Shown: piece by piece, positions 1 through 64,000 of the stretch
How the letters are laid out: every line of letters begins with the position of its first letter
Numbering within the stretch: the stretch's first letter is position 1
Source of the DNA: Phycisphaerae bacterium
GTDB lineage: Bacteria; Planctomycetota; Phycisphaerae; UBA1845
Length of the DNA: 64,000 bases
Direction of reading: 5' to 3'
NCBI GenBank assembly: GCA_028289375.1
Contig: JANQQK010000086.1
Span: 41,679 to 105,678 of the forward strand
Made by a program: the position numbers and the translations under genes
Notes under the pieces: generated by a model
Seen by the model: the letters and a program-made list of their open reading frames with translations, nothing else
Told to the model about the DNA's origin: nothing
Database searches by the model: none

Positions 1-204
1 CCAAAATCCATCTACGGCCGACAGCACCGCATGATCAAACTCATGCAGAAGGGGGCAACCGTGGCTCAAATCTGCAAAGGCCTCAAATGCTCCCGGCGGA
101 CCGTGTTTCGCTATTTTCACGACCTGGCAGCCGCCGGAATCGAGGTCGAATGGGACGGCAACAGCTACAGTGTTGGCAACGGCATTATGCAGCTCGTCCG
201 ATAA
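1..204 (+). CDS. Small helix-turn-helix protein (5' end possibly outside the window)
   Basis: Frame 1 is open from base 1 to TAA at 202-204 (not in the ORF track): ...ATVAQICKGLKCSRRTVFRYFHDLAAAGIEVEW..., resembling the HTH_11/WYL-regulator N-terminal HTH pattern. Confidence 0.6.
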   Translation, partial: PKSIYGRQHRMIKLMQKGATVAQICKGLKCSRRTVFRYFHDLAAAGIEVEWDGNSYSVGNGIMQLVR

Positions 205-327
205 AAACGGCTAGGATTGGCCATGGCAGCCACTCGCTGTCTCTGATTCGCGCCCATTTGGAATATTCCGCCGACCGCCTCGAATGATACCATGTTCACA
301 TTGTGGTCGTGAAAGGAGGGCGTCGAC

Positions 328-702
328 ATGCGCTCGGTCGGATTGGCATACGTGCTCTGGTTCTTTGGCGGCGTCTTCGGCGTTCACCGGTTCTACTGCG
401 AGAGAATCGGCACTGGTGTCCTCTGGTTCTTCACGGGTGGACTCTTCGGCATCGGCTGGCTTGTCGATCTCTTCCTCGTTCCATCGCTGGTCGAAGAAGC
501 CAACGCCAACGCGGCCCGTGAGCTCCGCGCCATCATAGTCTCGGACGACGCCCCATCCATCCCAACGCCCCAGCACGCCCAAACGGCCGAACGCTGCGTC
601 TATTGCACGCAATGCGGCCAACCAATGCGTGTCCCCGCGTCCGCCGGCGGCTCCTCGTTCGCCTGTCCCAGTTGTCGCGCAGTTCTTCGCGTCCCCGCCT
701 GA
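328..702 (+). CDS. TM2-domain membrane protein with C-terminal zinc ribbon
   Basis: AYVLWFFGGVFGVHRFY...GGLFGIGWLVDLF is the TM2 signature; C-terminal CTQC...CPSC; SD AGGAGG upstream. Confidence 0.85.
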   Translation: MRSVGLAYVLWFFGGVFGVHRFYCERIGTGVLWFFTGGLFGIGWLVDLFLVPSLVEEANANAARELRAIIVSDDAPSIPTPQHAQTAERCVYCTQCGQPMRVPASAGGSSFACPSCRAVLRVPA

Positions 703-858
703 TCAGGCCGCGATGCCGGTTTGACGTCGTCTTCACAACAATCCTGCCAAACGAATCGCACAGAATGCACCGCCAATGAATGAGTGTTATTTGTAAACAT
801 CCATTTGGACGCATTCGTCAATTTGCAATTAAGATTGGCTGTTCGTACGATTGGTGCC

Positions 859-1920
859 ATGGCGACAGCTCCAGCAAGCAAGATGACGGTACAATGCGAC
901 TGCGGCGCGAAGCTCAAGGTGCCGACGTCCGCCGAAGGCAAGAAAGCCAAATGCCCGAAGTGCGGCAACGCATTCCGTATTCAGAAGTCTGGGGACGACG
1001 CACCATCCGCCAAGTCAATCAAGACGGCCGCGTCTCCTGGTGACAGTGGCGACATGGGCTCCATTCTGAACGCCCTCGCAACCCAGGCCAACAACGCCCC
1101 CGCCATTGAAACCGAGGAATCTCTCGCACCCCCGGTCCTTTGCATTAAGTGCGGACGCATGGTGCCGTCCAGCTCCGAAGCATGCGTTCACTGCGGCAGC
1201 AATATCCGGCAAACGGGAGCCGCACGATCGTCCATCGCCCGACCAGGACCTGCACACTCGTCTTTCAGCGTAATTGATGCCATGCCACAGTCTCTCGCGT
1301 TCGGCTGTGTGCTCAGTGCACTCGGTGCGTGCCTTGGCGCTGGCATCTGGTTTCTGGTCTGCAAGACCACCGGGTACGAAGTCGGATACATTGCGTGCGC
1401 CGTTGGATTTCTTGCTGGCGGCGGCATGCTGCTTGGCAATCGTCAGGAAGATGATTTGGCAGCCATCATCGCAGCGGGCATGGCCGTTGGTGGAATCGTG
1501 TTGGCACGTATCCTGTTCATCAGCTTCCTTATTGGCGACTTCACCACCGAAGCCCGGAATGACATCGATTACCAGCGCGGGGTCGTGGCTACGGTCATGG
1601 CGTTCGATGCGCTGCAGAACGGCAATCCATCCGATCAGGCCGCGTGGGAATCTGAACTCGACAACGCCTACGAACAAGTCGGCTCGATGCCCGAGAACGA
1701 TGTGCGCAACACGTTCCAGTCTCGCGAATCCGACTTCAAGAACGCTGTCGCGTCCAACAACCTTGTCTCCCGACATGCTGACACGGAAGGCCTCGATCTC
1801 GATGCATTGGGTGAATCAAAATGGGAGTTCCTCAAGGAGACTTTTGATCCACTCGACATCATATTCTTCTTGATTGCAACCGTTGCGGCATTCAAGGTCG
1901 CCGGCATTTCGAAGGCATAG
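859..1920 (+). CDS. Zinc-ribbon-containing membrane protein, function unknown
   Basis: CDCG...CPKCG and CIKCG...CVHCG, followed by several hydrophobic helices; ATG 859 preferred over 784. Confidence 0.7.
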   Translation: MATAPASKMTVQCDCGAKLKVPTSAEGKKAKCPKCGNAFRIQKSGDDAPSAKSIKTAASPGDSGDMGSILNALATQANNAPAIETEESLAPPVLCIKCGRMVPSSSEACVHCGSNIRQTGAARSSIARPGPAHSSFSVIDAMPQSLAFGCVLSALGACLGAGIWFLVCKTTGYEVGYIACAVGFLAGGGMLLGNRQEDDLAAIIAAGMAVGGIVLARILFISFLIGDFTTEARNDIDYQRGVVATVMAFDALQNGNPSDQAAWESELDNAYEQVGSMPENDVRNTFQSRESDFKNAVASNNLVSRHADTEGLDLDALGESKWEFLKETFDPLDIIFFLIATVAAFKVAGISKA

Positions 1921-1926
1921 ACCTGC

Positions 1927-3390
1927 CTAACCCTTGATCACCCCGATTGGCCGCATCCGCGCGACGCGCTTGCTGATGCCGGCCTCATCCACGACGCGCA
2001 CAACATCGTTGACATCCTTGTACGCCTCCGGCTGCTCTTCATCCAAACCGCGTCGACCACGCGCCCGCGCGTAGACACCCCGATCCAGCAACTCCCGATG
2101 AATGGACCGCCCCTTCGCGCTGCGTACCGCAGCGGTACGCGACATCACCCGTCCCGCCCCATGACACGCACTGCCGAACGTATCCGTCATCGAGCCATCC
2201 TGCCCAACCAGCACGTAACTGCTCCGCCCCATATCACCCGGAATCAACACAGGCTGACCAATGCTGCGATACTTGGCAGGTACCTCATCGTGTCCGGGCG
2301 GAAACGCCCGCGTCGCCCCCTTGCGGTGCACACACAAACTGCACGAGCGCCCGCCGACGTCGTACGGCTCCATCTTCGCGATGTTGTGCGCCACGTCGTA
2401 CACCATCCGCATCCCCAGCTCCGGCGGTCGCATGCCGAAAACCTTCTCGAATGACTGCCGCGCCAAGTGTGTCATGATCTGCCGATTGCACCACGCGTAG
2501 TTCGCCGCCGCCCGCATCGCCCCAAGATACCGCTGCCCCTCACGCGAATGCACCGGCGCACACACGAGCTGCCGATCCGGGAGGTCAATTCCATACTTCT
2601 TCGGTACGTTCCGCAGCTCGCGCAGGTAGTCATCACACACCTGATACCCCAACCCGCGCGACCCCGAATGGATCATCACACAAACTTGCCCCAACGCCAG
2701 CCCCATCACGCCAGCCGCCTTCTCATCGAACACGTGATCGACGACCTGCACCTCCATGAAGTGATTGCCCGACCCAAGTGTCCCACACTGCCCTCGGCCA
2801 CGCTCGATCGCCCGATCGGACACCAGATCCGGATCCGCTCCACCCAGACGACCATGCCCCTCAGTCACATCAATGTCGGACGCATACCCGAACCCGCGTT
2901 CGACAACGAAACGCGAACCTTCGGTCATCAGCTTCTTCAAATCACCCCGATCGAACGTGACCTTGCTGCCTTGTCCGACGCCGCATGGTACGTTGGCAAA
3001 CAGCGTGTTGATCAATTCCTCCAGCCGAGGCCGCACGTCCTCTTCGGTCAAGTCGCTGCGGATCAGCCGCACACCGCAGTTGATGTCATAACCCACACCA
3101 CCCGGACTGATCACGCCGCCCTCTTCAGGATTCGTCGCCGCCACACCGCCGATGCAGAACCCATAACCGAAGTGAATGTCCGGCATCGCCAGGCTGTACT
3201 TCACAATCCCCGGCAAACAGGCCACGTTCGCCACCTGCTCCAGCGAATAATCATTTGCCATCAACTCCGCCAGCACATCGTCCGCGTAGATAACCCCATC
3301 CACCAGCATCCCCGGCTTGTGCGACTTGTCGATCTTCCACCGCCAGGCGTCCAGCCGCTCGAGTTGTCCTTCAAACTTCTTGCTACCCAC
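1927..3390 (-). CDS. rtcB: RNA-splicing ligase RtcB
   Basis: Motifs MPDIHFGYGFCIGG, GYDINCGVR, GTLGSGNHF, HSGSRG, HRKGATRA, SACHGAGR. Confidence 0.97.
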   Translation of the reverse strand: MGSKKFEGQLERLDAWRWKIDKSHKPGMLVDGVIYADDVLAELMANDYSLEQVANVACLPGIVKYSLAMPDIHFGYGFCIGGVAATNPEEGGVISPGGVGYDINCGVRLIRSDLTEEDVRPRLEELINTLFANVPCGVGQGSKVTFDRGDLKKLMTEGSRFVVERGFGYASDIDVTEGHGRLGGADPDLVSDRAIERGRGQCGTLGSGNHFMEVQVVDHVFDEKAAGVMGLALGQVCVMIHSGSRGLGYQVCDDYLRELRNVPKKYGIDLPDRQLVCAPVHSREGQRYLGAMRAAANYAWCNRQIMTHLARQSFEKVFGMRPPELGMRMVYDVAHNIAKMEPYDVGGRSCSLCVHRKGATRAFPPGHDEVPAKYRSIGQPVLIPGDMGRSSYVLVGQDGSMTDTFGSACHGAGRVMSRTAAVRSAKGRSIHRELLDRGVYARARGRRGLDEEQPEAYKDVNDVVRVVDEAGISKRVARMRPIGVIKG

Positions 3391-3392
3391 AA

Positions 3393-3833
3393 CTATATAT
3401 CCAACACAATGTCCACTTCGTGTTGCCCGTCATGCTGCACAATCTCAAGATCATGATACGTCACGGCCTTGACCTCGCGATCCAGCATTGACCGCTCGGC
3501 ATCGACCTTGTACGCCACGCCCCGCACAACCAACGCCATCTCCTCCAGCGAAACAATCTCCAGATCGGTGATCCGCTCCTGTCGTGTTTCAAACTGAAAC
3601 AACAACTCCGACAGAAAATCCTGAAGCAGCGCGGCCCGATCCGGCGCATCGAATCGCAGATTCACCCGCTCGGTAACGTCACCCGTCTCAACGCGACCGA
3701 TGGCTGCATACAAGCCTTCCGCCGCCGACAAGAAGAGCCCTTCAATTGTCGAACCCCAGGCATGCAACACCAGGTCGGCTGTGTGATCACGAAGCTCAAA
3801 CCCGGACGACGTTGCATCCATACCCACACTCAC
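3393..3833 (-). CDS. Archease (RtcB activator)
   Basis: DHTADL and EVKAVTYH motifs, C-terminal VLDI; directly upstream of rtcB. Confidence 0.93.
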   Translation of the reverse strand: MSVGMDATSSGFELRDHTADLVLHAWGSTIEGLFLSAAEGLYAAIGRVETGDVTERVNLRFDAPDRAALLQDFLSELLFQFETRQERITDLEIVSLEEMALVVRGVAYKVDAERSMLDREVKAVTYHDLEIVQHDGQHEVDIVLDI

Positions 3834-5095
3834 TCCGCTACCCGACGAATGTCCGCTCCCACGCCAGCCAGCTTCTCTTCAATGCGCTCATATCCGCGAT
3901 CGATGTGATACGCCCGGCTCATCTTCGTCGTTCCCTTTGCGATCAGACCTGCCAATATCAACGCCGCCGACGCGCGCAAGTCCGATGCCATCACCGGTGC
4001 CCCGATCAACCGTTTCACCCCATGCACAATCACCGTCGCCCCTTCCCGACGAATGCTCGCCCCCATCCGGTTCAACTCCGCCACGTGCATGAACCGGTCC
4101 GGGAAGATCTTGTCCGTGATCACACTGTTCCCATCACCGAGACACAGCAACGCCATCACCTGCGCCTGCAAGTCTGTTGGGAACCCAGGATACGGCTGCG
4201 TCGTGATGTCCACCGGATCAAGACGTCGTGACGACGAAATCACCACACCCTTCTCACCGCGCTCCACGTTGACGCCAATCCGTCGCAACCGATCAACCAC
4301 CGCAATCAGATGCTCAAGCCGCGCACCATTCAACGTCAACTCACCATTTGTGATCGCCGCCGCCACCATGAACGTCCCCGCCTCAATCCGATCGGTAATC
4401 ACCGAGTGATCACAACCTTTCAAGGACGCCACGCCATCAATCAGAATCCGCGGCGTGCCATGCCCACCGATCTGCGCACCACACGCATTCAGGAAATCGC
4501 ACAAATCGGCAATCTCCGGTTCACACGCCGCCGACTCAATCACCGTTCGTCCCTCAGCCAACGTCGCCGCCATCAACGCGTTCGCAGTCGCCGTTACGGA
4601 CGATCCGAACGCACCGCCCAGAAACATCTCCGTCCCACGCAGCTTCTTACCGCGCAACATCATGTCACCATTGACCAGATCCGAATCCGCCCCCAACGCC
4701 TCCATCGCCATTACATGTAAATCCACCGGCCTGGAACCAATCGCACAGCCGCCCGGCATCGCAACCTGCGCCCGCTTGCGCTTTGCCAGCAATGGCCCCA
4801 AAACGCAGACACTCGCGCGCATCTTGCTGACCAATTCGTACTCGGCGTGGCAGTTCATCTCGTCTTCGACGCGCAACTTCAGCGATCCATCATCCTCCCA
4901 CGAATACGCAACCCCCAACCGCTGCAACAGTGTCAGCATCGCCTGAATATCGCGAAGACGTGGCACATTGCGCAGCACGACCTCCTCTTCGCAAAGCAAA
5001 CTAGCAGCCAGAATCGGAAGCGCCGCATTCTTCGCGCCACTGATATCCACAGCACCCTTCAGACGATTCCCACCGCTGATCTCGAAATGATCCAC
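3830..5095 (-). CDS. murA: UDP-N-acetylglucosamine 1-carboxyvinyltransferase
   Basis: SGAKNAALP, MRAS, PGGCAIGSRPVDLH (catalytic Cys), YPGFPTDLQ, DLRASA, IDRGYE. Confidence 0.98.
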   Translation of the reverse strand: MDHFEISGGNRLKGAVDISGAKNAALPILAASLLCEEEVVLRNVPRLRDIQAMLTLLQRLGVAYSWEDDGSLKLRVEDEMNCHAEYELVSKMRASVCVLGPLLAKRKRAQVAMPGGCAIGSRPVDLHVMAMEALGADSDLVNGDMMLRGKKLRGTEMFLGGAFGSSVTATANALMAATLAEGRTVIESAACEPEIADLCDFLNACGAQIGGHGTPRILIDGVASLKGCDHSVITDRIEAGTFMVAAAITNGELTLNGARLEHLIAVVDRLRRIGVNVERGEKGVVISSSRRLDPVDITTQPYPGFPTDLQAQVMALLCLGDGNSVITDKIFPDRFMHVAELNRMGASIRREGATVIVHGVKRLIGAPVMASDLRASAALILAGLIAKGTTKMSRAYHIDRGYERIEEKLAGVGADIRRVAE

Positions 5096-5146
5096 AACGC
5101 CGTCCTTCCCGATCGAAATGTTCCGGATTGCTCCGAGCGCAGTGTA

Positions 5147-6046
5147 TCACACTTTGACGAATTGCATCACCCGGTCATGAACTTCACCAGGCCCTTTGAA
5201 CGTGCCGACATGCTCGAACGCGCCCTCGGATGTGAATATCTCCGCCACCGCAGCCGACTGCCCCGCTCCGATCTCCACGATCACGACCCCGGCGTCCGCC
5301 AGCAACCTCAGCGAATCCGTCGCAATCCTGCGATAGAAACTCAGCCCATCCCTCGCCGCGAGCGCTCCACGAGGCTCATAGTCCCGAATCCCCGCCGGCA
5401 AGTCGGCCCAATCGGCATCAGTCACGTATGGCGGATTTGATACCAAGACATGGAACCCGCCATCCGGCACACCAGCGGCGTCGAGAAGCAGGCCATCATG
5501 CTCGGTGATCTCAACCCGGTCCGAGATTTCATGCCGTTCAACGTTGCCCCGCGCCATCGCCGCCGCATCGGCAGACACATCCAAACCAGCACCGCGCACG
5601 TGCGGGCACTGCTTCGCCAAGGCAATCAAAATGCAACCACTGCCCGTTCCGAAATCAAGCACGTGGATCGGCCTGTCCGAAACTTCCGCGCACACCACCA
5701 AAGCCCGATCCACCACCGTTTCGGTATCAGGTCTCGGGATAAGCACGCCCGGACCAACGGTGAATGGCAGCGAATAGAACTCCTTTTCCCCGACCAGATA
5801 CGCAATCGGCTCATGCTTGGCCGCCCGCCGCACGTGATCCCGAAAGACCGCCACCGCTTCAGCAGCCGGCATCTGCTCGAACTGCGTGTACAGGCCGATC
5901 CGCGGGCACCCCATCGCGTGGGCCAGCAGTACCTCCGCCGACAACCGCGGCTCATCCACCTCATGATGGCGAAAATGCTCGGCCGTCCACCCCAGCAAGC
6001 GCCCGACGGTCCATTCCGCTGACTTGGATTCCGTTCCTTCTGACAT
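5147..6046 (-). CDS. prmC: Release factor glutamine methyltransferase
   Basis: EPIAYLVG, VLIPRPDTE, DFGTGSGCI, SNPPY. Confidence 0.95.
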   Translation of the reverse strand: MSEGTESKSAEWTVGRLLGWTAEHFRHHEVDEPRLSAEVLLAHAMGCPRIGLYTQFEQMPAAEAVAVFRDHVRRAAKHEPIAYLVGEKEFYSLPFTVGPGVLIPRPDTETVVDRALVVCAEVSDRPIHVLDFGTGSGCILIALAKQCPHVRGAGLDVSADAAAMARGNVERHEISDRVEITEHDGLLLDAAGVPDGGFHVLVSNPPYVTDADWADLPAGIRDYEPRGALAARDGLSFYRRIATDSLRLLADAGVVIVEIGAGQSAAVAEIFTSEGAFEHVGTFKGPGEVHDRVMQFVKV

Positions 6047-6203
6047 GCCAAGCCCTTATACCGGCCTAACCGACCGCTGCAATCACCAGTACCTTTCATT
6101 GCAAGGCCTTCGCGGACCGAATACACTCCGCGATCCGACGCGATCGTCTTGAGAACGTCAACGCGTCAACAAAAATTGCCACCCGCGTTGGTGGTGGCAC
6201 GAT

Positions 6204-6277
6204 GGTGGGCGTAGCTCAGCTGGAAGAGCACTAGGTTGTGGTCCTAGGGGTCGCGGGTTCAAATCCCGTCGCTCACC
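6204..6277 (+). tRNA. tRNA-His(GTG)
   Basis: Cloverleaf: G-1, acceptor GTGGGCG/CGCTCAC, anticodon arm CTAGG-TTGTGGT-CCTAG, T-loop TTCAAAT, discriminator C; CCA not fully encoded. Confidence 0.96.
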
Positions 6278-6410
6278 CATTCCATTGAACTCAAAGCCAT
6301 ACAAAACATAAGCTTACCGAGATCCAGCACGCAAGCTGATCGCCCAACGCGGTCCACCGTCCTCGTTGATGTCGCAAGCCCATATTGGTGAGTCGGATCG
6401 ACCAATCGTG

Positions 6411-7199
6411 CTACGCCATCGCCCGCCCCGCCCATGCCGCCAGCATGTCTGATACAAAGGCGGCGTCTTCGGGTTTGGAAAGCAGATGATCCGCACTGCC
6501 AAGCGAAACGAAGCTCTTGGGATGCTTGGCCCATCCGAATATCTGGGCTGCATGGTCGATGCCAACGATCGTGTCGACCGGCGAGTGGAATATCATCAAC
6601 GCCCGTCGCAGCGAACCGATCACGTTCCGTGCATCCTGCTCGCGCAAGTCGTCGAGCAACGCCTTGCCCAGCATGAAAGGCCGACCACCGATCGACACCT
6701 CCGCCTGTCCTGTCTCCTCGATCGAAGACGCCGCAGGCCCGATCAGGCGCATCACATGTTCCGGTTCGGCTGGCGCTCCGATCGTGGCCACCGCTTTGCA
6801 CGCTGCGATCTTCGACGCGGAAAACAACACCGCAGCCCCACCTAGCGAGTGTCCGACGAGCAACGCCGGTGCCGACCGATTCTGCCGCAGCCAATCGGCG
6901 GCGGCCAGGAGGTCGCCAACGTTCGATGAAAACGTAGTTTGCGCAAACTCACCTTCACTTTGTCCAAGTCCCGTGAAATCGAATCGCAGCACGCCGATCC
7001 CGCGCTCGGACACTCCCCGCGCGATCCGCGTCGCGGCCAGAATGTCCTTGGAGCAAGTGAAACAATGTGCAAACAGCGCGTACGCCCCCGCACTTCCACC
7101 GTTTGGTTCGTGCAGGCGTGCAGACAAGGTGTGCCCCAACGACCCGACGAACTCAATCTTCTCAGCTTCCACACCAATTCCTTCCTTGAATGCCGCCAT
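6411..7199 (-). CDS. Alpha/beta hydrolase (type often fused to OsmC)
   Basis: AHCFTCSK, RFDFTGLGQSEG, nucleophile GHSLGG, HSPVD, ADHLL. Confidence 0.9.
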   Translation of the reverse strand: MAAFKEGIGVEAEKIEFVGSLGHTLSARLHEPNGGSAGAYALFAHCFTCSKDILAATRIARGVSERGIGVLRFDFTGLGQSEGEFAQTTFSSNVGDLLAAADWLRQNRSAPALLVGHSLGGAAVLFSASKIAACKAVATIGAPAEPEHVMRLIGPAASSIEETGQAEVSIGGRPFMLGKALLDDLREQDARNVIGSLRRALMIFHSPVDTIVGIDHAAQIFGWAKHPKSFVSLGSADHLLSKPEDAAFVSDMLAAWAGRAMA

Positions 7200-7304
7200 T
7201 GGTGCAGCAGCAGTCTCGAAAATCAGTAGCGATTTGAAACCACACCCCTTCGATCGATGATATCATAGTGGCCAGCGGGAGACTCGATGAATTGACGTCA
7301 CGTA

Positions 7305-7760
7305 TTACGCCAACCAAACACTGGCAACGGCGGTGACAACCCCGAGTACGATCACGAAGGCCGCCAACATGTAGTTCGGTGGTTCCTTGGCCAGTGAGCG
7401 TCCATGCTCCGTGGCTTTCAGGGCACGCAAACCCTGCCCGCCGTAGACCGCAGCAGCCAACCCACCGAGACCACCCACCACGAGCGTGATGCTGGTCAAC
7501 TGTCCAAACGCCGTTAAGGCGGCCACAACGGCCGAGGTCAACCCGATGGTTAACCCCAAACGCACCTGATCATTGGCCTGCCGCAGCTCCGTTGCTTCCC
7601 GACGTGCGCGCCGCGATTCCTCGCGCAGCTCGCCCATGGTGGCTTGGAATCCACACTCCGGACACTTGAGCGTCGCTAGACCGCGCAGGTCATATCCGCA
7701 TTCTGGACAACGCGGCGGGCGTTGCTCAGTCCACTCATCGGCGGCGACTGCCCGGATCAT
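7305..7760 (-). CDS. Zinc-ribbon membrane protein
   Basis: CPECGYDLRGLATLKCPECG followed by about 3 hydrophobic helices. Confidence 0.7.
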   Translation of the reverse strand: MIRAVAADEWTEQRPPRCPECGYDLRGLATLKCPECGFQATMGELREESRRARREATELRQANDQVRLGLTIGLTSAVVAALTAFGQLTSITLVVGGLGGLAAAVYGGQGLRALKATEHGRSLAKEPPNYMLAAFVIVLGVVTAVASVWLA

Positions 7761-7763
7761 GCC

Positions 7764-8798
7764 CTATCCCCAGGACCAACTGAAACGATGCTTGAAATGG
7801 TGGTAGTACAGACCGATCATACGCATGGCCACCACCATGCCATAAACACTTGCAACGGACACAAGCACGGAAGCGCCGAATGGGTTCTTGCCGGCCTGAT
7901 GAGAGTGCACGGCATCTGCTGCAAGCGAAGAGCCGATCAATGCCCCACATACAAGTGCGCAAGTGACAAGGTATGGCACTGCCGTCACGAAGATCGTACG
8001 AAGTATCAGTACCGGGTGCATCAACGCACCCAACCCACCCACAGCAGCCATCAGCATGATCATCGGGAACATCAATCCACCGAGGATGACAAACAAGAGC
8101 ACCATCTCATCAGGGTTGTCCAACGTCGGGCCAATCCCTCCCATGATGAGAATGGCGTAGCAGATAAGCGGAAGCATGCATAGCGCAGAAACACCGATGA
8201 ACTTCAGCAACGGGAAGATGATGCCGTCTATCCAGCCATCAAAGAAGTTCATATCGGGAAGATCTTTCTCGCCACCGGCGGCATGCAGAACAATGTTGAA
8301 GTAGTAGGCACACAACCATCCGTTCACGATGATCGAACCGACAAGCCCGAGACATGCCGCAAATGATAGCAACGACTGGACAGCCCCCATGACACACAGG
8401 GTGATGATGTTTGCCAAGTTGCCCGGATTCGTGATCAACAGGCAACTACCGCCGACATCCTTGATGTAAGCAGACCAGTGCTGTGCCATCGAGCCAATCG
8501 CCCCACCGCTCGGAGCACCCCGCATCTCATCCGCTTCTTCGGCCATGGCAGCGCGGCGTTGGGCTTCGGCGCGCTGTCGTTCCTGACGCTCCGCAGCGCG
8601 TGATGCGGCGCTCGATGCTTCGGCAGCCAACGCAGACCATACGCCTGACTCTTCTTCAGTGACCTCCGCCGCAACCTCTGCCGGTTCGACATCTGGCAGT
8701 TGAATCGCGCGTTGACAGTTCTTGCATTTGACACGCTTGCCGGCCAACCGCTCAGGAAAGGTATATTGGGCGCCGCATTGACAGGTCACGATTGACAT
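7764..8798 (-). CDS. Zinc-ribbon + multi-TM (DUF4013-like) membrane protein
   Basis: N-terminal CQCG...CKNC, charged helical linker, about 6 TM helices with a G...LPD loop. Confidence 0.7.
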   Translation of the reverse strand: MSIVTCQCGAQYTFPERLAGKRVKCKNCQRAIQLPDVEPAEVAAEVTEEESGVWSALAAEASSAASRAAERQERQRAEAQRRAAMAEEADEMRGAPSGGAIGSMAQHWSAYIKDVGGSCLLITNPGNLANIITLCVMGAVQSLLSFAACLGLVGSIIVNGWLCAYYFNIVLHAAGGEKDLPDMNFFDGWIDGIIFPLLKFIGVSALCMLPLICYAILIMGGIGPTLDNPDEMVLLFVILGGLMFPMIMLMAAVGGLGALMHPVLILRTIFVTAVPYLVTCALVCGALIGSSLAADAVHSHQAGKNPFGASVLVSVASVYGMVVAMRMIGLYYHHFKHRFSWSWG

Positions 8799-9028
8799 GG
8801 GTTTCTCCGCGTTAAGCCGCGCATCCTAACTCATGGACTACTGCAGCAACGAATATAAACAATGTCTCAATTTGGAACACGCACGTCAGAATGTGTGTAT
8901 TCGCGACGTGCATCAGCCAGAGCAATACCAAACACAAACCTAACATTTAATGTGGTTCGGAATCGTCTGACGATCGCCGAGTGCCAGAGAGACGCTTGGA
9001 GGAATCGCGGCCGCCGTCGCGATCGGCC

Positions 9029-9044
9029 TGTTTCACGTGAAACA
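9029..9044. promoter_or_regulatory. parS centromere-like site
   Basis: Perfect palindrome TGTTTCACGTGAAACA, the canonical parS consensus, upstream of parB. Confidence 0.93.
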
Positions 9045-9127
9045 CATCTGGTTATTGCGAATCTGAGCTTGCGTTCTCGGCAGGCCTGACTAATCTGGGA
9101 GGATCGGCTCGGGTGTCAAATCGCACT

Positions 9128-9143
9128 CGTTTCACGTGAAACA
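9128..9143. promoter_or_regulatory. parS centromere-like site (second copy)
   Basis: CGTTTCACGTGAAACA, 15/16 match, 14 nt before the parB ATG. Confidence 0.9.
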
Positions 9144-9157
9144 ACGCCCTATCAAGG

Positions 9158-10150
9158 ATGACCGCCATGCAGAAGAACGAGAAGATCAAATCCCGGCGTT
9201 TGGGACGTGGATTGCAGGCATTATTATCGGGCGATGAAGAATCGCCAGCAGAATCGACCCAAGCGATACCATCAACAGAATCAGTAGAATCGCCCCCACG
9301 GGAAGCCAGAAGGCCCATGCCCGCCGATGCCCGGCATCGTCTAATCCCGGTCGGAGAGCTTCGACCCAACCCATATCAACCTCGTACAGAGATGGATCAG
9401 GAGTCGATTGATGAATTGGCCAGGTCGATCGGTCAATCCGGCGTGATTCAGCCGATCCTGGTTCGGCTGGTCTCTGACGGTTACGAGATCATTGCCGGGG
9501 AGCGACGTTGGCGGGCATCGAAACGGGCCAAGCTCAAACAGGTTCCAGTCATCGTCCATGATGCCAGTGACGAGCAGATGCTCGAATTGGCCATTGTCGA
9601 GAATATTCACCGGCGAGACCTCAACGCCATCGAGCGTGCCCAAGCCTATCGGCGATACTGCGACGTGTTTGCACTGTCAGCAGAGAAGGTGGCGGAGCGC
9701 CTTGGCGAGAATCGGACGACCGTGATCAACTTCCTGCGCCTTCTCGAGCTTCCCGGCGAGATTCGCGACCTGGTCTCAAACGGACAGCTCAGCGCTGGTC
9801 ATGCACGAGCTATTCTGGGCGTTCCCGGGGAAGGCAAGCGGATCGAGATTGCCAAGAGGGCGATCAACCTGGGCTGGTCGGTCCGAACGATCGAGGACGT
9901 GGTTCGGAAAGCCAAGGAAGAAAAACCAACCCAATCAACCAGCAAGAAGGCCCAGCCGCCCAAGAAGGAGTCGTACCTCAAGTCACTGGAGAACCGGTAT
10001 GCCGAACGATTCAAGTCGAAAGTGGCGATCCAGATGACAGACAAAGATGCCAACATTGGAAGGCTGGTCATCGAGTTCTACAGCCTCGAGGACTTTGAGC
10101 GCATTTCCGAGTTGGCTGGCGTTGATGCCGACCTGTCGGACGATGACTAA
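9158..10150 (+). CDS. parB: Chromosome partitioning protein ParB/Spo0J
   Basis: LGRGLQALL (ParA-interacting peptide), NPYQPR, IIAGERRWRA (CTP-binding motif), ENIHRRDL, HTH, GHARA. Confidence 0.96.
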   Translation: MTAMQKNEKIKSRRLGRGLQALLSGDEESPAESTQAIPSTESVESPPREARRPMPADARHRLIPVGELRPNPYQPRTEMDQESIDELARSIGQSGVIQPILVRLVSDGYEIIAGERRWRASKRAKLKQVPVIVHDASDEQMLELAIVENIHRRDLNAIERAQAYRRYCDVFALSAEKVAERLGENRTTVINFLRLLELPGEIRDLVSNGQLSAGHARAILGVPGEGKRIEIAKRAINLGWSVRTIEDVVRKAKEEKPTQSTSKKAQPPKKESYLKSLENRYAERFKSKVAIQMTDKDANIGRLVIEFYSLEDFERISELAGVDADLSDDD

Positions 10151-10163
10151 TTTGTTGAGCTGA

Positions 10164-11282
10164 TCAGCGCTCAGCGATCGGGGCGACCGGCCTTGATGGT
10201 TCGCCGATGTACTTGCTCAGCGGGCGAATCAGGCGGTTGTGGGTCGCTTGCTCAATGAAATGTGCGGCCCACCCAGTGACGCGGCTGCAAACGAACAGCG
10301 GGGTGTACATGTCGATGGGCAGGTCGAGCAGGTAGTATGTCAGGCCACAGGGGTAGTCCACATTTGGGAAGATTTTCTTCTCTTCAACCATTGGCTTCTT
10401 GATGGCATCGTAGATGGCCATCCATTTTTGCTGGCCCTTCTCTTCTGCAAGTTTGCGCAGCTCGGCTTCGAGGATATGCGCTCGGTGGTCGCCATTCTTG
10501 TAGACACGGTGGCCGAATCCCATGACCTTTTCTTTCTTGGCGAAGCGCTCGTGGATCCAGGCGTCGGCCTGCTCTGGGGTGGTAAATTGGGAAAGCATTT
10601 CCATGGCGGCTTCGTTCGCTCCACCGTGCAATGGCCCTTTGAGTGTGCCAATGCCGGTGACGACGCCTGAGACCATGTCGGACATGGTGGAGGCGACGAT
10701 GCGGGTGGCGAAGGTGCTGGCGTTGTACTCATGCTCGGCGTAGAGGATAAGCGTGAGGTCGAGCAGTCGTGCGGCTGTCGGGCTTGGTTTCTCACCGAGG
10801 CACTGGTAGAGGATCTGTTCCGAGTGGTTCAGCCCGGGCAGCGGATCGACCGTATCCTTTTGATTGATAAGACGATAGCGAGCAGCGACGATGCCCGCGC
10901 AGGTGGCCATCAGCCACATCGCACGTCGACGAAGGTCGTCGACCGATTCGCCTTTGACGGGATCGAAGTGGCCTGCCATCGAGACGCCGGTGCGGAGCAC
11001 GTCCATCATGTTGACGTCGGTGGGGATCTTGCGGAGCGTGTCGATCACGGCGTCGGGCAGATGACGAAACTGGGCCAAGCTCTCGTTGAACATTGAGAGT
11101 TGCTGTGCGTTTGGGAGGTCGCCGTAGAGGAGAAGGTGGGCGACTTCTTCGAACGTGGTGTTGTTGGCGAGATCAGCGATGTTATAGCCGCGATAGCAGA
11201 GGCTTTGCTGTTCGACGGCGGCGATGGCGGTTTCGCCTGCGATGACGCCCTCGAGGCCTGGCTTGAAGATGGTTTCCGTCAT
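10164..11282 (-). CDS. prpC: 2-methylcitrate synthase / citrate synthase
   Basis: GLEGVIAGET, EHEYNAST, LKGPLHGGANE, MGFGHRVY, PNVD; clustered with prpB and prpD. Confidence 0.9.
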   Translation of the reverse strand: MTETIFKPGLEGVIAGETAIAAVEQQSLCYRGYNIADLANNTTFEEVAHLLLYGDLPNAQQLSMFNESLAQFRHLPDAVIDTLRKIPTDVNMMDVLRTGVSMAGHFDPVKGESVDDLRRRAMWLMATCAGIVAARYRLINQKDTVDPLPGLNHSEQILYQCLGEKPSPTAARLLDLTLILYAEHEYNASTFATRIVASTMSDMVSGVVTGIGTLKGPLHGGANEAAMEMLSQFTTPEQADAWIHERFAKKEKVMGFGHRVYKNGDHRAHILEAELRKLAEEKGQQKWMAIYDAIKKPMVEEKKIFPNVDYPCGLTYYLLDLPIDMYTPLFVCSRVTGWAAHFIEQATHNRLIRPLSKYIGEPSRPVAPIAER

Positions 11283-11298
11283 GGTGTGGGACCTCCGG

Positions 11299-12171
11299 TT
11301 AGCTTGTTTTCGGAGGTACTTTCATATCGTATCCGAGCAGATCGTACAACTCCTGGCGGGTTTGCATGCGGTCGACGGTGGCTTTCTGGGATCGGTCGGT
11401 CTTGATGGTGCGGAGGGCATCGCGCATGGCGTACATGGCGATGCGTTGCAGTGTTACGGGGAAGATGACAAGGTTGTAGCCCATGTCGGTGAACTGTTCG
11501 ACCGTGTAATAGGGGGTCTTGCCGAATTCGGTCATGTTGGCCAGCAGCAGGGTGTCGACGTCCTTGGCGAATCGGCGGAGTTCTTCCTCGCCGGTGAGGG
11601 CTTCGGGGAAGATGGCATCGGCGCCGGCGGCGACGTAGCGGTTGGCGCGTTCGACGGCGTCATCGTAGCCCGTGACGCCTCGTGCGTCGGTGCGGGCGAT
11701 GATCATAAAGTCTTTGCTGGCCTTGGCTTGTGCGGCTGATTGGATCTTAATGCAGAATTCGTCGGTGGGGACGAGCTTCTTGCCGTCGAGGTGGCCACAG
11801 CGTTTGGGGAATTCCTGATCTTCGAGGTGGATGCCGCTGAGGCCTGCGTGTTCGAGCTCGCGGACGGTTCTGGCGGCGTTGTCGGCGCCGCCGAAGCCGG
11901 TGTCGGCGTCGGCGATGATGGGGAGGGTGGTGACGTTGGCGACGGCGGCGGCGTGGTTTCTGACTTCGGTGAGGGTGGTGATGCCGATGTCGGGGACGCC
12001 GTGGACGCTGTTGGCCATGACGGCGCCGGAGAGGTAGATGGCTTCGAAGCCTTCGTCCTCGATGAGCCGTCCTGAGAGGGCGTTGATGGCGCCGGGCAGG
12101 GCGACGGTGTGGTCGGCGAGGAGTTGGCGGAGTTTTCGTGATCGGTCAGCGGATGGGGGTGGGGTTGTCAT
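11299..12171 (-). CDS. prpB: Methylisocitrate lyase
   Basis: DADTGFG, HLEDQ, KRCGHL, ARTDA, LANMTEFGKT; start set at ATG 12171. Confidence 0.93.
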   Translation of the reverse strand: MTTPPPSADRSRKLRQLLADHTVALPGAINALSGRLIEDEGFEAIYLSGAVMANSVHGVPDIGITTLTEVRNHAAAVANVTTLPIIADADTGFGGADNAARTVRELEHAGLSGIHLEDQEFPKRCGHLDGKKLVPTDEFCIKIQSAAQAKASKDFMIIARTDARGVTGYDDAVERANRYVAAGADAIFPEALTGEEELRRFAKDVDTLLLANMTEFGKTPYYTVEQFTDMGYNLVIFPVTLQRIAMYAMRDALRTIKTDRSQKATVDRMQTRQELYDLLGYDMKVPPKTS

Positions 12172-12302
12172 GGGTGTCCTTTGGGGCTCGGAGTTTCGTG
12201 GTTGTCGTGCGATCATTATTTTGGACAACGGCGGGGAGTTATCAAGGGCAGCGGATTAGGTTCGACGTTTGATGCATCCGTCTCCGTCTCACACTACGAA
12301 TC

Positions 12303-12332
12303 GTCATGTTCGCTTCGCTTAACCTGACCTAC
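12303..12332 (-). repeat. GTAG-type REP-like palindrome (second family)
   Basis: Minus strand GTAG-GTCAGGTT-AAGCGAAGCG-AACATGAC: GTAG foot plus imperfect hairpin, intergenic; single copy in the window. Confidence 0.5.
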
Positions 12333-12341
12333 GGTTCTGAT

Positions 12342-13145
12342 TTACGGGTTGGTTTGTTTTGGGGTTGCCTTGATGGTCCAGATTGTGGCGAGGGTGATGG
12401 TGGCGATGCGGGTGAGGTTGATGGGCCAGCCACCGCCGCCGGCGCCGCCTGATGCTCCGGCGAGGAGCCAGGCGAAGTTCATGCCGGCGTGAAAGATGAT
12501 GGGGACGAAGAGGGTCTGCCAGCGGAGCATGAGCCAGGCGTACCAGAGGCCGCCGAAGAATGTGACGAGGAAATTGGGCAAGCCGTTGGCGATGCCTTCG
12601 GCGGTCCACGGTACGTGAGCAAAACCAAAGAGGGTGGCGGCGGCGAAAGCGGTAAGGATGATGGTGAGGCGGTCGCGGATGACGGCGGCGGGGATGGCAA
12701 CAAGGAGGGCGCGGAACAGGAGTTCCTCCATCAGGGGCGCGCGGATGGAACCACCGATGAAGGAATCGCGGAATGCGGTCCAGTTGATGCCTTTTTCAAG
12801 GTGAGACAGGCCTATGACGAGGCCGGCGATGATCATGGGGGCCAATGCGATGAGCGACGTGGGGAGCCAGCCGGGGTAGCCGGTTTTGATGAGCAGTGAA
12901 TCGATCGGGCGCATCTTGTGGCGATAGGCGATGATGATGGCGGGGATGATTGCGCCGGCGGTGTAGATGAGCAGGCTGTCGAAGTTGCGGATGCTCTTGG
13001 GGATGCCCAGGCTGGCCATCCAAATGTGAAACGACTTGATGGTGGCCCACTCACCTCGGTAGCGCGTGGCGAAGAAGGCGATGAGGCCGATCGACCAGCA
13101 GATGGCGAGGGTTTCGAATCTGCGCTGTCGTGGTTGCGTGGTCAT
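12342..13145 (-). CDS. CPBP (CAAX/Abi) family intramembrane metalloprotease
   Basis: EELLFR, FGFAH and HAGMN motifs; multiple TM helices. Confidence 0.88.
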   Translation of the reverse strand: MTTQPRQRRFETLAICWSIGLIAFFATRYRGEWATIKSFHIWMASLGIPKSIRNFDSLLIYTAGAIIPAIIIAYRHKMRPIDSLLIKTGYPGWLPTSLIALAPMIIAGLVIGLSHLEKGINWTAFRDSFIGGSIRAPLMEELLFRALLVAIPAAVIRDRLTIILTAFAAATLFGFAHVPWTAEGIANGLPNFLVTFFGGLWYAWLMLRWQTLFVPIIFHAGMNFAWLLAGASGGAGGGGWPINLTRIATITLATIWTIKATPKQTNP

Positions 13146-13546
13146 TCTGCAGACTCAGTGTCGCGGAGTTCGCCGCATCGCCAACATTGGTCGAATTGGC
13201 CTTCGATGGTTTCGCCGCAGGTGGTGCAGTGCCAGGGTGTGGCACTACGGAACTCGGTGCCGCATTCGGGGCAACGAGGCTCTTCGGTTGCACGAAGATC
13301 GTAACCGCAGTTGGAGCATTGGTCCGGATCGAAGCGGCGTTCGTGTTCTTCGATCAATGTGCGGGCGCGTTCGACGTCCTCTTCGGCCACGTGGACGGAG
13401 GGGGCGGACTCGGTGGTGAATGGGAGTTCACCACGAGCGCCCCATAGCGTTTCGCCCTGGATGACGGCTTGAATGCCGTGGTTCTCGAGCATGCCCCGGA
13501 CGAGGTGAACCTGGGTCGGGTTCGCGGCTGTGTAGACCTTGACCAT
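13142..13546 (-). CDS. DUF2007-like signal-transducing domain + zinc ribbons
   Basis: VYTAANPTQVHLVRGMLENHGI...VAEEDVERAR, then CSNCGYDLR...CPECG and WHCTTCGE...FDQCWRCG. Confidence 0.8.
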   Translation of the reverse strand: MVKVYTAANPTQVHLVRGMLENHGIQAVIQGETLWGARGELPFTTESAPSVHVAEEDVERARTLIEEHERRFDPDQCSNCGYDLRATEEPRCPECGTEFRSATPWHCTTCGETIEGQFDQCWRCGELRDTESAE

Positions 13547-13589
13547 GCTCCTCGCCTTGCCGCTTCGTCCGGGATTACTCGTCTTGCCG

Positions 13590-14948
13590 CTATTCGCCGC
13601 CCACTACTTTGAAGTCAGTCACGACCGAGAGATCGTCGAGCTTGTCGAGATCCCAGAGGATCTTGAGCATGCGGTCGGCTTCACCATCTGCGAGGACACC
13701 ATCGGCGAGGCGATTGAATTTGGCGACCACTTCGTCGTCGGTCATGGGGTTGTGGGCGTGGCCTCGGGGGTAGTCGACGCGCTTCTCGAACGTGCTGCCA
13801 TCGGTGCAGGTGACGATGAGGTGGTTCGGGATGCCCTTGGGATAGTTGCTGTTGCAGTCGTCGTCTTCGACGATTTCGGTCTTGTCCATCAGGTCGAGAA
13901 TCTTGGGGTCCTTGAGCTTATGGTCGTCGAAGGAGCGAAGGGTGACGTCGCCGTCGAGGAATGCGACGGCGGTGCAGTAGGCCATCGAGTGGTCGGCGGT
14001 TTCGCGCGACGTTGGGCGCCACTTTTCAGGTTCGGAGCCGATGATGCTGACGGCGGCTTCGAAGCTCTTGATTTCGAGGGAGGCGATTTCCTTGTCGCCG
14101 ATTTCAGGGCGAAGGGCGAGGATGGCTTCGATGGATGACTGCGAGTGGTACTCGGCAGGCCAGAATTTGATGTAAGTCTTGTTGATCATGTAGTCGCCGG
14201 CGGACCCGAGGGTGAGTTCGAAGGGGCCGGTGAGTTGGTTGAAGACGCCCTTGGGGCCTTCGAAGATTTCGTTGGGCCCTGTCATGCCGCGGCGGGCGAG
14301 GTCTGCGGCGAAGACGCCGTTGCGGGCGGCGTTGGAGAAGGCGCATGCTTTCCAGTCGGAGATTTGGCCGGTGCGGGTCTGGCGAGTGGCGATGTTGCAG
14401 ACGCCGGCGAGTCCCAGGGCGTGTTCGATCTGATCTTCGTTGAGACCCCAAAGTTTGGCTGCGGCGACGGCGCTGGAGAGGGCGCCGTAGTAGACGTGAT
14501 CCCAGCCATGGGCGCGTAGGCTTGCGGCGTCGCAGGCGCGACACTGGAATTCGTAAGCGATGACGGCGGCGAGGATGGCGTCTTTGCCCGATTTGCCGGC
14601 GGCTTGCGAGACGGCGAGGACAGCTGCGAGGTTGTCCGATGGGTGGGCCGGTTCCTTGGAGAGGTAGGTGTCGTTGTAGTCGAGGTAGCGGAAGGCCGCG
14701 CCGTTGGCGAAGGCGGCAAGTTCGGGGTTGGTGCTGTGCTTGGTGCCGAGGATGCGGCCTGCGTTGGTGTCGTTGACGGACATGGCTTTGGCGCGGGCGA
14801 TCTTGACGGGATTGGCGTTGTAGGCGCCGAGTGCGCATCCGATGGAATCGATGACGCGGCGTTTGACTTCGTGGATGGCGTTGTCATCAAGATTGTCGTA
14901 TGTGAGGTTGTTTGCCCATTGAGCGATTTTGCGTGCGAGTGTGGCCAT
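13590..14948 (-). CDS. prpD: 2-methylcitrate dehydratase (MmgE/PrpD)
   Basis: RYLDYNDTY...AHPSDN, GWDH, ETADHS; likely start ATG 14948 (SD AAGGAAGGA). The ORF-track extension reads through REPs. Confidence 0.93.
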   Translation of the reverse strand: MATLARKIAQWANNLTYDNLDDNAIHEVKRRVIDSIGCALGAYNANPVKIARAKAMSVNDTNAGRILGTKHSTNPELAAFANGAAFRYLDYNDTYLSKEPAHPSDNLAAVLAVSQAAGKSGKDAILAAVIAYEFQCRACDAASLRAHGWDHVYYGALSSAVAAAKLWGLNEDQIEHALGLAGVCNIATRQTRTGQISDWKACAFSNAARNGVFAADLARRGMTGPNEIFEGPKGVFNQLTGPFELTLGSAGDYMINKTYIKFWPAEYHSQSSIEAILALRPEIGDKEIASLEIKSFEAAVSIIGSEPEKWRPTSRETADHSMAYCTAVAFLDGDVTLRSFDDHKLKDPKILDLMDKTEIVEDDDCNSNYPKGIPNHLIVTCTDGSTFEKRVDYPRGHAHNPMTDDEVVAKFNRLADGVLADGEADRMLKILWDLDKLDDLSVVTDFKVVGGE

Positions 14949-14974
14949 GGTGTGTCTGCGTCCTTCCTTGCTAT

Positions 14975-15085
14975 GGTGGGCAGTGCCCACGCTTCGTTGG
15001 TGTCGCTTCGTCTTGTAGGGTGGGCATTGCCCACCACTTCGATAGCACGTGATTCTTGTCCATTGATGGGCAGTGCCCACCCTAC
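14975..15085. repeat. REP cluster (3 copies) including an inverted REP doublet (REPIN-like)
   Basis: 14975-14995 degenerate copy (-), 15015-15035 GTAGGGTGGGCATTGCCCACC (+), 15065-15085 GATGGGCAGTGCCCACCCTAC (-); flanks the RAYT 3' end. Confidence 0.9.
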
Positions 15086-15099
15086 GTTTGCTGCCCTTC

Positions 15100-15693
15100 C
15101 TACTCTCCCGTGTTGTCTTCAATGGTTTTAAAGTTCGGCGGTTGCGGGCGCCGGTCATCGCATGAGCAGCACCACGTTGGTTCGTACGCCCCGGACTCGA
15201 CCCAGCGACGAAAGCTGGAATGTGGCCAAGAATGCGGACAAGCCGATACGCCGTGCTTTACGGGATTGAAGTGAATGTAATCGAGGTGCGCCTGAAAGTC
15301 ACGGTCGTCGCGGATGGTGTGTTCCCAGAAGCGGCGTTGCCAGACTCCGGCTTCCCGGTGTTTTGCCCGTGACGGCGTAGGGTGGGCACCGCCCACCTCT
15401 TGCTCCATAGATTGGGCATGTCCCGAGAGCGATTTCGTAAACCGTGCCTTAATCCGCCCAATCCGTTTGGAGAAGTCCGCGTCGCCGTCGGGAAGTGCCA
15501 TGAGCATGTGCAGGTGGTCCGGAAGGACGACGGCTGCGGGGAGATCAAATGGCATGTCCACTTTGACGAACCGGATGGATTGGCGGAGGTGGGCCACGTT
15601 GTCGGTGTCTTGAAATAGTGGTCGACGGTTGTGCGTCACGAGGGTGATGAAGAAAGTGCCGCCGGGGACGAATGCGCGTCGGTATTCGGGCAT
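15100..15693 (-). mobile_element. rayT: REP-associated tyrosine transposase (RAYT, HUH/Y1 family)
   Basis: GGTFFITLVT, HUH motif VVLPDHLH, WQRRFWEHTIRD, catalytic DYIHFNPVKHG, WPHSS; flanked by GTAG REPs. Confidence 0.95.
15377..15397 (+). repeat. REP copy inside the RAYT coding sequence
   Basis: GTAGGGTGGGCACCGCCCACC; reads as VGGAHPT in the RAYT frame. Confidence 0.9.
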
Positions 15694-15708
15694 GGTGTTT
15701 GCCAGATC

Positions 15709-15729
15709 GGTGGGCGGTGCCCACCCTAC
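15709..15729 (-). repeat. REP upstream of RAYT
   Basis: GGTGGGCGGTGCCCACCCTAC, the exact reverse complement of the internal REP. Confidence 0.92.
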
Positions 15730-15804
15730 GGTTGTTGTTCGCCACCTCCAACTGATTCGAGCAGCTGCGTCCTTCCTTACCTGTTCTGATGCAAATGACT
15801 CGTT

Positions 15805-17871
15805 CTAGTTGGTTGGAATATTGTCTTGATCGTTGCTGCCAACTGATTCAAGCAGCAATTCGGCGATGTCGAGTTGTTCGACGTCGGTGCGTTCTTTGTT
15901 GCCCAAGCCGTCGGTGAGCATGCGCATGCAGAAGGGGCAGGCGCTGGTGATGGCGTTGGCACCGGTTTGGAGGAGTTGGTCGGTGCGAACGTCGTTGACG
16001 CGGGCGTCGCCGGGTTCGTCCTCCTTGAACATCTGCGCGCCGCCGGCGCCGCAGCACATGCCGCGATCGCGCGTTTCGGCTGGCTCGGAGAGTTTGATGC
16101 CCGGGATGGCGCGGAGCACGTCGCGCGGGGCATCGTAGATTTCGTTGTAGCGGCCGAGGTAGCAGGAGTCGTGGTAGGTCACGGACTTGTCGACCGACTT
16201 GGTCGGTTTGAGTTTGCCGTCACGGACGAGTTGGGCGAGCAGGTCGGTGTGGTGGATCACTTCGAACTTGCCGCCGAAGTCGCCGTATTCGTTGAGCAGC
16301 GTATTGAAGCAGTGCGGGCATGTGGTGATGATCTTCTTGACGCTGTAGCCATTGAGCGTTTCGCAGTTTTGCTCAGCCAGCATCTGGAAAAGGAATTCGT
16401 TGCCGGCGCGTCGGGCCGGGTCGCCGGTGCAGCATTCTTCGGGGCCGAGGATGGCGAAGTCGACGCCGGCTTGGAGCATGAGTTCTGCGGTGGCGCGGGT
16501 GGTCTTCTTGGCGCGGTCGTCGTAGGACGGGGCGCAGCCGACCCAGAAGAGGTATTCAACGTCTTGTTTCTCGCTGATGAGGGGAATGTCGAGGCCGTCG
16601 GCCCAGTTGGCACGTTCGTCGGGAGAGAAGCCCCACGGGTTCATGGATGTTTCGATCGAGCGGAAGGCGGTTTGCAATTCGTTGGGGAACTCGCCGCGTT
16701 CCTGCACGAGGTAGCGACGCATGTCGACGATCTTATCAACGTAGGTGATGAAGACGGGGCACTCCTGTTCACATGCGCGGCAGGAGGTGCAGGCCCAGAG
16801 AACTTCGGGGTCGATGACGCCGTCGACGAGGTCCTTCTGATGTTCGGCTTCGGAAGCGTCTGCGTTTTCGCCGTCGCCGTTGGTGCCGTTCTTGTTGGTG
16901 CGGAGGGCGTCGTCGTGTTGGTAGAGGAAGTTGCGGAGATCGACGGTGAAATGCTTGGGTGAGAGTTTCTTGCCGGTGTTGGTGGCGGGGCAGTGGTCGC
17001 TGCATCGGCCACACTCGGTGCAGGTGTAGAAGTCGAGGACGTTCTTCCATGAGAACTGGTCGATCTTCTTGATGCCGAGGGTCTCCTCGCGTTCGACCCT
17101 CCCTTCGATGTCGTCGATGGGGGCGAGTCGGCCAACGGGTTCCTGTTTGGCGAGGAAGACGTTGGGGACGGCGGTGATGATGTGGAAGTGTTTTGAATAG
17201 GGAAGGATGTTGAGGAATATGAGGACGAGGGCGACGTGGATCCAGAAGCCGGCGTGGGCGAAGAACTTCAGTGCACCATCGCCCATGCCCTGCATTACCA
17301 GGGCAGCGGTCGACCCGACAGGTTCCCAGCCGTGGAACGCGACGGCGGTGCCGGCTTCGCGGGCTTTGATGTTGAGCCAGGCACCATCGTATACGATGTC
17401 ACCGATCATCATGGAGAGGATGATGCCAAGAATGATGACGCCTTCGATCTTGAGGGTCATACGTGGCAGTTTGGCAACGACGCGGTAATAGACGAAAACT
17501 AGAGCGCCTAGGATGACGAGGACAACGAAGATGTCCTTGAGCAATGCGTAGATGTCGCCAAGCCAAGTGCCGGAGTGAAAGAAGAAGAGGCTTGAATCGG
17601 CGTCGAAACCGCGGCCAAACAGGATCAGGGAGCGGAGCAGGAGGACGACGAAGCCGAGGAAGATGAAGTTGTGGGCGACGCCGGCGAGCCAATAGCGGCG
17701 CATGCGTTCCTGGGCGAAGGCGAAGCGGTACGTGGCGCGGAGGCGATCGGCTATCTTATCCCATTTGAGGTCGTTCGGGCCGAGGGTCATCAAATGCCAA
17801 CGCCGATTGGCGGACCAGGCAAATAGTCCGACCAGCCCGACCAACAATGCCGCCATCACGAAAGGATTCAC
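15805..17871 (-). CDS. Membrane-bound Fe-S oxidoreductase (FadF/HdrD/GlpC-like, CCG domains)
   Basis: N-terminal TM cytochrome b-like region (SKHFH), CTECGRC...CP, CTSCRAC...CP, ECCTGD, CPHC, HDSC, CCGAGG, CPFC. Confidence 0.92.
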   Translation of the reverse strand: MNPFVMAALLVGLVGLFAWSANRRWHLMTLGPNDLKWDKIADRLRATYRFAFAQERMRRYWLAGVAHNFIFLGFVVLLLRSLILFGRGFDADSSLFFFHSGTWLGDIYALLKDIFVVLVILGALVFVYYRVVAKLPRMTLKIEGVIILGIILSMMIGDIVYDGAWLNIKAREAGTAVAFHGWEPVGSTAALVMQGMGDGALKFFAHAGFWIHVALVLIFLNILPYSKHFHIITAVPNVFLAKQEPVGRLAPIDDIEGRVEREETLGIKKIDQFSWKNVLDFYTCTECGRCSDHCPATNTGKKLSPKHFTVDLRNFLYQHDDALRTNKNGTNGDGENADASEAEHQKDLVDGVIDPEVLWACTSCRACEQECPVFITYVDKIVDMRRYLVQERGEFPNELQTAFRSIETSMNPWGFSPDERANWADGLDIPLISEKQDVEYLFWVGCAPSYDDRAKKTTRATAELMLQAGVDFAILGPEECCTGDPARRAGNEFLFQMLAEQNCETLNGYSVKKIITTCPHCFNTLLNEYGDFGGKFEVIHHTDLLAQLVRDGKLKPTKSVDKSVTYHDSCYLGRYNEIYDAPRDVLRAIPGIKLSEPAETRDRGMCCGAGGAQMFKEDEPGDARVNDVRTDQLLQTGANAITSACPFCMRMLTDGLGNKERTDVEQLDIAELLLESVGSNDQDNIPTN

Positions 17872-17894
17872 AACCCACGCCCTTCCCGGCTGCT

Positions 17895-18188
17895 CTATCG
17901 CAGCGTGTCATCGTCATCTTCGTCGTCGTACCCGAGTTTCCAGCGGTCGGCTTCGTCGATGTCGTCGATCTCGCGTTCCATGTGCCGCATCATCTTCTCC
18001 TGCAGCGGAGCGAGTCGGCGGTACATGGCCAGCGTCTTCTCATAACTGTTCTTGAGCGACTGGAGGTCGTGCAGCATCCACTTGTGCAGACACTCCGGCT
18101 CTTTGATGTTCGTGTATGGATCGCATCGCAAATGGGCGGACCCATCGGGCAGTCGATGAAAGAACTCACAGTCGCTGCACTGGATCAC
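17895..18188 (-). CDS. Small hypothetical protein with Cys motifs and acidic tail
   Basis: CSDC...CDPY...KEPEC, coiled-coil-like middle, D/E-rich C-terminus; fits the intergenic space. Confidence 0.65.
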   Translation of the reverse strand: MIQCSDCEFFHRLPDGSAHLRCDPYTNIKEPECLHKWMLHDLQSLKNSYEKTLAMYRRLAPLQEKMMRHMEREIDDIDEADRWKLGYDDEDDDDTLR

Positions 18189-18276
18189 GGGAACGCCTCC
18201 ACTTGGCGAAACGCGCCATACGTCGATACGGATTCAGGATATAGGCGGGCTGTGGTTATGCCAAGGCGAGGCGGGG

Positions 18277-18834
18277 TCAGGGCTGTGGTTGAGCGGGCGG
18301 TTCGATGACGGCGCGGATCTCGCGAAGGATGCTGCGTTCGAGTGCACGATCGCGGCGAACACGGGTCCAGATGTCGTTTTGCGCGGTTGTGTACGCCGCA
18401 TCGCGCTCGGCGGCGGTGCGGGTTGGCTGATCATACGCGCCGCGGTTGCGGTTGAGCGTGTGAACGCCTTGCGTTTCGTTCTTTTCGATCACAACCTGGC
18501 AGAGGACATACACTTCGGCGCCATCGGATTGCACGCGGAGTTCACCGCGTCGTCTGAGTTGGAACCTGTTTTCTGCATCGAGCGGACGCGTGATCTCGTT
18601 CCCGCGGCTGTCGACTTGGATGGGTGTGGGTCGTGTACGGATGAGGCCTGCGATGGAATCACGGGTCTGAAGCTGGCCAACTCGGGTCATGGATTGGGCT
18701 GCTGCGTCGAAGACGACACGGAATTCCGCGTTGTGAAACAGCTCGCGCTGAAAGCGGTCGGTCTTGGCTTCGGGGGTGGCACAGCCGACAGCGGTCAGGG
18801 CGACGAGTGAAACGAGGCTTGTGAACATTCGCAT
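18277..18834 (-). CDS. Putative lipoprotein
   Basis: Signal peptide with lipobox LTAVG-C. Confidence 0.7.
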   Translation of the reverse strand: MRMFTSLVSLVALTAVGCATPEAKTDRFQRELFHNAEFRVVFDAAAQSMTRVGQLQTRDSIAGLIRTRPTPIQVDSRGNEITRPLDAENRFQLRRRGELRVQSDGAEVYVLCQVVIEKNETQGVHTLNRNRGAYDQPTRTAAERDAAYTTAQNDIWTRVRRDRALERSILREIRAVIEPPAQPQP

Positions 18835-19289
18835 ACGTGTATTATTGCGTGGCGGGGTGGTGCGGCAAGTGTTGCAGGTGGGGGGAGCAGAATACGCATG
18901 GCGGCATGGGACGCCGAAGGTGTCGATCTGGTAAAACGCGCATCATTTGCCTGATTATGTCGAATGTCGGATCAGCGTAAGGTCCGGGTACTAGAATGTG
19001 ATGGGAAGCGGGTTCTTGCGTCTGAATGGTGATGGGGGGCCAGCCGATAGAGGAATAGGCTTGCTGTGGGTGGCTGCGCGTTTCTTGCTGGGGTTTTCCG
19101 GCAGTGATAGAATCGTGGCAGTCCGAAGATACAGCGATTGGCGATTTGACGTGGAATGACGGGCTGCCGCGTGCGCCGAAGAACGCTGCCTGCGGGCGGC
19201 AATGGGTTTGAGCGTTTGGCGTAATGTTATGCGCATCGGAAAGTTAGCAGAGGGGCCGGCCTATCGGTCTCCAGGGAGAAGATCAGGCA

Positions 19290-21800
19290 ATGTTTGAACG
19301 ATTCACCGACCGAGCACGCAAAGTCATGGCGCTGGCGAATCAGGAAGCGCAGCGGTTCAACCATGAGTACATTGGCACTGAACATATTCTCCTTGGTTTG
19401 GTCAAGGAAGGGTCTGGTGTCGGGGCGAACGTGCTGAAGAACCTCGATGTGGATTTGCGGAAGGTCCGTCTTGAGGTGGAGAAGCTGGTCAAGAGTGGAC
19501 CTGACATGGTCACAATGGGCAAGCTGCCGCAGACGCCCCGGGCCAAGAAGGTGATCGAGTACGCGATCGAAGAGGCTCGCAATCTGAATCACAACTACGT
19601 CGGCACAGAGCACCTGCTGCTCGGGCTGCTGCGCGAGCATGATGGCGTGGCTGCTCAGGTGCTGATGAATCTTGGGCTTAAGCTTGAAGAGGTACGCGAA
19701 GAGGTTCTCAATCTTCTCGGAGCGGCAGGCGAGTCGGAAGAGGGCATGGTGTCCGGCGGCGGTGAGACGAAGGGTCGCAAGAGCAAGACGCCTGCCTTGG
19801 ATTCGTTCGGTCGTGATCTCACCGAATTGGCGCGGAACGGCAAGCTGGATCCGGTTATTGGTCGGTCGCGTGAGATTGAGCGGGTGATTCAGATTCTGTG
19901 TCGCCGTCAGAAGAACAACCCGGTGCTGCTTGGTGAAGCCGGTGTCGGTAAAACTGCGATCGTGGAAGGATTGGCGGCGAAGATTGTCGGGGGTGACATT
20001 CCCGAGATCTTGACGGATCGACGGATTGTTGTGCTCGACTTGGCCATGATGGTGGCGGGTACGAAGTATCGCGGCCAGTTTGAAGAGCGCATCAAGTCGG
20101 TGATGAACGAAGTCCGCCGCGCCCGAAACGTCATTTTGTTCATCGACGAATTGCACACACTCGTCGGGGCTGGTGGGGCAGAGGGTGCGATCGACGCGTC
20201 CAATGTGCTCAAGCCTGCACTGAGTCGTGGCGAGATCCAGTGCATCGGTGCGACGACGCTGGATGAGTATCGCAAGTACATCGAGAAGGATGGGGCGTTG
20301 GAGCGACGTTTCCAGCAGATCATTGTGGATCCGCCAAGTCGCGAGGAAACGATTTTGATTCTGCAGGGCCTCCGCGATCGGTACGAAGCGCACCACCGCG
20401 TGCGGTTCACCGACAAATCGCTGCAGGAGGCGGTCGATCTTTCGAATCGCTACATCCCCGGGCGCGTTCAGCCGGACAAGTCCATCGATGTGATTGATGA
20501 AGCGGGAGCTCGTCTGCGTTTGAAGACGATGACCAAACCGCCATCACTTGCCAAGGTTGAAGATGAAGTCGCTCAGCTCATGTCCGAGAAGGACGAGGCT
20601 GTCAAGAACGCGGATTATGAGCGTGCCGCGGAACTGCGTGACAAGGCTGAGTCGCTCAAGATCAAGTCTCGCGAGATGAAGCAGGAGTGGCGTGAGCAGA
20701 CGAAGGAAATTGATGGGGTCGTCGATGAGGAGGTGATCGCCGGCGTCGTGTCGAGCATGACCGGTATTCCGCTAACCAAGCTCGAGAAGGACGAGGTTGA
20801 GCGTCTGCTTTCGCTTGAAGATGAGCTGCACAAGCGTGTGATCAGCCAGAATGAGGCTGTCAGTGCGGTGTCCCGTGCGGTTCGTCGCAGTCGCAGCGGT
20901 TTGAAGGATCAGAATCGTCCGATGGGCAGCTTCATTTTCGTTGGGCCGTCGGGTGTGGGTAAGACGTACTTGGCGAAGTGCCTGGCTGAGTTCATGTTTG
21001 GTGATCCGGATGCGCTTCTGGTGATCGACATGTCGGAGTACATGGAGAAGCACAATGTGTCGCGCCTGATTGGTGCGCCTCCGGGATATGTGGGATACGA
21101 AGAGGGTGGTCAACTGACCGAGCGTATTCGGCGTCGTCCTTACTCTGTCATCCTGCTCGATGAGATCGAGAAGGCCCACGGTGACGTGTTCAACATGTTG
21201 CTGCAGATCATGGAAGAGGGTCGCCTGACAGATTCATTCGGTCGGCACGTTGACTTCAAGAACGCGATTCTGATCATGACGAGCAACATTGGTGCTGCCA
21301 AGATCACGCATCAGGAGGCGTTTGGATTCCAGAAGCGTGATGACGATGTCGACTATGGCAAGATGAAAGAGACGCTCAAGGGCGAGTTGGAGAATTACTT
21401 CCGACCTGAGTTCCTGAACCGTCTCGATGAGATCATCGTGTTCCGCAAACTGACGCATGACGATCTGACCAGCATCGTCGATCTTGAGCTGGACAAGCTG
21501 GCGAAGCGTCTCAAGGCCAAGCAGCTTGATCTTGAGCTGACGCAGGCAGCCAAGGACTTCCTCATTGATCGCGGTACGGATGAGAAGTTCGGTGCTCGTC
21601 CGCTGCGTCGTGCGATTGAACAATACGTCGAAGATTCACTGAGCGAGCAGATGCTTCGCGGCGAGTATGAAGGCTGCGATACGGTTCTCGTGGACGCCAA
21701 GGCTGGCGCAAACGAGGACGAGCTTGAGATGCTCACGTTCAAGGGTGAGAAACGTGGCAAGACGGAGCCGGAACCGGCGGTGGCCGGTGAGGCGACGTAG
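19290..21800 (+). CDS. clpC: ATP-dependent Clp protease ATP-binding subunit ClpC
   Basis: [12 protein letters not shown] Clp-N repeats, two AAA modules ([16 protein letters not shown]), UVR-like [12 protein letters not shown] loop. Confidence 0.97.
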
Positions 21801-21827
21801 TTCCGTTCTCGATCAATCGAAAAACAG

Positions 21828-21865
21828 ACACCCCGTCAGGCGAGAATTCCTGGCGGGGTGTTTTT
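21828..21865. terminator. Intrinsic (probably bidirectional) terminator between clpC and etfA
   Basis: Stem ACACCCCGTCAGG / CCTGGCGGGGTGT followed by a T run, with an A run on the left. Confidence 0.8.
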
Positions 21866-21888
21866 CATTATCGGGTTCGGGCGAATGC

Positions 21889-22881
21889 CTACCCGGCCGC
21901 ATTGAGCTTCTTAAACTCCTCGGTGAGCAGGGGGACCATATCGAAGAGATCATGTACGACGCCATAGTTGGCGACACCAAAGATGGGGGCTTCCTTCTTG
22001 GTGTTGATGGCGACGATCACCTTGCTGCCGCGCATCCCGGCGAGATGCTGAATCGCGCCGTCGATGCCGCAGGCGACGTAGAGCGCCGGCGTTACAACCT
22101 TTCCGGTGAGGCCGACCTGGCGACTGTGTGGCTGGTATCCGGCGTCACAGGCGGCTCGCGACGCACCGACGGCCCCGTCAAGTGACTGTGCCAGATCATA
22201 GATGATCTTGAAGTTCTCCTCGGACTTCAGGGAGCGGCCGCCGGAGACAACGATGTCTCCTTCGGTGACATCCTTGACGCCACTTGAAGTGCTGACCACT
22301 TCCTGAACGGTGACGCGGTTGTCCTTGTCGCTGACGGTTGCGGAGACGGCGACCGTTTCGGCTGATGCTCCGTCCTGCTTTTCGGCAGCGGGGTAGGCGT
22401 TCGAGCGGATGGTGACGATCTGCAGTCGCGAGCCGGTGAGCTTGAACTTTGCGAACACCTTGCCGCAATAGAGTGTGCTCGTGGCGATGAGATCATCGCC
22501 GTCGGCTTCGACGTGTGTGCAGTCGATGACGAGCGCGGCTCGGCGTCGTGCACCGAGTCGCGACGCGAGGTCGCGGCCCATGAACGTCGTGGGGATGAAG
22601 ACGGCCTTGGGGCTGGCGGCTTCGACGGCGGCATCGAGTGCTGTGGTGTAGGCTGACGCGCGGTAGTGCTCAAAGGCCGGGTCATCGACGGTGTAGACTT
22701 TCTTGGCGCCGTATGCGGCGACTTCATTTGCCAAGCCGGCGATGTCCTTGCCGACGATGCAGGCTTCGACGTGGCCGCCGGCTTTGTCGGCCACTTCCTT
22801 GGCGGCCTGCATGAGTTGGAAAACGGCGGGCAGAATCCTGCCGCCGCGCTGTTCGACGAAAACGAGTACGTTGCTTGCCAT
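21889..22881 (-). CDS. etfA: Electron transfer flavoprotein alpha subunit
   Basis: VVSGGR, VGASRAACDAG, QVGLTGK, GIDGAIQHLAGM. Confidence 0.96.
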   Translation of the reverse strand: MASNVLVFVEQRGGRILPAVFQLMQAAKEVADKAGGHVEACIVGKDIAGLANEVAAYGAKKVYTVDDPAFEHYRASAYTTALDAAVEAASPKAVFIPTTFMGRDLASRLGARRRAALVIDCTHVEADGDDLIATSTLYCGKVFAKFKLTGSRLQIVTIRSNAYPAAEKQDGASAETVAVSATVSDKDNRVTVQEVVSTSSGVKDVTEGDIVVSGGRSLKSEENFKIIYDLAQSLDGAVGASRAACDAGYQPHSRQVGLTGKVVTPALYVACGIDGAIQHLAGMRGSKVIVAINTKKEAPIFGVANYGVVHDLFDMVPLLTEEFKKLNAAG

Positions 22882-22882
22882 G

Positions 22883-23674
22883 TTAGACGACCTTCGCTTC
22901 TTCTCTCAGGAGACGGACCAGTTCGCGAGCCATGTCAGCCGGCTCGCCCTCGATGAACTTGCACTCAGGACGCGGTGGTGGTGGGGTCATTTCGACCAGA
23001 TCGGTTCCGGTGGTGCCAGCATCGACGTCGGGCAGCTCTGCGGACGTGAGCTTCTCAACCGGTTTCTTCTTGGCTTTCATCAGGTTGGGCAGCGATGGGT
23101 ATCGCGGCTCGACCAAGCCCTTCTCGATGGTGAGCAGTGCGGGCAGCTTGGCGTTGACGACTTCCTCGGCGCCTTCGATGCGACGGCGGGCTGTGAATCC
23201 CGAGCCGTCGTCGGCCATGTCCAGCCCTTGAACGGCGCCGACGTGGGGAAGATCGAGGAACTCGGCGAGTGCCGGTCCTACGGCGCCGCTGTCGAGGTCG
23301 ATGTTGTGCTTGCCGCAGAGGATGAGATCGTAGCCTTTCTCATCTTTCTTGATGGCTTGGGCGATGGCGTAGGCGGCGAACAATTCGTTCATGTTTTCGA
23401 ATTTTGGATCACAGACGTGGATCGCGCGATCGGCGCCCATGGCGAGGGCGGTGCGGATCACGTCGGTGGCTTTCTCGCCACCAAGGCAGATGGCGACGAT
23501 TTCCTCGACGTCGCTGCGTTTTTCGCGCAGTTGGACGGCCAATTCGACGCCGAATTCGTCGAACGGGTCGCAGACGGTCTTGAGACCGGCTTCCTCGATG
23601 CCCGATCCGTCGCCCTTGACCTTGATGGCGGCGTTGGAGTCGGGGACTTGTTTGATCACGGTCAGAATTCTCAC
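22883..23674 (-). CDS. etfB: Electron transfer flavoprotein beta subunit
   Basis: IKQVPD, DPFDE, ALAMGADRA, EPRYPSLPNLMKAKKKP. Confidence 0.96.
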   Translation of the reverse strand: MRILTVIKQVPDSNAAIKVKGDGSGIEEAGLKTVCDPFDEFGVELAVQLREKRSDVEEIVAICLGGEKATDVIRTALAMGADRAIHVCDPKFENMNELFAAYAIAQAIKKDEKGYDLILCGKHNIDLDSGAVGPALAEFLDLPHVGAVQGLDMADDGSGFTARRRIEGAEEVVNAKLPALLTIEKGLVEPRYPSLPNLMKAKKKPVEKLTSAELPDVDAGTTGTDLVEMTPPPPRPECKFIEGEPADMARELVRLLREEAKVV

Positions 23675-23830
23675 GTGCAGTCACTCCGTCGGTGGGTTGA
23701 AAATTTCACGACATTGCCCCGTTGCAGGGCACCCTCGGAAGGGATGTTAGCGTAAGGCGTGGGGTTTGTGGAGTCGAGCGGCGGAAGATGGTTGTTGCCT
23801 CTCAGGGCGGAATCGGGCAGATTGGTTTCC

Positions 23831-24613
23831 ATGGTGGCAGGCGGCATAGCTGGTGGCGAGGGGGAGTTGTTCCGGTCGGCGACATGGTACGACCAGACGA
23901 TCAACTGGGAGGCTCGTCTCGGCCGGGAAATCGACGTGCTGGCCGAGGTGTTCGGGTCGCCGGGGGATGGTGGCGTCATTGATGCGGGGTGCGGACCGGG
24001 TCGTCACGCGTGTGCGATGGCGGCGAGGGGGTATCGGGTGACGGGAGCGGACATCAGCGATGAGATGCTGGTGGTGGCCACGGAACACGCGACGAAGATG
24101 GCGGAAGACGTATCTTTTGTGGCGTGCTCGTATGCGGAGTTGGGCGATCACGTGGGCAGTGGCCACGACGGCATCTTCTGTATCGGAAACGGATTGGCGG
24201 TGGCGGGGACGCAACCGGACGTGGCTGCATCGATTGAGGGGTTGTGTGGCACGCTTCGGGTCGGCGGCAAGCTCTTCATCCAGATGTTGAACTTCACACT
24301 GATGCATGGCGAGAACCCGTGCGTGCGGGGGCCTCGCGTGGTGACGGTTGACGGTGTTGAGTATGTCTCGTTTCGGACGTACCAGTTCGGACAGCATGTC
24401 GTTGAGGTGGTGAATACGACGCTGTGGCATGACAGTGGCTGGCAGATGCGGTCGTGGAGTGGTCGGCTGATTCCGATTGAACGGTATGTGCTGGTGAATC
24501 TGCTGGAAGCGTGCGGGATGGATGTGCTGCACACGTGGGGCTCGTATGCGCAGGAACCGTTCGATATCGCCGAATCGCGGGATTTGATCGTCGTCGCTGA
24601 GAAACGGGGGTAA
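23831..24613 (+). CDS. Class I SAM-dependent methyltransferase
   Basis: VIDAGCGPGRH, GADISDEML, CIGN, LRVGGKL; start uncertain (23759 or 23831). Confidence 0.88.
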   Translation: MVAGGIAGGEGELFRSATWYDQTINWEARLGREIDVLAEVFGSPGDGGVIDAGCGPGRHACAMAARGYRVTGADISDEMLVVATEHATKMAEDVSFVACSYAELGDHVGSGHDGIFCIGNGLAVAGTQPDVAASIEGLCGTLRVGGKLFIQMLNFTLMHGENPCVRGPRVVTVDGVEYVSFRTYQFGQHVVEVVNTTLWHDSGWQMRSWSGRLIPIERYVLVNLLEACGMDVLHTWGSYAQEPFDIAESRDLIVVAEKRG

Positions 24614-24796
24614 CTGCCATCTCCGCCGCGATGACGCGCGTGCAGATCGCCCGAACGTCCCATCATCCACATTTTCCAGAAAAAAGCGTCACTCCTGAAA
24701 GGTCGCACGTCCTGTAGGCCCAATGTCCTCCGGGAGACCGACAACGGTGCGGTCGTGCCCGGAAGAGTTCTGGACTTTGGACCACGGAGTTGCGTC

Positions 24797-26320
24797 ATGA
24801 GAAAACGGTACGTCAATCTACTCTTTGCTTGGGGAGCGTGTTGCGTGTTTGGCGGGACAGCGATGGCTGACCCGATCATCCGGGTGTTCACGATTCACTC
24901 CGGCAGTGTGCAGGACATCGATCCGGGCGAGTCGGTCCTTACATTCGCGCGACCTCACGAGCGGTTCGATTTTGAATTCATTGTTGAGAATGTCGGTGAC
25001 GGATTTCTCGGAACCGATCGAATTGAGGCGACGTTCAGCGACGATTTACCGGGCCGTAGATCCGGGCACTCCTCGAATCCGGACGGCTTTGTTGGCCACG
25101 TCGGATTCCTGCCGGACGAGATCGGCCCCTTCGCCATCGACGTCTCGGTGTTTACGAACTTGCCGGACTCGCCTTTCGAATTCACGATTGAGGGATTCAT
25201 TCGGGATCCGATTCTGCTCCTTTCGCACAACGGTGCATTCGTGTCGTCCGAGGAGCCGATCACGTTGGCATCGGTGGGGGTCGGGGAATCTGTGGCGGCT
25301 GTGATCGAAGCGAAGAACTCCGGCAACGCGTTTCTCGAATTCGGCAGTCAGCCGACGATTGTTGAGATGACCGGGAATGGTGATGGGAGCGAACTCACGC
25401 TGACCCATCCTCAATATGTGCAGCATGAGACTGCTGTCGATCTGTTCGTGGAGTTTCGGCCGCAGAGCGACGGTGCGCGGGCATTCCTCGTCACACTCCC
25501 GTCAAATGCCACGGACTCGCCTCACGAGTTTGTGATTGAAGCACAGGTGCTGCCGTCGTTTCCGGATTGCAATGCGAACGATATTGACGACTTTGATGAC
25601 ATCGGCCTGGGCACGTCGATGGACTGTGACCGGAACGAAGAGCCCGATGAATGTCAGGGGGATTCCGACGGCGACGGTGTGATTGATCCATGCGATGCCT
25701 GCCCTGGTGAGGATGATCTGCTGGACAGCGATGGCGACCTCGTGGCTGACTGTCTGGACAATTGTCCCGACATACCGAATGAGGATCAGTTGGATTCGAA
25801 TGGGGATGGCGTTGGTGATGCCTGCGATGCGGGTGAACCTGAACCGCCGATCGACGAGGATCCTGAAATCAGCGACTGCAACGAGAACGGGACCGACGAT
25901 ATTGATGATGTGGACGATGGTTCTTCAGCGGACTGCAATCGCAATGACGTGCCCGATGAATGCGAGTCGGACAGCGATGGTGATGGCGTCATTGATGGTT
26001 GCGACCGTTGCCCCGGTGAGGATGATGCGGTGGATCGCGATGACGACAGTGTGCCGGACTGTGTGGACAACTGCCCGGAGGTTGCGAACGCATCGCAGAC
26101 CGATTCGGACAGCGATGGTGTGGGTGATGCTTGTGAAGAGATCGCGGGCCGGGATGTGGACAATGCTGACCCGAGTCCGGATGACGGCGAAACGCCCGAA
26201 GTTGACGTTGCGACGCAGTTCTGCGGAACCGGGATTGCGACGTTCATGCCCTTTTCCATGTTCGGACTCATCGGCCTTCGATCAAGGCGTCGGCCATTGC
26301 CCGCGCGAAGCCGACGATGA
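24797..26320 (+). CDS. Secreted surface protein: Ig-like domains + TSP3-like Ca-binding repeats + Cys/TM/Arg C-terminal anchor
   Basis: Signal peptide; two Ig/choice-of-anchor-D-like segments; DSDGDGV.D.CD.CP repeats; tail FCGTG-hydrophobic-RSRRR. Confidence 0.8.
   Translation: MRKRYVNLLFAWGACCVFGGTAMADPIIRVFTIHSGSVQDIDPGESVLTFARPHERFDFEFIVENVGDGFLGTDRIEATFSDDLPGRRSGHSSNPDGFVGHVGFLPDEIGPFAIDVSVFTNLPDSPFEFTIEGFIRDPILLLSHNGAFVSSEEPITLASVGVGESVAAVIEAKNSGNAFLEFGSQPTIVEMTGNGDGSELTLTHPQYVQHETAVDLFVEFRPQSDGARAFLVTLPSNATDSPHEFVIEAQVLPSFPDCNANDIDDFDDIGLGTSMDCDRNEEPDECQGDSDGDGVIDPCDACPGEDDLLDSDGDLVADCLDNCPDIPNEDQLDSNGDGVGDACDAGEPEPPIDEDPEISDCNENGTDDIDDVDDGSSADCNRNDVPDECESDSDGDGVIDGCDRCPGEDDAVDRDDDSVPDCVDNCPEVANASQTDSDSDGVGDACEEIAGRDVDNADPSPDDGETPEVDVATQFCGTGIATFMPFSMFGLIGLRSRRRPLPARSRR
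25565..26137 (+). repeat. Intragenic duplication of an 88-aa Asp/Cys-rich module
   Basis: Units 25565-25828 and 25874-26137 (264 nt each) are colinear, DCN...DCD/N...PDEC...DNCP...GVGDAC. Confidence 0.85.
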
Positions 26321-26342
26321 CACGGGTTCCCCCAAGCCAGTC

Positions 26343-26894
26343 CTATGACTTGGACATCCAGTGCATCCACTTTCGCACCATGCGTTGCACCGATGCGTCT
26401 GATGACAGACGCAAGGCCTCGTCGGGCGTGCACCAACGGAGCTCATGGGATTCGTCGCTGATGATGAAATGATCTTCGGTGTCGGCTTGGAGCAGGAAAC
26501 GAATGTCGTGGTGGTCGTGGGTGGGTGTCTGGCCATAAGGTGGGATACGGTGAACGTCGAGATCGAAGATGTCGGTGGAAACGGCGTGGATGCGGTCGAG
26601 GCCTGATTCCTCGCGGGCTTCCTGAAGCGCGACATCGAGAATGTCGGTATTGCCGTCCGCATGGCCTCCAAGTTGCAACCACATGTCAAGTTTCTTGTGG
26701 TGGGTGAGCAGGGCGCGGTCGCCGGTACGATTGAGCAGCCAGGCTGATCCGGTGAGGTGGCCAACCGCAAGTGAGCGTTCAAAGCAGTCGGGATGGTTCT
26801 GGACGAACGCGACGATGCGGTCACGCTGGGTGGCATCCTCGCCATCAAGCGGTTGGTAAGCTCGGAGCTTGGCGAGAATGTCGCGGCGGTGCAT
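26343..26894 (-). CDS. NUDIX hydrolase
   Basis: Nudix box GGHADG...ALQEAREESGL; GHLTGSAW; H.D.RF. Confidence 0.92.
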   Translation of the reverse strand: MHRRDILAKLRAYQPLDGEDATQRDRIVAFVQNHPDCFERSLAVGHLTGSAWLLNRTGDRALLTHHKKLDMWLQLGGHADGNTDILDVALQEAREESGLDRIHAVSTDIFDLDVHRIPPYGQTPTHDHHDIRFLLQADTEDHFIISDESHELRWCTPDEALRLSSDASVQRMVRKWMHWMSKS

Positions 26895-26896
26895 GG

Positions 26897-27358
26897 TTAG
26901 ACCTTGGTTTCACACTGAGTGAACGACTCGAGAATCGCAAGCGCGCGGGTGAGCGTCACGCGATCGTGCCGGGATAGCGTCCTCACCCAATCGGACAACC
27001 GAGTGACTCGGCGGAGTCGACCGGCGTGTAAGCGTTTTCTACCGGTGGCGGTGGCTTGCACAATCGTCACGCGGCGATCGTTTGCCGGCGTCGTACGTTT
27101 CACCAGACCTTCTGATTCGAGGTCTTTCACCAGCCGCGTGATGGTCGGCGGGGTGACCTGTTCTGCTTGAGCGAGCTTCCCGAGGGTAATGGGTCCTGCA
27201 AATACGATAACGGAAAGAGCGGACAGCTTCGGGGCGGTGAGTCCGGTCTGGATGTCGACGGCGCGCAGCTTGCGGAGAACGTGGATAGCGGCGGAGTGGA
27301 CACCATTGGCCAGTTCGAGAGGATCAGGGCTGTGCCGGATTGATGGTTTTCGCGTCAT
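26897..27358 (-). CDS. MarR family transcriptional regulator
   Basis: LAQAEQVTPPTITRLVKDLESEGLV...DRR winged HTH. Confidence 0.92.
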   Translation of the reverse strand: MTRKPSIRHSPDPLELANGVHSAAIHVLRKLRAVDIQTGLTAPKLSALSVIVFAGPITLGKLAQAEQVTPPTITRLVKDLESEGLVKRTTPANDRRVTIVQATATGRKRLHAGRLRRVTRLSDWVRTLSRHDRVTLTRALAILESFTQCETKV

Positions 27359-27423
27359 GGGGCTGAAACAAGTGACGAGCATCGGAATTACAAGCTTGAC
27401 CAGAGGTCCACCGTTCCTTATAT

Positions 27424-27440
27424 TTAGTTTTGCTAACTAA
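27424..27440. promoter_or_regulatory. Putative MarR operator in the divergent promoter
   Basis: AT-rich inverted repeat TTAGTT-N5-AACTAA between marR and the ankyrin gene. Confidence 0.45.
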
Positions 27441-27466
27441 CTTTGTCAAGGCATAAGGAGAGTATC

Positions 27467-28138
27467 ATGCCCGACAAGAGTATCAGCAATACAGACCGGC
27501 TGTTCGAATCAATCGCGGCCGGGAACGTCAGCGCCGTGCGCGAACTCCTTACGAAAGATTCGTCAGTCGCCGAGGCGCGAGATGAGCAGGGAGTGTCGGC
27601 GATTGTCTTTTCTCTCTATCACCAACAAACGGATATTGCCGATGTGTTGCGTTCGTCTCGCGGGGATCTTGACGCATTCGAGGCTGCTGCACTTGGCGAA
27701 TTCGGCTGCTTGCGTGATTTGCTGCGCGACAATCCGGCGCTGAAATCTGCGTATTCCCCTGATGGGTTCACTCTGCTCGCACTCGCATGCTATTTGGGAC
27801 GGGAAACGGCAGCCAGGCTGCTCATTGATGCGGGTGCGGATGTGAATGCTGAGTCGAGTAACGGTGCAAAGCTGCGTTGCCTGCATGGTGCTGTCGCGGG
27901 GCGTCACACCGGTGTTCTTCGATTGCTGCTCGAGGCGGGTGCCGATCCCAATGTTCGCCAGGCGGGCGGCTGGACACCGCTGCATGGAGCGGCCAACCAC
28001 GGGGATGAAGAACAGGTGAGGCTGCTGCTTGCGCGTGGGGCTGACAGGTCGATACAAAGCGATGAGGGTAAGACAGCGCGTGACATGGCGGATGCCAAGG
28101 AATTCGACGCGGTGGTCATGCTGCTTGACAAGGCCTGA
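27467..28138 (+). CDS. Ankyrin repeat protein
   Basis: DGFTLLALAC..G, LLIDAGADVN, GWTPLHGAA..G, LLLARGAD; SD AAGGAG. Confidence 0.92.
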   Translation: MPDKSISNTDRLFESIAAGNVSAVRELLTKDSSVAEARDEQGVSAIVFSLYHQQTDIADVLRSSRGDLDAFEAAALGEFGCLRDLLRDNPALKSAYSPDGFTLLALACYLGRETAARLLIDAGADVNAESSNGAKLRCLHGAVAGRHTGVLRLLLEAGADPNVRQAGGWTPLHGAANHGDEEQVRLLLARGADRSIQSDEGKTARDMADAKEFDAVVMLLDKA

Positions 28139-28150
28139 TGGACTCCCCAT

Positions 28151-29914
28151 ATGTCCATGCGATCCATAGATGAACTGTTGCAAACGTTGATGCGGATCGA
28201 CGGACGCGGGTACAAGGCGTACAAGGACATTCGCGGTGCCTATCGTGCGACGACGCACAGTCTGCACATCGATCATGTTCAGGGGGACCCGTTTGCCGAG
28301 CCGTCTAAGCTGCGCGTTCGTGTGCCTCAGCAAGTGGCAGCCATACCGAAGGGTTTACATTCCAATCGTGTGCGACGGATTGCGCTGCAGGATGTGCTGA
28401 CGCGGGAGTTCGCGGATGTCGTGCAGCGAACAAGGTCACGGTCACGCGGGAGTGGTAAGAGCGGGCTGATTCTCGTTGATACGGGGCGACAGGAAGTGCT
28501 GGAGCGGACGTCGTGTCTGGTGACCGAGGGCTTTGTTGAAATCCGCTTGCAGGTTGGGCTGCCCGCAGCGGGGCGATCGGTGCTTGGACGGGAAGCGGAG
28601 CGGCTGCTAACGGAGGTCTTGTTACAGCTTGTCGAGCAATCGCTTCTGTGGGCGAATCTACCCCAGGGGGACATCGCGCGTTTCGTCGATTGCGTGGAGA
28701 ATCAGGAGCACGTCCGTGCTCAGTTGGCAGAGATGAATGCGGTGGCGTTCGTGGCTGACGGTTCGAACCTGCCACGGGCGGATGGCGTGTCGGATCGGCC
28801 GATGGCGGTGGATCGTTCGACGCTCTTTGGGTCGCCCAAATCCCTTCGCGTGATGATGCCCTTGCTGCATGAGATTGATTGGGATGGTCATCGCGTCTCA
28901 TCGCTGTCGGGAATGGCAATTCCGGCTGGTGTGACCCTGATCGTCGGCGGCGGTTACCACGGCAAGTCGACATTGCTCAAGGCGATTGAACGGGGTGTTT
29001 ATCCACATGTGCCGGGGGATGGTCGTGAATACGTGGTGACACGCGGGGATGCGGTGAAGATCCGGGCTGAGGATGGTCGGCGGGTCGAGCGGACGGACAT
29101 TTCGGCGTTCATCAACAACCTGCCGCAGAAGCGGAGCACTCTGTCATTCTGCAGCGACGATGCCAGTGGTAGCACGAGTCAGGCGGCCAACATCACGGAG
29201 GCGTTAGAGAGCGGGTCGCGGCTGCTGCTTCTGGACGAGGACACGTGTGCGACCAATTTCATGATGCGTGACGCTCGGATGCAGGAACTCGTGCGTCGTG
29301 AGCAGGAGCCAATCACACCGTTTGTGGATCGCGTGCGTGAAATGTATAACGCGGCTAGAATGTCGACCGTGCTGGTGATGGGCGGGTGCGGGGATTACTT
29401 CGATGCGGCAGACACGGTGATTCAGATGACCGAGTTCGTGCCGGCAGACGTCACTGAGAAAGCAAAGTGCATTGCCGCCCAGCATGCGACCGGTCGATGC
29501 GTGGAAGCGGTGACGCCATGGGGGTTAGGATCGCGTCGCGTACCGCTGCGGTCGGGTTTTGATGCGTCGCGGGGGCGACGCGATGTGAAGATTCAAACGC
29601 GCGGGCCGGACAAGATCGTCTTCGGTCGGCATGACATCGACCTGCGGGCCGTCGAGCAGATTGTGGATCCCAGTCAGACCGGTGCGATCGCGATGGCGAT
29701 CCACTACGCCAGCCAGCATCTGGTTGATGATGAACGATCGCTGCCGGACATTCTTGATCGGCTCGAAGATATACTCACTCATGAGGGGTTGGATGTTCTT
29801 GATCCGTGGTGCCGGGATGGGGAGCACCCGGGGAACTTGGCGCGGTTTCGACGGTATGAGTTGGCGGCGGCGATGAATCGGCTGCGAACACTGACGATCG
29901 CGTCGAACCGATAA
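28151..29914 (+). CDS. ABC-class ATPase domain protein of unknown function (ABC_ATPase family)
   Basis: IDHVQGDPFA.PS, Walker A GGGYHGKST, IRAEDGR, ASGSTSQAAN, LLLDEDTCATNFM, EPITP. Confidence 0.9.
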   Translation: MSMRSIDELLQTLMRIDGRGYKAYKDIRGAYRATTHSLHIDHVQGDPFAEPSKLRVRVPQQVAAIPKGLHSNRVRRIALQDVLTREFADVVQRTRSRSRGSGKSGLILVDTGRQEVLERTSCLVTEGFVEIRLQVGLPAAGRSVLGREAERLLTEVLLQLVEQSLLWANLPQGDIARFVDCVENQEHVRAQLAEMNAVAFVADGSNLPRADGVSDRPMAVDRSTLFGSPKSLRVMMPLLHEIDWDGHRVSSLSGMAIPAGVTLIVGGGYHGKSTLLKAIERGVYPHVPGDGREYVVTRGDAVKIRAEDGRRVERTDISAFINNLPQKRSTLSFCSDDASGSTSQAANITEALESGSRLLLLDEDTCATNFMMRDARMQELVRREQEPITPFVDRVREMYNAARMSTVLVMGGCGDYFDAADTVIQMTEFVPADVTEKAKCIAAQHATGRCVEAVTPWGLGSRRVPLRSGFDASRGRRDVKIQTRGPDKIVFGRHDIDLRAVEQIVDPSQTGAIAMAIHYASQHLVDDERSLPDILDRLEDILTHEGLDVLDPWCRDGEHPGNLARFRRYELAAAMNRLRTLTIASNR

Positions 29915-30014
29915 TATCGGGTCAAGGTCCGTGAGGATTATCATCTTCGATTCTGCCGGCGCGCCTTGCACGTGAATCTTACCTTCACAGTGATCTGTGC
30001 GCTGGAGGACGCGT

Positions 30015-31541
30015 GTGTCGATCGGCAGCTTCCCATCCATTTCGAGTGCGACGTTCGGTTCCGCATCCGCATTTCCCGGTTTGCTGGGTGGCGGCGGGTC
30101 CGGTAACGGTTTCGGCGCGCAGCCAGCCTTCGTGCTGGGCGGATCAACCACCAACTTTGCGTCCGGTATCTACAGCAATCTCGGCGGTGCGTTGGGAATC
30201 ACGCAGCCCAACGTCCAGGCGGGCGGCGTTGCGGCAGAAAGACGTGCCGAAGAGCGTCGATCGACGATCAACCAAGCCGCTGCGCTGATCGACGCGGGCA
30301 ACACCGCAGCCGGTCGCCGAGTCGCTGAACGAATGCTCGATGAGCGTGGTGACGACGTGACGGCCATTCGGCTCGTGGGGTTGTCCTATCTGGCAGAGCA
30401 GGATTATGTGCAGGCAGAGCGGTTCTTTGCACGGGCCGCCGGCCTGAGGCCTGGCGATGCCGAATTACGGGCCGACGCGGACACAGCGCGAATTCTGCAG
30501 CAGAGCGACGACGAGGTGCTTGAGCAAGGGCGCAGGCGTCTCGATAACCCGGGGCAACGGGTTGAGGGCATCCGGATGCTGCTGCGGCTATCGGACCGAA
30601 GTCCGGACAATGCCGAAGTTTACCTGGCGCTCGCCGACGGATTCGAGAAAGCACGTCAGCCGGTGCAGGTTGTCGGTGCGTTGCAGGAAGCCCTCTCGTT
30701 GGCGGACGGGGCGAGTCTTGACGGCGTCGTTGACCGGGCGGAGAGGCTGGTCGCGTCGGAGCCGACATTGGGCATTGGTCACAACATTCTGGGGCGGGCG
30801 CTGCTGAAGTCTGGAAGGGTCGACGAGGCCATCTCGCGACTCCGGACAGCCTCGACCGTTGCTCCGAACAACCTTGCTTACCGAACCGATTTGGCGAAGG
30901 GTTTCTTTGCCCGGGCGGAGGCGTTCCTGGATCGCGGCAGTGTGTTGTCGGCACAGGGAAGCCTCGAAGCGGGCCGATCCATCGATGCAAGCAGCGCCGA
31001 GGCGCGACTGCTTGAGGGCAGGATTGCCGCGAAGAAAGGTGCCCAGTTGCTCAACGCAGGATTGGCCACGCAGGCGTTGGCGGAGTTGAACAAGGCCAAG
31101 CTGCGTGGCCCAGCCGACGAGGCGTTTCGCGGGGAGCTTTCGGCGTCGTTCGCGCGGGCGGCGCGACGGTTTGAGTTGGACGACTCTCGGGCGTTGGCAC
31201 TTTCGACCTATCGGAAAGCCTACGACCTGAACGAGGGTTCGCTGTTTGCGCGTCGCAAGGTAGCCGAGTTGAGCTACGCGGAAGGTCTCGACGCCCTGGA
31301 CAACGGCAACCTTGATAGTGCGGTCGAACATTTGGATCGCGCATACAGTCTTCGGCGTGGCGACGACACGTACCGCACACAACTTTCTTCTGCGCTCGTG
31401 CAGCGCGGCAGCGACTCGCTGGAGAACGGCGACATCGAAGGGGCCATCGAGGATTTTGAGCGGGCCTTCGGGTTGGACCCAAACAACCTTGAAGCCGATC
31501 AGCAACTGTCGGCTGCTTTGGCTCAACTGGCGGCGGCCTGA
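30015..31541 (+). CDS. TPR repeat protein with Ser/Gly-rich N-terminus
   Basis: Repeated TPR-like helices (GRVDEAISRLRTA...P.N, GDIEGAIEDFERAFGLDPNN); start uncertain (GTG 30015). Confidence 0.8.
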   Translation: MSIGSFPSISSATFGSASAFPGLLGGGGSGNGFGAQPAFVLGGSTTNFASGIYSNLGGALGITQPNVQAGGVAAERRAEERRSTINQAAALIDAGNTAAGRRVAERMLDERGDDVTAIRLVGLSYLAEQDYVQAERFFARAAGLRPGDAELRADADTARILQQSDDEVLEQGRRRLDNPGQRVEGIRMLLRLSDRSPDNAEVYLALADGFEKARQPVQVVGALQEALSLADGASLDGVVDRAERLVASEPTLGIGHNILGRALLKSGRVDEAISRLRTASTVAPNNLAYRTDLAKGFFARAEAFLDRGSVLSAQGSLEAGRSIDASSAEARLLEGRIAAKKGAQLLNAGLATQALAELNKAKLRGPADEAFRGELSASFARAARRFELDDSRALALSTYRKAYDLNEGSLFARRKVAELSYAEGLDALDNGNLDSAVEHLDRAYSLRRGDDTYRTQLSSALVQRGSDSLENGDIEGAIEDFERAFGLDPNNLEADQQLSAALAQLAAA

Positions 31542-31571
31542 TGTCGGGAACGCATCCCGCGGCGTTCCGGC

Positions 31572-31618
31572 AAAGAAAAAGACCCGATTCCTGACGGAAC
31601 CGGGTCTTTCGTTTTTCT
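31572..31618. terminator. Bidirectional intrinsic terminator
   Basis: A run, stem AAAGACCCGATTCC / GGAACCGGGTCTTT, T run; lies between convergent genes. Confidence 0.82.
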
Positions 31619-31635
31619 GTTTCGGTTACGCTCGC

Positions 31636-32628
31636 TTAGAACGCAATCGACCACTGGATGTTGGTCGACCAGCGAGGTCCTTCCTCGAACCCGCCATCGG
31701 TGTCGTTGTAGCGAATGCCCAGCTGCAGTTGCTGCGTGTCGCTGAAGTGATGAACCCAACCCATCTCGATGCCGTTGGTGGTCTTGTTGCCATCGTAACG
31801 GCTGGAGCGGTTCATGTAGTTGATCAAGAGCAGATCCTGATCGCTCAGTGCGAAATCCATACCGAGGCCGACGCCCCACTGGAAGTCACGACGGTCACCG
31901 ATGCTGATCTGGTTGTAGTCACCCTTCGAGCCGTTGGCCGTCATGAGGAAACCAGTCAGGTGACCACGAATGCCGTCCCAGAGCGTCTTGGTCAGGTTGA
32001 AGTGGAGGGTGGCGTCGAACTTCTCAGAGTTCTCACCCGACGGAATGCGGATCTCGGACCACATGGCGAAAGCCGGTGCGAGGCCCTGCTCCTCGAACAA
32101 ACGCCAGAACATTTTGAAGTTCAGCTCACCAAGGCCATCCTTGGCATTGTCATCATCTTCGAAGAGGCCGGTGTTGTCGTTGAAGTCCTCAACGCCTTCG
32201 ATGCGCGAGCCGTCGCCGAAGTTGATCGGCATGACCTGCAGCTCGATGTTGAAGTCGTCGGTGATACCGTACTTGATGCTCGGGGTGAGGGTGATGTTGT
32301 CGTCGTTGCCATCACCAGACTTCCAGATGTCCCAGCCGAGGGCCAACTCGAACTGCCACTGACCGGCACCGACGTTTGGATTCGCTTCACGAACCTGGAA
32401 GATGTCATCGACACCGCGATAGCCATCAACCACGACATCACGCTGATAGGACTCGAGGACAGGCAGCTCGATTTGGGTCTTGCCCCACTTGAAATCGATC
32501 ATCTGGGCCGATCCGGAGTCCGACTTGCTCATTTCGCCATTGCCGTCGCCATTCTCCTGGGCGAAAGCGACTTGGCACGACAGAACCAACGTACAGGCAA
32601 TACTCATGCGCCAAAACTTCGACAACAT
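31636..32628 (-). CDS. Outer-membrane beta-barrel (transporter/porin-like)
   Basis: Signal peptide ending AFA-Q, alternating amphipathic strands, C-terminal WSIAF; SD GGAGG before ATG 32628. Confidence 0.75.
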   Translation of the reverse strand: MLSKFWRMSIACTLVLSCQVAFAQENGDGNGEMSKSDSGSAQMIDFKWGKTQIELPVLESYQRDVVVDGYRGVDDIFQVREANPNVGAGQWQFELALGWDIWKSGDGNDDNITLTPSIKYGITDDFNIELQVMPINFGDGSRIEGVEDFNDNTGLFEDDDNAKDGLGELNFKMFWRLFEEQGLAPAFAMWSEIRIPSGENSEKFDATLHFNLTKTLWDGIRGHLTGFLMTANGSKGDYNQISIGDRRDFQWGVGLGMDFALSDQDLLLINYMNRSSRYDGNKTTNGIEMGWVHHFSDTQQLQLGIRYNDTDGGFEEGPRWSTNIQWSIAF

Positions 32629-32939
32629 GTTCCATTTCCTCCAACACATCAGAATTTCGTTGTGGGGCGTCGCCCGCGCCGGCTCGCCCCGTATTGACCG
32701 CTTTGCACCCGTATGCTGAGCGCTGGGGGGTATATCGTCAACCCAATTCACATTCCGCCACCAACTTTTTCACTCTTTCTTTGCCTGTAAGGGCGGTTTT
32801 CGGCTCGATTATCGGTCATTGCGACCTCGGTACGTCCAGCCGAGCGACTCCGTGCCTCTTGGCAACACCAGAATATAGGTTATCTGGGAATCGAGAGGCG
32901 TTTGGGCAAGCAGGAATGGCCTTGTCCTCGTTGATCCGG

Positions 32940-35381
32940 TCACGGATTGTCCGACCGAGGGTCGGCGTCGTGTTTTGCAATCGCATCGTGGATGGCTTGG
33001 TCTCGGGCGTTGATCGCCAAGGCCAGCTTGCGGGCGAAATCCTGAGCGTCGATCTCCCAGGGCGGTGATTCCCTCGGGGTCTTTTCGAGCATGGCTAACA
33101 AGCTGCGGTACCGGATCGCGTCACGCAGAGCCGCATAATGAGGTGCCTCGTACACGACGAACGGCTTGTCGTCGGTATTGAGCGCCGCCCCTTCGACGTA
33201 TTTGGCGAGACCAGCGGGGCCTGTGATCAACAAGCCCTGTAGTTTCGCGTCGGAATCAAGACCAATGTTGTCCAGAGCTTCGCGCAACGCCGACATCGTC
33301 ACGCGTCGGGCGTGGTACCCATTGCCGTAGGTCGGCCACTCGTCGCGGACGCCGACCAAACCCACCACCGGGTTGTTCAGTTCAACATCGTGCATGATGG
33401 CGCGGCTGTCTGGAAACACTTCGAGGTACGTGCGAATGATCGCGCGCGTCGTCGGCTCGTCCAGCTGGTACATGGGCAACCACTGGACAAAGAGGCCGCC
33501 GGGCGAGAGTCGATCGTGGATCGCACGAAAGTGTTCCAGGGTGTAGAGCATTCCTCCTCCATCGCGGGCGGGGTGAAACAAGTCGGCAGTAATCACGTCG
33601 TAAGATTGATCGGTGGCGCGCACGTAGCGCCGTGCGTCGGCAGCGCGGACATTTACATTTGGAGCATCCGCCAGTGATCGGCCTTGGACTTCGAAAAACG
33701 GTAGCGCCGCCACAACTTCGGGGACCAATTCGACGGCGTCTGCCTGAAGGCCTGAGTGGTGGGTGGCGGCGAGGGCGGTGATGCCCGTGCCGACCCCCAA
33801 ATAGAGCGCCCGGCGGGGTTCTGGGTGAAGCAATAGCGGAATATGGCCCAAGCGCTGTTCCGTGCGAACCGTCCGCGGACTCGTGCCGCCCATCCGATAG
33901 CGGTTGTTCACGCGGAGAGAGTGGCCGTATTCGTCCTCGGTGACAGCGACAGATGCCATAACACCCTCGCGGTAATGAATGACCCGTTCCCGCTTCGAGA
34001 TGCGGGTAAGACGGAGGTCCGACGGAAGCAGGAGGAACGCCACAACGGGAATCAAGAACAGCCAGCTGATCTTTCGTGGATGGGCGATCAACGTCAGGTA
34101 CCCAAACGAGACCGTAACGAGTGTCCAGCAGGTGCCGAGGATCGGAACAAGAACCACGCCGAACAGGAGTGGTGCAAGGAATCCCCCAGCAGTATTGACC
34201 GCCACGGCAGCACCGACGCCTCCGTGGCGCCCCTTTGCCGCTTGGGCAAGGTGGCTGAACATCGCCCCCATGAGCAGCGTCGGCAGGCCAAACACTGCCG
34301 CTGCGACCGTCATCTCGCTGATTGCTACCCCGGCCAATCCGTCGCCCAGTGTCAGCCTGCACGCATGATATATTTCGCGGCTCCAGGCAAGGCCGATACC
34401 GCCGACCATGCCCAGTGTCGCCAATCCGAGCAGCAGGTAACTCAGCAAAGTATCGAACGCGATCCGTCTGCCCCATCGTTGGTAAGCCGCCGCCCCTGCC
34501 GCAGTCCCCAGCAGGAACACCGCAAGCGCGGCAGCGTAGCTATACACCGTGTTTTCAATGACCTGGGCGAGCACCCGCAGCCCGACGATCTCATAGCCAA
34601 TGCCAAGCAGACCGGTCACGCCGAGCATGAGCAGCAGGTGCGGGCGCGTCCTTGGCGACACTTCAGACGATGTTTCGACGTCGGAAGAATGGGCTGGATC
34701 GGTCGGCGATTCAGTTGAGACACTTTGTCGAAGTAGTGGCAGCATCATTGCCGCGCACAGCAGGTCGATCCCCGCGAGCACCATTACCGTGGTTCGGTAA
34801 CCGAGCACGGGTGCCAACACGAACGCCCCGATCAAAGTGCCGATGACCGCACCGAGCGTATTGACCGCGTACAACCCGCCGAGGCATCTTCCGTCGCGCG
34901 CGAATGGCGCTGCGAACCGTTCCATCGCCGGCAACGTGGCTCCCATCGCCGCCGTGGCGGGCAGCAGCACCACAAGAGGAAATCCAAGCGAGACAAGCCA
35001 CTGCCAGAGTGGACCTGGCTGTTCCCCCATCAGACGCAATGCCAACCCATTGGCAGGCGTCACAAGCCACACACAAGCCAGCCCCCAGAGGCCTATGATC
35101 AGCTCCAGCCCGACGTACCAATGTCCCGGTCGCGCGCTGTCGGCGATTGGCCGATCCAGGGCCCACGCCCCCAATGCCAACCCCCCGAAGAACGCTCCGA
35201 CGACGGCGAGTGCCGCCGGCAATTCGTGGCCCAGCCCCACGGCAAACATTCGCACGAATGCTGTCTGGTAACCGAGTCCCGCCACGCCTGACAGCAGGAA
35301 GATCGCATAGAGGCACGCAATCTGTCGTCGACGATGCAACCGATCCGGCATTGGTGCGAACGTACCCCTGATTGCTTGCAA
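32940..35381 (-). CDS. Fused multi-TM (MFS-like) / spermidine synthase-like protein
   Basis: SG.AGLGY, MGATLPA, LYAVNTLGA TM repeats; C-terminal LYLGVGTGIT, VELVPEV, DARRY, YDVITADLFHP, QWLP. Confidence 0.9.
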   Translation of the reverse strand: MQAIRGTFAPMPDRLHRRRQIACLYAIFLLSGVAGLGYQTAFVRMFAVGLGHELPAALAVVGAFFGGLALGAWALDRPIADSARPGHWYVGLELIIGLWGLACVWLVTPANGLALRLMGEQPGPLWQWLVSLGFPLVVLLPATAAMGATLPAMERFAAPFARDGRCLGGLYAVNTLGAVIGTLIGAFVLAPVLGYRTTVMVLAGIDLLCAAMMLPLLRQSVSTESPTDPAHSSDVETSSEVSPRTRPHLLLMLGVTGLLGIGYEIVGLRVLAQVIENTVYSYAAALAVFLLGTAAGAAAYQRWGRRIAFDTLLSYLLLGLATLGMVGGIGLAWSREIYHACRLTLGDGLAGVAISEMTVAAAVFGLPTLLMGAMFSHLAQAAKGRHGGVGAAVAVNTAGGFLAPLLFGVVLVPILGTCWTLVTVSFGYLTLIAHPRKISWLFLIPVVAFLLLPSDLRLTRISKRERVIHYREGVMASVAVTEDEYGHSLRVNNRYRMGGTSPRTVRTEQRLGHIPLLLHPEPRRALYLGVGTGITALAATHHSGLQADAVELVPEVVAALPFFEVQGRSLADAPNVNVRAADARRYVRATDQSYDVITADLFHPARDGGGMLYTLEHFRAIHDRLSPGGLFVQWLPMYQLDEPTTRAIIRTYLEVFPDSRAIMHDVELNNPVVGLVGVRDEWPTYGNGYHARRVTMSALREALDNIGLDSDAKLQGLLITGPAGLAKYVEGAALNTDDKPFVVYEAPHYAALRDAIRYRSLLAMLEKTPRESPPWEIDAQDFARKLALAINARDQAIHDAIAKHDADPRSDNP

Positions 35382-35429
35382 TTGGCTGGGGCTTGGGTGC
35401 TCTACGCGTGGATCACTTCGGCAGCCTGG

Positions 35430-36092
35430 TCAAAGGGCGCATGGCGCAAGCGCGCTACCACGACGACTGAGCAGGATCGCCCCGCCGAGCATTCCGAAGG
35501 CCATGGCCAGCATCCCCCATTCTGATACGGTTGGGACGATGGCTTCGCCCGCCTCCTGATTGGTGAAACGCATCTCAAATGGGGCGGATTCTGTGTATCC
35601 GGTCGACCCCGAATCGACGAATTTGAAGGTGGCCAACCACTCGGTGGCCGATGGGTTGAAATCCGGATCATTCGAATCGGCGTGCCAGGTCAGGTGTTCG
35701 TGCAGATTGTCACTGCCAAGCGTTATCTGCTCGCCGGACTCATCGATTAGCGTCGCAAGCCCAGGTCCCCATGCCTTGAAGGCCGGGTCGATCGAGATCA
35801 CTTCGATCGAGATAATGGCGCCGGGCTCAAGTTTCAGAAAATCATTCTCCGGGTCGTCGATAACTTCCTCGGCATCGAAACCCGGGTTACCGTTCGTGAA
35901 TCCATCAAGGATTCCGTCAACGGGGCACAGCAGAACCGAATCACCGAGCGAAAATTCGGCATCGCCGATGACGAGTTGGCCAGCGGCTGTCCGTCCGATC
36001 AGCACATCGCTGTGCTCGCCGCATTGGGCGAGGACGGAGGGTACGAAACTGGCAGTTAAGATGATCGCAAAGCACGCATTTCTCAATCGCAT
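35430..36092 (-). CDS. Secreted His-motif protein with IPTL-CTERM-like sorting signal (paralog A)
   Basis: Signal peptide; EHSD, PVD, NPGF, IDP, LHEHLTW; tail IVPTVSEWGM-TM-RR. Confidence 0.8.
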   Translation of the reverse strand: MRLRNACFAIILTASFVPSVLAQCGEHSDVLIGRTAAGQLVIGDAEFSLGDSVLLCPVDGILDGFTNGNPGFDAEEVIDDPENDFLKLEPGAIISIEVISIDPAFKAWGPGLATLIDESGEQITLGSDNLHEHLTWHADSNDPDFNPSATEWLATFKFVDSGSTGYTESAPFEMRFTNQEAGEAIVPTVSEWGMLAMAFGMLGGAILLSRRGSALAPCAL

Positions 36093-36195
36093 CGTGTCTT
36101 CTCCCAGGGTTGAAATGGATTGCCAGGAACCGAACGAAGCGGAGATGGGCGATCACCCATCTCCGCTCGTCGCAGTCTTCTTTCCCGTCCGTTGG

Positions 36196-37080
36196 CTATG
36201 CCTTGACGCGTCTGTTGCCAGCGATCATGAGACCAGCCACCAGCAGAACGCACAGGAGCATCATGCCGCTGGTTGAAACCGTCGGGACGGGCTCAACCTC
36301 TGCAGCGGCACAGGTGCTTGGTGTACAGGGCACGTTTTCGCCCATGAAGACACCGCCCTCGTCGGCGCAGTGGTCTTCGTGCTCAAATTCGCACTCGCCA
36401 TCCGGCAGACAGCAGGCGCCGGGGACCTCGCATGCATCAGCCGAGCAGGTCGATCCTTCGCCGAGGAATTCGCCACCCTCGTCTTCACACGCTTCCTCGA
36501 ACTCACCATCCTCGCACTCCCCGTCCGGGAGGCAGCAGGCGCCAGGCTCGGCACACACGACGGTCGCGGTCAAATCTCCCGTCGGATCGCACGTGCCACT
36601 TGGGTCGAAGAGGCGGAACGTGAAACTATAGGTTCCGTCCGGATCCCACGCTGCATCCATCGAGTCGATATGCCACGTCGGGTGGACATCGAACGGGACG
36701 GTACCGATCACGAAGGTCTCGCCGGGCGTGTCGATCGTGTCGCCAAAACCGGGTGTGTAAATCACAAGCCCGGGATCGATGGAAACGAGCTCGAACGCGA
36801 TCTCGGTTCCGTTCGGCAGCATAAACAAGCCCTCATCCGGCTCATCCTCGTCAAGCGTCATGAACCCGGGATCGTCCAAAGCGCAACCGAACAGCAACGG
36901 TCCATCGACCGGCGGCACTTCGAACGCGTCATCAAAGTCAAACTCCACTGCGATTTGGTTCGTCGCCGTCTTTCCCACCTCCAGATCCGCATGTCCGTGC
37001 TCGTCGTCGTGGTCATGCTGACCAAACGCAGCCGGATGGCAGAGTGCAATGAGCACCCCAGTCACAAAAACAGTACGCAT
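36196..37080 (-). CDS. Secreted His-rich protein with Cys repeats and IPTL-CTERM-like signal (paralog B)
   Basis: QHDHDDEHGHAD, PVD, DPGF, IDP, FDVHPTW; two GACCLPDGEC...EGG.F.G repeats; tail VPTVSTSGM-TM-RR. Confidence 0.8.
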   Translation of the reverse strand: MRTVFVTGVLIALCHPAAFGQHDHDDEHGHADLEVGKTATNQIAVEFDFDDAFEVPPVDGPLLFGCALDDPGFMTLDEDEPDEGLFMLPNGTEIAFELVSIDPGLVIYTPGFGDTIDTPGETFVIGTVPFDVHPTWHIDSMDAAWDPDGTYSFTFRLFDPSGTCDPTGDLTATVVCAEPGACCLPDGECEDGEFEEACEDEGGEFLGEGSTCSADACEVPGACCLPDGECEFEHEDHCADEGGVFMGENVPCTPSTCAAAEVEPVPTVSTSGMMLLCVLLVAGLMIAGNRRVKA

Positions 37081-37103
37081 GTCGCTTCCTCCTAAGTACG
37101 CGA

Positions 37104-37913
37104 TTATTCCGAACCTCCGAATTGCACCTGCAAATCGGCGAAGTCCAAGAGATCAACATCAAGGTCGTCGTCGAAGTCGAATGCGTTGTGGCATTCGACT
37201 TCGCAATCGGTAATGGCGGGATCGTCCGGCATTGGACGCACGTCCGGCCCCGCATAGCAATGAGCAAACGCTTGAAAATCCGTCAGATCGACGGTGCCAT
37301 CGGTATCGAAGTCGCCGTTGGCGGGTATGTCGGCAGGTGGAAAGACCCCACCACGAACGGGAACATTGGCAAAGAGCAACGTAAACGCCCCCGAGTCGTC
37401 CAGGTTGCCGGTGAGATCGACGAAGTTGAAGGTGGTTTCCCAGACACATTTGGTCTCATCAAACAGTGGATCCTCCTCGTCGACGAACCACGTAATGTGT
37501 TCGTGCAGATTGGAGCCACCAAGGACGGTCCTGTCGCCGGGTTCCGTTAGGAGCTGGAAACTGTTGTCGATCACAACGAATGCGGGGTCGACCTCGACAA
37601 TCTCCAACGCAACTTGCACGACCGGCGGGAGAGGCGTGACGCCGTCCACTGTCGTGACGACATGGTCGAAACCGGGGTCGTTGTCAGACCAGCCCTGGAT
37701 AAACGTATCAACTGGACCCAAAGGGTGATAAACGGACTCGGGCTGCAAACCGACTGGATGCCACGCGACGCGACCCTCCTTCTGACCGATCCACATGTCG
37801 GCGTCGTGCTGTGCTGAAGCGATCTCCGGGCGACTGAGCATCATCACCAACACAGCCATCGAGAAACCGATGAACACTCGGCAGCGCGTGTCAACGTGCG
37901 ATTTCAGGGTCAT
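37104..37913 (-). CDS. Secreted His-motif protein with dockerin/EF-hand-like tail (paralog C)
   Basis: QHDAD, PVD, DPGF, VDP, LHEHITW; tail GDFDTDGTVDLTDF...DFDDDLDVDLLDF; SD GGAGG before ATG 37913. Confidence 0.78.
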   Translation of the reverse strand: MTLKSHVDTRCRVFIGFSMAVLVMMLSRPEIASAQHDADMWIGQKEGRVAWHPVGLQPESVYHPLGPVDTFIQGWSDNDPGFDHVVTTVDGVTPLPPVVQVALEIVEVDPAFVVIDNSFQLLTEPGDRTVLGGSNLHEHITWFVDEEDPLFDETKCVWETTFNFVDLTGNLDDSGAFTLLFANVPVRGGVFPPADIPANGDFDTDGTVDLTDFQAFAHCYAGPDVRPMPDDPAITDCEVECHNAFDFDDDLDVDLLDFADLQVQFGGSE

Positions 37914-38649
37914 AGCGATTATGCCTCCAGACGATGTTCTGCAGCGAACTGTTTGCCTCATCGATCAGGTATGTTGCTTCGAACACGTGCTTCTCCACGT
38001 GTCCGTCGAAGTAGGAGTAATTCGATGATTCGAGGTGGCGTTCGAGTTCAACTTCCTCACCTGCGAGCCTGCGGGGGTTGGACCACCACGTTTCCGGGTG
38101 TACGTGATCCGACACGGCGAAGGGGCCGACCTCGGCGATTTCGACCATGTGGATGGTGGTGCTGGATCGGCGAATCTTGCTGAGCATGTTGTAGGGGCCG
38201 CGGTTGCCGATCGCGGCGACGGTGTAGTAGTTGGTTCCGTAGCTTGTGCGCCGAAGTCGCGGCTGGTCACCGCCAGTGTTTCCCGGCCCGCTCGCGCCTG
38301 TCGTCGTGGTTGTGCTCGGATTCACGGGCACCTTCCAGTGCGTGCTGCGATCCTGCGGGCAACGTGCGATTCGCTCGTCACGTCCGTAGAAATCCTTCAG
38401 TGTGTTGATCCAGGCAGCGTGCTCGTTGCCAACGCCGCCGTGCGCCAGTCCGGCCCCGATGATGCGGTCTTCGTTCTCGTTGGCGTAAAGATGGACGGCT
38501 TGCATGAGGCTTCGCATGTTGCTTGCGCAGGCTGTGGTTTTCGCGGCCTTGCGGGCGCGCGAGAATTGTGGAAGAAGAACGCTGACCAGCAATCCAATGA
38601 TTGAGACCACGACCAGTAATTCGATGAGAGTGAATCCTTGCTTGCGCAA
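37891..38649 (-). CDS. Prepilin-type N-terminal cleavage/methylation protein with H-X9-DG motif (DUF1559-like)
   Basis: G|FTLIELLVVVSII, ARKAAK...CASNMR, RCPQD, SDHVH, H-LESSNYSYF-DGHV; TTG 38649 (SD AAGGGGAG) preferred over ATG 38673. Confidence 0.9.
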   Translation of the reverse strand: MRKQGFTLIELLVVVSIIGLLVSVLLPQFSRARKAAKTTACASNMRSLMQAVHLYANENEDRIIGAGLAHGGVGNEHAAWINTLKDFYGRDERIARCPQDRSTHWKVPVNPSTTTTTGASGPGNTGGDQPRLRRTSYGTNYYTVAAIGNRGPYNMLSKIRRSSTTIHMVEIAEVGPFAVSDHVHPETWWSNPRRLAGEEVELERHLESSNYSYFDGHVEKHVFEATYLIDEANSSLQNIVWRHNRYDPEIAR

Positions 38650-38765
38650 AGCAAAACTCCCCTTATTCGGCATTCGCTGAAATCAAATTGGGACGGAGTT
38701 CCGACGCAAGCACAGGGCGTACGTGGATCCCCTCGTGGACGAACGAAAAGGGCTTACGAGTTGGG

Positions 38766-39137
38766 CTAGGCAGTTGGGGGAGCACGCGGAAGTCGGCGGG
38801 CGCTGACTTCGGTTGCCGTGGGGATTTGTGCATCGATCGCATGGGATCGACGTACGGCGGCGCCCTCAATTTCGAGGGTTGGTGTCACCGCAATGGCGGC
38901 ACCTGACCAAGTGCTCAACAAATGGCATGTCTGGCAATCATGATCATGTCCGTCGCGCTCTTCGGGAACGGACTCGGATTGGTGATCATGGCAACTGTGC
39001 TCATGAGCGTGGATATGTGCATGATCAGGCGCACCATGAACCGTCGACACGTGGACAAACTTGGCCACGCCCGGCGCGAGCAACGCAATGGCTGCCAAGC
39101 AGCACAAGCTTGTTGTTTTTTGCAGCGCTCGGTTCAT
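38766..39137 (-). CDS. DUF2946-like His-rich leader protein with CxxC and C-terminal RAPP
   Basis: N-terminal hydrophobic segment, HAHIHAHEHSCHDH, HDHDCQTCH, terminal RLPRAPPTA*. Confidence 0.8.
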   Translation of the reverse strand: MNRALQKTTSLCCLAAIALLAPGVAKFVHVSTVHGAPDHAHIHAHEHSCHDHQSESVPEERDGHDHDCQTCHLLSTWSGAAIAVTPTLEIEGAAVRRSHAIDAQIPTATEVSARRLPRAPPTA

Positions 39138-39147
39138 ACGTGGGAGG

Positions 39148-39176
39148 ATTTTAACGATTGGCGAAAGTGAATGCAA
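39148..39176 (-). promoter_or_regulatory. Sigma70-type promoter of the RAPP-leader operon
   Basis: Minus strand TTGCAT-N17-TAAAAT, ending 10 nt before ATG 39137 (near-leaderless transcript). Confidence 0.65.
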
Positions 39177-39320
39177 ATCGTTCATGATTGCGTTTGCGGG
39201 GAAAACGGGGTCGATCTGCGTTCCCCGGCGGCTTGAAAGCGACTGCTATTGAATGATTTGCTCGATTTCGATGTGTGGATGATGTCCGCCTCGTGGGAGA
39301 ACCCGTGATTCCAGTGTCAT

Positions 39321-39341
39321 GGTGGGCGATGCCCACCCTAC
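39321..39341 (-). repeat. Solitary REP of the RAYT family
   Basis: GGTGGGCGATGCCCACCCTAC, same GTAG-GGTGGGC-NNN-GCCCACC pattern, downstream of tRNA-Pro. Confidence 0.85.
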
Positions 39342-39388
39342 ATTCGAGTTCACAGGTGGTAAGTAATTGTTTAACAGATGGATATGAA

Positions 39389-39463
39389 TCGGGGCGACTG
39401 GATTCGAACCAGCGACCTCTGCGTCCCGAACGCAGCGCTCTGGCCAGGCTGAGCTACGCCCCG
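39389..39463 (-). tRNA. tRNA-Pro(CGG)
   Basis: Minus-strand cloverleaf: acceptor CGGGGCG/CGCCCCG, anticodon arm CTGCG-TTCGGGA-CGCAG, T-loop TTCGAAT; CCA not encoded. Confidence 0.96.
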
Positions 39464-39523
39464 TTGTGAGTTTTATGCTAGACCTACTGTTGGGGAGTGT
39501 CAACGTGGGATGGGCGCGTTGCG

Positions 39524-41290
39524 CTAGGCCTTGGCGGATTGGGCGGTTTTGTCGGACGTTGGGTTGGACTCGGGGGTTGATTGGCCCAGGGCCGCACGAA
39601 CCAGACCGACGAACATTGGGTCCGGACGAAGAGGACGACTCGAAAGTTCGGCGTGGGCCTGGGTGGCAACGAAGTAGGGATGCACGTCATTGGGCAGTTC
39701 GAGAACCTGTGCGATCCGGCCATCCGGGGACTTGCCGGAGAATATCAGTCCCGCCGCCTCGATTTGCTCCATGTAGTCGGGACTGACCTCGTAACGGTGG
39801 CGGAAGCGGAGCCTGATCTTGGATGCGTCGCCGTACATAGCGGCGACGGTGGAGTGCGGCGTGAGTCTGACATCGTGGCCGCCGAGACGCATGTTGCCGC
39901 CGAGTTGGGTGATGCCGCGCTGTTCGGGCAGGATATCGATGACGGGATGGGCACAGTTTGAGTTGATCTCGGTGCTTTGCGCGTCTTCGAGGCCACAGAC
40001 GTTGCGGGCGAATTCCACGACGGCGATCTGAAATCCGTAGCAGAGGCCAAGGTAGGGGATGCGGTTTTCGCGCAGGTATTTGACGCACGCGAGCTTCCCT
40101 TCGACGCCCCGCGTGCCGAATCCGCCGGGGACAATGACGCCGTCGACGCCGGCGACGCGATCGGAGACGTTGGTCTCGTCGAGTTCGGTGCTGTCGATCC
40201 ACTCGATGCGAACCTTGGCTCCCAGGTGAACACCTGCGTGCTCAAGTGCCTGGATGATGCTGGCGTAGCTGTCGCGGAGAGAGGTGTACTTGCCGGTGAT
40301 GCCGATGGTGACGGGTTTGGCAGCTTCGCGAAAGCGTTTGATGTAGTTGTTCCAGATGTCGCGGCGTTCGTGTTCGCGGTCGGCGTTTACGCGGTCGCTG
40401 AGCTTGAGGTGGTCAAGGACGGCGGTGTCGATGCCGGCGTCGCGCAGCAATTCGGTGATAACATAGACACTGTCCACATCGTGCATGGAGAAGACGCGAT
40501 CGAGCGGCACGCTGGAGTACATGGCGATCTTCTCACGGACTTTCTTTGTGACAGGGTGTCGGGCACGGCAGGCAATGATGTGGGGCTGAATGCCGGCGCC
40601 CATGAGTTGCTTGAGGTTGAGTTGGGCGGGTTTGGACTTCTGTTCGCCGAGCATGGGCGGTTTCACGACGTAGGTAAGCGCGACGAAGCAGACGGAATTC
40701 GGGCCCTCCTCGAAGGCGAGTTCGCGGACGGCTTCGATGAGGTAGGCGTTTTCGACGTCGCCGACCGTTCCCCCGATCTCCACAAAGACGACGTCGGCGG
40801 CGCTGGCGACGGCCAGCTCGCGCAGGCAGTTTTTCACTTCGCCTGTCACGTGGGGGATCATCTGGACATCGCGGCCTAGGTAGCCGCCGCGACGCTCTTT
40901 CTCGAGCACGCGTGAGAAGACCTGACCACTGGTGACGAAATTGAGGCGGGACAAATCCTGATTGAGCATGCGCTCGTAGGTGCCGAGGTCCATGTCGCAT
41001 TCCATGCCGTCGTCGAGGACGAAAACCTCGCCGTGGCGGAATGGGTTGAGGGTGCCGGCGTCGCGGTTCAGATAGCCTTCAAGTTTGATGGGGGTAACAG
41101 AGAAACCCTTGTCTTGCAGAACCTTGGCGAGTGAGCTGGAGAAGATGCCCTTCCCGAGTCCGCTCATGACGGTCCCGAAAACGACGACGTACTTGCATTG
41201 GCCTGGCTTGTAGCCGGCGGGCATGGGGGTGTGGAATTCGGTGTCGTCGGAGACGTCGCTGATGGATGAGAGGATGTTTCGGCTATCCAT
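39524..41290 (-). CDS. pyrG: CTP synthase
   Basis: VMSGLGKG, GTLNPFRHGEVFVLDDG.E.DMDLG.YER, EIGGTVGD, VPGGFG.RG, GLCYG, RHRYEV; start ATG 41290. Confidence 0.96.
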   Translation of the reverse strand: MDSRNILSSISDVSDDTEFHTPMPAGYKPGQCKYVVVFGTVMSGLGKGIFSSSLAKVLQDKGFSVTPIKLEGYLNRDAGTLNPFRHGEVFVLDDGMECDMDLGTYERMLNQDLSRLNFVTSGQVFSRVLEKERRGGYLGRDVQMIPHVTGEVKNCLRELAVASAADVVFVEIGGTVGDVENAYLIEAVRELAFEEGPNSVCFVALTYVVKPPMLGEQKSKPAQLNLKQLMGAGIQPHIIACRARHPVTKKVREKIAMYSSVPLDRVFSMHDVDSVYVITELLRDAGIDTAVLDHLKLSDRVNADREHERRDIWNNYIKRFREAAKPVTIGITGKYTSLRDSYASIIQALEHAGVHLGAKVRIEWIDSTELDETNVSDRVAGVDGVIVPGGFGTRGVEGKLACVKYLRENRIPYLGLCYGFQIAVVEFARNVCGLEDAQSTEINSNCAHPVIDILPEQRGITQLGGNMRLGGHDVRLTPHSTVAAMYGDASKIRLRFRHRYEVSPDYMEQIEAAGLIFSGKSPDGRIAQVLELPNDVHPYFVATQAHAELSSRPLRPDPMFVGLVRAALGQSTPESNPTSDKTAQSAKA

Positions 41291-42047
41291 GGCTGGCCTC
41301 GATGGGGTTGGTGGTTTGGCGATGTCGTGAGACGAAGGCTTCGTAATCTTCCGGCGTATCGATGCCGACGGCGGCGGTCCTGACGACGCCAACGGCGATA
41401 TCGTGACCATGCTCGAGGACGCGGAGTTGTTCGAGACACTCGGTCTGTTCGATGGGCGTCGGGGCGAGAGCAGCGAGCTTCAAGAGGAACTCGCGCTGGT
41501 AGGCGTAGATGCCAAGGTGGAGATAGACCGGTGCGTGGTCCGGTTGTCGTGGATAGGGAATGCGACTTCGTGAAAAGTAGAGGGCGCGGTGTTGGCTGAT
41601 GACGACCTTGACGCAGTTCGGATCGTCGGGGTCGGCATCGAAGCCCGTGCGCTTCAGGTCGGCGAAGTCGCACGCGAGGGTGCCGATCGGATGTCCTGTG
41701 TCGGTCATCAGCTTTACGAGGGTATCGATCGAGGCGGGTTCGATTTCGGGCTCATCGCCCTGCACATTGATGATGAGATCGGCTTGAACCGCCTTTGCGA
41801 CTTCGGCAACGCGATCGGTACCCGACGGGTGGTCGGCACGCGTCATGGCGACGTTGCCACCGAATGAGCGTACAGCGTCGGCGATACGGTTATCGTCGGT
41901 GGCGACGATCACGTCATCGACGCACGCAGCGCGGGCGGCTTGTTCGTATACGTGCTGGATCAGGTACTTGCCGGTCTGATTGGCGAGAGGTTTTCCGGGA
42001 AAACGGGTGGAATCGTAGCGGGCGGGAATGACGACGATTGCCTTCAT
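41283..42047 (-). CDS. kdsB: 3-deoxy-manno-octulosonate cytidylyltransferase
   Basis: IPARYDSTRFPGKPL, SGTDR, NVQGDEP, ALYFSRS.IPY, HLGIYAY, LEQLR. Confidence 0.96.
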   Translation of the reverse strand: MKAIVVIPARYDSTRFPGKPLANQTGKYLIQHVYEQAARAACVDDVIVATDDNRIADAVRSFGGNVAMTRADHPSGTDRVAEVAKAVQADLIINVQGDEPEIEPASIDTLVKLMTDTGHPIGTLACDFADLKRTGFDADPDDPNCVKVVISQHRALYFSRSRIPYPRQPDHAPVYLHLGIYAYQREFLLKLAALAPTPIEQTECLEQLRVLEHGHDIAVGVVRTAAVGIDTPEDYEAFVSRHRQTTNPIEASHG

Positions 42048-42234
42048 GACGTCGTCGCCGGGGCATCTGGATGTCGATATTTGTGGTGCACTTTCGGAAC
42101 ATAACGGTGACACATGGTGTCGTCAAAGATTCGCCTGATTCGGCGCCCTTTCGTGCTTGTTGCATCGCGGCATCGATGACAACGTGGTCCGTGGCGGGTA
42201 GAGTCGCGTCGAACGCGGGGAGGTGACCGTCAGG

Positions 42235-43677
42235 ATGAAGATCAAGCTGCACAATCTGATTTTCGTGGCCATGATTGTCGGCGTTGCGGTCGGTCTGGCC
42301 CTTTGGTGGGTCGACAAGCGGCAGGGCGACGAGGAGAGCGCAACGGTCGCCCAGATTCTGTGGTGGCTTGACCTGTTCGGTCCGACGATCTTCATGGGTG
42401 CGTTGAAGATGATCATCGCGCCGTTGATCTTCGCGAGCATCGTGTCCGGGGTGACGTCTCTGCCGGACATGAGCGAGCTGGGGAAGATCGGCTGGAAAAC
42501 GATGGCGTACTACGTCACGACGACGAGCGTGGCGGTGCTGATCGGGCTGGTGTTCGTGCTGATGATTCAGCCAGGGACGAAATCATCGGCTCAAAGCCTT
42601 CGCGAAACCCGTCAGGGCGAACTTGCGGAGCGTCGCAAGGAATTTGCCGCATCCACCAATCGCGACCCGTTGAATGAATCGGGCAAGCCGACCGGGGAGT
42701 ATCTGAGTTGGCTTGCAGGACGCGAGGGTGGGAAACAGGCGTCCGGACACGAGGCAGCGCGATTCAGCAAGCTGGAAGGTGCCGGCTCGCGGACGGCGGG
42801 GGATATCTTCAAGGATGACATTATCAAACCGCTTCTGATGAACCCGTTTCGATCGTTGTCGGCTGATCCGCCGAACTCGCTGGGGATCATCTTTTTTGCA
42901 TTGCTGACGGGCGTGGCGTGCACGGTGGTCGGGGAAGCAGCCGCTCCGGTTGTCCGGTTTTTTCAAGGCCTGAACGAAGTTGTGATGCAGGTCACGCATT
43001 GGCTGATGGCGGTGTCGCCATTTGCGATCGCGTGCATCATGGCGGGGCTTGTGGCTGAGAATGGTCCGGACATATTTCAGACACTGGGGTGGTATTGCGG
43101 GACGGTGATCGGTGCGATTCTGGTACATATTCTGGCGTTGCTGACAATCTGTCGACTGCTCGGCGGCGTGGGGCCAATCGCTTTGTTCCGGGGAATTCGC
43201 GAGGCGTACATGATCGCGTTCACGACCCGTTCGAGCGCAGCCACGTTGCCGATCACGATTGAGAATGTGACCGAGAAGCTCGATGTCTCGCCGAAGGTGG
43301 CCAACTTCTCGCTTCCGCTGGGGGCGACGATGAACATGGACGGGACGGCGCTCTATGAGGGAGTCGCGATCATCTTCCTGATCCAGATCTATGGCGGACT
43401 GGACGATGTGTCGATCGCGATGACGTTTGCGACGACGATATTGATCTTTATTACGGCGGTGCTGGCGAGCGTGGGGGCGGCGGCGGTGCCGGATGCTGGG
43501 CTGGTGACGATGGTGCTGGTGGCCAGTGCGGTGCACCTGCCGATTTACTATATTCCGTTGATCTTCGCGGTTGATGCGTTTCTGGATATGTTCCGTACGT
43601 CGACGAATGTGCTGGGCGATTCAATCGGGGCGATCGTCGTGAATCGGCTCGAGCGCGGGCGGCTGGAGGCAACGTAG
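42235..43677 (+). CDS. Dicarboxylate/amino acid:cation symporter (DAACS)
   Basis: LKMIIAPL, AFTTRSSAATLP, GATMNMDGTALY, GAAAVP, DMFRTSTNV.GD. Confidence 0.95.
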   Translation: MKIKLHNLIFVAMIVGVAVGLALWWVDKRQGDEESATVAQILWWLDLFGPTIFMGALKMIIAPLIFASIVSGVTSLPDMSELGKIGWKTMAYYVTTTSVAVLIGLVFVLMIQPGTKSSAQSLRETRQGELAERRKEFAASTNRDPLNESGKPTGEYLSWLAGREGGKQASGHEAARFSKLEGAGSRTAGDIFKDDIIKPLLMNPFRSLSADPPNSLGIIFFALLTGVACTVVGEAAAPVVRFFQGLNEVVMQVTHWLMAVSPFAIACIMAGLVAENGPDIFQTLGWYCGTVIGAILVHILALLTICRLLGGVGPIALFRGIREAYMIAFTTRSSAATLPITIENVTEKLDVSPKVANFSLPLGATMNMDGTALYEGVAIIFLIQIYGGLDDVSIAMTFATTILIFITAVLASVGAAAVPDAGLVTMVLVASAVHLPIYYIPLIFAVDAFLDMFRTSTNVLGDSIGAIVVNRLERGRLEAT

Positions 43678-43699
43678 TTCATTATTTGCAGGGGATGAT

Positions 43700-44155
43700 G
43701 TGATGTCAGAACACAAGGTGACAACAACCTGGGTCCGGACGACGCCCGGGTTTGGCTACGAGGAGTACAACCGGGAGCACGTGTGGCACTTCGAAGGCGG
43801 GACGGAGGTTACCGGGTCAGCCGCTCCGGATTTTCTCGGCAAGGCTGAGTGCGTCGATCCGGAGCAGGCGTTCGTGGCGTCGCTGTCGAGCTGCCACATG
43901 CTGTTCGTGTTGGCGATTGCAGCCAAGAAGCGGTTGACGGTGGATCGGTACACGGATGACGCGGTCGGAATTCTGGAGAAGAACGAGGACGGCAAGATGG
44001 CCGTCACGCGGGTGGTTCTGCGGCCCAAGATCACGTTCTCGGGCGAGAAGATCCCGTCGGCAGACGATGTGGCCGGGATTCACGACAAGGCGCACGCGGG
44101 TTGTTTCATCGCGAACTCGGTGAAGACGACAGTGACAGTCGAGCCGATGGGATAG
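43700..44155 (+). CDS. OsmC/Ohr family protein
   Basis: YNREH, DPEQAFVASLSSCHML, AH..CFIANSV. Confidence 0.93.
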   Translation: MMSEHKVTTTWVRTTPGFGYEEYNREHVWHFEGGTEVTGSAAPDFLGKAECVDPEQAFVASLSSCHMLFVLAIAAKKRLTVDRYTDDAVGILEKNEDGKMAVTRVVLRPKITFSGEKIPSADDVAGIHDKAHAGCFIANSVKTTVTVEPMG

Positions 44156-44218
44156 TTGGAGGGTTGCAGGCCCAATGCCGCGTACTATCCTCATAGTGAT
44201 GATATGAGGTGAAATGCT

Positions 44219-45334
44219 ATGATCGAACGGCTTTACGTCCATAACTACCGGTGCCTAGAGAACTTCACGCTCGATTTTCAACGGCAGCGTTCAGCCGTCT
44301 TGATCGGCAAGAACGGCGCCGGCAAGTCGACCGTTCTGGACGCATTGCGCGTGTTCCAGTCGATCTGCCGAGGCCCCAATCGAGTGCGGGACGTTATTCG
44401 CGCGAAGGACTTCGCGCAAAATGAGAAGAATCGCCCCATGCGCTTTGAGGTAGATCTGTCACTTGGCGAACGCAAGTTTAGATATGCTGTTGCTTTCGAA
44501 TGGCCTTCAGACTTTCACGAAGCTCGCATCGGCATGGAAGAGTTATCCAGCGACGGAGTCGCGGTATTCACTCGACATCAAGGACAAGTTCAACTGACTG
44601 GCGGTGCACAATTCGGATTGGACTGGCACGTCTTCGCCTTGCCCGTCGTCAACGAGAATCCAACTGAACGATCGATCCAAGACGTCAGAGCCTTCTTTGC
44701 GAACATGATTCTTGTTGCACCAATTCCCCAGCTAATGACGGGACTCTCAGACGAGCCCCGAACGGATCTGGATCGGCAAGCACTCAATTACGCCTCATGT
44801 TTGCGTGCAATATTTCAGACGAGACCCAAGTCCTACGGTGTGTTTGAGTCATTTGTTAAGGACGTATTGCCCGATTTCTCGTCACTTGAGAATGATCCGC
44901 GAGGCAAAGAGGGCGGTAGTCAACAAATCGTCACATTCGAGACGACAAATCCGCTCGGGACATTGCAGCTTGATTTTGATGAACTTTCGGACGGCGAGAA
45001 ATGCTTCTTCCTCTCTGCCTACGTCATCGCCGCCAGCGCAGTCCGTACGAAAACAGATCCACCCGTCATCTGTGTGTGGGACGAGCCAGACCACCACCTA
45101 TCACTATCTGAGGTGGGACACTTTATCACAGCCTTGCGAAGAATGACCAACCTAGGCGGACAATTTATCGCAACAACGCACCACCCCGAGACCATTCGAA
45201 AGTTCTCAGAAGACAATACATTCGTCCTCACACGCAACTCACATGTGGAGCCCACAATCGTCAAACTGCTCAACACATACTCCTACAATGGCGATTTGAT
45301 TCATGCGCTCATTCGCGATGAGATCATCGGATGA
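44219..45334 (+). CDS. ABC-type (AAA_21-like) ATPase
   Basis: IERLYVHNYRCL, Walker A GKNGAGKS, signature LSDGE, Walker B VWDEPD, H-loop TTHH; no TM partner. Confidence 0.88.
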   Translation: MIERLYVHNYRCLENFTLDFQRQRSAVLIGKNGAGKSTVLDALRVFQSICRGPNRVRDVIRAKDFAQNEKNRPMRFEVDLSLGERKFRYAVAFEWPSDFHEARIGMEELSSDGVAVFTRHQGQVQLTGGAQFGLDWHVFALPVVNENPTERSIQDVRAFFANMILVAPIPQLMTGLSDEPRTDLDRQALNYASCLRAIFQTRPKSYGVFESFVKDVLPDFSSLENDPRGKEGGSQQIVTFETTNPLGTLQLDFDELSDGEKCFFLSAYVIAASAVRTKTDPPVICVWDEPDHHLSLSEVGHFITALRRMTNLGGQFIATTHHPETIRKFSEDNTFVLTRNSHVEPTIVKLLNTYSYNGDLIHALIRDEIIG

Positions 45335-45813
45335 GCGTGGACAAATACAAGTCACACGTCTTCGTGATTCCCGAGGATGCACGGGATGAACAGATAGCCA
45401 ACGGGTTTACAAACCACCCGAAAGTCACCGCTCGCCAAATTCAAGTGATGCCGGTGGCGGGAGGTTGGGGCAAAGTACTTAAGACCTTTAAAGACGAGTA
45501 CATCTCGCGGCTAGAACAGTGCCCAAAATGTCATGTTGTCATGCTTATCGACTTTGATGAAAAGACCGAACAACGCCAAGAGAAGTTCGACAACGACATC
45601 CCAGATGCCTTAAGTGAGCGCGTGTTTGTTGTTGGGCCGCGGGACACACCTGAAGCATTGAAGAGCTCGCTACACAAGGGGTACGAGGACATCGGCTGGA
45701 CACTCGCGGACGAATGCTTCAGCGGGAATGCGACTCTATGGGAACACGAACAACTCAAGCACAACGATTTCGCACGACTTGAGTCTGTGTTGAAACCAAT
45801 CCTCTTTAGCTAA
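45331..45813 (+). CDS. Small TOPRIM-like protein coupled to the ATPase
   Basis: FVIPED..D, AGGW.KV, VMLIDFD, PE; ATGA overlap with the ATPase stop codon. Confidence 0.7.
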   Translation: MSVDKYKSHVFVIPEDARDEQIANGFTNHPKVTARQIQVMPVAGGWGKVLKTFKDEYISRLEQCPKCHVVMLIDFDEKTEQRQEKFDNDIPDALSERVFVVGPRDTPEALKSSLHKGYEDIGWTLADECFSGNATLWEHEQLKHNDFARLESVLKPILFS

Positions 45814-46070
45814 TCGATCATAAACGACGACGGCAGGCCAGAACTCCATTGCTAGCCACTGGTCATTCGGGTGCACTGCTAGCAAATTTCAGGAATCCCA
45901 CAGCCACGAACGAAAGGGGATTGCGAACTGGCCCTGCACTCCCAGATTGGCCGCCGCGTCTGGAGTGCAGTATGATCCGCGGAGCCTGTCGGTTGCGGGG
46001 AGTCCGGTGAAGGTCCGCCGGTGGCACTGACGGCAGTGTGACCATCCTCGATTCTGGAGCTTAGACAACC

Positions 46071-47879
46071 TTGGAAAACAGCAAGATTCGCAACGTGGCG
46101 ATCATCGCGCACGTCGATCACGGTAAGACCACGCTGGTCGATCAGATGCTCAAGCAGAGCGGGCAGTTCCGCGAGGGACAGCTCAAAGGCGAACGCATTC
46201 TCGATTCCAACGATCAGGAACGCGAACGCGGTATCACCATCCTCTCCAAGAACATCGCCGTTCAATACAAAGACACCAAAATCAACCTGATCGACACGCC
46301 AGGCCACGCCGACTTCGGCGGGGAGGTCGAGCGCGTGCTGATGATGGCTGACGGGTGCCTGCTGCTGGTCGATGCGTTTGAAGGACCGATGCCGCAGACG
46401 CGGTTCGTGCTTCGCAAGGCGTTCGAGTCGCATTTGAGGCCTGTCGTGGTGATCAACAAGATCGACCGTCCCGAGGGGCGACCGGCTGAGGTGCTCGACG
46501 AGGTTCTCGACCTGTTCATCGAGCTTGGGGCAGACGATGAGGCGCTGGAGTTTCCAACCATTTACGCATCTGGGACGCAGGGGTTCGCGACGACCGATCC
46601 CGACAAGCTGACTGATGACATGTCGGCGTTGTTCGAGACCATCGTGCAGCATGTTCCCGAACCGGAGGTCGATCTGACGTCGCCGCTGCAGATGCTGATC
46701 ACGACGCTGGACTACAACGATTACGTCGGGCGGATCGGGATCGGGCGTGTGCACGCGGGGACGATTCATTCCGGTGAAGATGTAATGGTCATCCACCGCG
46801 ACGGGACGGAGAAGAAGGAGCGCGTCGGGGAACTGTTTTTGTTCGACGGGCTGGGCCGCGAGAAGGTCTCCGAGGTTACGGCCGGGGATATCTGTGCGGT
46901 GGTAGGCCTCGACAGTGTCGACATCGGCAACACGATCGCCGACCCGGAAAACGCGAAGCCGCTGCCCATCATCCGCATCGACGAGCCGACGCTGCACATG
47001 ACATTCGCGGTGAACAATTCGCCGTTTGCCGGACGAAGCGGGCAATACGTGACCAGCCGCAACATTCGCGATCGACTCGAGCGGGAGTTGCAGACGAACG
47101 TGGCCCTTCGCGTGGAACCGGGTGCGACGCCTGAGGAGTTTCATGTGTCCGGTCGCGGCATGCTGCATCTGTCGGTGCTGATGGAGACCATGCGACGCGA
47201 AGGGTTCGAGCTGGCCGTCGGCAAGCCGAAGGTGATCTATCGCGAGTTGGACGGGAAGAAGACCGAGCCGATCGAGCAGTGCGTGATCGACGTGCCGAGC
47301 GAGCATGTCGGGGCCGTGATGGAATTGATGGGCACGCGGCGTGCGATCTGCAAGAACATGGACAATCGCGGGGCGGGGTCGCTGATCGAGTTCACCATAC
47401 CGGCCCGCGGGTTGATCGGGTTGCGTAATCGCATGCTGACGGCCACCAACGGCACGGCCATCATGCACCACAATTTCTATGAGTATGAGTTTTTCCGGGG
47501 GAGCATTCCGGGGCGGGCGAACGGGTCGCTGATGGCCAGCGAGCCGGGGCAGGTGACGGCCCACGCATTGGAAGGGCTTTCCAGTCGTGGCGAATTTTTC
47601 GTCAAGCCGGGCGATCAGGTGTATGAGGGGCAGATCGTCGGGGAACACTGCCGGGATAACGACCTCGGCGTAAACGTCTGCCGGACGAAGAAGCTGACCA
47701 ACATTCGGGCGGCGTCGGCGGACAAGACCGTCGTGCTGAAACCGCCACGCGAGTTGTCATTGGAATTGGCGCTCGAGTTCATCGAGGATGACGAACTGGT
47801 CGAAGTGACGCCGGAGGCGATCCGGATGCGCAAACGGTTGCTGAAGGAATCCGACCGCCGCCGAGCGGCGCGGAAGTAG
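46071..47879 (+). CDS. typA: Translational GTPase TypA/BipA
   Basis: [50 protein letters not shown]. Confidence 0.97.
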
Positions 47880-48008
47880 CGGTTTCCGATCATTTCGAGA
47901 AAACAGGCTGCGACGGCGGGGAAGGTGTCGTTTCCATGCCATGCACAACACTGTAACATGCTCGGCTTGGTCCTCGCATCCTCTTTCCTTACTTCGTACA
48001 CTGCCTGA

Positions 48009-49166
48009 ATGCCTGCCACCGTATTGCGGCTGATCTCCCCCCTGTTGCTGTTCGGGGCCGTGACGACTTGCGCAACGGGTGAACCGCCGGGCACGTTCGA
48101 AATCGTCTATGGCGAGAACGCGCGTGTTCAACAGGTGAACATGGGCGGCGGGCTACTTCATCTGCTTGTGTCGAACAGGGGCATGAATCCATGGACTGCA
48201 TGCTCGGTGGGTCACGACGCGCTTCACCATTGGTCCGAACATCTGGAGATGCTGAACACTAGGGCTATCCTGACCGATGCAATCCAACGCGATGCGGTCT
48301 TCGCAATTGAATACACCGTTCCGGAAGGCTTCGACGTGCCCTACATTCGGAAGCTATTCTTCATGCGGCAGTTGGCTACGGACAGTTCGAACAGAGCACG
48401 CGTATTCCCGAGCAGGATTGAACTTGAGCGGGATGAGTTCGTACTCGGCGTGCTTGAGAGCAAGAGAGATACTCTCGTCACGTCGCGTCGCATGGTGCAG
48501 CTTGGCAAAACCGATCTTGTCGAAACCCGGTTTCCTTCCCGAATTCCAGTTTATGGCCGGGCGATGTGCGACATCTCCGGTAACGAATTGCTTTGCGGGT
48601 GGAATGAGAGCGGAATCGGCGGTGCTCCACGTCTGCATCGCATTGCACTTGACGCAGAAGGACGGGGACGCGTGATGGATCAAACCTCGTTACTTGAGTC
48701 GTCTCCTTCAAGAAGACTGACCGGCGTGTGTGCCTCGCCTCAGGGCGATGGTTTGTTCTTCGTCTCGACAGGATCGCTTGCAAAGGGTGGCGCGTTGTTG
48801 ACGATTGGTTCGACCGGCGAGGTTGAGAAGATATTTGACCAATCCCGAAGAGGACGCCCAAGCTGTATCAGCGGTATCGAGGACGTCGAAGTGCACATTC
48901 GGGGTGACGAAGCATATTCAAGTCCGGTACTTGGAATCGGTCCAACAGCAGACGGGATTGCGTTCGTGACCGATCGAAGCGTTTATCAACTTTCGAGAGG
49001 CGAGATTGAAAGCCTTGGAAGTGCGCAGTACGAACTAATTGGCAATTTCTATGTTGCGCGGAATGTGAAGAGTGTATTCCTAGTACTGGAGCGATCAGCC
49101 ACGCTTGAGGGTATGCAGCGCGAAAGTCGACGCTGCCAATCGCGTGTGTATGTCATTCGAAGGTGA
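48009..49166 (+). CDS. Hypothetical secreted protein
   Basis: 385-aa ORF filling the intergenic space, signal-peptide-like N-terminus, visibly lower GC; no recognisable motif. Confidence 0.5.
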   Translation: MPATVLRLISPLLLFGAVTTCATGEPPGTFEIVYGENARVQQVNMGGGLLHLLVSNRGMNPWTACSVGHDALHHWSEHLEMLNTRAILTDAIQRDAVFAIEYTVPEGFDVPYIRKLFFMRQLATDSSNRARVFPSRIELERDEFVLGVLESKRDTLVTSRRMVQLGKTDLVETRFPSRIPVYGRAMCDISGNELLCGWNESGIGGAPRLHRIALDAEGRGRVMDQTSLLESSPSRRLTGVCASPQGDGLFFVSTGSLAKGGALLTIGSTGEVEKIFDQSRRGRPSCISGIEDVEVHIRGDEAYSSPVLGIGPTADGIAFVTDRSVYQLSRGEIESLGSAQYELIGNFYVARNVKSVFLVLERSATLEGMQRESRRCQSRVYVIRR

Positions 49167-49232
49167 TATTACTGAAAATACTGCACTCGCCTCGACACTA
49201 ACACATCGCAACCCGAGGCGTGCCGCAAGGCC

Positions 49233-49748
49233 ATGGAGAGCGAGATGAGAGAATCGGACATGACGCACGAAGTGTTCAGCTACAGCGACTGGGCCAACGG
49301 GGTAGTTCTGGAGGCGGCGGCGGGGTTGTCAGATGGGCAGCTTGATGAGCCTTTTGATATGAGTGTGGGGACGTTGCGGCGGATTTTGCTGCACATTCTC
49401 AATGGGGAAGAGGTGTGGCTGAAACGGTGGCAGGGGGAGGCGGAGACGCCTTGGCCTGGGGAGGCGGCGAAGACGGGTGTGGCTGACATGGCTGATCGGT
49501 TCAGGGCGTGTTGGCAGAAGCGCGATGCGTTTCTGGAATCGCTTGATGATGCCGACATGGGCCGGCGGCTGACGTATCGGGATTCGAAGGGAGCGTTGTT
49601 CTCAGCCACGCTGGGGGAGATGGTGTTGCAGATGGCGATTCATTCGGCGCATCATCGGGCGCAGGCGGTGAACATGATCCGGCGTGTGGGTGGGCCTGGG
49701 TTGGAAATGGATTACATGGCCCATGTGCGAAAACCGGCGGAGGGGTAG
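49233..49748 (+). CDS. DinB family protein
   Basis: YSDWAN, TLRRILLHI...E..W, HSAHHRAQ. Confidence 0.9.
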   Translation: MESEMRESDMTHEVFSYSDWANGVVLEAAAGLSDGQLDEPFDMSVGTLRRILLHILNGEEVWLKRWQGEAETPWPGEAAKTGVADMADRFRACWQKRDAFLESLDDADMGRRLTYRDSKGALFSATLGEMVLQMAIHSAHHRAQAVNMIRRVGGPGLEMDYMAHVRKPAEG

Positions 49749-49805
49749 GACGAACGCGAAATGCCGGTCGGCGTCGCATTCATGATGGACGCACCGCTGC
49801 CTTCC

Positions 49806-49830
49806 CGCCACCCACGAGGGGTGGCGCTAC
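49806..49830 (-). repeat. GTAG-type REP-like palindrome (third family)
   Basis: Minus strand GTAG-CGCCACCC-CTCGT-GGGTGGCG, between convergent genes. Confidence 0.55.
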
Positions 49831-49870
49831 AGACGATAGAACCCCGGCATTCACTTGCGAAACTTGATCG

Positions 49871-51562
49871 CTATTCGGTGACGACGGTCCAGAGTCCGGA
49901 GGCGTCGGCGAAGTCGATGTCGTCGTCGCCGTCGAAGTCGAACATCAGGCAGCCATTCGTGACCGGTCCGTTGTCGGGACCAGTGACGCACATGTTGAAC
50001 GCGTCGATGTCGAGCAGATCAACGACACCGTCGCAGTCGGGGTCACCGTCACCACTCTCATACGCCCCCATGTCGATGCCACTGCAAAGTTCACGTTGCT
50101 GGCCATCGAGGTCGGTTGCGCCGGCGGCAGGGTTGAAAAATGGGTCTCCGGCGTCGGCACAGGGGGACATGCCGCTGAAACGGTAGTTTCCGTTGGCCGC
50201 GTCGACGAACTGTGGGTCTTCGTTGATGTTGTTCACGCCGGTGCCGGTCCATCCACCCTGAACGTCGCTGTAGCGGACGTTGCTGTTCGAGCTGCCGGTA
50301 TCGCTGATCTGTGCACCGGTACCGGTGCCGTTGTTGTCGCTGTTGTTCCAAAGGATGGAGCTGCGGACCGTCGGTGAGCCGCCTGCGTTGGAGAGTCCAC
50401 CGCCGGTGCCTGTGCCAGTGGCTTCGTTGTTTACGATGGTGACGTTGGTGAGTTGCGCGTTGCTGTTGGTCAAGTTGCGGATCGCACCGCCCAGCCGAGC
50501 CATGTTGTTGACGAATAGCGAATCAACGATCTGCGGGCTGGCGTTGATGTTGTACATCGCACCGCCCTGCCCGCCGGTACCGGTTGTGAAATTGCCGTCA
50601 AAGATGGCACGGGTGATACGCGGGCTGGCCAATTCGTTGTAGATGCCACCGCCATTGCGGGCTGAATTGTTCTCAAAGACACAATCGTTGAGGCGTGCGA
50701 CACCGCCTTGTGCGATGTACATCGCCCCGCCAATCGCCCCACCGCCCGCAGCGGTGTTATCTTTGAAGAGGCAGCGATTCAGGGTCGGATTGCAGTTGCC
50801 GAAGAACTCGACGCCCCCTGCGCGGAAAGCTGTGTTGTTGAGGAACTGGCAGTCGTTCAGCGTTGGGCTTGACTGGTTGAAGCAGTCGAACGCCCCACCG
50901 AAGTTGCCGCCAATGTTGTTGTCGAACATGCAGTTGATCATGAGCGGACTGCTGGCACGCATGTAGCAGGCGCCGCCACCGAAGGTCGCGCGGTTACCGG
51001 TCACGCGGCAGTTGGCGATGGTCGGATTAGAGCCATCCAGAAAAACGATGCCACCACCCACTTGATCGGTCATGATGTTGGGGTGGTTGGCATTGCCGCC
51101 GGTGATGGTGAAACCGTCGAGCCGAGCGGAGGCGTTGGTCTGATTACCGTCGACGACCTGGTAGGAATTCTCAGTAAATCCGCCACCGCCAAGATCGTTG
51201 CCATTCAGGTCGCCGCTGAGGATGGTCTCGTTGCCGGCGATGTCACGCTGCTGCAGGCTTGACTCGGTACCGTCGAAGCCACCGTAGATCTGCACGTTGT
51301 TCTTAAGCTCAAACGCGCTAAAGCGGTTTGTGGTGGTCGTGGGTTTGTAGACGCCTTGCGCGACCCAGATTTCCGTACCAGCCGTTGCAACGGCGATGGC
51401 TCGGCGAAGTCCGTCACTGCCCTGGAACGCATCTTCCCAGCTCAAGCCGGTATCGGTCCCGCTGTTGAGGTTGGCGTTGACGTAAAGCGGTCCGCCCGCT
51501 GCGGCGATGCCTGCGGTTGTGGCGACGATGACGGCGATCAGGGTGGATACTCGTTGGGTCAT
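49871..51562 (-). CDS. Secreted parallel beta-helix (PMP-like/choice-of-anchor Q) protein with dockerin-like tail
   Basis: Signal peptide, G.SW.DA, IWVAQGVYKP, many F.NN.A..GGA repeats, DPQF, DMGAYE, DFDGDDDIDFAD; start ATG 51562. Confidence 0.85.
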   Translation of the reverse strand: MTQRVSTLIAVIVATTAGIAAAGGPLYVNANLNSGTDTGLSWEDAFQGSDGLRRAIAVATAGTEIWVAQGVYKPTTTTNRFSAFELKNNVQIYGGFDGTESSLQQRDIAGNETILSGDLNGNDLGGGGFTENSYQVVDGNQTNASARLDGFTITGGNANHPNIMTDQVGGGIVFLDGSNPTIANCRVTGNRATFGGGACYMRASSPLMINCMFDNNIGGNFGGAFDCFNQSSPTLNDCQFLNNTAFRAGGVEFFGNCNPTLNRCLFKDNTAAGGGAIGGAMYIAQGGVARLNDCVFENNSARNGGGIYNELASPRITRAIFDGNFTTGTGGQGGAMYNINASPQIVDSLFVNNMARLGGAIRNLTNSNAQLTNVTIVNNEATGTGTGGGLSNAGGSPTVRSSILWNNSDNNGTGTGAQISDTGSSNSNVRYSDVQGGWTGTGVNNINEDPQFVDAANGNYRFSGMSPCADAGDPFFNPAAGATDLDGQQRELCSGIDMGAYESGDGDPDCDGVVDLLDIDAFNMCVTGPDNGPVTNGCLMFDFDGDDDIDFADASGLWTVVTE

Positions 51563-51881
51563 GTTCTGCGATCCTGTGGTTGTGGATTCGGTGTCCGCGC
51601 GGGCACATTCGGTCGCCGGGCGGAACACGGTTGTCTTGTGGACGTACGTCGGGAGGCGACGCGACTCGTGGTACATCGTCGCCGTTTCGGCAAGCCCCTC
51701 CAATGCTCGCGGCCGGTTGGTTCCATGCAAGCGATGGATGACCGGATACGCGAGGTTTAATCATAGCGGTTTGGGGCGGGCTGACTCAACCGTTGCGGGC
51801 GCGTGAAATGGTGTGGCACCGAACGTGCTTGATCTTTCGCAGTGCGACTTGCCGATTGGCGGCGAATGTGTCAGCGAATGA

Positions 51882-52559
51882 TTACCGGACGTTGGGACGC
51901 GGGCGGAATTCGATCTGCGAACCGACGTCCTCATCAACGGGACCGCCAAGCCACCATGCGTACTCCCGAATATGCTTCGTCTTGTACACGGCCGTGAAGA
52001 AGCTATGCCAGCATCGAACAGGAAGTCCTCGAGGCATCGATGAGAGGGATTCGCGAGACTCCGGCGGCACATTCTCCAAGCAAGGCCAATCCGCGATCCA
52101 GCCAATGGGCATCTCTGTGGCGCGAAGATTGGAGTCCTCTGCAAAGTCTTCCAGTGCAACGAGCAACGTGCGTTTGGCGTGCCGGTCTCGCTGTAGTGTT
52201 CCGCGTTCGCCGCAATAGTCGGAGCTGTAGAAGAGCAGCGTGTAGTGAATCGAAAGGCCAATGGTGGCAATCGTGATGATGACGGCTGTTGTCACCGCAC
52301 GTTTTTGATTTCTGCCAAACTGGAGCACGATGATTCCGCATGCCGCACCGATTGCCACTTGCAGGACAGGCCTGGCGCAGTAGCACAGGCATGGAATCAT
52401 GACGTTTGCTGCAAAGACGATCATGATCACCGTGTACAGCCACTTTGCGATCACGAATTGCCTGTCTTCGCTTCGCTGACGTTTGCCCAACACAAGACCG
52501 GTGACAGCGAGCACCACGACGCCAATCATCGCGAATGCGTGGACGTTGCCGGCTATCAT
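51882..52559 (-). CDS. Membrane protein, tandem paralog 1
   Basis: About 4 TM helices, PCLCYC, GWIADW, CWHSFFT, WWLGG, IEFR. Confidence 0.7.
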   Translation of the reverse strand: MIAGNVHAFAMIGVVVLAVTGLVLGKRQRSEDRQFVIAKWLYTVIMIVFAANVMIPCLCYCARPVLQVAIGAACGIIVLQFGRNQKRAVTTAVIITIATIGLSIHYTLLFYSSDYCGERGTLQRDRHAKRTLLVALEDFAEDSNLRATEMPIGWIADWPCLENVPPESRESLSSMPRGLPVRCWHSFFTAVYKTKHIREYAWWLGGPVDEDVGSQIEFRPRPNVR

Positions 52560-52661
52560 GGCATGGTTGCTCCTGGAGCCTGGGAATCCGCTTGTCCAGC
52601 CACGTCAATACCAAACCTCGCCGTGAAGAACATCATCATTTACGCTTTCCGTGTTCCCATC

Positions 52662-53339
52662 TCACGGATTTGCGTTTCTGGCACGGTATTCTATTTGCTC
52701 TTTGATGCTACTTACGGGACCACCAGGCCACCATGGGGCCAGGTCTGTGCGCGTGGTTTTCAGCAGCTGGGTCAGCGGAGTGTGCCAGACACGATGGGCG
52801 GTGTACTCCGGGACAACGGTCATGATACTGCGCTTCTTGCTTGGAGCGGCCTTTATTTCCGACCATTCGGCGATCCAACCGCTTGGCCGGTTCACGTCAG
52901 CGGTGTTTGCATCTCTCACGCAGTCAGAGATGCGGCTGAAACTTCGGATGCGGTGCAGAAGGTTTATTTTCGAGATGCTCATCGAGCCGCCGGTATAGTG
53001 GTCGCCGTGCACGAGTGCATTGAACTGAATGCACAAGCCCATCATGACCACCATGATGGCGACGGCGGTTCTGACGGCTCGGGAACGGTTTCGGCCATAG
53101 AACAAGACAAGTAGTCCGCATGGCGCACAAATAGCGACCTGCGTCACGCACCTGGCTCGGTGACACATGCACGGCACGAGTTCGAAGAATGCGAAGCAGA
53201 TCAAGGCGCCCCAATAGATCCAAGTGATAAGCCGATAGTGCCGAACGACTTGAGTATTCCGCTTCGTAAACGCCAGCGCGTGCGTCGCCAAGAGAACCAC
53301 GCTGATCAATATAATTGCGTGGATGTCGCCGGCATTCAC
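52662..53339 (-). CDS. Membrane protein, tandem paralog 2
   Basis: About 4 TM helices, PCMCH, GWIAEW, VWHTPLT, WWPGG, IEYR; GTG 53339 with SD GGAG. Confidence 0.7.
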   Translation of the reverse strand: MNAGDIHAIILISVVLLATHALAFTKRNTQVVRHYRLITWIYWGALICFAFFELVPCMCHRARCVTQVAICAPCGLLVLFYGRNRSRAVRTAVAIMVVMMGLCIQFNALVHGDHYTGGSMSISKINLLHRIRSFSRISDCVRDANTADVNRPSGWIAEWSEIKAAPSKKRSIMTVVPEYTAHRVWHTPLTQLLKTTRTDLAPWWPGGPVSSIKEQIEYRARNANP

Positions 53340-53459
53340 CGTTCCGTCTCCAAGTGCGTAGCGTCGAGAAACGACGTGACTGCTAATCGTATACGCGCTG
53401 ATCGCGCATTTCATTCAATTGCATAATTGAAGGGAAGCACTCACTGAACACATGGTCTC

Positions 53460-54128
53460 TTAGTCAGGACGAACCCGAAACTCCAGCGCATCCAGTGACT
53501 GGTCCATGACGCCACCAGGCCACCAGAGAGCCACGCGGGTGGAATCTTCTCGGAATAATCGCGTAAAGAGCGAGTGCCAGAAGGGTATTGCCTCGTGGTG
53601 GACGGACTCTCTTAGCAGCTCGTTGGTTTCGTCCGTCTCGTTCGCGACGCAAGGCCAATCGGCGACCCAACCGGCATCTACTTGTTGACCAACGAGTCCG
53701 TATTTGTCCGCCAGGTTTGGAATGTACTTGAGAATCGGCGTGTAGAGGTTGTTGCGCCGTGTTGCTGCTTGCGTACCGCTTGTGTATGCGGTGGAGTGCA
53801 CGAGTGACGAGTATTGTCGATTGAGACCTACGCTCATGAGGAAGACAATCGTCATCGTCACGTACGCTGGAATGCGATGTCGCGCGTAGGCCAACATGGC
53901 GCACGTGCAAACCCATCCAATGAATGCAGGAGCGAGCGTGTGGTCTTCCATACATAGACAGCCAGTGCCGGCGAACCCCATGAAAACCATACCCGAGACG
54001 ATGAGGCCCCATGCCAGCAACAATCGCCTCCGTCGGGGTATTGGCCGTTCCACGCCCGCGGCGAGGTTGGCGATCGTGATGATCACGACGCCAATCTCGA
54101 CGGCTGCGTAGACGTTATCGGGGCTCAT
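53460..54128 (-). CDS. Membrane protein, tandem paralog 3
   Basis: About 4 TM helices, GCLCM, GWVADW, FWHSLFT, WWPGG, LEFR; ATG 54128 overlaps the upstream stop codon. Confidence 0.7.
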   Translation of the reverse strand: MSPDNVYAAVEIGVVIITIANLAAGVERPIPRRRRLLLAWGLIVSGMVFMGFAGTGCLCMEDHTLAPAFIGWVCTCAMLAYARHRIPAYVTMTIVFLMSVGLNRQYSSLVHSTAYTSGTQAATRRNNLYTPILKYIPNLADKYGLVGQQVDAGWVADWPCVANETDETNELLRESVHHEAIPFWHSLFTRLFREDSTRVALWWPGGVMDQSLDALEFRVRPD

Positions 54129-56380
54129 CTCGGCTCGATCGTGACCGCCACGTTGTAGTCTGGTTCGCAGCTTGGTTCGTCGTAAATGCCGTATTCGATC
54201 AGGTCGTTGGCAACGGGCCAGAACGCTTGCACGTGACCGGGGCGGACGTGATCGTCTGACCAGCACACGCCTTTGGTGGAGCCGACCTTCGATGTCACCG
54301 TGACAGGCTGTTTGTGCTCCAGGGACAACCGAGCAACGTCATCGGGGTGCATCAGGATGGCCTGTCGCGTCGTGGCACCGGAGAAGGAGTCTTTGCGGAC
54401 GGCCGGCGGATGCTGCGAATTCCATTGACCAAAACCGCGTCGCGTGCTGAGCAGCAGGTGCCCTTCCGGAACCTCGGGCAGGTCGGGCTTGAGAATGCTG
54501 AAGACGGCTTTGTTGTTGGGCATGTTGGTGAAGCCATCGCGGAACAGGTATTGCCCGCCCCACTGCATCTGTTGGTGCGGGTAGCGCAACCGTTCGATGC
54601 CGTCGTACATGATGATCGATTTGCTGATCATCTCGCGGATGTCCTGCGTATTGGCGTAATTGTAGCCGGTCAGGTCGTCACCCAGAATGCGTTTGGCGAT
54701 CTCGCGAAAGGCGATCCATGCTTCGGGAAGGTGTTTGTTCTCGCCGGCCAATGTCCCTTGAAACGCGCGGACGGTGCGATCGGTCGACGTGGTCGTGTAG
54801 ACACTGTCCCATTCGTACCAGTTGCGAATCGGAATCACGAGCGAGGCCTCGCCTGGCTCGATCATGGTTTCGGCGTTCATCATGACGTCGAAGCGGATCC
54901 TGTAGGGAACGCGCGACAGGGCGCGCTCGATGAACGACCGATCGGGCATCGTGTCACGCAGGTTGCCGCCAAGACCGCAGAGCACGTTGATGTCGCCGTT
55001 GGCCGCCGCAGTAACCATCTTGCCCGTGGGCAATCCCGGGTTGTCACTGAGTGTTGCACCCCACAATGTACCGTAGTGGCTCGCAGAAGTTGCATCGATC
55101 GGTACGCCCCCGGGGAAGATGTTCGGTGCGACGCCGCATTCTCCGGTGGCTTGCACACCGCTCTGACCACGCAGGGCAGCCAATCCCGCCTTCGTCCTGC
55201 CGAGTTGGCCGAGGACGAGCGCGAGGTTGATGATGCCTTTGACGTTGTCGGTGCCGGTGCGGTGCTGCGTCAGGCCCATGCCCCAGCAGAAGACGATGTT
55301 GGGACTGCGTGCGAGCACCATGGCCACGCGTCGCAGCTGTTCATGCGACGCACCCGACTGCTCGCTCAGGTCGGCAATGCTCTGCTCGCTTAATGCCGAC
55401 CTAAGTTCATCGAAACCGGAAACGTGCTGATCGATCCACGCATGGTGATCGTCGGTGAGCAGCTTGTCTTCGATCAGGATCTTCAGCACGCCATTGAAGA
55501 AGGCGACATCGCCGCCCGTGCGCACATGCACAAACTCGTCGCAGATCTGCGACCCAAACAATGCACTCCGCCACTGCGACGGCACCCAATAGCGGTCGAG
55601 TCCGGGCTCGTCGTAGGCATTGACCACGATGACGAATGGCTTGCCGCGTCGCTTGCGTCGGCCCTGCTCGATGTAGCGCATCACGAGCGGCTGGTTGTTG
55701 GCGAGGTTGGTGCCGGCCAACAGCAGTGCGTCGGCTTCCACAAAATCGCTCAGCGAACCGGTCGATGCGCCAACGCCGACAGTCGATTTCAAAGCGGTGA
55801 CGCTGGCGGCGTGACACTGACGGGCACAGCTGTCGACGTTGTTGGTCTGGCCAACGACGCGCGCGAACTGCTGAAACGTGAAGTACTCCTCGTTGTTGAC
55901 GGCTTTGCTCGTGGCGAAGAACGCACATTCGTCCCCGCGGTGCTTTCTGATCCACTCGGCCGCGAGATCGTACGCTTCTTCAAATGAAATCGGTTGATAT
56001 CCAGAAGTGCCCTTTCGCCAAATAAGCGGCGTACCAACGCGTCCCAATCGTTCGATGGCGTCGTTGCCGAGTTTGCGGATGGCGGCCACATCTGCAAACG
56101 CATCCGGGGCGGCCAAGGGTCGCAAGGCTTCCTCCACCAAGCCAAGGCGAACCAGGCAGAAGTGTGGTGAATGGGGAATGACGTTGTCGCGCAGTCCGTC
56201 GGTCTGCACGGCGCAGCCGTTGCAAGGCCCATTGAGCACCTTCCACGCCTTGTGCCATTGGCCATAGGTATCACCCATCATGCTGGCGATGCCCTTGAAG
56301 TGGCGGGGTTTGCGATTGTTGAGAATGCCCAGCGGTGTGTACTTCGTCACGGCGGACGACAGTTCGTCTTTCCAGTTCAT
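54125..56380 (-). CDS. FdhF/YdeP family molybdopterin oxidoreductase
   Basis: CNGC, HFC, NNVDSCARQCH, GTNLANNQP, WGMGLTQH, LRGQSGVQ, C-terminal dinucleotide-binding domain with EPDYN; start ATG 56380. Confidence 0.9.
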   Translation of the reverse strand: MNWKDELSSAVTKYTPLGILNNRKPRHFKGIASMMGDTYGQWHKAWKVLNGPCNGCAVQTDGLRDNVIPHSPHFCLVRLGLVEEALRPLAAPDAFADVAAIRKLGNDAIERLGRVGTPLIWRKGTSGYQPISFEEAYDLAAEWIRKHRGDECAFFATSKAVNNEEYFTFQQFARVVGQTNNVDSCARQCHAASVTALKSTVGVGASTGSLSDFVEADALLLAGTNLANNQPLVMRYIEQGRRKRRGKPFVIVVNAYDEPGLDRYWVPSQWRSALFGSQICDEFVHVRTGGDVAFFNGVLKILIEDKLLTDDHHAWIDQHVSGFDELRSALSEQSIADLSEQSGASHEQLRRVAMVLARSPNIVFCWGMGLTQHRTGTDNVKGIINLALVLGQLGRTKAGLAALRGQSGVQATGECGVAPNIFPGGVPIDATSASHYGTLWGATLSDNPGLPTGKMVTAAANGDINVLCGLGGNLRDTMPDRSFIERALSRVPYRIRFDVMMNAETMIEPGEASLVIPIRNWYEWDSVYTTTSTDRTVRAFQGTLAGENKHLPEAWIAFREIAKRILGDDLTGYNYANTQDIREMISKSIIMYDGIERLRYPHQQMQWGGQYLFRDGFTNMPNNKAVFSILKPDLPEVPEGHLLLSTRRGFGQWNSQHPPAVRKDSFSGATTRQAILMHPDDVARLSLEHKQPVTVTSKVGSTKGVCWSDDHVRPGHVQAFWPVANDLIEYGIYDEPSCEPDYNVAVTIEPR

Positions 56381-56417
56381 CGATCCCGATCCCCTGCTTC
56401 TGCGGTGTTGCGACCCG

Positions 56418-57398
56418 TTAATACCGCAAACTGATGAGGATATCGAATTGGCCGAGGGTGAGCATGTCGCGGTCTGCCAGGATGGTGCGCATGACCTCGA
56501 CGCCATTGACCAGCACGCCGTTGGTGCTTTGCAGGTCTTCGACTTCCCACGCGTCGCCGACGGTCTGAATGGCGCAGTGGTGGCGGGAGATGGTCGGATC
56601 AGGCAGTTGCCACAGGGCCGTCTCGGATTGGCCGATGACGAATCGCTGAGACGCGAGCGCGTTGAAAACGGGCATCGGCACGCTGATTCCCTTGTGCATG
56701 ATCATCGAGAGCGGTGGGGCCTGCTTCTTGCGACCTGCGTCCGGTTCGATACGCGTGAATCGAAGTCGGTAGCCACCAATGTCGATCAGATCGCCCGGCG
56801 CGAGGACGAATTCCACGGTCGTTTGGCCATTGACCTGGATGATCCGCTCCTTCGCGGTTGGCGCAATGATCCAGTCGCCGTCAATGAAACGCAGGACCGC
56901 ATGCACGTTGATGGTGCGGCTGCCGTCGATGACCAGCGCACAGTTCGGTGCGGCGCCGATCTTGAAATCGGTTCCTTCGACCAGTTCATACCCCTGGCCA
57001 ATGAGTTGCGGTCCTGCCACGACGGTCAGTTGGCAATCGGGAATTGGCGCTGCCATATGGGCACTGAGCAGTTCATCGCGGTCGATGCTCAGCCGGCGGG
57101 CGAGGTCGATGTCGTAAGCTTCCTTGAGTGCCGGATTGGTCAGAACCACACGTGCCTGCGCAACAGCGTTCATCACATCCTGCACCGACTCGCGGGTCGA
57201 ACGATCTGGGTGATCGTGATACTCACGAATGGCGCGGTAGCGCTTGCGGACGGCCTGGTTGATGCGTTCGTAGTGGCTGCAGAAAAGTTCGACGCCGAGC
57301 AAGTCATAGTGATCCGGCGGACATTGTTCGGGCGACAGGCCCAGGATGTCGACGAGCGGATTGTTCAGCGTGCTGGATGGACGTGGCTTGTCCGTCAT
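56418..57398 (-). CDS. J-domain-like protein with two FHA domains
   Basis: DHYDLLGV...HPD...AVAQARVVLTNP..KEAYD; FHA motifs IG, ISRHH, DLQSTNG.LVNG (first FHA degenerate). Confidence 0.8.
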   Translation of the reverse strand: MTDKPRPSSTLNNPLVDILGLSPEQCPPDHYDLLGVELFCSHYERINQAVRKRYRAIREYHDHPDRSTRESVQDVMNAVAQARVVLTNPALKEAYDIDLARRLSIDRDELLSAHMAAPIPDCQLTVVAGPQLIGQGYELVEGTDFKIGAAPNCALVIDGSRTINVHAVLRFIDGDWIIAPTAKERIIQVNGQTTVEFVLAPGDLIDIGGYRLRFTRIEPDAGRKKQAPPLSMIMHKGISVPMPVFNALASQRFVIGQSETALWQLPDPTISRHHCAIQTVGDAWEVEDLQSTNGVLVNGVEVMRTILADRDMLTLGQFDILISLRY

Positions 57399-59077
57399 TC
57401 TTCGACCGTCAGCTCGCGCATGGCGTTGGTGAGTTCTTCGATCGTCTTCTGATCAAAACCAGACTCACGCTGGATACTGGCTTCACCGGTGTGCTTGGTT
57501 GTCGTCTCGGTTGCTTGAACATGAATGCGACCACTGCTGTCGTACTGAAAGGTCACTTCAACGGGTGAACCCTGCGGCAGTCCCTTGGGCAGGTCGCGGA
57601 TCACGCATTCACCGATCTGCGTGCAGCCACGCGGATCGCGTGATGCCCCTTCAACGACGGGCACGCGGATGATGCGTTGATTGGCAGCTTCGGTACCGAA
57701 GACCTTCGTCCGCGTTGTCGGGATCGGCGTGTTCCGCGGAATGACCACCGAATTGACGATTCGGTTCTCCTTCGACGATCGCACGATCACACCGAGGCTG
57801 TGCGAGTTGATGTCGGCCATCTGCACACGTTGGGCCGCTTCAACAACGGGCGGGTCGAAGACGTCGAGGATATTCTCGCGTTCGTCGCCACCCGAGTCGG
57901 GCACGTCCTCAGTGGCAAACGTTCGCGCACCATCCGTCGTCACGGTCGCAGCCGTCGTGGCCATCTGCGTGATCGCCGCGTGAATGGCGGCACCATGGGC
58001 GACGATCTGTTCCGGAGCGGTGGCCATGTTGGGTTTCTTGCCCGAGATGCGTTCGAGCATGCGGTAGACCATCGGCATGCGTGATGCACCGCCGACAAGA
58101 AGAACGTCGTCGATGCGATCCCACGTCAGCAGTGCGTCTTCAAGGAGCATCTCGATGGTCATCTGCAGACGGGTGAGCAAGTCAGCCGTCAGTGATTCGA
58201 AGCGCTCACGCGTGATGGGGACCGCCATGTCGCGGCCATCAGCATCAATGCGAACCGTCGTCTGGGCGTCGCTGCTCAAGGCGATCTTTGCTTTTTCCGA
58301 GGCGATGAAGAGCTGAGACTTGTGCGTCTCTTCCTTGCGCGGATCGAAGCCATGATGCTTGTCAAAATCGTCGGCCAATGACATCGCCAGACGTCGGTCA
58401 AAGTCGACACCGCCAAGGCGTACCTCGCCACCGGTCGCAAGCACGTTGAAGTGTTCGCCGTTGATCCGAATGATCGTGGCGTCGAAAGTACCACCGCCGA
58501 GATCGAACACGAGCGTTGTGGAAGGCGCCGTGGCTGCGATGGCCGCCACCTCAAACCGAATCGACGACCCACCTGCCTGCAGGTACTGCCGAAACGCGTT
58601 CGCCAGTGCCGCCGCGGTCGGTTCGTTGATGATGTCGACCACGTCGAGCGAAGCAATGCGCCCTGCGTCCTGCGTGGCTTTGCGACGCAGATCGCCGAAA
58701 TATGCCGGTACGGTGATGACGGCGCCGCGCACGGGGCCGACATGATGTTCAAAATCCTCGCGTAGTTTTCGCAGGACCAGCGCAGACAGTGCTTCCGGCG
58801 AATACTCCTTGCCCCCGACAGGGCGATGATAGAACTTGTCGCCCATGTCGCGCTTGAAGTTCAACGCCACCAGATCGGGATGATCGATCGACGCAATACG
58901 GGCAGCCTCACCGACATGAATCTCCCGATTCTCGCCGATCAGAACCGCGGACGGTGTCACGAACGAGCCGGATCGATTCGGCACCGACACCGGCTGCCCC
59001 TGTCGATCGACGTAGGCAATGCCGGAAAACGTCGTTCCCAAATCAATTCCGACATATCGGGGTTGTCTGCTTTGCAT
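57395..59077 (-). CDS. Hsp70 family protein (non-canonical, lid-truncated)
   Basis: GIDLGTTFS, ITVPAYF, INEPTAAA, DLGGGTFD, LGGVDFD, LVGGASRMP; ends shortly after the beta substrate-binding domain. Confidence 0.92.
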   Translation of the reverse strand: MQSRQPRYVGIDLGTTFSGIAYVDRQGQPVSVPNRSGSFVTPSAVLIGENREIHVGEAARIASIDHPDLVALNFKRDMGDKFYHRPVGGKEYSPEALSALVLRKLREDFEHHVGPVRGAVITVPAYFGDLRRKATQDAGRIASLDVVDIINEPTAAALANAFRQYLQAGGSSIRFEVAAIAATAPSTTLVFDLGGGTFDATIIRINGEHFNVLATGGEVRLGGVDFDRRLAMSLADDFDKHHGFDPRKEETHKSQLFIASEKAKIALSSDAQTTVRIDADGRDMAVPITRERFESLTADLLTRLQMTIEMLLEDALLTWDRIDDVLLVGGASRMPMVYRMLERISGKKPNMATAPEQIVAHGAAIHAAITQMATTAATVTTDGARTFATEDVPDSGGDERENILDVFDPPVVEAAQRVQMADINSHSLGVIVRSSKENRIVNSVVIPRNTPIPTTRTKVFGTEAANQRIIRVPVVEGASRDPRGCTQIGECVIRDLPKGLPQGSPVEVTFQYDSSGRIHVQATETTTKHTGEASIQRESGFDQKTIEELTNAMRELTVEE

Positions 59078-59228
59078 GAAGCGTGACGTCCGTCCGTTGA
59101 GTGGCGATCGCTGCGTTACAGTGCAAGTGTAGGCAGCCTTGGGCGGCCAATCAACCGGTGATATCGGATGGCACGCACGTCCTGCCGCATCGTAAGTTCA
59201 ATGAATTTCGCGAATTACGTGTAAGATC

Positions 59229-60866
59229 TCACGGGCGATGCCATTCGTCGCAACCCGTGCAAAGCGGCATGATCGCGTAATCACCGGCCTGGTGACCATG
59301 ACGAATCCGCGTCAATCGTCGACCGTTCCAGAGTGTCTCAATCTGGGTTTCCGCGACGTTGCCGATCGGGTAACGACCGGCGAAATCCTGATCGCACGTG
59401 ATCATCGAACCATCAGCGAGAACGGTGGCACGGTGTTGAATCTGCTGGCATGGGAAACGCGTCGGCGGACTCATCGACATCACGGCATGATCGGACAGCT
59501 GCCCTGCGCAATGACTGTAGCCTCGGATGTTGGCCCATCCCTCCTCGCGAAGCCAACCATCGAAGAACGCTTCCATCTCCTCAATCGTCTCGATGCTCTT
59601 GGTCATCTCGGGGACGACGAGCGGCGCGACGCAGGGTCGCTCGCGTTTCAACGTCGCCAACTTGGCGAGGTTTTCCCGGACATCGTGCAGACGCGGTTCA
59701 CCTTGCACGCGGGCGTACAATTCCGGCGTCCACGCGTCGAGGATCACGTTCAGAACGTCGATACCATGCTCGATCAAGTGCTCTGAGGTTGCCTCATCCA
59801 GTGCAAGTCCATTCGTCCGAACGGCGATGCCGTAGATTCCGGCGTCGCGCAACACGCCGACAACGTCCCCGAATTGCGGATGCAAGAGCGGTTCGCCGAA
59901 TCCACCCAGGACCACAAGGGCATCGTCGTGTCGTGAGAGCTCCACCGCAATCTTCTCGACCAATGCAAGCGCCATCGGACCGCGCGTCGGCACACGTGCA
60001 CCACGCGGGCGAAGCAAGGCGTTGGGCAACTGGTCTTCGGTGGTCAGTTCAATCTCCACCTCGCGCGGCAATGATGGAACACCACCCTGCCGTTGCTCGA
60101 TCAACCACGATGCCACCGACTCCGCGTCGATCGGTCGGCCGGTCTCAAGGTATCCAGCCACATTGTCGCGGGCGCGTTCGGTATCGACGATAAGCCGACC
60201 AGCCGCGTAGCGGATCTTCTCCGAAGCCGTGAAACAGCACGACTTGTGCGCGAGGTCCATCATCGGCGCATCGGGTTTGTAGGACATGACAAACCCGGGC
60301 GGCACGTGCTTCTGCCCCATTTCCAGGAGCAGCTCCGTGCGAAAGACGGTCCCCACCATCCCCGGCGGCGCCTGAGCAAACGTCATGCGCGCTTCTTCTG
60401 CAGAGCCTTCCGCATGGTCGACCAGATCGTCGATGAGTCGTGGATCGATCAGCGGGGCACACGCTGGAGCAGCCACAACGCAGTCGGCTTTCTGTTCGTG
60501 TGCCAGGATCGCCAACTCGTCGGAACGGGCATATTCATCGATCGAGCACGTGCCCCCCAGTCCACCACGCCACGCATCGAGCGACCATTTGCGTGCCGTT
60601 CGGATCAGGTTCCGATACGGATCCGCCGCGACGCGCGCGGCGCGAACCGAGACTTGTTGTTCCAGGGCAGACGGCACCAGTTGCCGACATCGCGACACTT
60701 GTTCTGCCGGGCAGATGATGAAGATGTCCGGGCTGCGATCAGACATCACGAGCCGCTTGAGCGTTCGCGGCAGGACCGCCTCACCGAGAATCTCGTCCGC
60801 CGCCCGGCTCCTCGTGCCAATCGACGATACATCGAGGTCGACCTCAACAGCAGTGATGCATTTCAT
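59229..60866 (-). CDS. Cytidylyltransferase-like + degenerate radical SAM + SPASM protein (spiro-SPASM-like)
   Basis: SpsF-like N-terminus; GGFGEPLLHP and TNG but no CxxxCxxC; C-terminal PC...DG...CDQD...IGN...C..C. Confidence 0.75.
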   Translation of the reverse strand: MKCITAVEVDLDVSSIGTRSRAADEILGEAVLPRTLKRLVMSDRSPDIFIICPAEQVSRCRQLVPSALEQQVSVRAARVAADPYRNLIRTARKWSLDAWRGGLGGTCSIDEYARSDELAILAHEQKADCVVAAPACAPLIDPRLIDDLVDHAEGSAEEARMTFAQAPPGMVGTVFRTELLLEMGQKHVPPGFVMSYKPDAPMMDLAHKSCCFTASEKIRYAAGRLIVDTERARDNVAGYLETGRPIDAESVASWLIEQRQGGVPSLPREVEIELTTEDQLPNALLRPRGARVPTRGPMALALVEKIAVELSRHDDALVVLGGFGEPLLHPQFGDVVGVLRDAGIYGIAVRTNGLALDEATSEHLIEHGIDVLNVILDAWTPELYARVQGEPRLHDVRENLAKLATLKRERPCVAPLVVPEMTKSIETIEEMEAFFDGWLREEGWANIRGYSHCAGQLSDHAVMSMSPPTRFPCQQIQHRATVLADGSMITCDQDFAGRYPIGNVAETQIETLWNGRRLTRIRHGHQAGDYAIMPLCTGCDEWHRP

Positions 60867-62875
60867 GGCTGCCCATCCGTCGCGTCATCAAACCGCCGCT
60901 GCGTCTCGTTCAGAAGATCGATCATGCGCGCAACACCCTCGCGAAATGCCGTGACGAAACCCTTATCGCGGTCGAGTTGACGCTTTGTGCGTTCGATGCC
61001 GGTCGCATCGGACGCGCCCAATTTGCGGTCGGCGGTGTAGCGTTGCAGCTCCGCACGCTGCGTCGCCGCCGTGATGATGTCGTAGGTCCGCCCCGCCCGA
61101 CTGACAATCGCCCGCAATTCATCCACACGGACCAGGCGACGATTGAAAGCGGCTGGGTCATCGGTCATTCCGGCAAGCTCGTCGAGCAGTTCGAGCATCT
61201 CGTCGCAGAGGTCGCGAATCCGGGTCACATCCGTGATGCGCTGCGCAACCTGCGTTTTGAATTCTGCATGTCGCGATGTATCGCTCCATTGGGCCTCACT
61301 TCGGTACGCGAACGCATTGTCAGGCAACGCACGCGTGCAGTAGCGGTCGATCACATCGCGCAACGGCATAATCTCCGTGCCGGTCATCCGCGCTCCCCCT
61401 TCGGTCGCGTCGATCACTTTGGCTTTGCTCGTGGCGAAGTCGCGTTCGAACTGTTCGAGATACGTAAAGAGCAGGTCATCCGTGAACACATCACGGCCTT
61501 CGACGTCCTTGATCTTGCGCAAGATCGGCCGATTGCGGACAATCCGCTCCCACTCTTTCGTCTCCATCGAGTTGAAACGGTTGATCTCGCTTCGCCACGT
61601 GTTGTGCGTCTCAACGCCCGGCACGTAAAAGCAATGCCCACTGAACGCGAGATCCTGCCCGACAAACACGATCGGATCGCATCCCATGTACTGCAGCAGA
61701 TAAAATGCGAGATGGGCAACGGTCGCACCAGCCGGCAAACCATCACGACGGGCCAACTCCGGGCCAATCAGCTTCTCAGCGAAATCACTGTACAGCAGCG
61801 ACACCGGCCCCTTGTACTGCTCGAGCACATGCCAACTGACTTTCGGCTCGGCGATCAGGTGCACATCACCGAAGTCCTCGATGCCGTGAAAGAACTGCTT
61901 CGAGATCGCGTGAAAGTCCAGGCTTGTCACAAAATCGGGCATGACGCCCCGTTGGGCCAGCGGCTTGAACAGCGATTGCACCGCACACAGGATGCCCTTC
62001 CCCTTGAACTCGCTCAGGAGATCGATGTTCTTGCGCAGCGACGGACCGCCGGACACCACCACACCAGGATAGCCCTTGAATCGATCACGCAACACGTCGA
62101 TCGGCGGCGTCGATGCGTAGCTCGGCAGGTTGTACGCGATGTTGCGACAGGTCACTTCCGAGTTGCCGACCAATGTCAGCAGCGTCATGCGTGCATACGC
62201 AATGAAGTCCGTCACAGCCTGCCGTGCGGCCTTGTAGAACTCCGGAGCGATCTGGTGCGACGCCTGGTGTGTGACAAACTTCGCCCCAAGCATCATGAGC
62301 GTCATGTGCGGCTTAAGTCGCTCGTGCAGGTGATTCTTGTCGAGCCTGGTCACGATAACCAGCTTGCCGGATTGAATCGTCTCGGACAGATCAACACTTG
62401 TCAGCGCCGTGGCGATCGTCGCCATTGACGGCTCGACGACGACGATGAATGCATCACCGCGCAGGCGTGCGTGCAAGGCGCGCACGTGGTAGCCAAGCCC
62501 AAGACCAAAGACGACGACGCAGAACTTGTCCTCAAGGTCCACGCCATCGGCAAACCGCACGCCCTCCGTGTCCGGGTTGTACCGACTGTGAAGCCATCCC
62601 GCGCGACCGTCGGCCTGTTGAACCCGAACGGTCGGCATACCGGTCTTGGCCGGCTCGGTGGTCAGCCACTCTGATTCGGGCAGGTCATCGATCTGCTGGG
62701 CAAGCGCGCTGTCCTGGCGCCAAAGGGCAGCCATGTTCCGCGCGTAGATCGCATCCGACGCGCCGTCTCCGGCGAGCGGGTCTAGAGACGCTTGAATGGT
62801 TGTGGCAACAGTCACGGATGCAGATAGACTCCGGGCGCGACGCGACGATGGCCGCACACCCGGGTCAATCGGCAA
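60863..62875 (-). CDS. Motility-associated factor (Maf/DUF115) glycosyltransferase-like protein
   Basis: LHSRYNP, VFGLGLGYH, VVEP, VVSGGPSL, PDFVTSLD, GATVAH, MGCDPIVFVGQDLAF, DATEGGA; start uncertain. Confidence 0.88.
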   Translation of the reverse strand: MPIDPGVRPSSRRARSLSASVTVATTIQASLDPLAGDGASDAIYARNMAALWRQDSALAQQIDDLPESEWLTTEPAKTGMPTVRVQQADGRAGWLHSRYNPDTEGVRFADGVDLEDKFCVVVFGLGLGYHVRALHARLRGDAFIVVVEPSMATIATALTSVDLSETIQSGKLVIVTRLDKNHLHERLKPHMTLMMLGAKFVTHQASHQIAPEFYKAARQAVTDFIAYARMTLLTLVGNSEVTCRNIAYNLPSYASTPPIDVLRDRFKGYPGVVVSGGPSLRKNIDLLSEFKGKGILCAVQSLFKPLAQRGVMPDFVTSLDFHAISKQFFHGIEDFGDVHLIAEPKVSWHVLEQYKGPVSLLYSDFAEKLIGPELARRDGLPAGATVAHLAFYLLQYMGCDPIVFVGQDLAFSGHCFYVPGVETHNTWRSEINRFNSMETKEWERIVRNRPILRKIKDVEGRDVFTDDLLFTYLEQFERDFATSKAKVIDATEGGARMTGTEIMPLRDVIDRYCTRALPDNAFAYRSEAQWSDTSRHAEFKTQVAQRITDVTRIRDLCDEMLELLDELAGMTDDPAAFNRRLVRVDELRAIVSRAGRTYDIITAATQRAELQRYTADRKLGASDATGIERTKRQLDRDKGFVTAFREGVARMIDLLNETQRRFDDATDGQP

Positions 62876-63446
62876 AACGGACCGAAAGACTCAACGCATT
62901 CTTGAGCAGGTCAAGGTACTCCGACCGTGGAATCTCCCTGACGCCGAACTGTTTGAGGTGTTCTGTTGTAAATTGCACGTCGAGCAGCACCAACCCGCGA
63001 TCGCGCATGCGCTCCACGAGATGCACGAGCGCAAGCTTCGACCCATCGGTCTCGCGAAAGAACATCGACTCCCCAAAGAACGCCCCCTTGATGGACACGC
63101 CATACAAGCCGCCAATCAGCCTCCCCGCGCAGTAGGTCTCCACGCTGTGCGCGAACCCGAGGCGGTGCAAGTGAACGTACGCATCGCGAATCTCGTCTGA
63201 AATCCACGTCCCATCCGGTCGCTCCCCGCACGCATCAATGACTTGCTCAAAGTCGCGATCGATGACCATGTCATAAGGACCATTCCGGTAACGCTTCAGC
63301 AGGTTCTTCGAGGCGTGAAAATCCGCCAACGGCAAAATCGTCCGCGGATCGGGCGACAGCCAGAATACCTCCTCATGCTCGTCGGCCATCGGGAAAATGC
63401 CCTGAGCATAGGCAGCCAGCAGAATGTCCGGTTCCAGCATGTCCAT
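62865..63446 (-). CDS. aat: Leucyl/phenylalanyl-tRNA--protein transferase
   Basis: LLAAYAQGIFPM, SPDPR, TWI, AHSVE, GGLYGV, FFGESMF, DVQ..TEHL. Confidence 0.95.
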   Translation of the reverse strand: MDMLEPDILLAAYAQGIFPMADEHEEVFWLSPDPRTILPLADFHASKNLLKRYRNGPYDMVIDRDFEQVIDACGERPDGTWISDEIRDAYVHLHRLGFAHSVETYCAGRLIGGLYGVSIKGAFFGESMFFRETDGSKLALVHLVERMRDRGLVLLDVQFTTEHLKQFGVREIPRSEYLDLLKNALSLSVRFAD

Positions 63447-63591
63447 GATCAGTACCCATCATAACAGTCACATGGGTGCATGCACGCTGCCACACAAACG
63501 CGACATCCTGCCGACCATCTTGTACAATGCCATCCCACAATCGGGCCGTCCCGATTGGGAAGAAAAACGCTGGCCTCGACGCGAGTGCACC

Positions 63592-64000
63592 ATGACAAAC
63601 CCCCTCGACAAGACCATCACCGTCGTCTCCGGGCTGCCCCGTTCCGGCACCTCCATGATGATGCGCATGCTCGACGTCGGCGGCATCGACGCCGTGACTG
63701 ACAAAATCCGCGAAGCCGACGTCGACAACCCGCTCGGCTATTACGAATTCGAGCCGGTCAAGAAAACCAAGGATGACGCATCCTGGCTGCCGTCTGCGGT
63801 CGGCAAATCGGTGAAAATGGTCTACCTGCTGTTGTACGATCTGCCCACCGATTACCACTACCGCGTCGTCTTCATGCGTCGAAACCTCGACGAGGTCATC
63901 GACTCGCAGAACATCATGCTCGAGCGCCGCGGAAAATCCCAGGGCGGCCTGTCACGCGACCAGTTGAGAGCCAACTTCAAAAGCCAGCTCGACAAGGTAT
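63592..64000 (+). CDS. Sulfotransferase family protein (3' truncated by the window edge)
   Basis: Not in the ORF track; ATG 63592 opens MTNPLDKTITVVSGLPRSGTSMMM (PAPS-binding loop)...DNPLGYYE...FMRRNLDEV..SQ. Confidence 0.88.
   Translation, partial: MTNPLDKTITVVSGLPRSGTSMMMRMLDVGGIDAVTDKIREADVDNPLGYYEFEPVKKTKDDASWLPSAVGKSVKMVYLLLYDLPTDYHYRVVFMRRNLDEVIDSQNIMLERRGKSQGGLSRDQLRANFKSQLDKV

Follow-up and report, generated by a model that had tools for sequence, protein, structure and literature searches.

A candidate zinc-leaning metal-capture cassette of a DUF2946-like leader, a prepilin-like protein and secreted ZepA-like paralogs in a Phycisphaerae bacterium

Genes and features at the locus

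The stretch of DNA that was analysed (64,000 nucleotides from a Phycisphaerae bacterium; referred to here as the window) carries six genes, designated g1 to g6, all of which are found on the minus strand between positions 32940 and 39137 and are separated by gaps of 116 nt or less. An earlier note on this DNA had described six co-oriented, closely spaced genes, and its observation as a whole was confirmed, as the features described are present in the sequence of the six genes. The upstream boundary is a tRNA-Pro(CGG) gene identified with ARAGORN (39389..39463, minus strand). In a genome of the same genus (G001) synteny with the window is kept over tRNA-Pro, pyrG and kdsB and ends at tRNA-Pro; the cassette was not found in that genome when it was compared with the window and is therefore considered dispensable. 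The single sigma70-like promoter which had been proposed for the group corresponds to a match at 39148..39177 on the minus strand (TTTGCA-18-TAAAAT), ending approximately 10 nt before the ATG of g1. This is a match to the consensus only, and such sites were no commoner than in shuffled sequences (2 sites in 9 kb, compared to a mean of 2.3 in shuffles).

The first gene, g1 (38766..39137, minus strand; ATG at 39137, with a longer open reading frame extending to 39185), is predicted to encode a leader protein of 123 amino acids, in which a hydrophobic segment spotted by eye, LCCLAAIALLAPGVA, follows a basic N-terminus. The His-rich character, CxxC motif and RAPP end that had been attributed to this protein can all be read in the sequence: many histidines precede CQTC, which is followed by 46 residues, RAPP and 2 final residues, the protein ending in LPRAPPTA. 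Against PF11162 (DUF2946) g1 scored 21.4 bits (E 4.6e-4, model positions 3-117 of 117), narrowly missing the gathering score of 23.7 bits, and it was not accepted as a formal member of that family; a second copy of the leader, in locus L026, scored 20.9 bits. The proposed DUF2946 assignment thus falls short of the Pfam cut-off, while the order of CxxC and RAPP and their CruR-like spacing speak for it. The intergenic region between g1 and the next gene (38650..38765, minus strand; 116 nt) is presumably regulatory.

The second gene, g2 (37891..38649, minus strand; longer open reading frame to 38673), encodes a prepilin-type protein, the most likely start of which is a TTG codon at 38649 (MRKQG, then FTLIE) behind AAGGGGAG. 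The prepilin methylation motif was recognised by both PF07963 (30 bits, cut-off 21.2) and TIGR02532 (30.5 bits, cut-off 16.3). DHVH and H-X9-DG (HLESSNYSYFDG) are also present, the latter motif being presumably defined as its family name indicates, and the description of g2 as a prepilin with DHxH and H-X9-DG therefore holds. Its assignment by HMM to the DUF1559 and H-X9-DG families does not, as searches with g2 of the window returned no match to PF07596 at E<=1 and none to TIGR04294 at E<=0.1.

Three genes for predicted secreted, ZepA-like proteins follow on the minus strand: g3 (37104..37913), which has a C-terminal dockerin-like, Ca-type repeat tail, g4 (36196..37080), which has two Cys-rich GACCLPDGEC repeats and an IPTL-CTERM-like tail that is sub-threshold for TIGR04174 (13.5 bits, cut-off 20.5), and g5 (35430..36092), which carries an IPTL-CTERM sorting signal (24.3 bits). 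When g5 was used as a query on its own genome the other two genes were recovered at E-values of 5.9e-19 and 5.9e-17. Genes 3 to 5 had been said to share a His-containing secreted domain; their paralogy stands, while the shared motif comes down to one invariant His, in LH-x-H, in the alignment of the three. It is only over the wider family that a His just past the predicted signal-peptide cleavage site proves nearly invariant. This family comprises 782 clusters at E<=1e-3, and the C-termini of 142 representatives included PEP-CTERM (52), dockerin (Dockerin_1; 22) and IPTL-CTERM (9) tails. In the genome of the window itself 14 matches to IPTL-CTERM and 4 to the exosortase family are over cut-off. 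In the model of the g5 domain, a predicted beta-sandwich (pLDDT 92.6), H-x-H lies on the beta strand at 111-113.

Conservation of the cassette and comparison with known leaders and pilins

Only the g1 to g5 types form a conserved unit, the core of which consists of the leader, the prepilin and one to four secreted beta-sandwich paralogs with PEP-CTERM, IPTL-CTERM or dockerin-like tails. With a profile of the three paralogs the domain proper was found in 14 of 40 relatives, and 14 loci were fetched from 13 of these 14. A g2 homolog is located beside the domain genes in 10 of the 14 fetched loci, and in all 10 a small open reading frame with a transmembrane segment, His and a C-terminal R(A/G)PP is found directly upstream of the pilin gene. 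Of 301 genomes sampled in the phylum, 15 had a match to a profile of the pilin head (excluding the window's own, 13 of 14 are from the same class), and the leader was present in 9 of 17 further loci. Across 28 pilin loci the leader is directly upstream of the pilin gene in 20, mostly in the window's own class (probably Phycisphaerae), and 8 are without it. Neighbourhood conservation, which the earlier note had put forward as a check, was therefore borne out across genera for the leader, pilin and secreted-domain genes.

The spacing between CxxC and R(A/G)PP is 43-46 residues in 10 of 11 cassette leaders, with the second motif 2-4 residues from the C-terminus. This order of motifs is shared with CruR of Bordetella pertussis (Bp2923) and CutF of Rhodobacter capsulatus, from which the cassette leaders differ in that 11 of 21 have RGPP instead of RAPP. 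For CruR a spacing of 45 and a RAPP motif 3 residues from the end are reported, and its regulation requires both motifs and their spacing (PMC9426467); RAPP and RGPP are described as the strongest two arrest cores (PMC12992588). As with CruR and CutF, g1 is a small protein with a putative export signal, is encoded by the first gene of its presumed operon and is separated by a long spacer from the next gene (116 nt in the window; 52-368 nt, median 163, in 19 loci), long spacers being usual according to Roy et al. (PMC9426467). It differs from both in its score below the Pfam gathering threshold, in the long His-rich tract ahead of CxxC and in heading a cassette of pilin and PEP-CTERM-protein genes, not genes for a TonB-dependent transporter, PepSY or a multicopper oxidase. 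ApdA, ApdP, ApcA and SecM likewise have a C-terminal R(A/G)PP core (RAGP in SecM) and precede the gene that is regulated; these monitor Sec/YidC export, whereas g1, with its metal-ligand motifs, stands before genes for putative metal handling. On its motifs and their spacing, g1 is probably a CruR/CutF-type (DUF2946-like) arrest-peptide leader. A predicted hairpin in the spacer spans the g2 ribosome-binding site; however, structure prediction for the 116-nt spacer RNA gave no excess over shuffled sequence (pairing of the ribosome-binding site 0.63, compared to 0.61 in shuffles), and a hairpin switch of the CutF type is therefore not supported.

All 11 pilin sequences compared have H30, D141, H142, H144, H165, D175 and H177 in the head domain (positions as in alignment A5); H-X9/10-D-x-H is present in all 11 orthologs and DG in 5. 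PF07596 (DUF1559) was matched over cut-off by 4 of 18 pilin orthologs and below threshold by 9 more, and through these orthologs g2 appears to be DUF1559-related. The prepilin methylation motif and a C-terminal H-X9-D(G) are shared with the DUF1559/H-X9-DG prepilins (PF07596, TIGR04294) of Planctomycetota, from which the g2 subfamily differs in an additional invariant DH-x-H, HGG and final His, in its restriction mostly to one class and in its tie to an arrest leader.

Relationship to ZepA, the metal and the proposed function

The domain of g3 to g5 is probably a distant relative of the zinc exoprotein ZepA, which is described as zinc-binding and Zur-repressed (PMC10957091). Against NF040463 (ZepA family, cut-off 75 bits) g3, g4 and g5 scored 27.0, 25.9 and 21.4 bits, with matches confined to model positions ~138-227, within the globular part, and 78 of the 142 family representatives matched at E<0.01 (best 1.7e-11). 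True membership of the ZepA family was rejected on these scores and on the absence of the zinc triad motif H-X2-9-H-[FY]-H (from PMC10957091), a regular-expression search for which gave no hit in the 3 window paralogs or the 142 family members; no ZepA that passes the NF040463 cut-off turned up among 151 genomes sampled in the phylum. In common with ZepA/All3515 of Anabaena PCC 7120, g3 to g5 are predicted to be secreted and have a putative signal peptide, a His/acidic N-terminal tail and a beta-sandwich fold without a close solved relative (for g5, by model); in both cases a PEP-CTERM anchor occurs in relatives and there is a link to FUR-family genes or boxes. They differ from ZepA in that the conserved H-x-D and H-x-H of the family sit at positions other than those of the triad, in that the window copies end in IPTL-CTERM or dockerin-like tails, and in that the g3-g5 type always occurs with a pilin-like gene, while pilins go unmentioned in the main text of PMC10957091.

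No recognisable metal-regulator box was found in the window's own promoter, and none of the four FUR paralogs of its genome is inside the window. In five related genomes, however, a GTAWTAC-N3-GTAWTAC box is present at the leader promoter (5 loci, ~60 nt or less from the leader open reading frame). In ~650 kb of fetched loci the box otherwise occurs only before another ZepA-like gene and as a nearby pair of sites in L025, and a genome-wide search of G002, G040 and G025 matched the cassette site alone. In G028, where matches with 1 mismatch were only approximately twice as frequent as with a reversed-pattern control (10+9 compared to 5+3), the same box precedes both an operon encoding a binding protein of the AztC/ZnuA-like type and a gene for a ZupT-like ZIP transporter. 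In addition, a FUR-family gene adjoins the domain gene in L026. These indirect indications come from relatives and have no counterpart in the genome of the window. As the leader box is common to the ZnuA/AztC-like operon and ZIP gene, Zur-type control and zinc are suggested, and the preferred reading of the locus, given a probability of about 0.5, is a zinc-leaning, three-part capture cassette consisting of an arrest leader, a pilin-like protein and secreted paralogs.

With the same architecture and leader the metal could also be copper, a possibility judged appreciably less likely, in which CxxC would sense Cu and the domains and pilin head would handle Cu(II)/Cu(I) in acquisition or periplasmic buffering. 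Both of the characterised DUF2946 leaders respond to copper and not to zinc (PMC9426467; bioRxiv 10.1101/2025.02.05.636593), operons headed by DUF2946 genes are reportedly enriched in beta-sandwich copper proteins (YcnI, CopC and PCuAC; PMC9426467; PMC12992588), and the g5 model has weak fold matches that include laccase cupredoxin domains, amicyanin and plastocyanin (Foldseek E ~8e-3; VIA Z 5.5-6.2). The fold scores are nevertheless in a range rated non-specific by the tool (best Z 7.4), and among the conserved residues of the domain, which are His and Asp, there is no Cys or Met ligand. Furthermore, the sole family-level sequence link is to a zinc protein, ZepA, the regulon of the G028 box includes the ZnuA/AztC-like and ZIP genes, and the hallmark motifs of DUF2946 given by Roy et al. 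do not include the long His tract ahead of CxxC (PMC9426467).

Fimbrial adhesins and pilins give the highest fold scores with the g5 model (Z 6.8-7.4, in the same non-specific range), which would suit a cell-surface, adhesion or matrix cassette in which the tailed proteins are structural or adhesive, the pilin takes part in secretion or assembly and the leader monitors export, redox or envelope state. Tails of the PEP-CTERM and dockerin kinds are characteristic of surface and matrix proteins, RAPP/RGPP leaders, originally discovered ahead of Sec/YidC genes, are described as export-responsive (PMC12992588), and the cassette is patchy as well as dispensable. Such a function is considered improbable, as it would leave unexplained the strict His/Asp clusters of the pilin head and of the domain, the His-rich tract with CxxC at the CruR spacing, and the combination of ZepA similarity, an adjacent FUR gene and a box common to ZnuA-like and ZIP genes.

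In the zinc-leaning capture cassette, the His-rich tract and CxxC of the leader would meet periplasmic metal during translation and export, and this encounter would alter the duration of ribosome arrest at the C-terminal RAPP and, through it, how strongly the genes beyond the 116-nt spacer are expressed, as suggested by the motifs and by analogy with CruR and CutF. The g2 protein would be processed and then anchored or assembled at the inner membrane with its head exposed, the conserved His/Asp cluster of which is a putative metal site. With IPTL-CTERM (in relatives, PEP-CTERM) or dockerin-like tails as presumed anchors to the cell surface, g3 to g5 may capture metal, most likely Zn(II), via the N-terminal His tail, H-x-D and H-x-H, and the flow is conjectural at every step: surface capture could be followed by hand-over to the pseudopilin and then by import. 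The replacement of the TonB-dependent receptor, which the earlier note had proposed, is likewise conjectural. A more specific proposal, that the His-rich DUF1559-type pseudopilin is itself the metal carrier and, either assembled into a short pseudopilus or fixed to the inner membrane, moves Zn (or Cu) inward from exosortase-anchored ZepA-like proteins, is speculative and on present indications unlikely.

The overall interpretation of the earlier note is thus supported in part: the co-conserved g1 to g5 types, the CruR/CutF features, the distant kinship to ZepA and, in some relatives, a FUR-family gene or Zur-like box with the cassette stand in its favour, while g6 with its putative chelator and the DUF1559 HMM assignment of the window pilin do not. 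The cassette points to an undescribed route of metal scavenging. If the proposal of a metal-carrying pseudopilin is true, Phycisphaerae would import metal by means of pilins instead of TonB-dependent receptors, switched by an arrest peptide that combines His and CxxC; a first function would be assigned within the large DUF1559 expansion of Planctomycetota; and a missing downstream partner would be provided for exoproteins of the ZepA type.

Gene 6

The sixth gene, g6 (32940..35381, minus strand), starts 48 nt downstream of g5 in the same orientation. It had been described as a fusion of a multi-TM and an aminopropyltransferase-like part, which agrees with its scores against NF037959 (fused MFS/spermidine synthase; 75.2 bits, cut-off 40) and PF01564 (41.4 bits, cut-off 22.9). 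Its inclusion in the unit was not upheld: of 28 loci only 3 (that of the window, L031 and L052) have a g6 homolog adjoining the cassette, the paralogs in cassette-bearing genomes G010, G002 and G040 are only 27-34% identical and are found on other contigs, and no homolog at E<=1e-20 was found in cassette-bearing G016, G028, G035 and G036. It is regarded as an accessory neighbour outside the conserved core and would be an optional add-on to the capture cassette; a part for it in chelator synthesis found no support.

Canonical aminopropyltransferases (SpeE) have GGGDG and D-S-x-D-P; motif I of g6 is GVGTG and a segment ADLFHP is present, and these presumably stand at the two corresponding places. 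A six-gene operon, in which g6 as a SAM-binding membrane fusion makes or modifies a small chelator working with the surface proteins, is favoured by the position and orientation of g6 and by its closest orthologs, yet is the least probable of the readings and very doubtful, given the apparently divergent motifs, the scarcity of adjacent homologs and the finding that no biosynthetic gene besides g6 recurs in cassette neighbourhoods. The orthologs in question, in G017 (48% identity) and G157, are from two families of the class, and each is again located directly downstream of the cassette.

Layout of the locus and the leader gene

Six co-oriented ORFs were found on the minus strand, with intergenic gaps of no more than 116 nt and a tRNA-Pro gene (39389-39463) directly upstream; the six-gene layout and the features ascribed to it in the earlier note were borne out by ORF calls, motifs and HMM scores. 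The first gene (38766-39137, minus strand) is predicted to encode a leader of 123 residues. A longer ORF begins at 39185; translation most probably starts at the ATG at 39137, immediately past a match to the sigma70 consensus (TTTGCA-18-TAAAAT). A sigma70-like promoter had been claimed for the operon; the consensus match is present, but such matches occurred at chance level (2 sites in 9 kb compared to 2.3 in shuffled sequences). In the product of the second gene (37891-38649, minus strand) a prepilin cleavage/methylation motif was recognised by PF07963 (30 bits) and TIGR02532 (30.5 bits), and a TTG start at 38649, with the predicted N-terminus MRKQG/FTLIE, is favoured because of the N-termini of its orthologues (MRRHAFTLVE, MKRRGFTLVE and others) and the AAGGGGAG box.

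Genes 3, 4 and 5 encode paralogues, as a search of the genome with gene 5 retrieved the other two (E 5.9e-19 and 5.9e-17). An IPTL-CTERM sorting signal forms the C-terminus of the gene 5 product (TIGR04174, 24.3 bits; cut-off 20.5); the gene 4 product has a weaker version of this signal after two Cys-rich repeats, and the gene 3 product ends in dockerin-like acidic repeats. The repeats of gene 4 (C-terminal half, 36196-36600) have the form GACCLPDGEC...C...GG-F-GE...C, and three or four are present in the orthologue from genome G011 (locus L033). Gene 6 (32940-35381, minus strand) passed the NCBIfam model for fused MFS/spermidine synthases (75.2 bits; threshold 40).

The leader comprises a hydrophobic N-terminal segment, a histidine run (HGAPDHAHIHAHEHSCHDH...GHDHD) and then CQTC, with LPRAPPTA at the C-terminus. 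The hallmarks reported for the DUF2946/CruR family are an export signal, a CXXC motif and RAPP three residues from the C-terminus, with a CXXC-RAPP spacing of 45 residues which must be kept for regulation; these leaders stand first in their operons and are followed by a long spacer before the next gene (PMC9426467). The corresponding spacing was 46 residues in the window leader, compared to 45 in CruR, and 43-46 in 10 of 11 leaders, while the leader of locus L029 has no CxxC. The R(A/G)PP motif lies 2-4 residues from the leader C-terminus, and the spacer between leader and pilin genes was found to be 52-368 nt (median 163). The arrest core is either RAPP or RGPP, the two cores reported in a 2025 study to arrest most strongly and to depend least on context (PMC12992588); the main text of that study contains no mention of pilins, PEP-CTERM or zinc. 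The window leader narrowly missed the threshold of PF11162 (DUF2946; 21.4 bits, cut-off 23.7) although it aligned end to end, and it is therefore treated as putatively CruR/CutF-like in mechanism and as a borderline family member by HMM. The earlier assignment to DUF2946-type leaders was thus upheld by the motifs and their spacing, but not by the HMM score.

In CruR, copper sensed via CXXC is reported to relieve RAPP arrest and so allow Rho termination (PMC9426467), and in CutF copper-induced stalling is reported to open an mRNA hairpin (bioRxiv 10.1101/2025.02.05.636593). A CutF-type shielding hairpin in the leader-pilin spacer was rejected as unsupported, since folding was no better than in shuffled sequence, both for the window hairpin over the gene 2 ribosome-binding site (z -0.79) and across 19 loci (ribosome-binding-site pairing 0.63 compared to 0.61 in shuffles; mean energy z -1.0). 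A tandem run of CTACA/CGACA pentanucleotides was observed in the leader promoter region of locus L032 (about 13230-13290).

Conservation and extent of the cassette

Of 40 same-order relatives searched with a profile of the gene 3-5 paralogues, 14 had the secreted domain proper; many further matches were to the C-terminal tails only and were left out of this count. Fourteen loci were fetched from 13 of the domain-bearing genomes. A homologue of gene 2 adjoins the domain genes in 10 of these loci (E 1e-22 to 9e-86), and in all 10 the pilin gene is directly preceded by a small ORF whose product has histidines, a transmembrane segment and R(A/G)PP at its C-terminus. The loci without a pilin gene are L025, L028, L030 and L033, the last of which ends at a contig edge. 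With the best 10 candidates per genome scored, the pilin-head profile A5 matched at least 15 genomes in a phylum-wide sample of 301, and 13 of the 14 matching genomes other than the window's own belong to its class. A leader of the same kind precedes the pilin gene in 9 of 17 further fetched loci, giving 20 of 28 pilin loci overall, while the flanking genes vary between loci. The conserved unit is the leader, the pilin and one to four secreted proteins, and the co-conservation of these genes expected from the earlier note is confirmed.

Gene 6, which had been proposed as an operon member, falls outside this unit, as just 3 of 28 loci have it next to the cassette, namely the window, L031 (genome G017) and L052 (G157). 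These three cassette-linked genes form a close subgroup (48% identity to the G017 copy). In the cassette genomes G010, G002 and G040 the only paralogues are 27-34% identical and lie on other contigs, and no match at E<=1e-20 was found in the cassette genomes G016, G028, G035 and G036. Just downstream of gene 6 lies a further ORF, gene 7 (31636-32751, minus strand, likely start near 32634), encoding 332-371 amino acids ending in WSIAF, which had no match in Pfam or NCBIfam. In a language-model search it grouped with clusters labelled 'transporter family', of which some carry PF13557 (Phenol_MetA_deg; score 0.97), and it is therefore a probable outer-membrane beta-barrel. No homologue of gene 7 was found in the other cassette loci, and BLAST gave no similarity (E 0.87) to an outer-membrane-like protein of G028 that is preceded by the putative regulatory box described below.

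The window's genome was found to contain a second full cassette on contig C66 (locus L040, G000:C66:30000-48000; 6622-9717, minus strand), which is divergent from that of the window and consists of a leader and a pilin followed by two further proteins, one with PEP-CTERM and one with a dockerin tail. Its leader is very His-rich and ends in RGPPLISWHI, and its pilin matched profile A5 with an E of 1e-37. A Zn-type alcohol dehydrogenase gene is located just upstream. Comparison of window positions 39387-41912 with locus L077 of a genome of the same genus (G001:C83) revealed that the order tRNA-Pro, pyrG, kdsB is kept and that synteny breaks exactly at the tRNA. Beyond this point G001 has unrelated DNA, and both the domain and gene 6 are absent from that genome; the cassette is therefore accessory and located at what looks like a tRNA-flanked variable site.

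Two unusual arrangements were also observed. The expanded cassette of locus L026 (G036:C61, 6108-11062) begins with a leader and a pilin, followed by a divergent domain protein of 324 aa, a Cys-rich ORF of 112 aa and another, second DUF2946-like ORF (20.9 bits); a PEP-CTERM domain protein comes next and a FUR-family regulator last. In locus L043 (G212:C32, 7477-8397) the pilin is preceded not by an R(A/G)PP leader but by a 307-aa membrane protein with extreme histidine runs (...HHDHHDHHDGHADHHHGGHGGHGHH).

Each part of the cassette has a known relative; novel variants are seen in the combination of leader, pilin and ZepA-like proteins, in the pilin subfamily rich in histidine and in the sister family of ZepA. 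Supplementary tables possibly listing such genes aside, no description of the cassette was found in the literature on DUF2946/CutF, DUF1559/H-X9-DG, ZepA and zinc, or Phycisphaerae pilins and PEP-CTERM; a prior supplementary listing of planctomycete DUF2946/RGPP uORFs upstream of prepilin genes would lower the novelty. DUF2946 genes in Planctomycetes have been put at 'a few' (PMC9426467).

The pilin-like and secreted proteins

Pilin-like proteins of the DUF1559 type are widely annotated in Planctomycetota genomes, and among the papers found to mention them no title or abstract opening names a function. Among 18 orthologues of the gene 2 product, PF07596 (DUF1559) was passed by 4, was below threshold in 9 and was not seen in 5, one of them the window pilin, for which this family had been suggested. 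The subfamily is thus a divergent, His-rich branch of DUF1559. Residues invariant in the heads of 11 orthologues are C1, C57, H30 (in HGG), E130, D141-H142-x-H144, W148, H165, Y171, D175 and H177. Of the motifs originally described in the pilin, DHxH therefore lies within the invariant set, and for H-X9-DG the D-x-H is kept in 11 of 11 sequences but the DG in only 5. The AF2 model of the pilin head was too poor for a fold search (pLDDT 53.5), and a complex prediction of the head with zinc and the gene 5 domain (score 0.00) gave no verdict.

In an alignment of 24 copies of the secreted domain, the mature N-terminus is variable and His-rich and is immediately followed by a nearly invariant histidine and an invariant aspartate. 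The alignment also shows a PG(F) motif and, in (L/F)H-x-H, another histidine that is almost invariant. In the AF2 model of the gene 5 protein (pLDDT 92.6) the H-x-H lies on a beta strand. There was no Foldseek match to this model at E<=1e-3 (best E 8e-3; best VIA Z 7.4), and the weak fold matches were generic beta sandwiches, namely fimbrial subunits and cupredoxin domains. In an exhaustive profile search the family comprised 782 representative clusters at E<=1e-3, of which 446 reached E<=1e-10. Among the best 142 single-domain-sized representatives, the C-terminal tails were PEP-CTERM in 52, dockerin in 22 and IPTL-CTERM in 9. Named members come from Phycisphaerae MAGs and are annotated solely as 'hypothetical protein' or 'PEP-CTERM sorting domain-containing protein', and the Atlas clusters are 'hypothetical protein' only.

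The nearest characterised protein is All3515 (ZepA) of Anabaena, a zinc-binding exoprotein reported to be Zur-repressed and required under chelator stress, with homologues in PVC bacteria and a downstream partner described as unknown (PMC10957091). The corresponding model, NF040463 ('all3515 family Zur-repressed PEP-CTERM protein'; cut-off 75 bits), matched genes 3-5 at 21-27 bits within the globular part (against model positions 138-225). It was detected at E<0.01 in 78 of 142 relatives (best 1.7e-11) and above cut-off in none of 151 phylum genomes or 14 controls, and the ZepA triad H-X2-9-H-[FY]-H was present in 0 of the 142 relatives. With scores far below cut-off and the triad missing, the secreted domain is therefore regarded as a distant sister family of ZepA rather than part of it.

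In L040, L041 and L049-L052 the pilin gene is followed by genes for PEP-CTERM proteins that look similar to the domain on inspection (H-x-D, DEPGF and H-x-H), but hmmsearch gave E values of only 0.005-0.19 and they were therefore left out of the member count. Between the pilin and domain genes of L027, L029, L031 and L032 (e.g. L031:10971-12512), a family of secreted proteins of 510-610 aa was observed, starting with AQH-x-D...G, with an internal GGH-x-HP and ending in He_PIG plus dockerin or dockerin-like tails; these look like enlarged relatives of the ZepA-like domain.

Proposed function and candidate metal

Gene order, motifs and their conservation were observed directly at these loci, and a mechanism may be proposed by analogy. 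On the model of CruR and CutF, the nascent exported leader would bind metal through its histidines and CxxC, altering arrest at RAPP and with it expression of genes 2-5, so that the uptake system would be shut off when metal is plentiful. Judging from ZepA and from residue conservation, the surface-anchored paralogues may bind extracellular metal, and the His/Asp cluster of the pilin head may receive it from them. The association of a DUF1559 subfamily with a metal-sensor leader and ZepA-like proteins points to a concrete, testable function. If true, DUF2946 arrest-peptide control would extend past copper and TonB-dependent systems, the ZepA concept of protein 'zincophores' would widen to some 780 sequence clusters making up one family, and there would be a candidate for the unknown partner taking metal from ZepA-type exoproteins.

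Zinc is placed ahead of copper as the metal of the cassette, though not by much. In its favour, a FUR-family gene lies downstream of the domain gene in L026, and in five leader promoters, each of a different genus, a box of two self-palindromic heptamers (GTAWTAC-N3-GTAWTAC) was found that coincides with the -10 or -35 region or adjoins it. Across the fetched loci, which total about 650 kb, the box occurred only in these promoters and in L025, where one site lies upstream of another ZepA-like gene and a further pair of sites is close by. Genome-wide, G002, G040 and G025 have it at the cassette alone. In G028 it precedes a ZupT-like ZIP gene by 16 nt, also stands before a DUF1559 pilin gene, and is found upstream of an operon whose last gene encodes an AztC/ZnuA-like binding protein, while 1-mismatch matches in that genome were only about twice those of the reversed-pattern control (box loci: L024, L025, L057, L059, L062 and L063 in G028; also L020, L021, L023 and L029). 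This pattern resembles a Zur regulon, and the box is a candidate Zur-type operator of this order.

Copper is not far behind, since both studied DUF2946 leaders are copper sensors and the weak fold matches of the gene 5 model include cupredoxins. The case for zinc is also weakened in the window's own genome, where four FUR paralogues and three ZnuA-type systems are all encoded elsewhere than at the cassette. This genome lacks the box: a search of the window allowing 3 mismatches gave no site, and at 2 mismatches the genome has 3 sites compared to 8 for the reversed control. One of the 3 is beside the znuA-like gene on contig C94 but was not convincing.

The promoter of the second-cassette leader (C66, L040 9718-9830) and that of the ZnuA-type operon on C94 (L074 5589-5900) were observed to have the 11-mer ATTTTTGGAAT in common, a weak match with a rough chance estimate of about 0.02 in this genome. 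In locus L073 (G000:C64, 9673-11830) genes for the large and small subunits of a phage terminase adjoin a znuABC-like operon, and a FUR-family gene lies about 6 kb from them.

Follow-up and report, generated by a model that had tools for sequence, protein, structure and literature searches.

A DUF2946-family leader gene and its relatives

The window analysed here is a stretch of 64,000 nucleotides from a Phycisphaerae bacterium, and the genes of interest lie on its minus strand. A leader gene encoding 123 amino acids (38766..39137), assigned to the DUF2946 family by a profile match and by comparison with its relatives, is followed by a pseudopilin-like gene and three ORFs with weak similarity to ZepA/All3515. 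The letters and coordinates listed in the preliminary description for the leader, its motif, the Shine-Dalgarno (SD) sequence and the spacer were all found. The leader starts at ATG 39137-39135, the position at which all 16 relatives begin; an upstream in-frame ATG at 39185 would lengthen it by 16 residues, an extension seen in none of the 16. The ORF closes with CGT GCT CCC CCA ACT GCC TAG (stop codon 38768-38766), which confirms the described C-terminus R-A-P-P-T-A-stop.

A hydrophobic helix at residues 3-33 (39039..39131, minus strand), identified by hydropathy and AlphaFold, is predicted to be an export signal or membrane anchor. Its hydropathy maximum of 2.39 falls at residues 11-25, behind a basic N-terminus, and the AlphaFold model contains two helices (3-20 and 22-33) with pLDDT about 90 at residues 1-20. 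The chain outside this N-terminal part was modelled as disordered, including residues 82-114. A His/Asp-rich stretch (residues 29-67; the protein has 13 His) precedes the CxxC motif C68-Q-T-C71 (38925..38936, minus strand), a presumed metal-binding site that is invariant in all 17 family members. Near the C-terminus is the arrest motif RAPP, encoded by CGT GCT CCC CCA (38775..38786, minus strand), of which R118, P120 and P121 are invariant in the family. By analogy with the toeprinting of CruR (PMC12992588), arrest is expected when CCC occupies the P site and CCA the A site.

Against the Pfam profile PF11162 (DUF2946), the leader aligned over profile positions 3-117 of 117 with E values of 3e-4 to 5e-4; its score of 21.4-21.9 bits falls short of the gathering score, 23.7. 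At E <= 0.01 (best, 1.3e-7), all 10 of the aligned subfamily members matched the profile, and 6 of the 16 relatives carry a precomputed PF11162 label. An exhaustive phmmer search with the leader gave three matches, with the relative P0001 at E 3.4e-6. The DUF2946 homology of the leader is supported transitively, through the aligned members, the PF11162 labels and the link to P0001. The candidate P0003, with 763 amino acids, eight short matched stretches and many repeated Cys/His motifs, was dropped as a composition match. In a word-indexed search of large protein collections, the leader alone found no match, not even itself. For genome annotation, the locus shows that a small ORF lacking a self-match in the large collections searched is a real gene.

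The CxxC and R-[AG]-P-P motifs occur together in the window protein and in all 16 relatives, and R-x-P-P at a fixed distance from CxxC in 17 of 17 members is above chance. The two motifs are separated by 45 residues in 15 members and by 46 in the other two, including the window protein, and these 45 residues vary in sequence across the family while their length stays constant. Position 2 of the motif is Ala in the window protein and Gly in every relative; the motif stands two residues from the C-terminus in the window protein (RAPP) and three to six in the relatives (RGPP). A genome scan for related loci confirmed one of 30 candidate stretches, the locus L001 of a Phycisphaera MAG. Because the scan pattern demanded Leu after CxxC, RAPP-type relatives with His at that position, as in the window, were undetectable to it. 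Genomic context was compared for one locus, and the other 15 relatives were compared as proteins.

Judged from its sequence, ORF 39137..38766 is a divergent planctomycete member of the CruR/CutF class of DUF2946 leaders. The earlier proposal of a RAPP leader of this class is borne out by the DUF2946 match, the C-terminal RAPP, the CxxC/His site, the predicted export signal and the position at the head of a pseudopilin operon, and the ORF probably serves as a regulatory arrest leader of the family. DUF2946 proteins from two Planctomycetia are already included in Table S1 of PMC9426467, so the phylum is on record for DUF2946; two supplement files of PMC9973294, File S1 excluded, contain no Planctomycetes entries.

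Downstream genes and the related locus

The gene behind the leader (37891..38649, minus strand) was identified by profile matches as a DUF1559-like pseudopilin with a prepilin N-terminal methylation motif, and shares 32% identity over its full length with its L001 orthologue. We prefer the start codon TTG 38649 to ATG 38673, which the preliminary description had named as a competing start, considering the GGGGAG at 7-nt spacing. The L001 pseudopilin supports this choice, as it shares the short prepilin leader, and its SD, at 6-nt spacing, is likewise rich in G. The spacer between leader and pseudopilin is thus 116 nt long, or 92 nt if ATG 38673 is the start.

Three tandem ORFs follow on the minus strand (35430..37961), located at 37104-37961 (true start probably internal), 36196-37080 and 35430-36092. 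Each resembles ZepA/All3515 weakly, with E values of 3.6e-6, 7.9e-6 and 1.8e-4 against NF040463. Together with one ORF of L001, they scored 19.8-27 bits, compared with a cut-off of 75 for this model, and the matches cover its C-terminal part (about positions 138-225 of 227). The window ORFs have His-rich N-termini, two of the three have IPTL-CTERM-like tails, and the tails across both loci are of the IPTL-CTERM, dockerin or PEP-CTERM type. Their SD sequences are AGGAGG and GGGAGAAG. ZepA/All3515 has been reported as a Zur-repressed zinc exoprotein, whose gene lies close to FUR genes in members of the PVC group (PMC10957091). These features suggest that the operon behind the leader is probably a zinc-scavenging one; since the matches lie far below the curated cut-off, zinc is a lead rather than a result.

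L001 shares its gene order with the window: it has a Fur-family gene, the leader, a 91-nt spacer, the orthologous pseudopilin, a GC-dockerin protein and an All3515-like PEP-CTERM protein. The leader there is the second gene of the operon and overlaps the stop codon of the Fur-family gene, whereas the window leader is the first. Between 21.9 and 51.7 kb of the window, 54 ORFs of at least 130 amino acids were listed, and the 29 larger ones scanned with Pfam included no Fur-family gene; one of about 130-150 amino acids could be among the unscanned ORFs of this region.

A promoter-like site ahead of the leader

The TAAAAT box described earlier was confirmed at 39153-39148 on the minus strand, with the leader ATG following 10 nt on. 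It belongs to a promoter-like site, TTTGCA-18-TAAAAT (39148..39177, minus strand), which agrees with the consensus at 9 of 12 positions and is assigned at consensus level. A scan of 1.6 kb found two promoter-like sites, compared with 0.5 +/- 0.7 in shuffled sequences. With the end of the -10 box only 10 nt ahead of the ATG, the mRNA from this promoter would be nearly leaderless. The -35 to -10 boxes are overlain by an inverted repeat, AACGATTTGC-N10-GCCAATCGTT (39153..39182), with 10-nt arms that are 90% complementary. This repeat occurs once in the window, in a pattern picked post hoc, and is a possible operator. The Fur-box-like palindrome of L001 had no counterpart within the window at up to three mismatches.

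A stable hairpin over the pseudopilin start

The spacer RNA is predicted to form a hairpin (38636..38716, minus strand) that encloses the SD and start codon of the pseudopilin gene. Its 5' arm includes GGAACUCC (38702-38695), which pairs with the SD, and its 3' arm contains the SD GGGGAGU (38662-38656), the start codon TTG (38649-38647) and codons 2-5; the UU of the start codon is located in a 4-nt internal loop. Hence, the second anti-SD of the preliminary description does sequester the SD in a stable predicted structure. The hairpin, at -29.6 kcal/mol (z = -2.77), is more stable than expected by chance. Of 500 shuffles, 1% were as stable, as were 0.8% of 388 GC-matched 81-nt windows taken from this strand and, without matching, 9% of all 1598 windows. 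Folds of whole regions were no more stable than shuffles (z = -0.8, -0.97 and +0.6). An analogous, unusually stable hairpin covers the SD and start codon in L001, and in both loci the first two bases of the start codon are in a 4-nt internal loop while codons 2-4 are paired. The spacers themselves cannot be aligned to each other. No intrinsic terminator was found on the minus strand of the leader-pseudopilin spacer, and the sole Rfam match was a tRNA.

One conceivable role of the hairpins is a translational switch of the CutF or SecM type, in which the start site is shut and opens only when a ribosome arrests at RAPP. Stable hairpins over SD and start codon in both loci favour such a switch, but the distances do not. 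The hairpin begins 62 nt past the P-site codon in the window and 82 nt past it in L001, which is outside the footprint and beyond the reach of an arrested ribosome, and the authors of the CutF studies expect unfolding of the stem-loop at short spacers only. In folds masked by a ribosome footprint, the SD remained paired, with a probability of being unpaired of 0.06-0.21 in the window (0.03 when free) and of 0.06-0.08 in L001 (0.29 when free), which does not support the earlier idea that stalling masks an anti-SD and thereby switches translation. An indirect opening fared no better. In an erm-type switch of four segments, the arrest codons would pair with GGGGAUCC, which once freed would pair with GGAACUCC, the partner of the SD. 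This was rejected on energetics: GGGGAUCC pairs with GGAACUCC through only 4 + 3 base pairs, against a hairpin of -29.6 kcal/mol, and constrained folds never formed this pairing. Moreover, the protein motifs are those of CruR (CxxC and RAPP) and not those of CutF (CxxxC and PPP). We therefore consider a switch of this type unlikely.

A C-rich, G-poor tract over the predicted arrest site and a proposed mechanism

A rut-like bubble with more C than G was found at 38731..38848 on the minus strand, as given by the centres of 78-nt windows in which C exceeds G by at least 9 percentage points; the excess is 10 or more everywhere except in the window centred at 38835. It peaks over the arrest codons (38796-38783) at +27, with 46% C and 19% G, where the 95th and 99th percentiles of the strand are 20.5 and 28.2. 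L001 also has such a bubble over its arrest site and early spacer, with a peak of +15, and the peaks of both loci lie above the 95th percentile of their strands and below the 99th. At a 40-nt scale, the skew of the window spacer is unremarkable, 17% of windows being as skewed.

Our preferred reading, to which we give a probability of about 0.6, is that metal-modulated arrest controls Rho termination in the manner of CruR, with the hairpin at the pseudopilin start as a second layer. The leader product would be exported or anchored in the membrane through its N-terminal helix. The ribosome would arrest at R-A-P|P, its P site occupied by Pro-120 and its A site by Pro-121; at that stage, the CxxC and the His/Asp cluster would be 46-50 residues back, just past the exit tunnel. 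Metal bound there may alter the duration of arrest. While arrested, the ribosome would sit in the middle of the C-rich, G-poor tract and keep Rho from loading, allowing RNA polymerase to read on into the pseudopilin and ZepA-like genes. If metal relieves the arrest, the ribosome would terminate at UAG and expose the C-rich tract and the spacer; as the hairpin closes the pseudopilin start, no ribosome would shield the RNA, and Rho would terminate transcription. We put the chance that Rho termination is the principal output at somewhat below even.

Considering the zinc-acquisition-like cargo, the likely logic is that the genes are off when metal is replete, and zinc is a likelier ligand than copper. 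We tentatively go further and suggest, as a speculation with more against it than for it, that this is the first zinc-responsive arrest leader. A Phycisphaerae-type subfamily of DUF2946 (RGPP/RAPP, HxC, His/Asp-rich) would sense zinc through its nascent chain and, by way of the rut-like tract and the hairpin, switch off ZepA-like zinc-scavenging exoproteins after the start of transcription, on top of Zur, with the dedicated pseudopilin helping in their export or display.

Alternative explanations

Two other readings leave the metal or the arrest out of the regulation, and we regard both as improbable. In the first, the leader is a secretion monitor (cf. SecM, ApdA and ApdP), whose arrest is released by pulling from the Sec translocon, and which reports the capacity to export the pseudopilin and the exoproteins, and not metal. 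The RAPP core, the hydrophobic helix and the disordered chain would suit this role, all downstream products are predicted to be exported, and RAPP/RGPP leaders are reported to be enriched among secretory small proteins (PMC12992588). The downstream genes, however, do not encode Sec or YidC components, and the protein belongs to DUF2946. The invariant CxxC, the fixed ruler of 45-46 residues and the His-rich cluster indicate ligand sensing, and in L001 a Fur-family gene adjoins the leader. In the second, the product is a small exported metal-binding protein acting in trans without regulating the operon, like accessory proteins of the CopL or CzcI type. It is rich in His and Cys and matches the CzcI family weakly (E 0.0033), and DUF2946 proteins without a Pro motif, such as CzcI, are described (PMC9973294). 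Such a role would hardly account for R-[AG]-P-P, reported to be the most avoided motif in bacterial proteomes (PMC12992588) and yet invariant at the C-terminus here, or for the 45 residues ahead of it, which vary in sequence but not in length; residues 82-114 are, in addition, predicted to be disordered.

The reading of the preliminary description, in which the Ala-Pro-Pro codons GCUCCCC (38783-38777) form an anti-SD that a stalled ribosome masks to free the SD, finds the least credence: the complementarity to GGGGAGU exists (six Watson-Crick pairs and one G-U), and GCU is rare enough (10% of 471 Ala codons) that the U enabling the pairing is not the default choice, but the single such 7-mer in the native 168-nt stretch that precedes the SD is no better than chance (mean of 1.03 in 2000 dinucleotide shuffles, 70% of which have at least one), the R-A-P codons pair in both the MFE and the centroid fold with GGGGAUCCACGU (38721..38732, minus strand), their predicted partner without a ribosome, and not with the SD, the SD pairs with a much longer partner closer by and stays paired when the codons are masked, Gly replaces Ala in 16 of 16 relatives, and no arrest-codon 7-mer of L001 pairs with its SD. 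The GGGGAUC reported in the spacer is present, at 38732-38726.

Comparison with known systems

Cases in which a nascent chain signals the presence of a transition metal to gene expression are, to our knowledge, confined to DUF2946 arrest leaders. CruR and CutF are the only two of these that we know to have been studied; both come from proteobacteria and respond to copper. With the present locus, the family gains a divergent planctomycete (Phycisphaerae-like) branch whose cargo differs, being a pseudopilin and ZepA-like exoproteins that probably handle zinc. Sequence features of the two published outputs, a C>G tract and a hairpin at the ribosome-binding site, occur together here, which makes the locus a test case for how DUF2946 leaders choose their output and for whether metals besides copper are sensed.

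The exoproteins resemble ZepA (All3515) of Anabaena (PMC10957091) in their repeated weak matches to the family model, His-rich N-termini and PEP-CTERM/IPTL-CTERM tails, and the FUR-family neighbour in L001 recalls the zepA loci of the PVC group described there. They differ from ZepA in scoring far below the family cut-off and in matching only the C-terminal part of the model. The main text of PMC10957091 contains no occurrence of 'DUF2946', 'uORF' or 'pilin'.

ApdA, ApdP and ApcA (PMC7897499, PMC10951233, PMC12992588) are likewise small exported proteins with R-[AG]-P-P close to the C-terminus, and their genes precede the gene that is regulated. They are reported to monitor Sec or YidC and precede sec/yidC genes, whereas the window leader precedes a pseudopilin. 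A CxxC/His metal site at a constant spacing from the arrest core is absent from them.

CutF of Rhodobacter capsulatus (Ozturk et al. 2023, PMC9973294; bioRxiv 10.1101/2025.02.05.636593) and the window leader belong to one DUF2946-like superfamily. Both combine a Sec-type signal with a metal motif of Cys residues and with a Pro arrest motif at the C-terminus, and in both a stem-loop shields the SD of the next gene. CutF is reported to use CxxxC and PPP instead of CxxC and R-A-P-P-T, and to control a detoxifying oxidase switched on by copper, a cargo different from that of the window. In addition, the window hairpin is too distant from the arrest site for direct unfolding.

The closest parallel to our preferred reading, arrest-controlled Rho termination, is CruR (Bp2923) of Bordetella pertussis, in which CxxC is followed after 45 residues by RAPP, three residues from the end, and in which changing either motif or the spacing is reported to abolish regulation (PMC9426467). 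In PMC12992588, RAPP and RGPP come out as the strongest arrest cores, and translation of CruR by a purified system leads to arrest. Differences are also apparent. The window leader is planctomycete and CruR proteobacterial; the His/Asp segment of the window leader is much richer, its relatives carry RGPP, and its operon has a stable hairpin at the ribosome-binding site. The CruR spacer is 162 nt long, compared with 116 nt in the window (92 nt if ATG 38673 is the start), and the CruR cargo is a TonB-dependent transporter and a PepSY protein in place of a pseudopilin and ZepA-like exoproteins. As in CruR (Roy et al. 2022), one small protein combines an export signal with CxxC and a semi-conserved upstream Cys, a spacer of 45-46 residues and RAPP two or three residues before the stop; arrest, Rho dependence and metal response are, for the window, predictions from sequence. 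Like CruR, the leader is predicted to be disordered, carries a C>G bubble that extends from its 3' part into a long spacer, and precedes cargo that is probably of the metal-uptake type.

Leader protein and its relatives

The leader gene is a minus-strand ORF from ATG 39137 to TAG 38768-38766, and its 123-aa product has the C-terminus R-A-P-P-T-A. The DUF2946 Pfam match of this product covers the whole profile with 21.4-21.9 bits, just under the curated cut-off of 23.7. When the leader protein alone was searched by word index against 5.8 billion protein clusters, no match was returned at E <= 0.01, not even to itself; the leader may be a small gene that is unannotated in public records. An exhaustive phmmer search over 1.8 billion representatives revealed two relatives, P0001 (E 3.4e-6) and P0002. 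A third match, P0003, was dropped as a composition match, being a long protein packed with repeated Cys/His motifs. Two profile rounds brought the total to 16 relatives, and PF11162 was matched by 10/10 aligned members (E <= 0.01). In the alignment of 17 sequences including the window protein, the invariant positions include C49, C68, C71, R118, P120 and P121. CxxC is present in all 17 and is followed by a spacer of 45 residues in 15 members and of 46 in two, the window protein among the latter. R-[AG]-P-P lies 2-6 residues ahead of the stop in every member, with Ala in the window protein only and Gly in the other 16. The leader is a divergent DUF2946-family member, of which the family is known and the cargo new.

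AlphaFold, run on the alignment, predicted a confident N-terminal helix (residues 3-33) and a short helix at CxxC (residues 66-80), with the rest of the leader disordered and a mean pLDDT of 61. The second helix (38898-38942, minus strand), which starts at CxxC, is moderately hydrophobic. In the relatives it reads C-x-x-C-L-M-L-A-T-G-G-Q-W-G, the most conserved part of the family sequence. While the ribosome is arrested, this helix might enter the membrane or the translocon.

Downstream genes and a related locus

The next gene downstream, also on the minus strand, is pseudopilin-like; it encodes a prepilin methylation motif and resembles DUF1559 proteins. Further on, three tandem ORFs of the same strand gave weak matches to the All3515 'Zur-repressed PEP-CTERM' model (E 3.6e-6 to 1.8e-4, far below cut-off), and two of the three have IPTL-CTERM-like tails. 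All3515 is ZepA, a zinc-handling exoprotein repressed by Zur, and ZepA homologues of the PVC group adjoin FUR-family genes (PMC10957091). About 50 nt past these ZepA-like genes, on the same strand, starts an 813-aa ORF (32940-35381, minus strand) with a spermine/spermidine synthase-like domain at residues 509-657; this ORF may be co-transcribed with them.

A genome scan revealed a sole related locus, L001, in a Phycisphaera MAG. Its order is Fur-family gene, leader, 91-nt spacer, pseudopilin, GC-dockerin protein and All3515-like PEP-CTERM protein, so that the order leader, spacer, pseudopilin, All3515-like gene is common to both loci. The two pseudopilins share 32% identity over their full length (E 3e-30). 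The L001 leader overlaps the stop of the Fur-family gene; no Fur-family gene was found in the 29 larger ORFs that were Pfam-scanned among the 54 of at least 130 aa at 21.9-51.7 kb of the window. A near-perfect 26-bp palindrome (L001 5602-5627) lies immediately before the ATG (5630) at which the Fur-family gene probably starts. It resembles a Fur-family box, which points to a unit that is autoregulated as a whole at the level of transcription; the window has no counterpart even when 3 mismatches are allowed. The sorting tails of the ZepA-like paralogues differ, being dockerin-like and IPTL-CTERM in the window (35430-37961, minus strand) and GC-type dockerin and PEP-CTERM in L001 (7075-8827), which suggests one metal-binding module displayed via several anchoring routes.

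Putative promoter, start and arrest codons of the leader

A promoter scan found TTTGCA-18-TAAAAT at 39177..39148 (minus strand) with 9/12 consensus matches, the -10 box TAAAAT (39153-39148) lying 10 nt ahead of ATG 39137. The in-frame ATG 39185 lies upstream of this promoter-like site and would add 16 residues; because this extension is found in 0/16 relatives, ATG 39137 was taken as the start. An inverted repeat, AACGATTTGC-N10-GCCAATCGTT (39153-39182), occurs once in the window and spans the putative promoter from its -35 to its -10 region. It could serve a metal regulator as operator.

A tRNA-Pro(CGG) gene (39389-39463, minus strand, as the leader), with a promoter-like TTGACA-17-TAGCAT at 39503..39475, precedes the leader by some 250 nt. 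The arrest-motif Pro codons are CCC and CCA in the window and CCG CCG in L001; therefore, this tRNA does not decode the window's arrest codons, and its place beside a Pro-Pro arrest leader may be a coincidence. The arrest motif (38775-38786) is wholly in non-preferred codons by usage in ten window ORFs (CGT 17% of Arg, GCT 10% of Ala, CCC 28% and CCA 20% of Pro), and its CGT Arg codon is also found in L001. In contrast, the CruR paper (PMC9426467) places the RAPP motif of CruR in frequent codons and the rare ones further upstream, in a C/T-rich unstructured stretch.

Pseudopilin start and ribosome-binding site

At TTG 38649, GGGGAG is found 7 nt upstream and the prepilin leader reads M-R-K-Q-G/F-T-L-I-E. 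The L001 start is alike (M-P-R-R-C-A/F-T-L-I-E, with GGGGAAAGG 6 nt upstream). Because ATG 38673 has no purine tract ahead of it, while neighbouring operon genes use strong SDs (AGGAGG, GGGAGAAG), the SD assignment of the preliminary description stands.

That description had proposed the leader's own Ala-Pro-Pro codons as the anti-SD of the pilin. Re-reading the sequence confirmed each of its motifs, all on the minus strand: GCUCCCC of the Ala-Pro-Pro codons (38783-38777), GGGGAGU of the pilin SD region (38662-38656), the second anti-SD GGAACUCC (38702-38695) and GGGGAUC (38732-38726). The general class assignment also holds, but the mechanism is not supported. The complementary 7-mer is at chance level (one in the real sequence against a shuffle mean of 1.03, and at least one in 70% of 2000 shuffles). 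It is not used in the minimum-free-energy or centroid folds of 38830-38630, in both of which GGGGAUCCACGU (38732-38721) is the partner of the R-A-P codons. When a 31-nt footprint masked the arrest site, the SD stayed paired (P(unpaired) 0.06-0.21 vs 0.03 free). L001 has no arrest-codon 7-mer able to pair with its SD, which was not freed by masking either.

Pairing of the SD with the second anti-SD was seen in both folds, within a long hairpin of two parts (38716-38636), which also pairs pseudopilin codons 2-5 and leaves the start-codon UU in a 4-nt internal loop. This hairpin is unusually stable: its -29.6 kcal/mol (z = -2.77) is equalled by 1% of 500 shuffles and 0.8% of 388 GC-matched windows, but by 9% of all 1598 windows. 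The L001 hairpin (6461-6509, -26.5 kcal/mol) belongs to the most stable 1.05% of 1234 windows, or 3.3% when compared with 120 GC-matched windows; it likewise holds the AU of its AUG in a 4-nt internal loop. Whole-region folds were no more stable than shuffles, and the two spacers are non-alignable. The only alternative pairing found, GGGGAUCC:GGAACUCC, has 4 + 3 base pairs and is far weaker than the hairpin. From the arrest site to the base of the hairpin downstream the distance is 62 nt in the window and 82 nt in L001, too far for a stalled ribosome to unwind the hairpin.

C-rich tract and proposed working

A 78-nt C-versus-G analysis, as applied to cruR, revealed in both loci a C>G bubble that has its centre at the arrest codons and reaches into the early spacer. 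Its peak is +27 points in the window (strand 95th percentile 20.5, 99th 28.2) and +15 in L001 (11.5 and 19.2). Because the motifs are CruR-type, the spacing CruR-like and the cargo acquisition-type, a CruR-like output is the best fit. A ribosome arrested at RAPP would shield the rut-like tract, and the 46-residue ruler would place the CxxC/His cluster just outside the exit tunnel. Metal binding there would release the arrest, with both the metal and the sign of the effect presumed, and Rho would then terminate transcription. The RBS hairpin might keep the spacer ribosome-free or add translational control.

Comparison with known arrest leaders

The DUF2946 family is already published, as are its two motifs, its rule of spacing and a pair of output mechanisms (PMC9426467; PMC9973294; bioRxiv 10.1101/2025.02.05.636593). 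Table S1 of the CruR paper holds DUF2946 proteins of two Planctomycetia (PMC9426467), and for His-only clusters, specificity for metals other than copper has been suggested. In Caulobacter, DUF2946 genes stand ahead of a zinc/cadmium efflux operon (PMC4176598). The combination of a DUF2946 leader with pseudopilin and ZepA-like genes was not found in the titles and abstract starts of the DUF2946 papers listed, or in passages of the papers cited here; the CutF paper's large supplementary list may contain such cases. The terms 'DUF2946', 'uORF' and 'pilin' are absent from the main text of the ZepA paper (PMC10957091).

As described in parts of PMC9426467, CruR has an export signal, CxxC, 45 residues, RAPP three residues from the end and a poorly structured protein, and mutating CxxC, RAPP or their spacing abolishes regulation. 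RAPP and RGPP are the strongest known arrest cores, and in the arrest of CruR one Pro codon occupies the P site and the other the A site (PMC12992588). CutF has CxxxC and PPP, whereas the window leader has CxxC and RAPP, as CruR does; it matches the reported defining features of CruR in a predicted N-terminal export helix, CxxC, a spacer of 46 residues, a C-terminal RAPP and little predicted structure.
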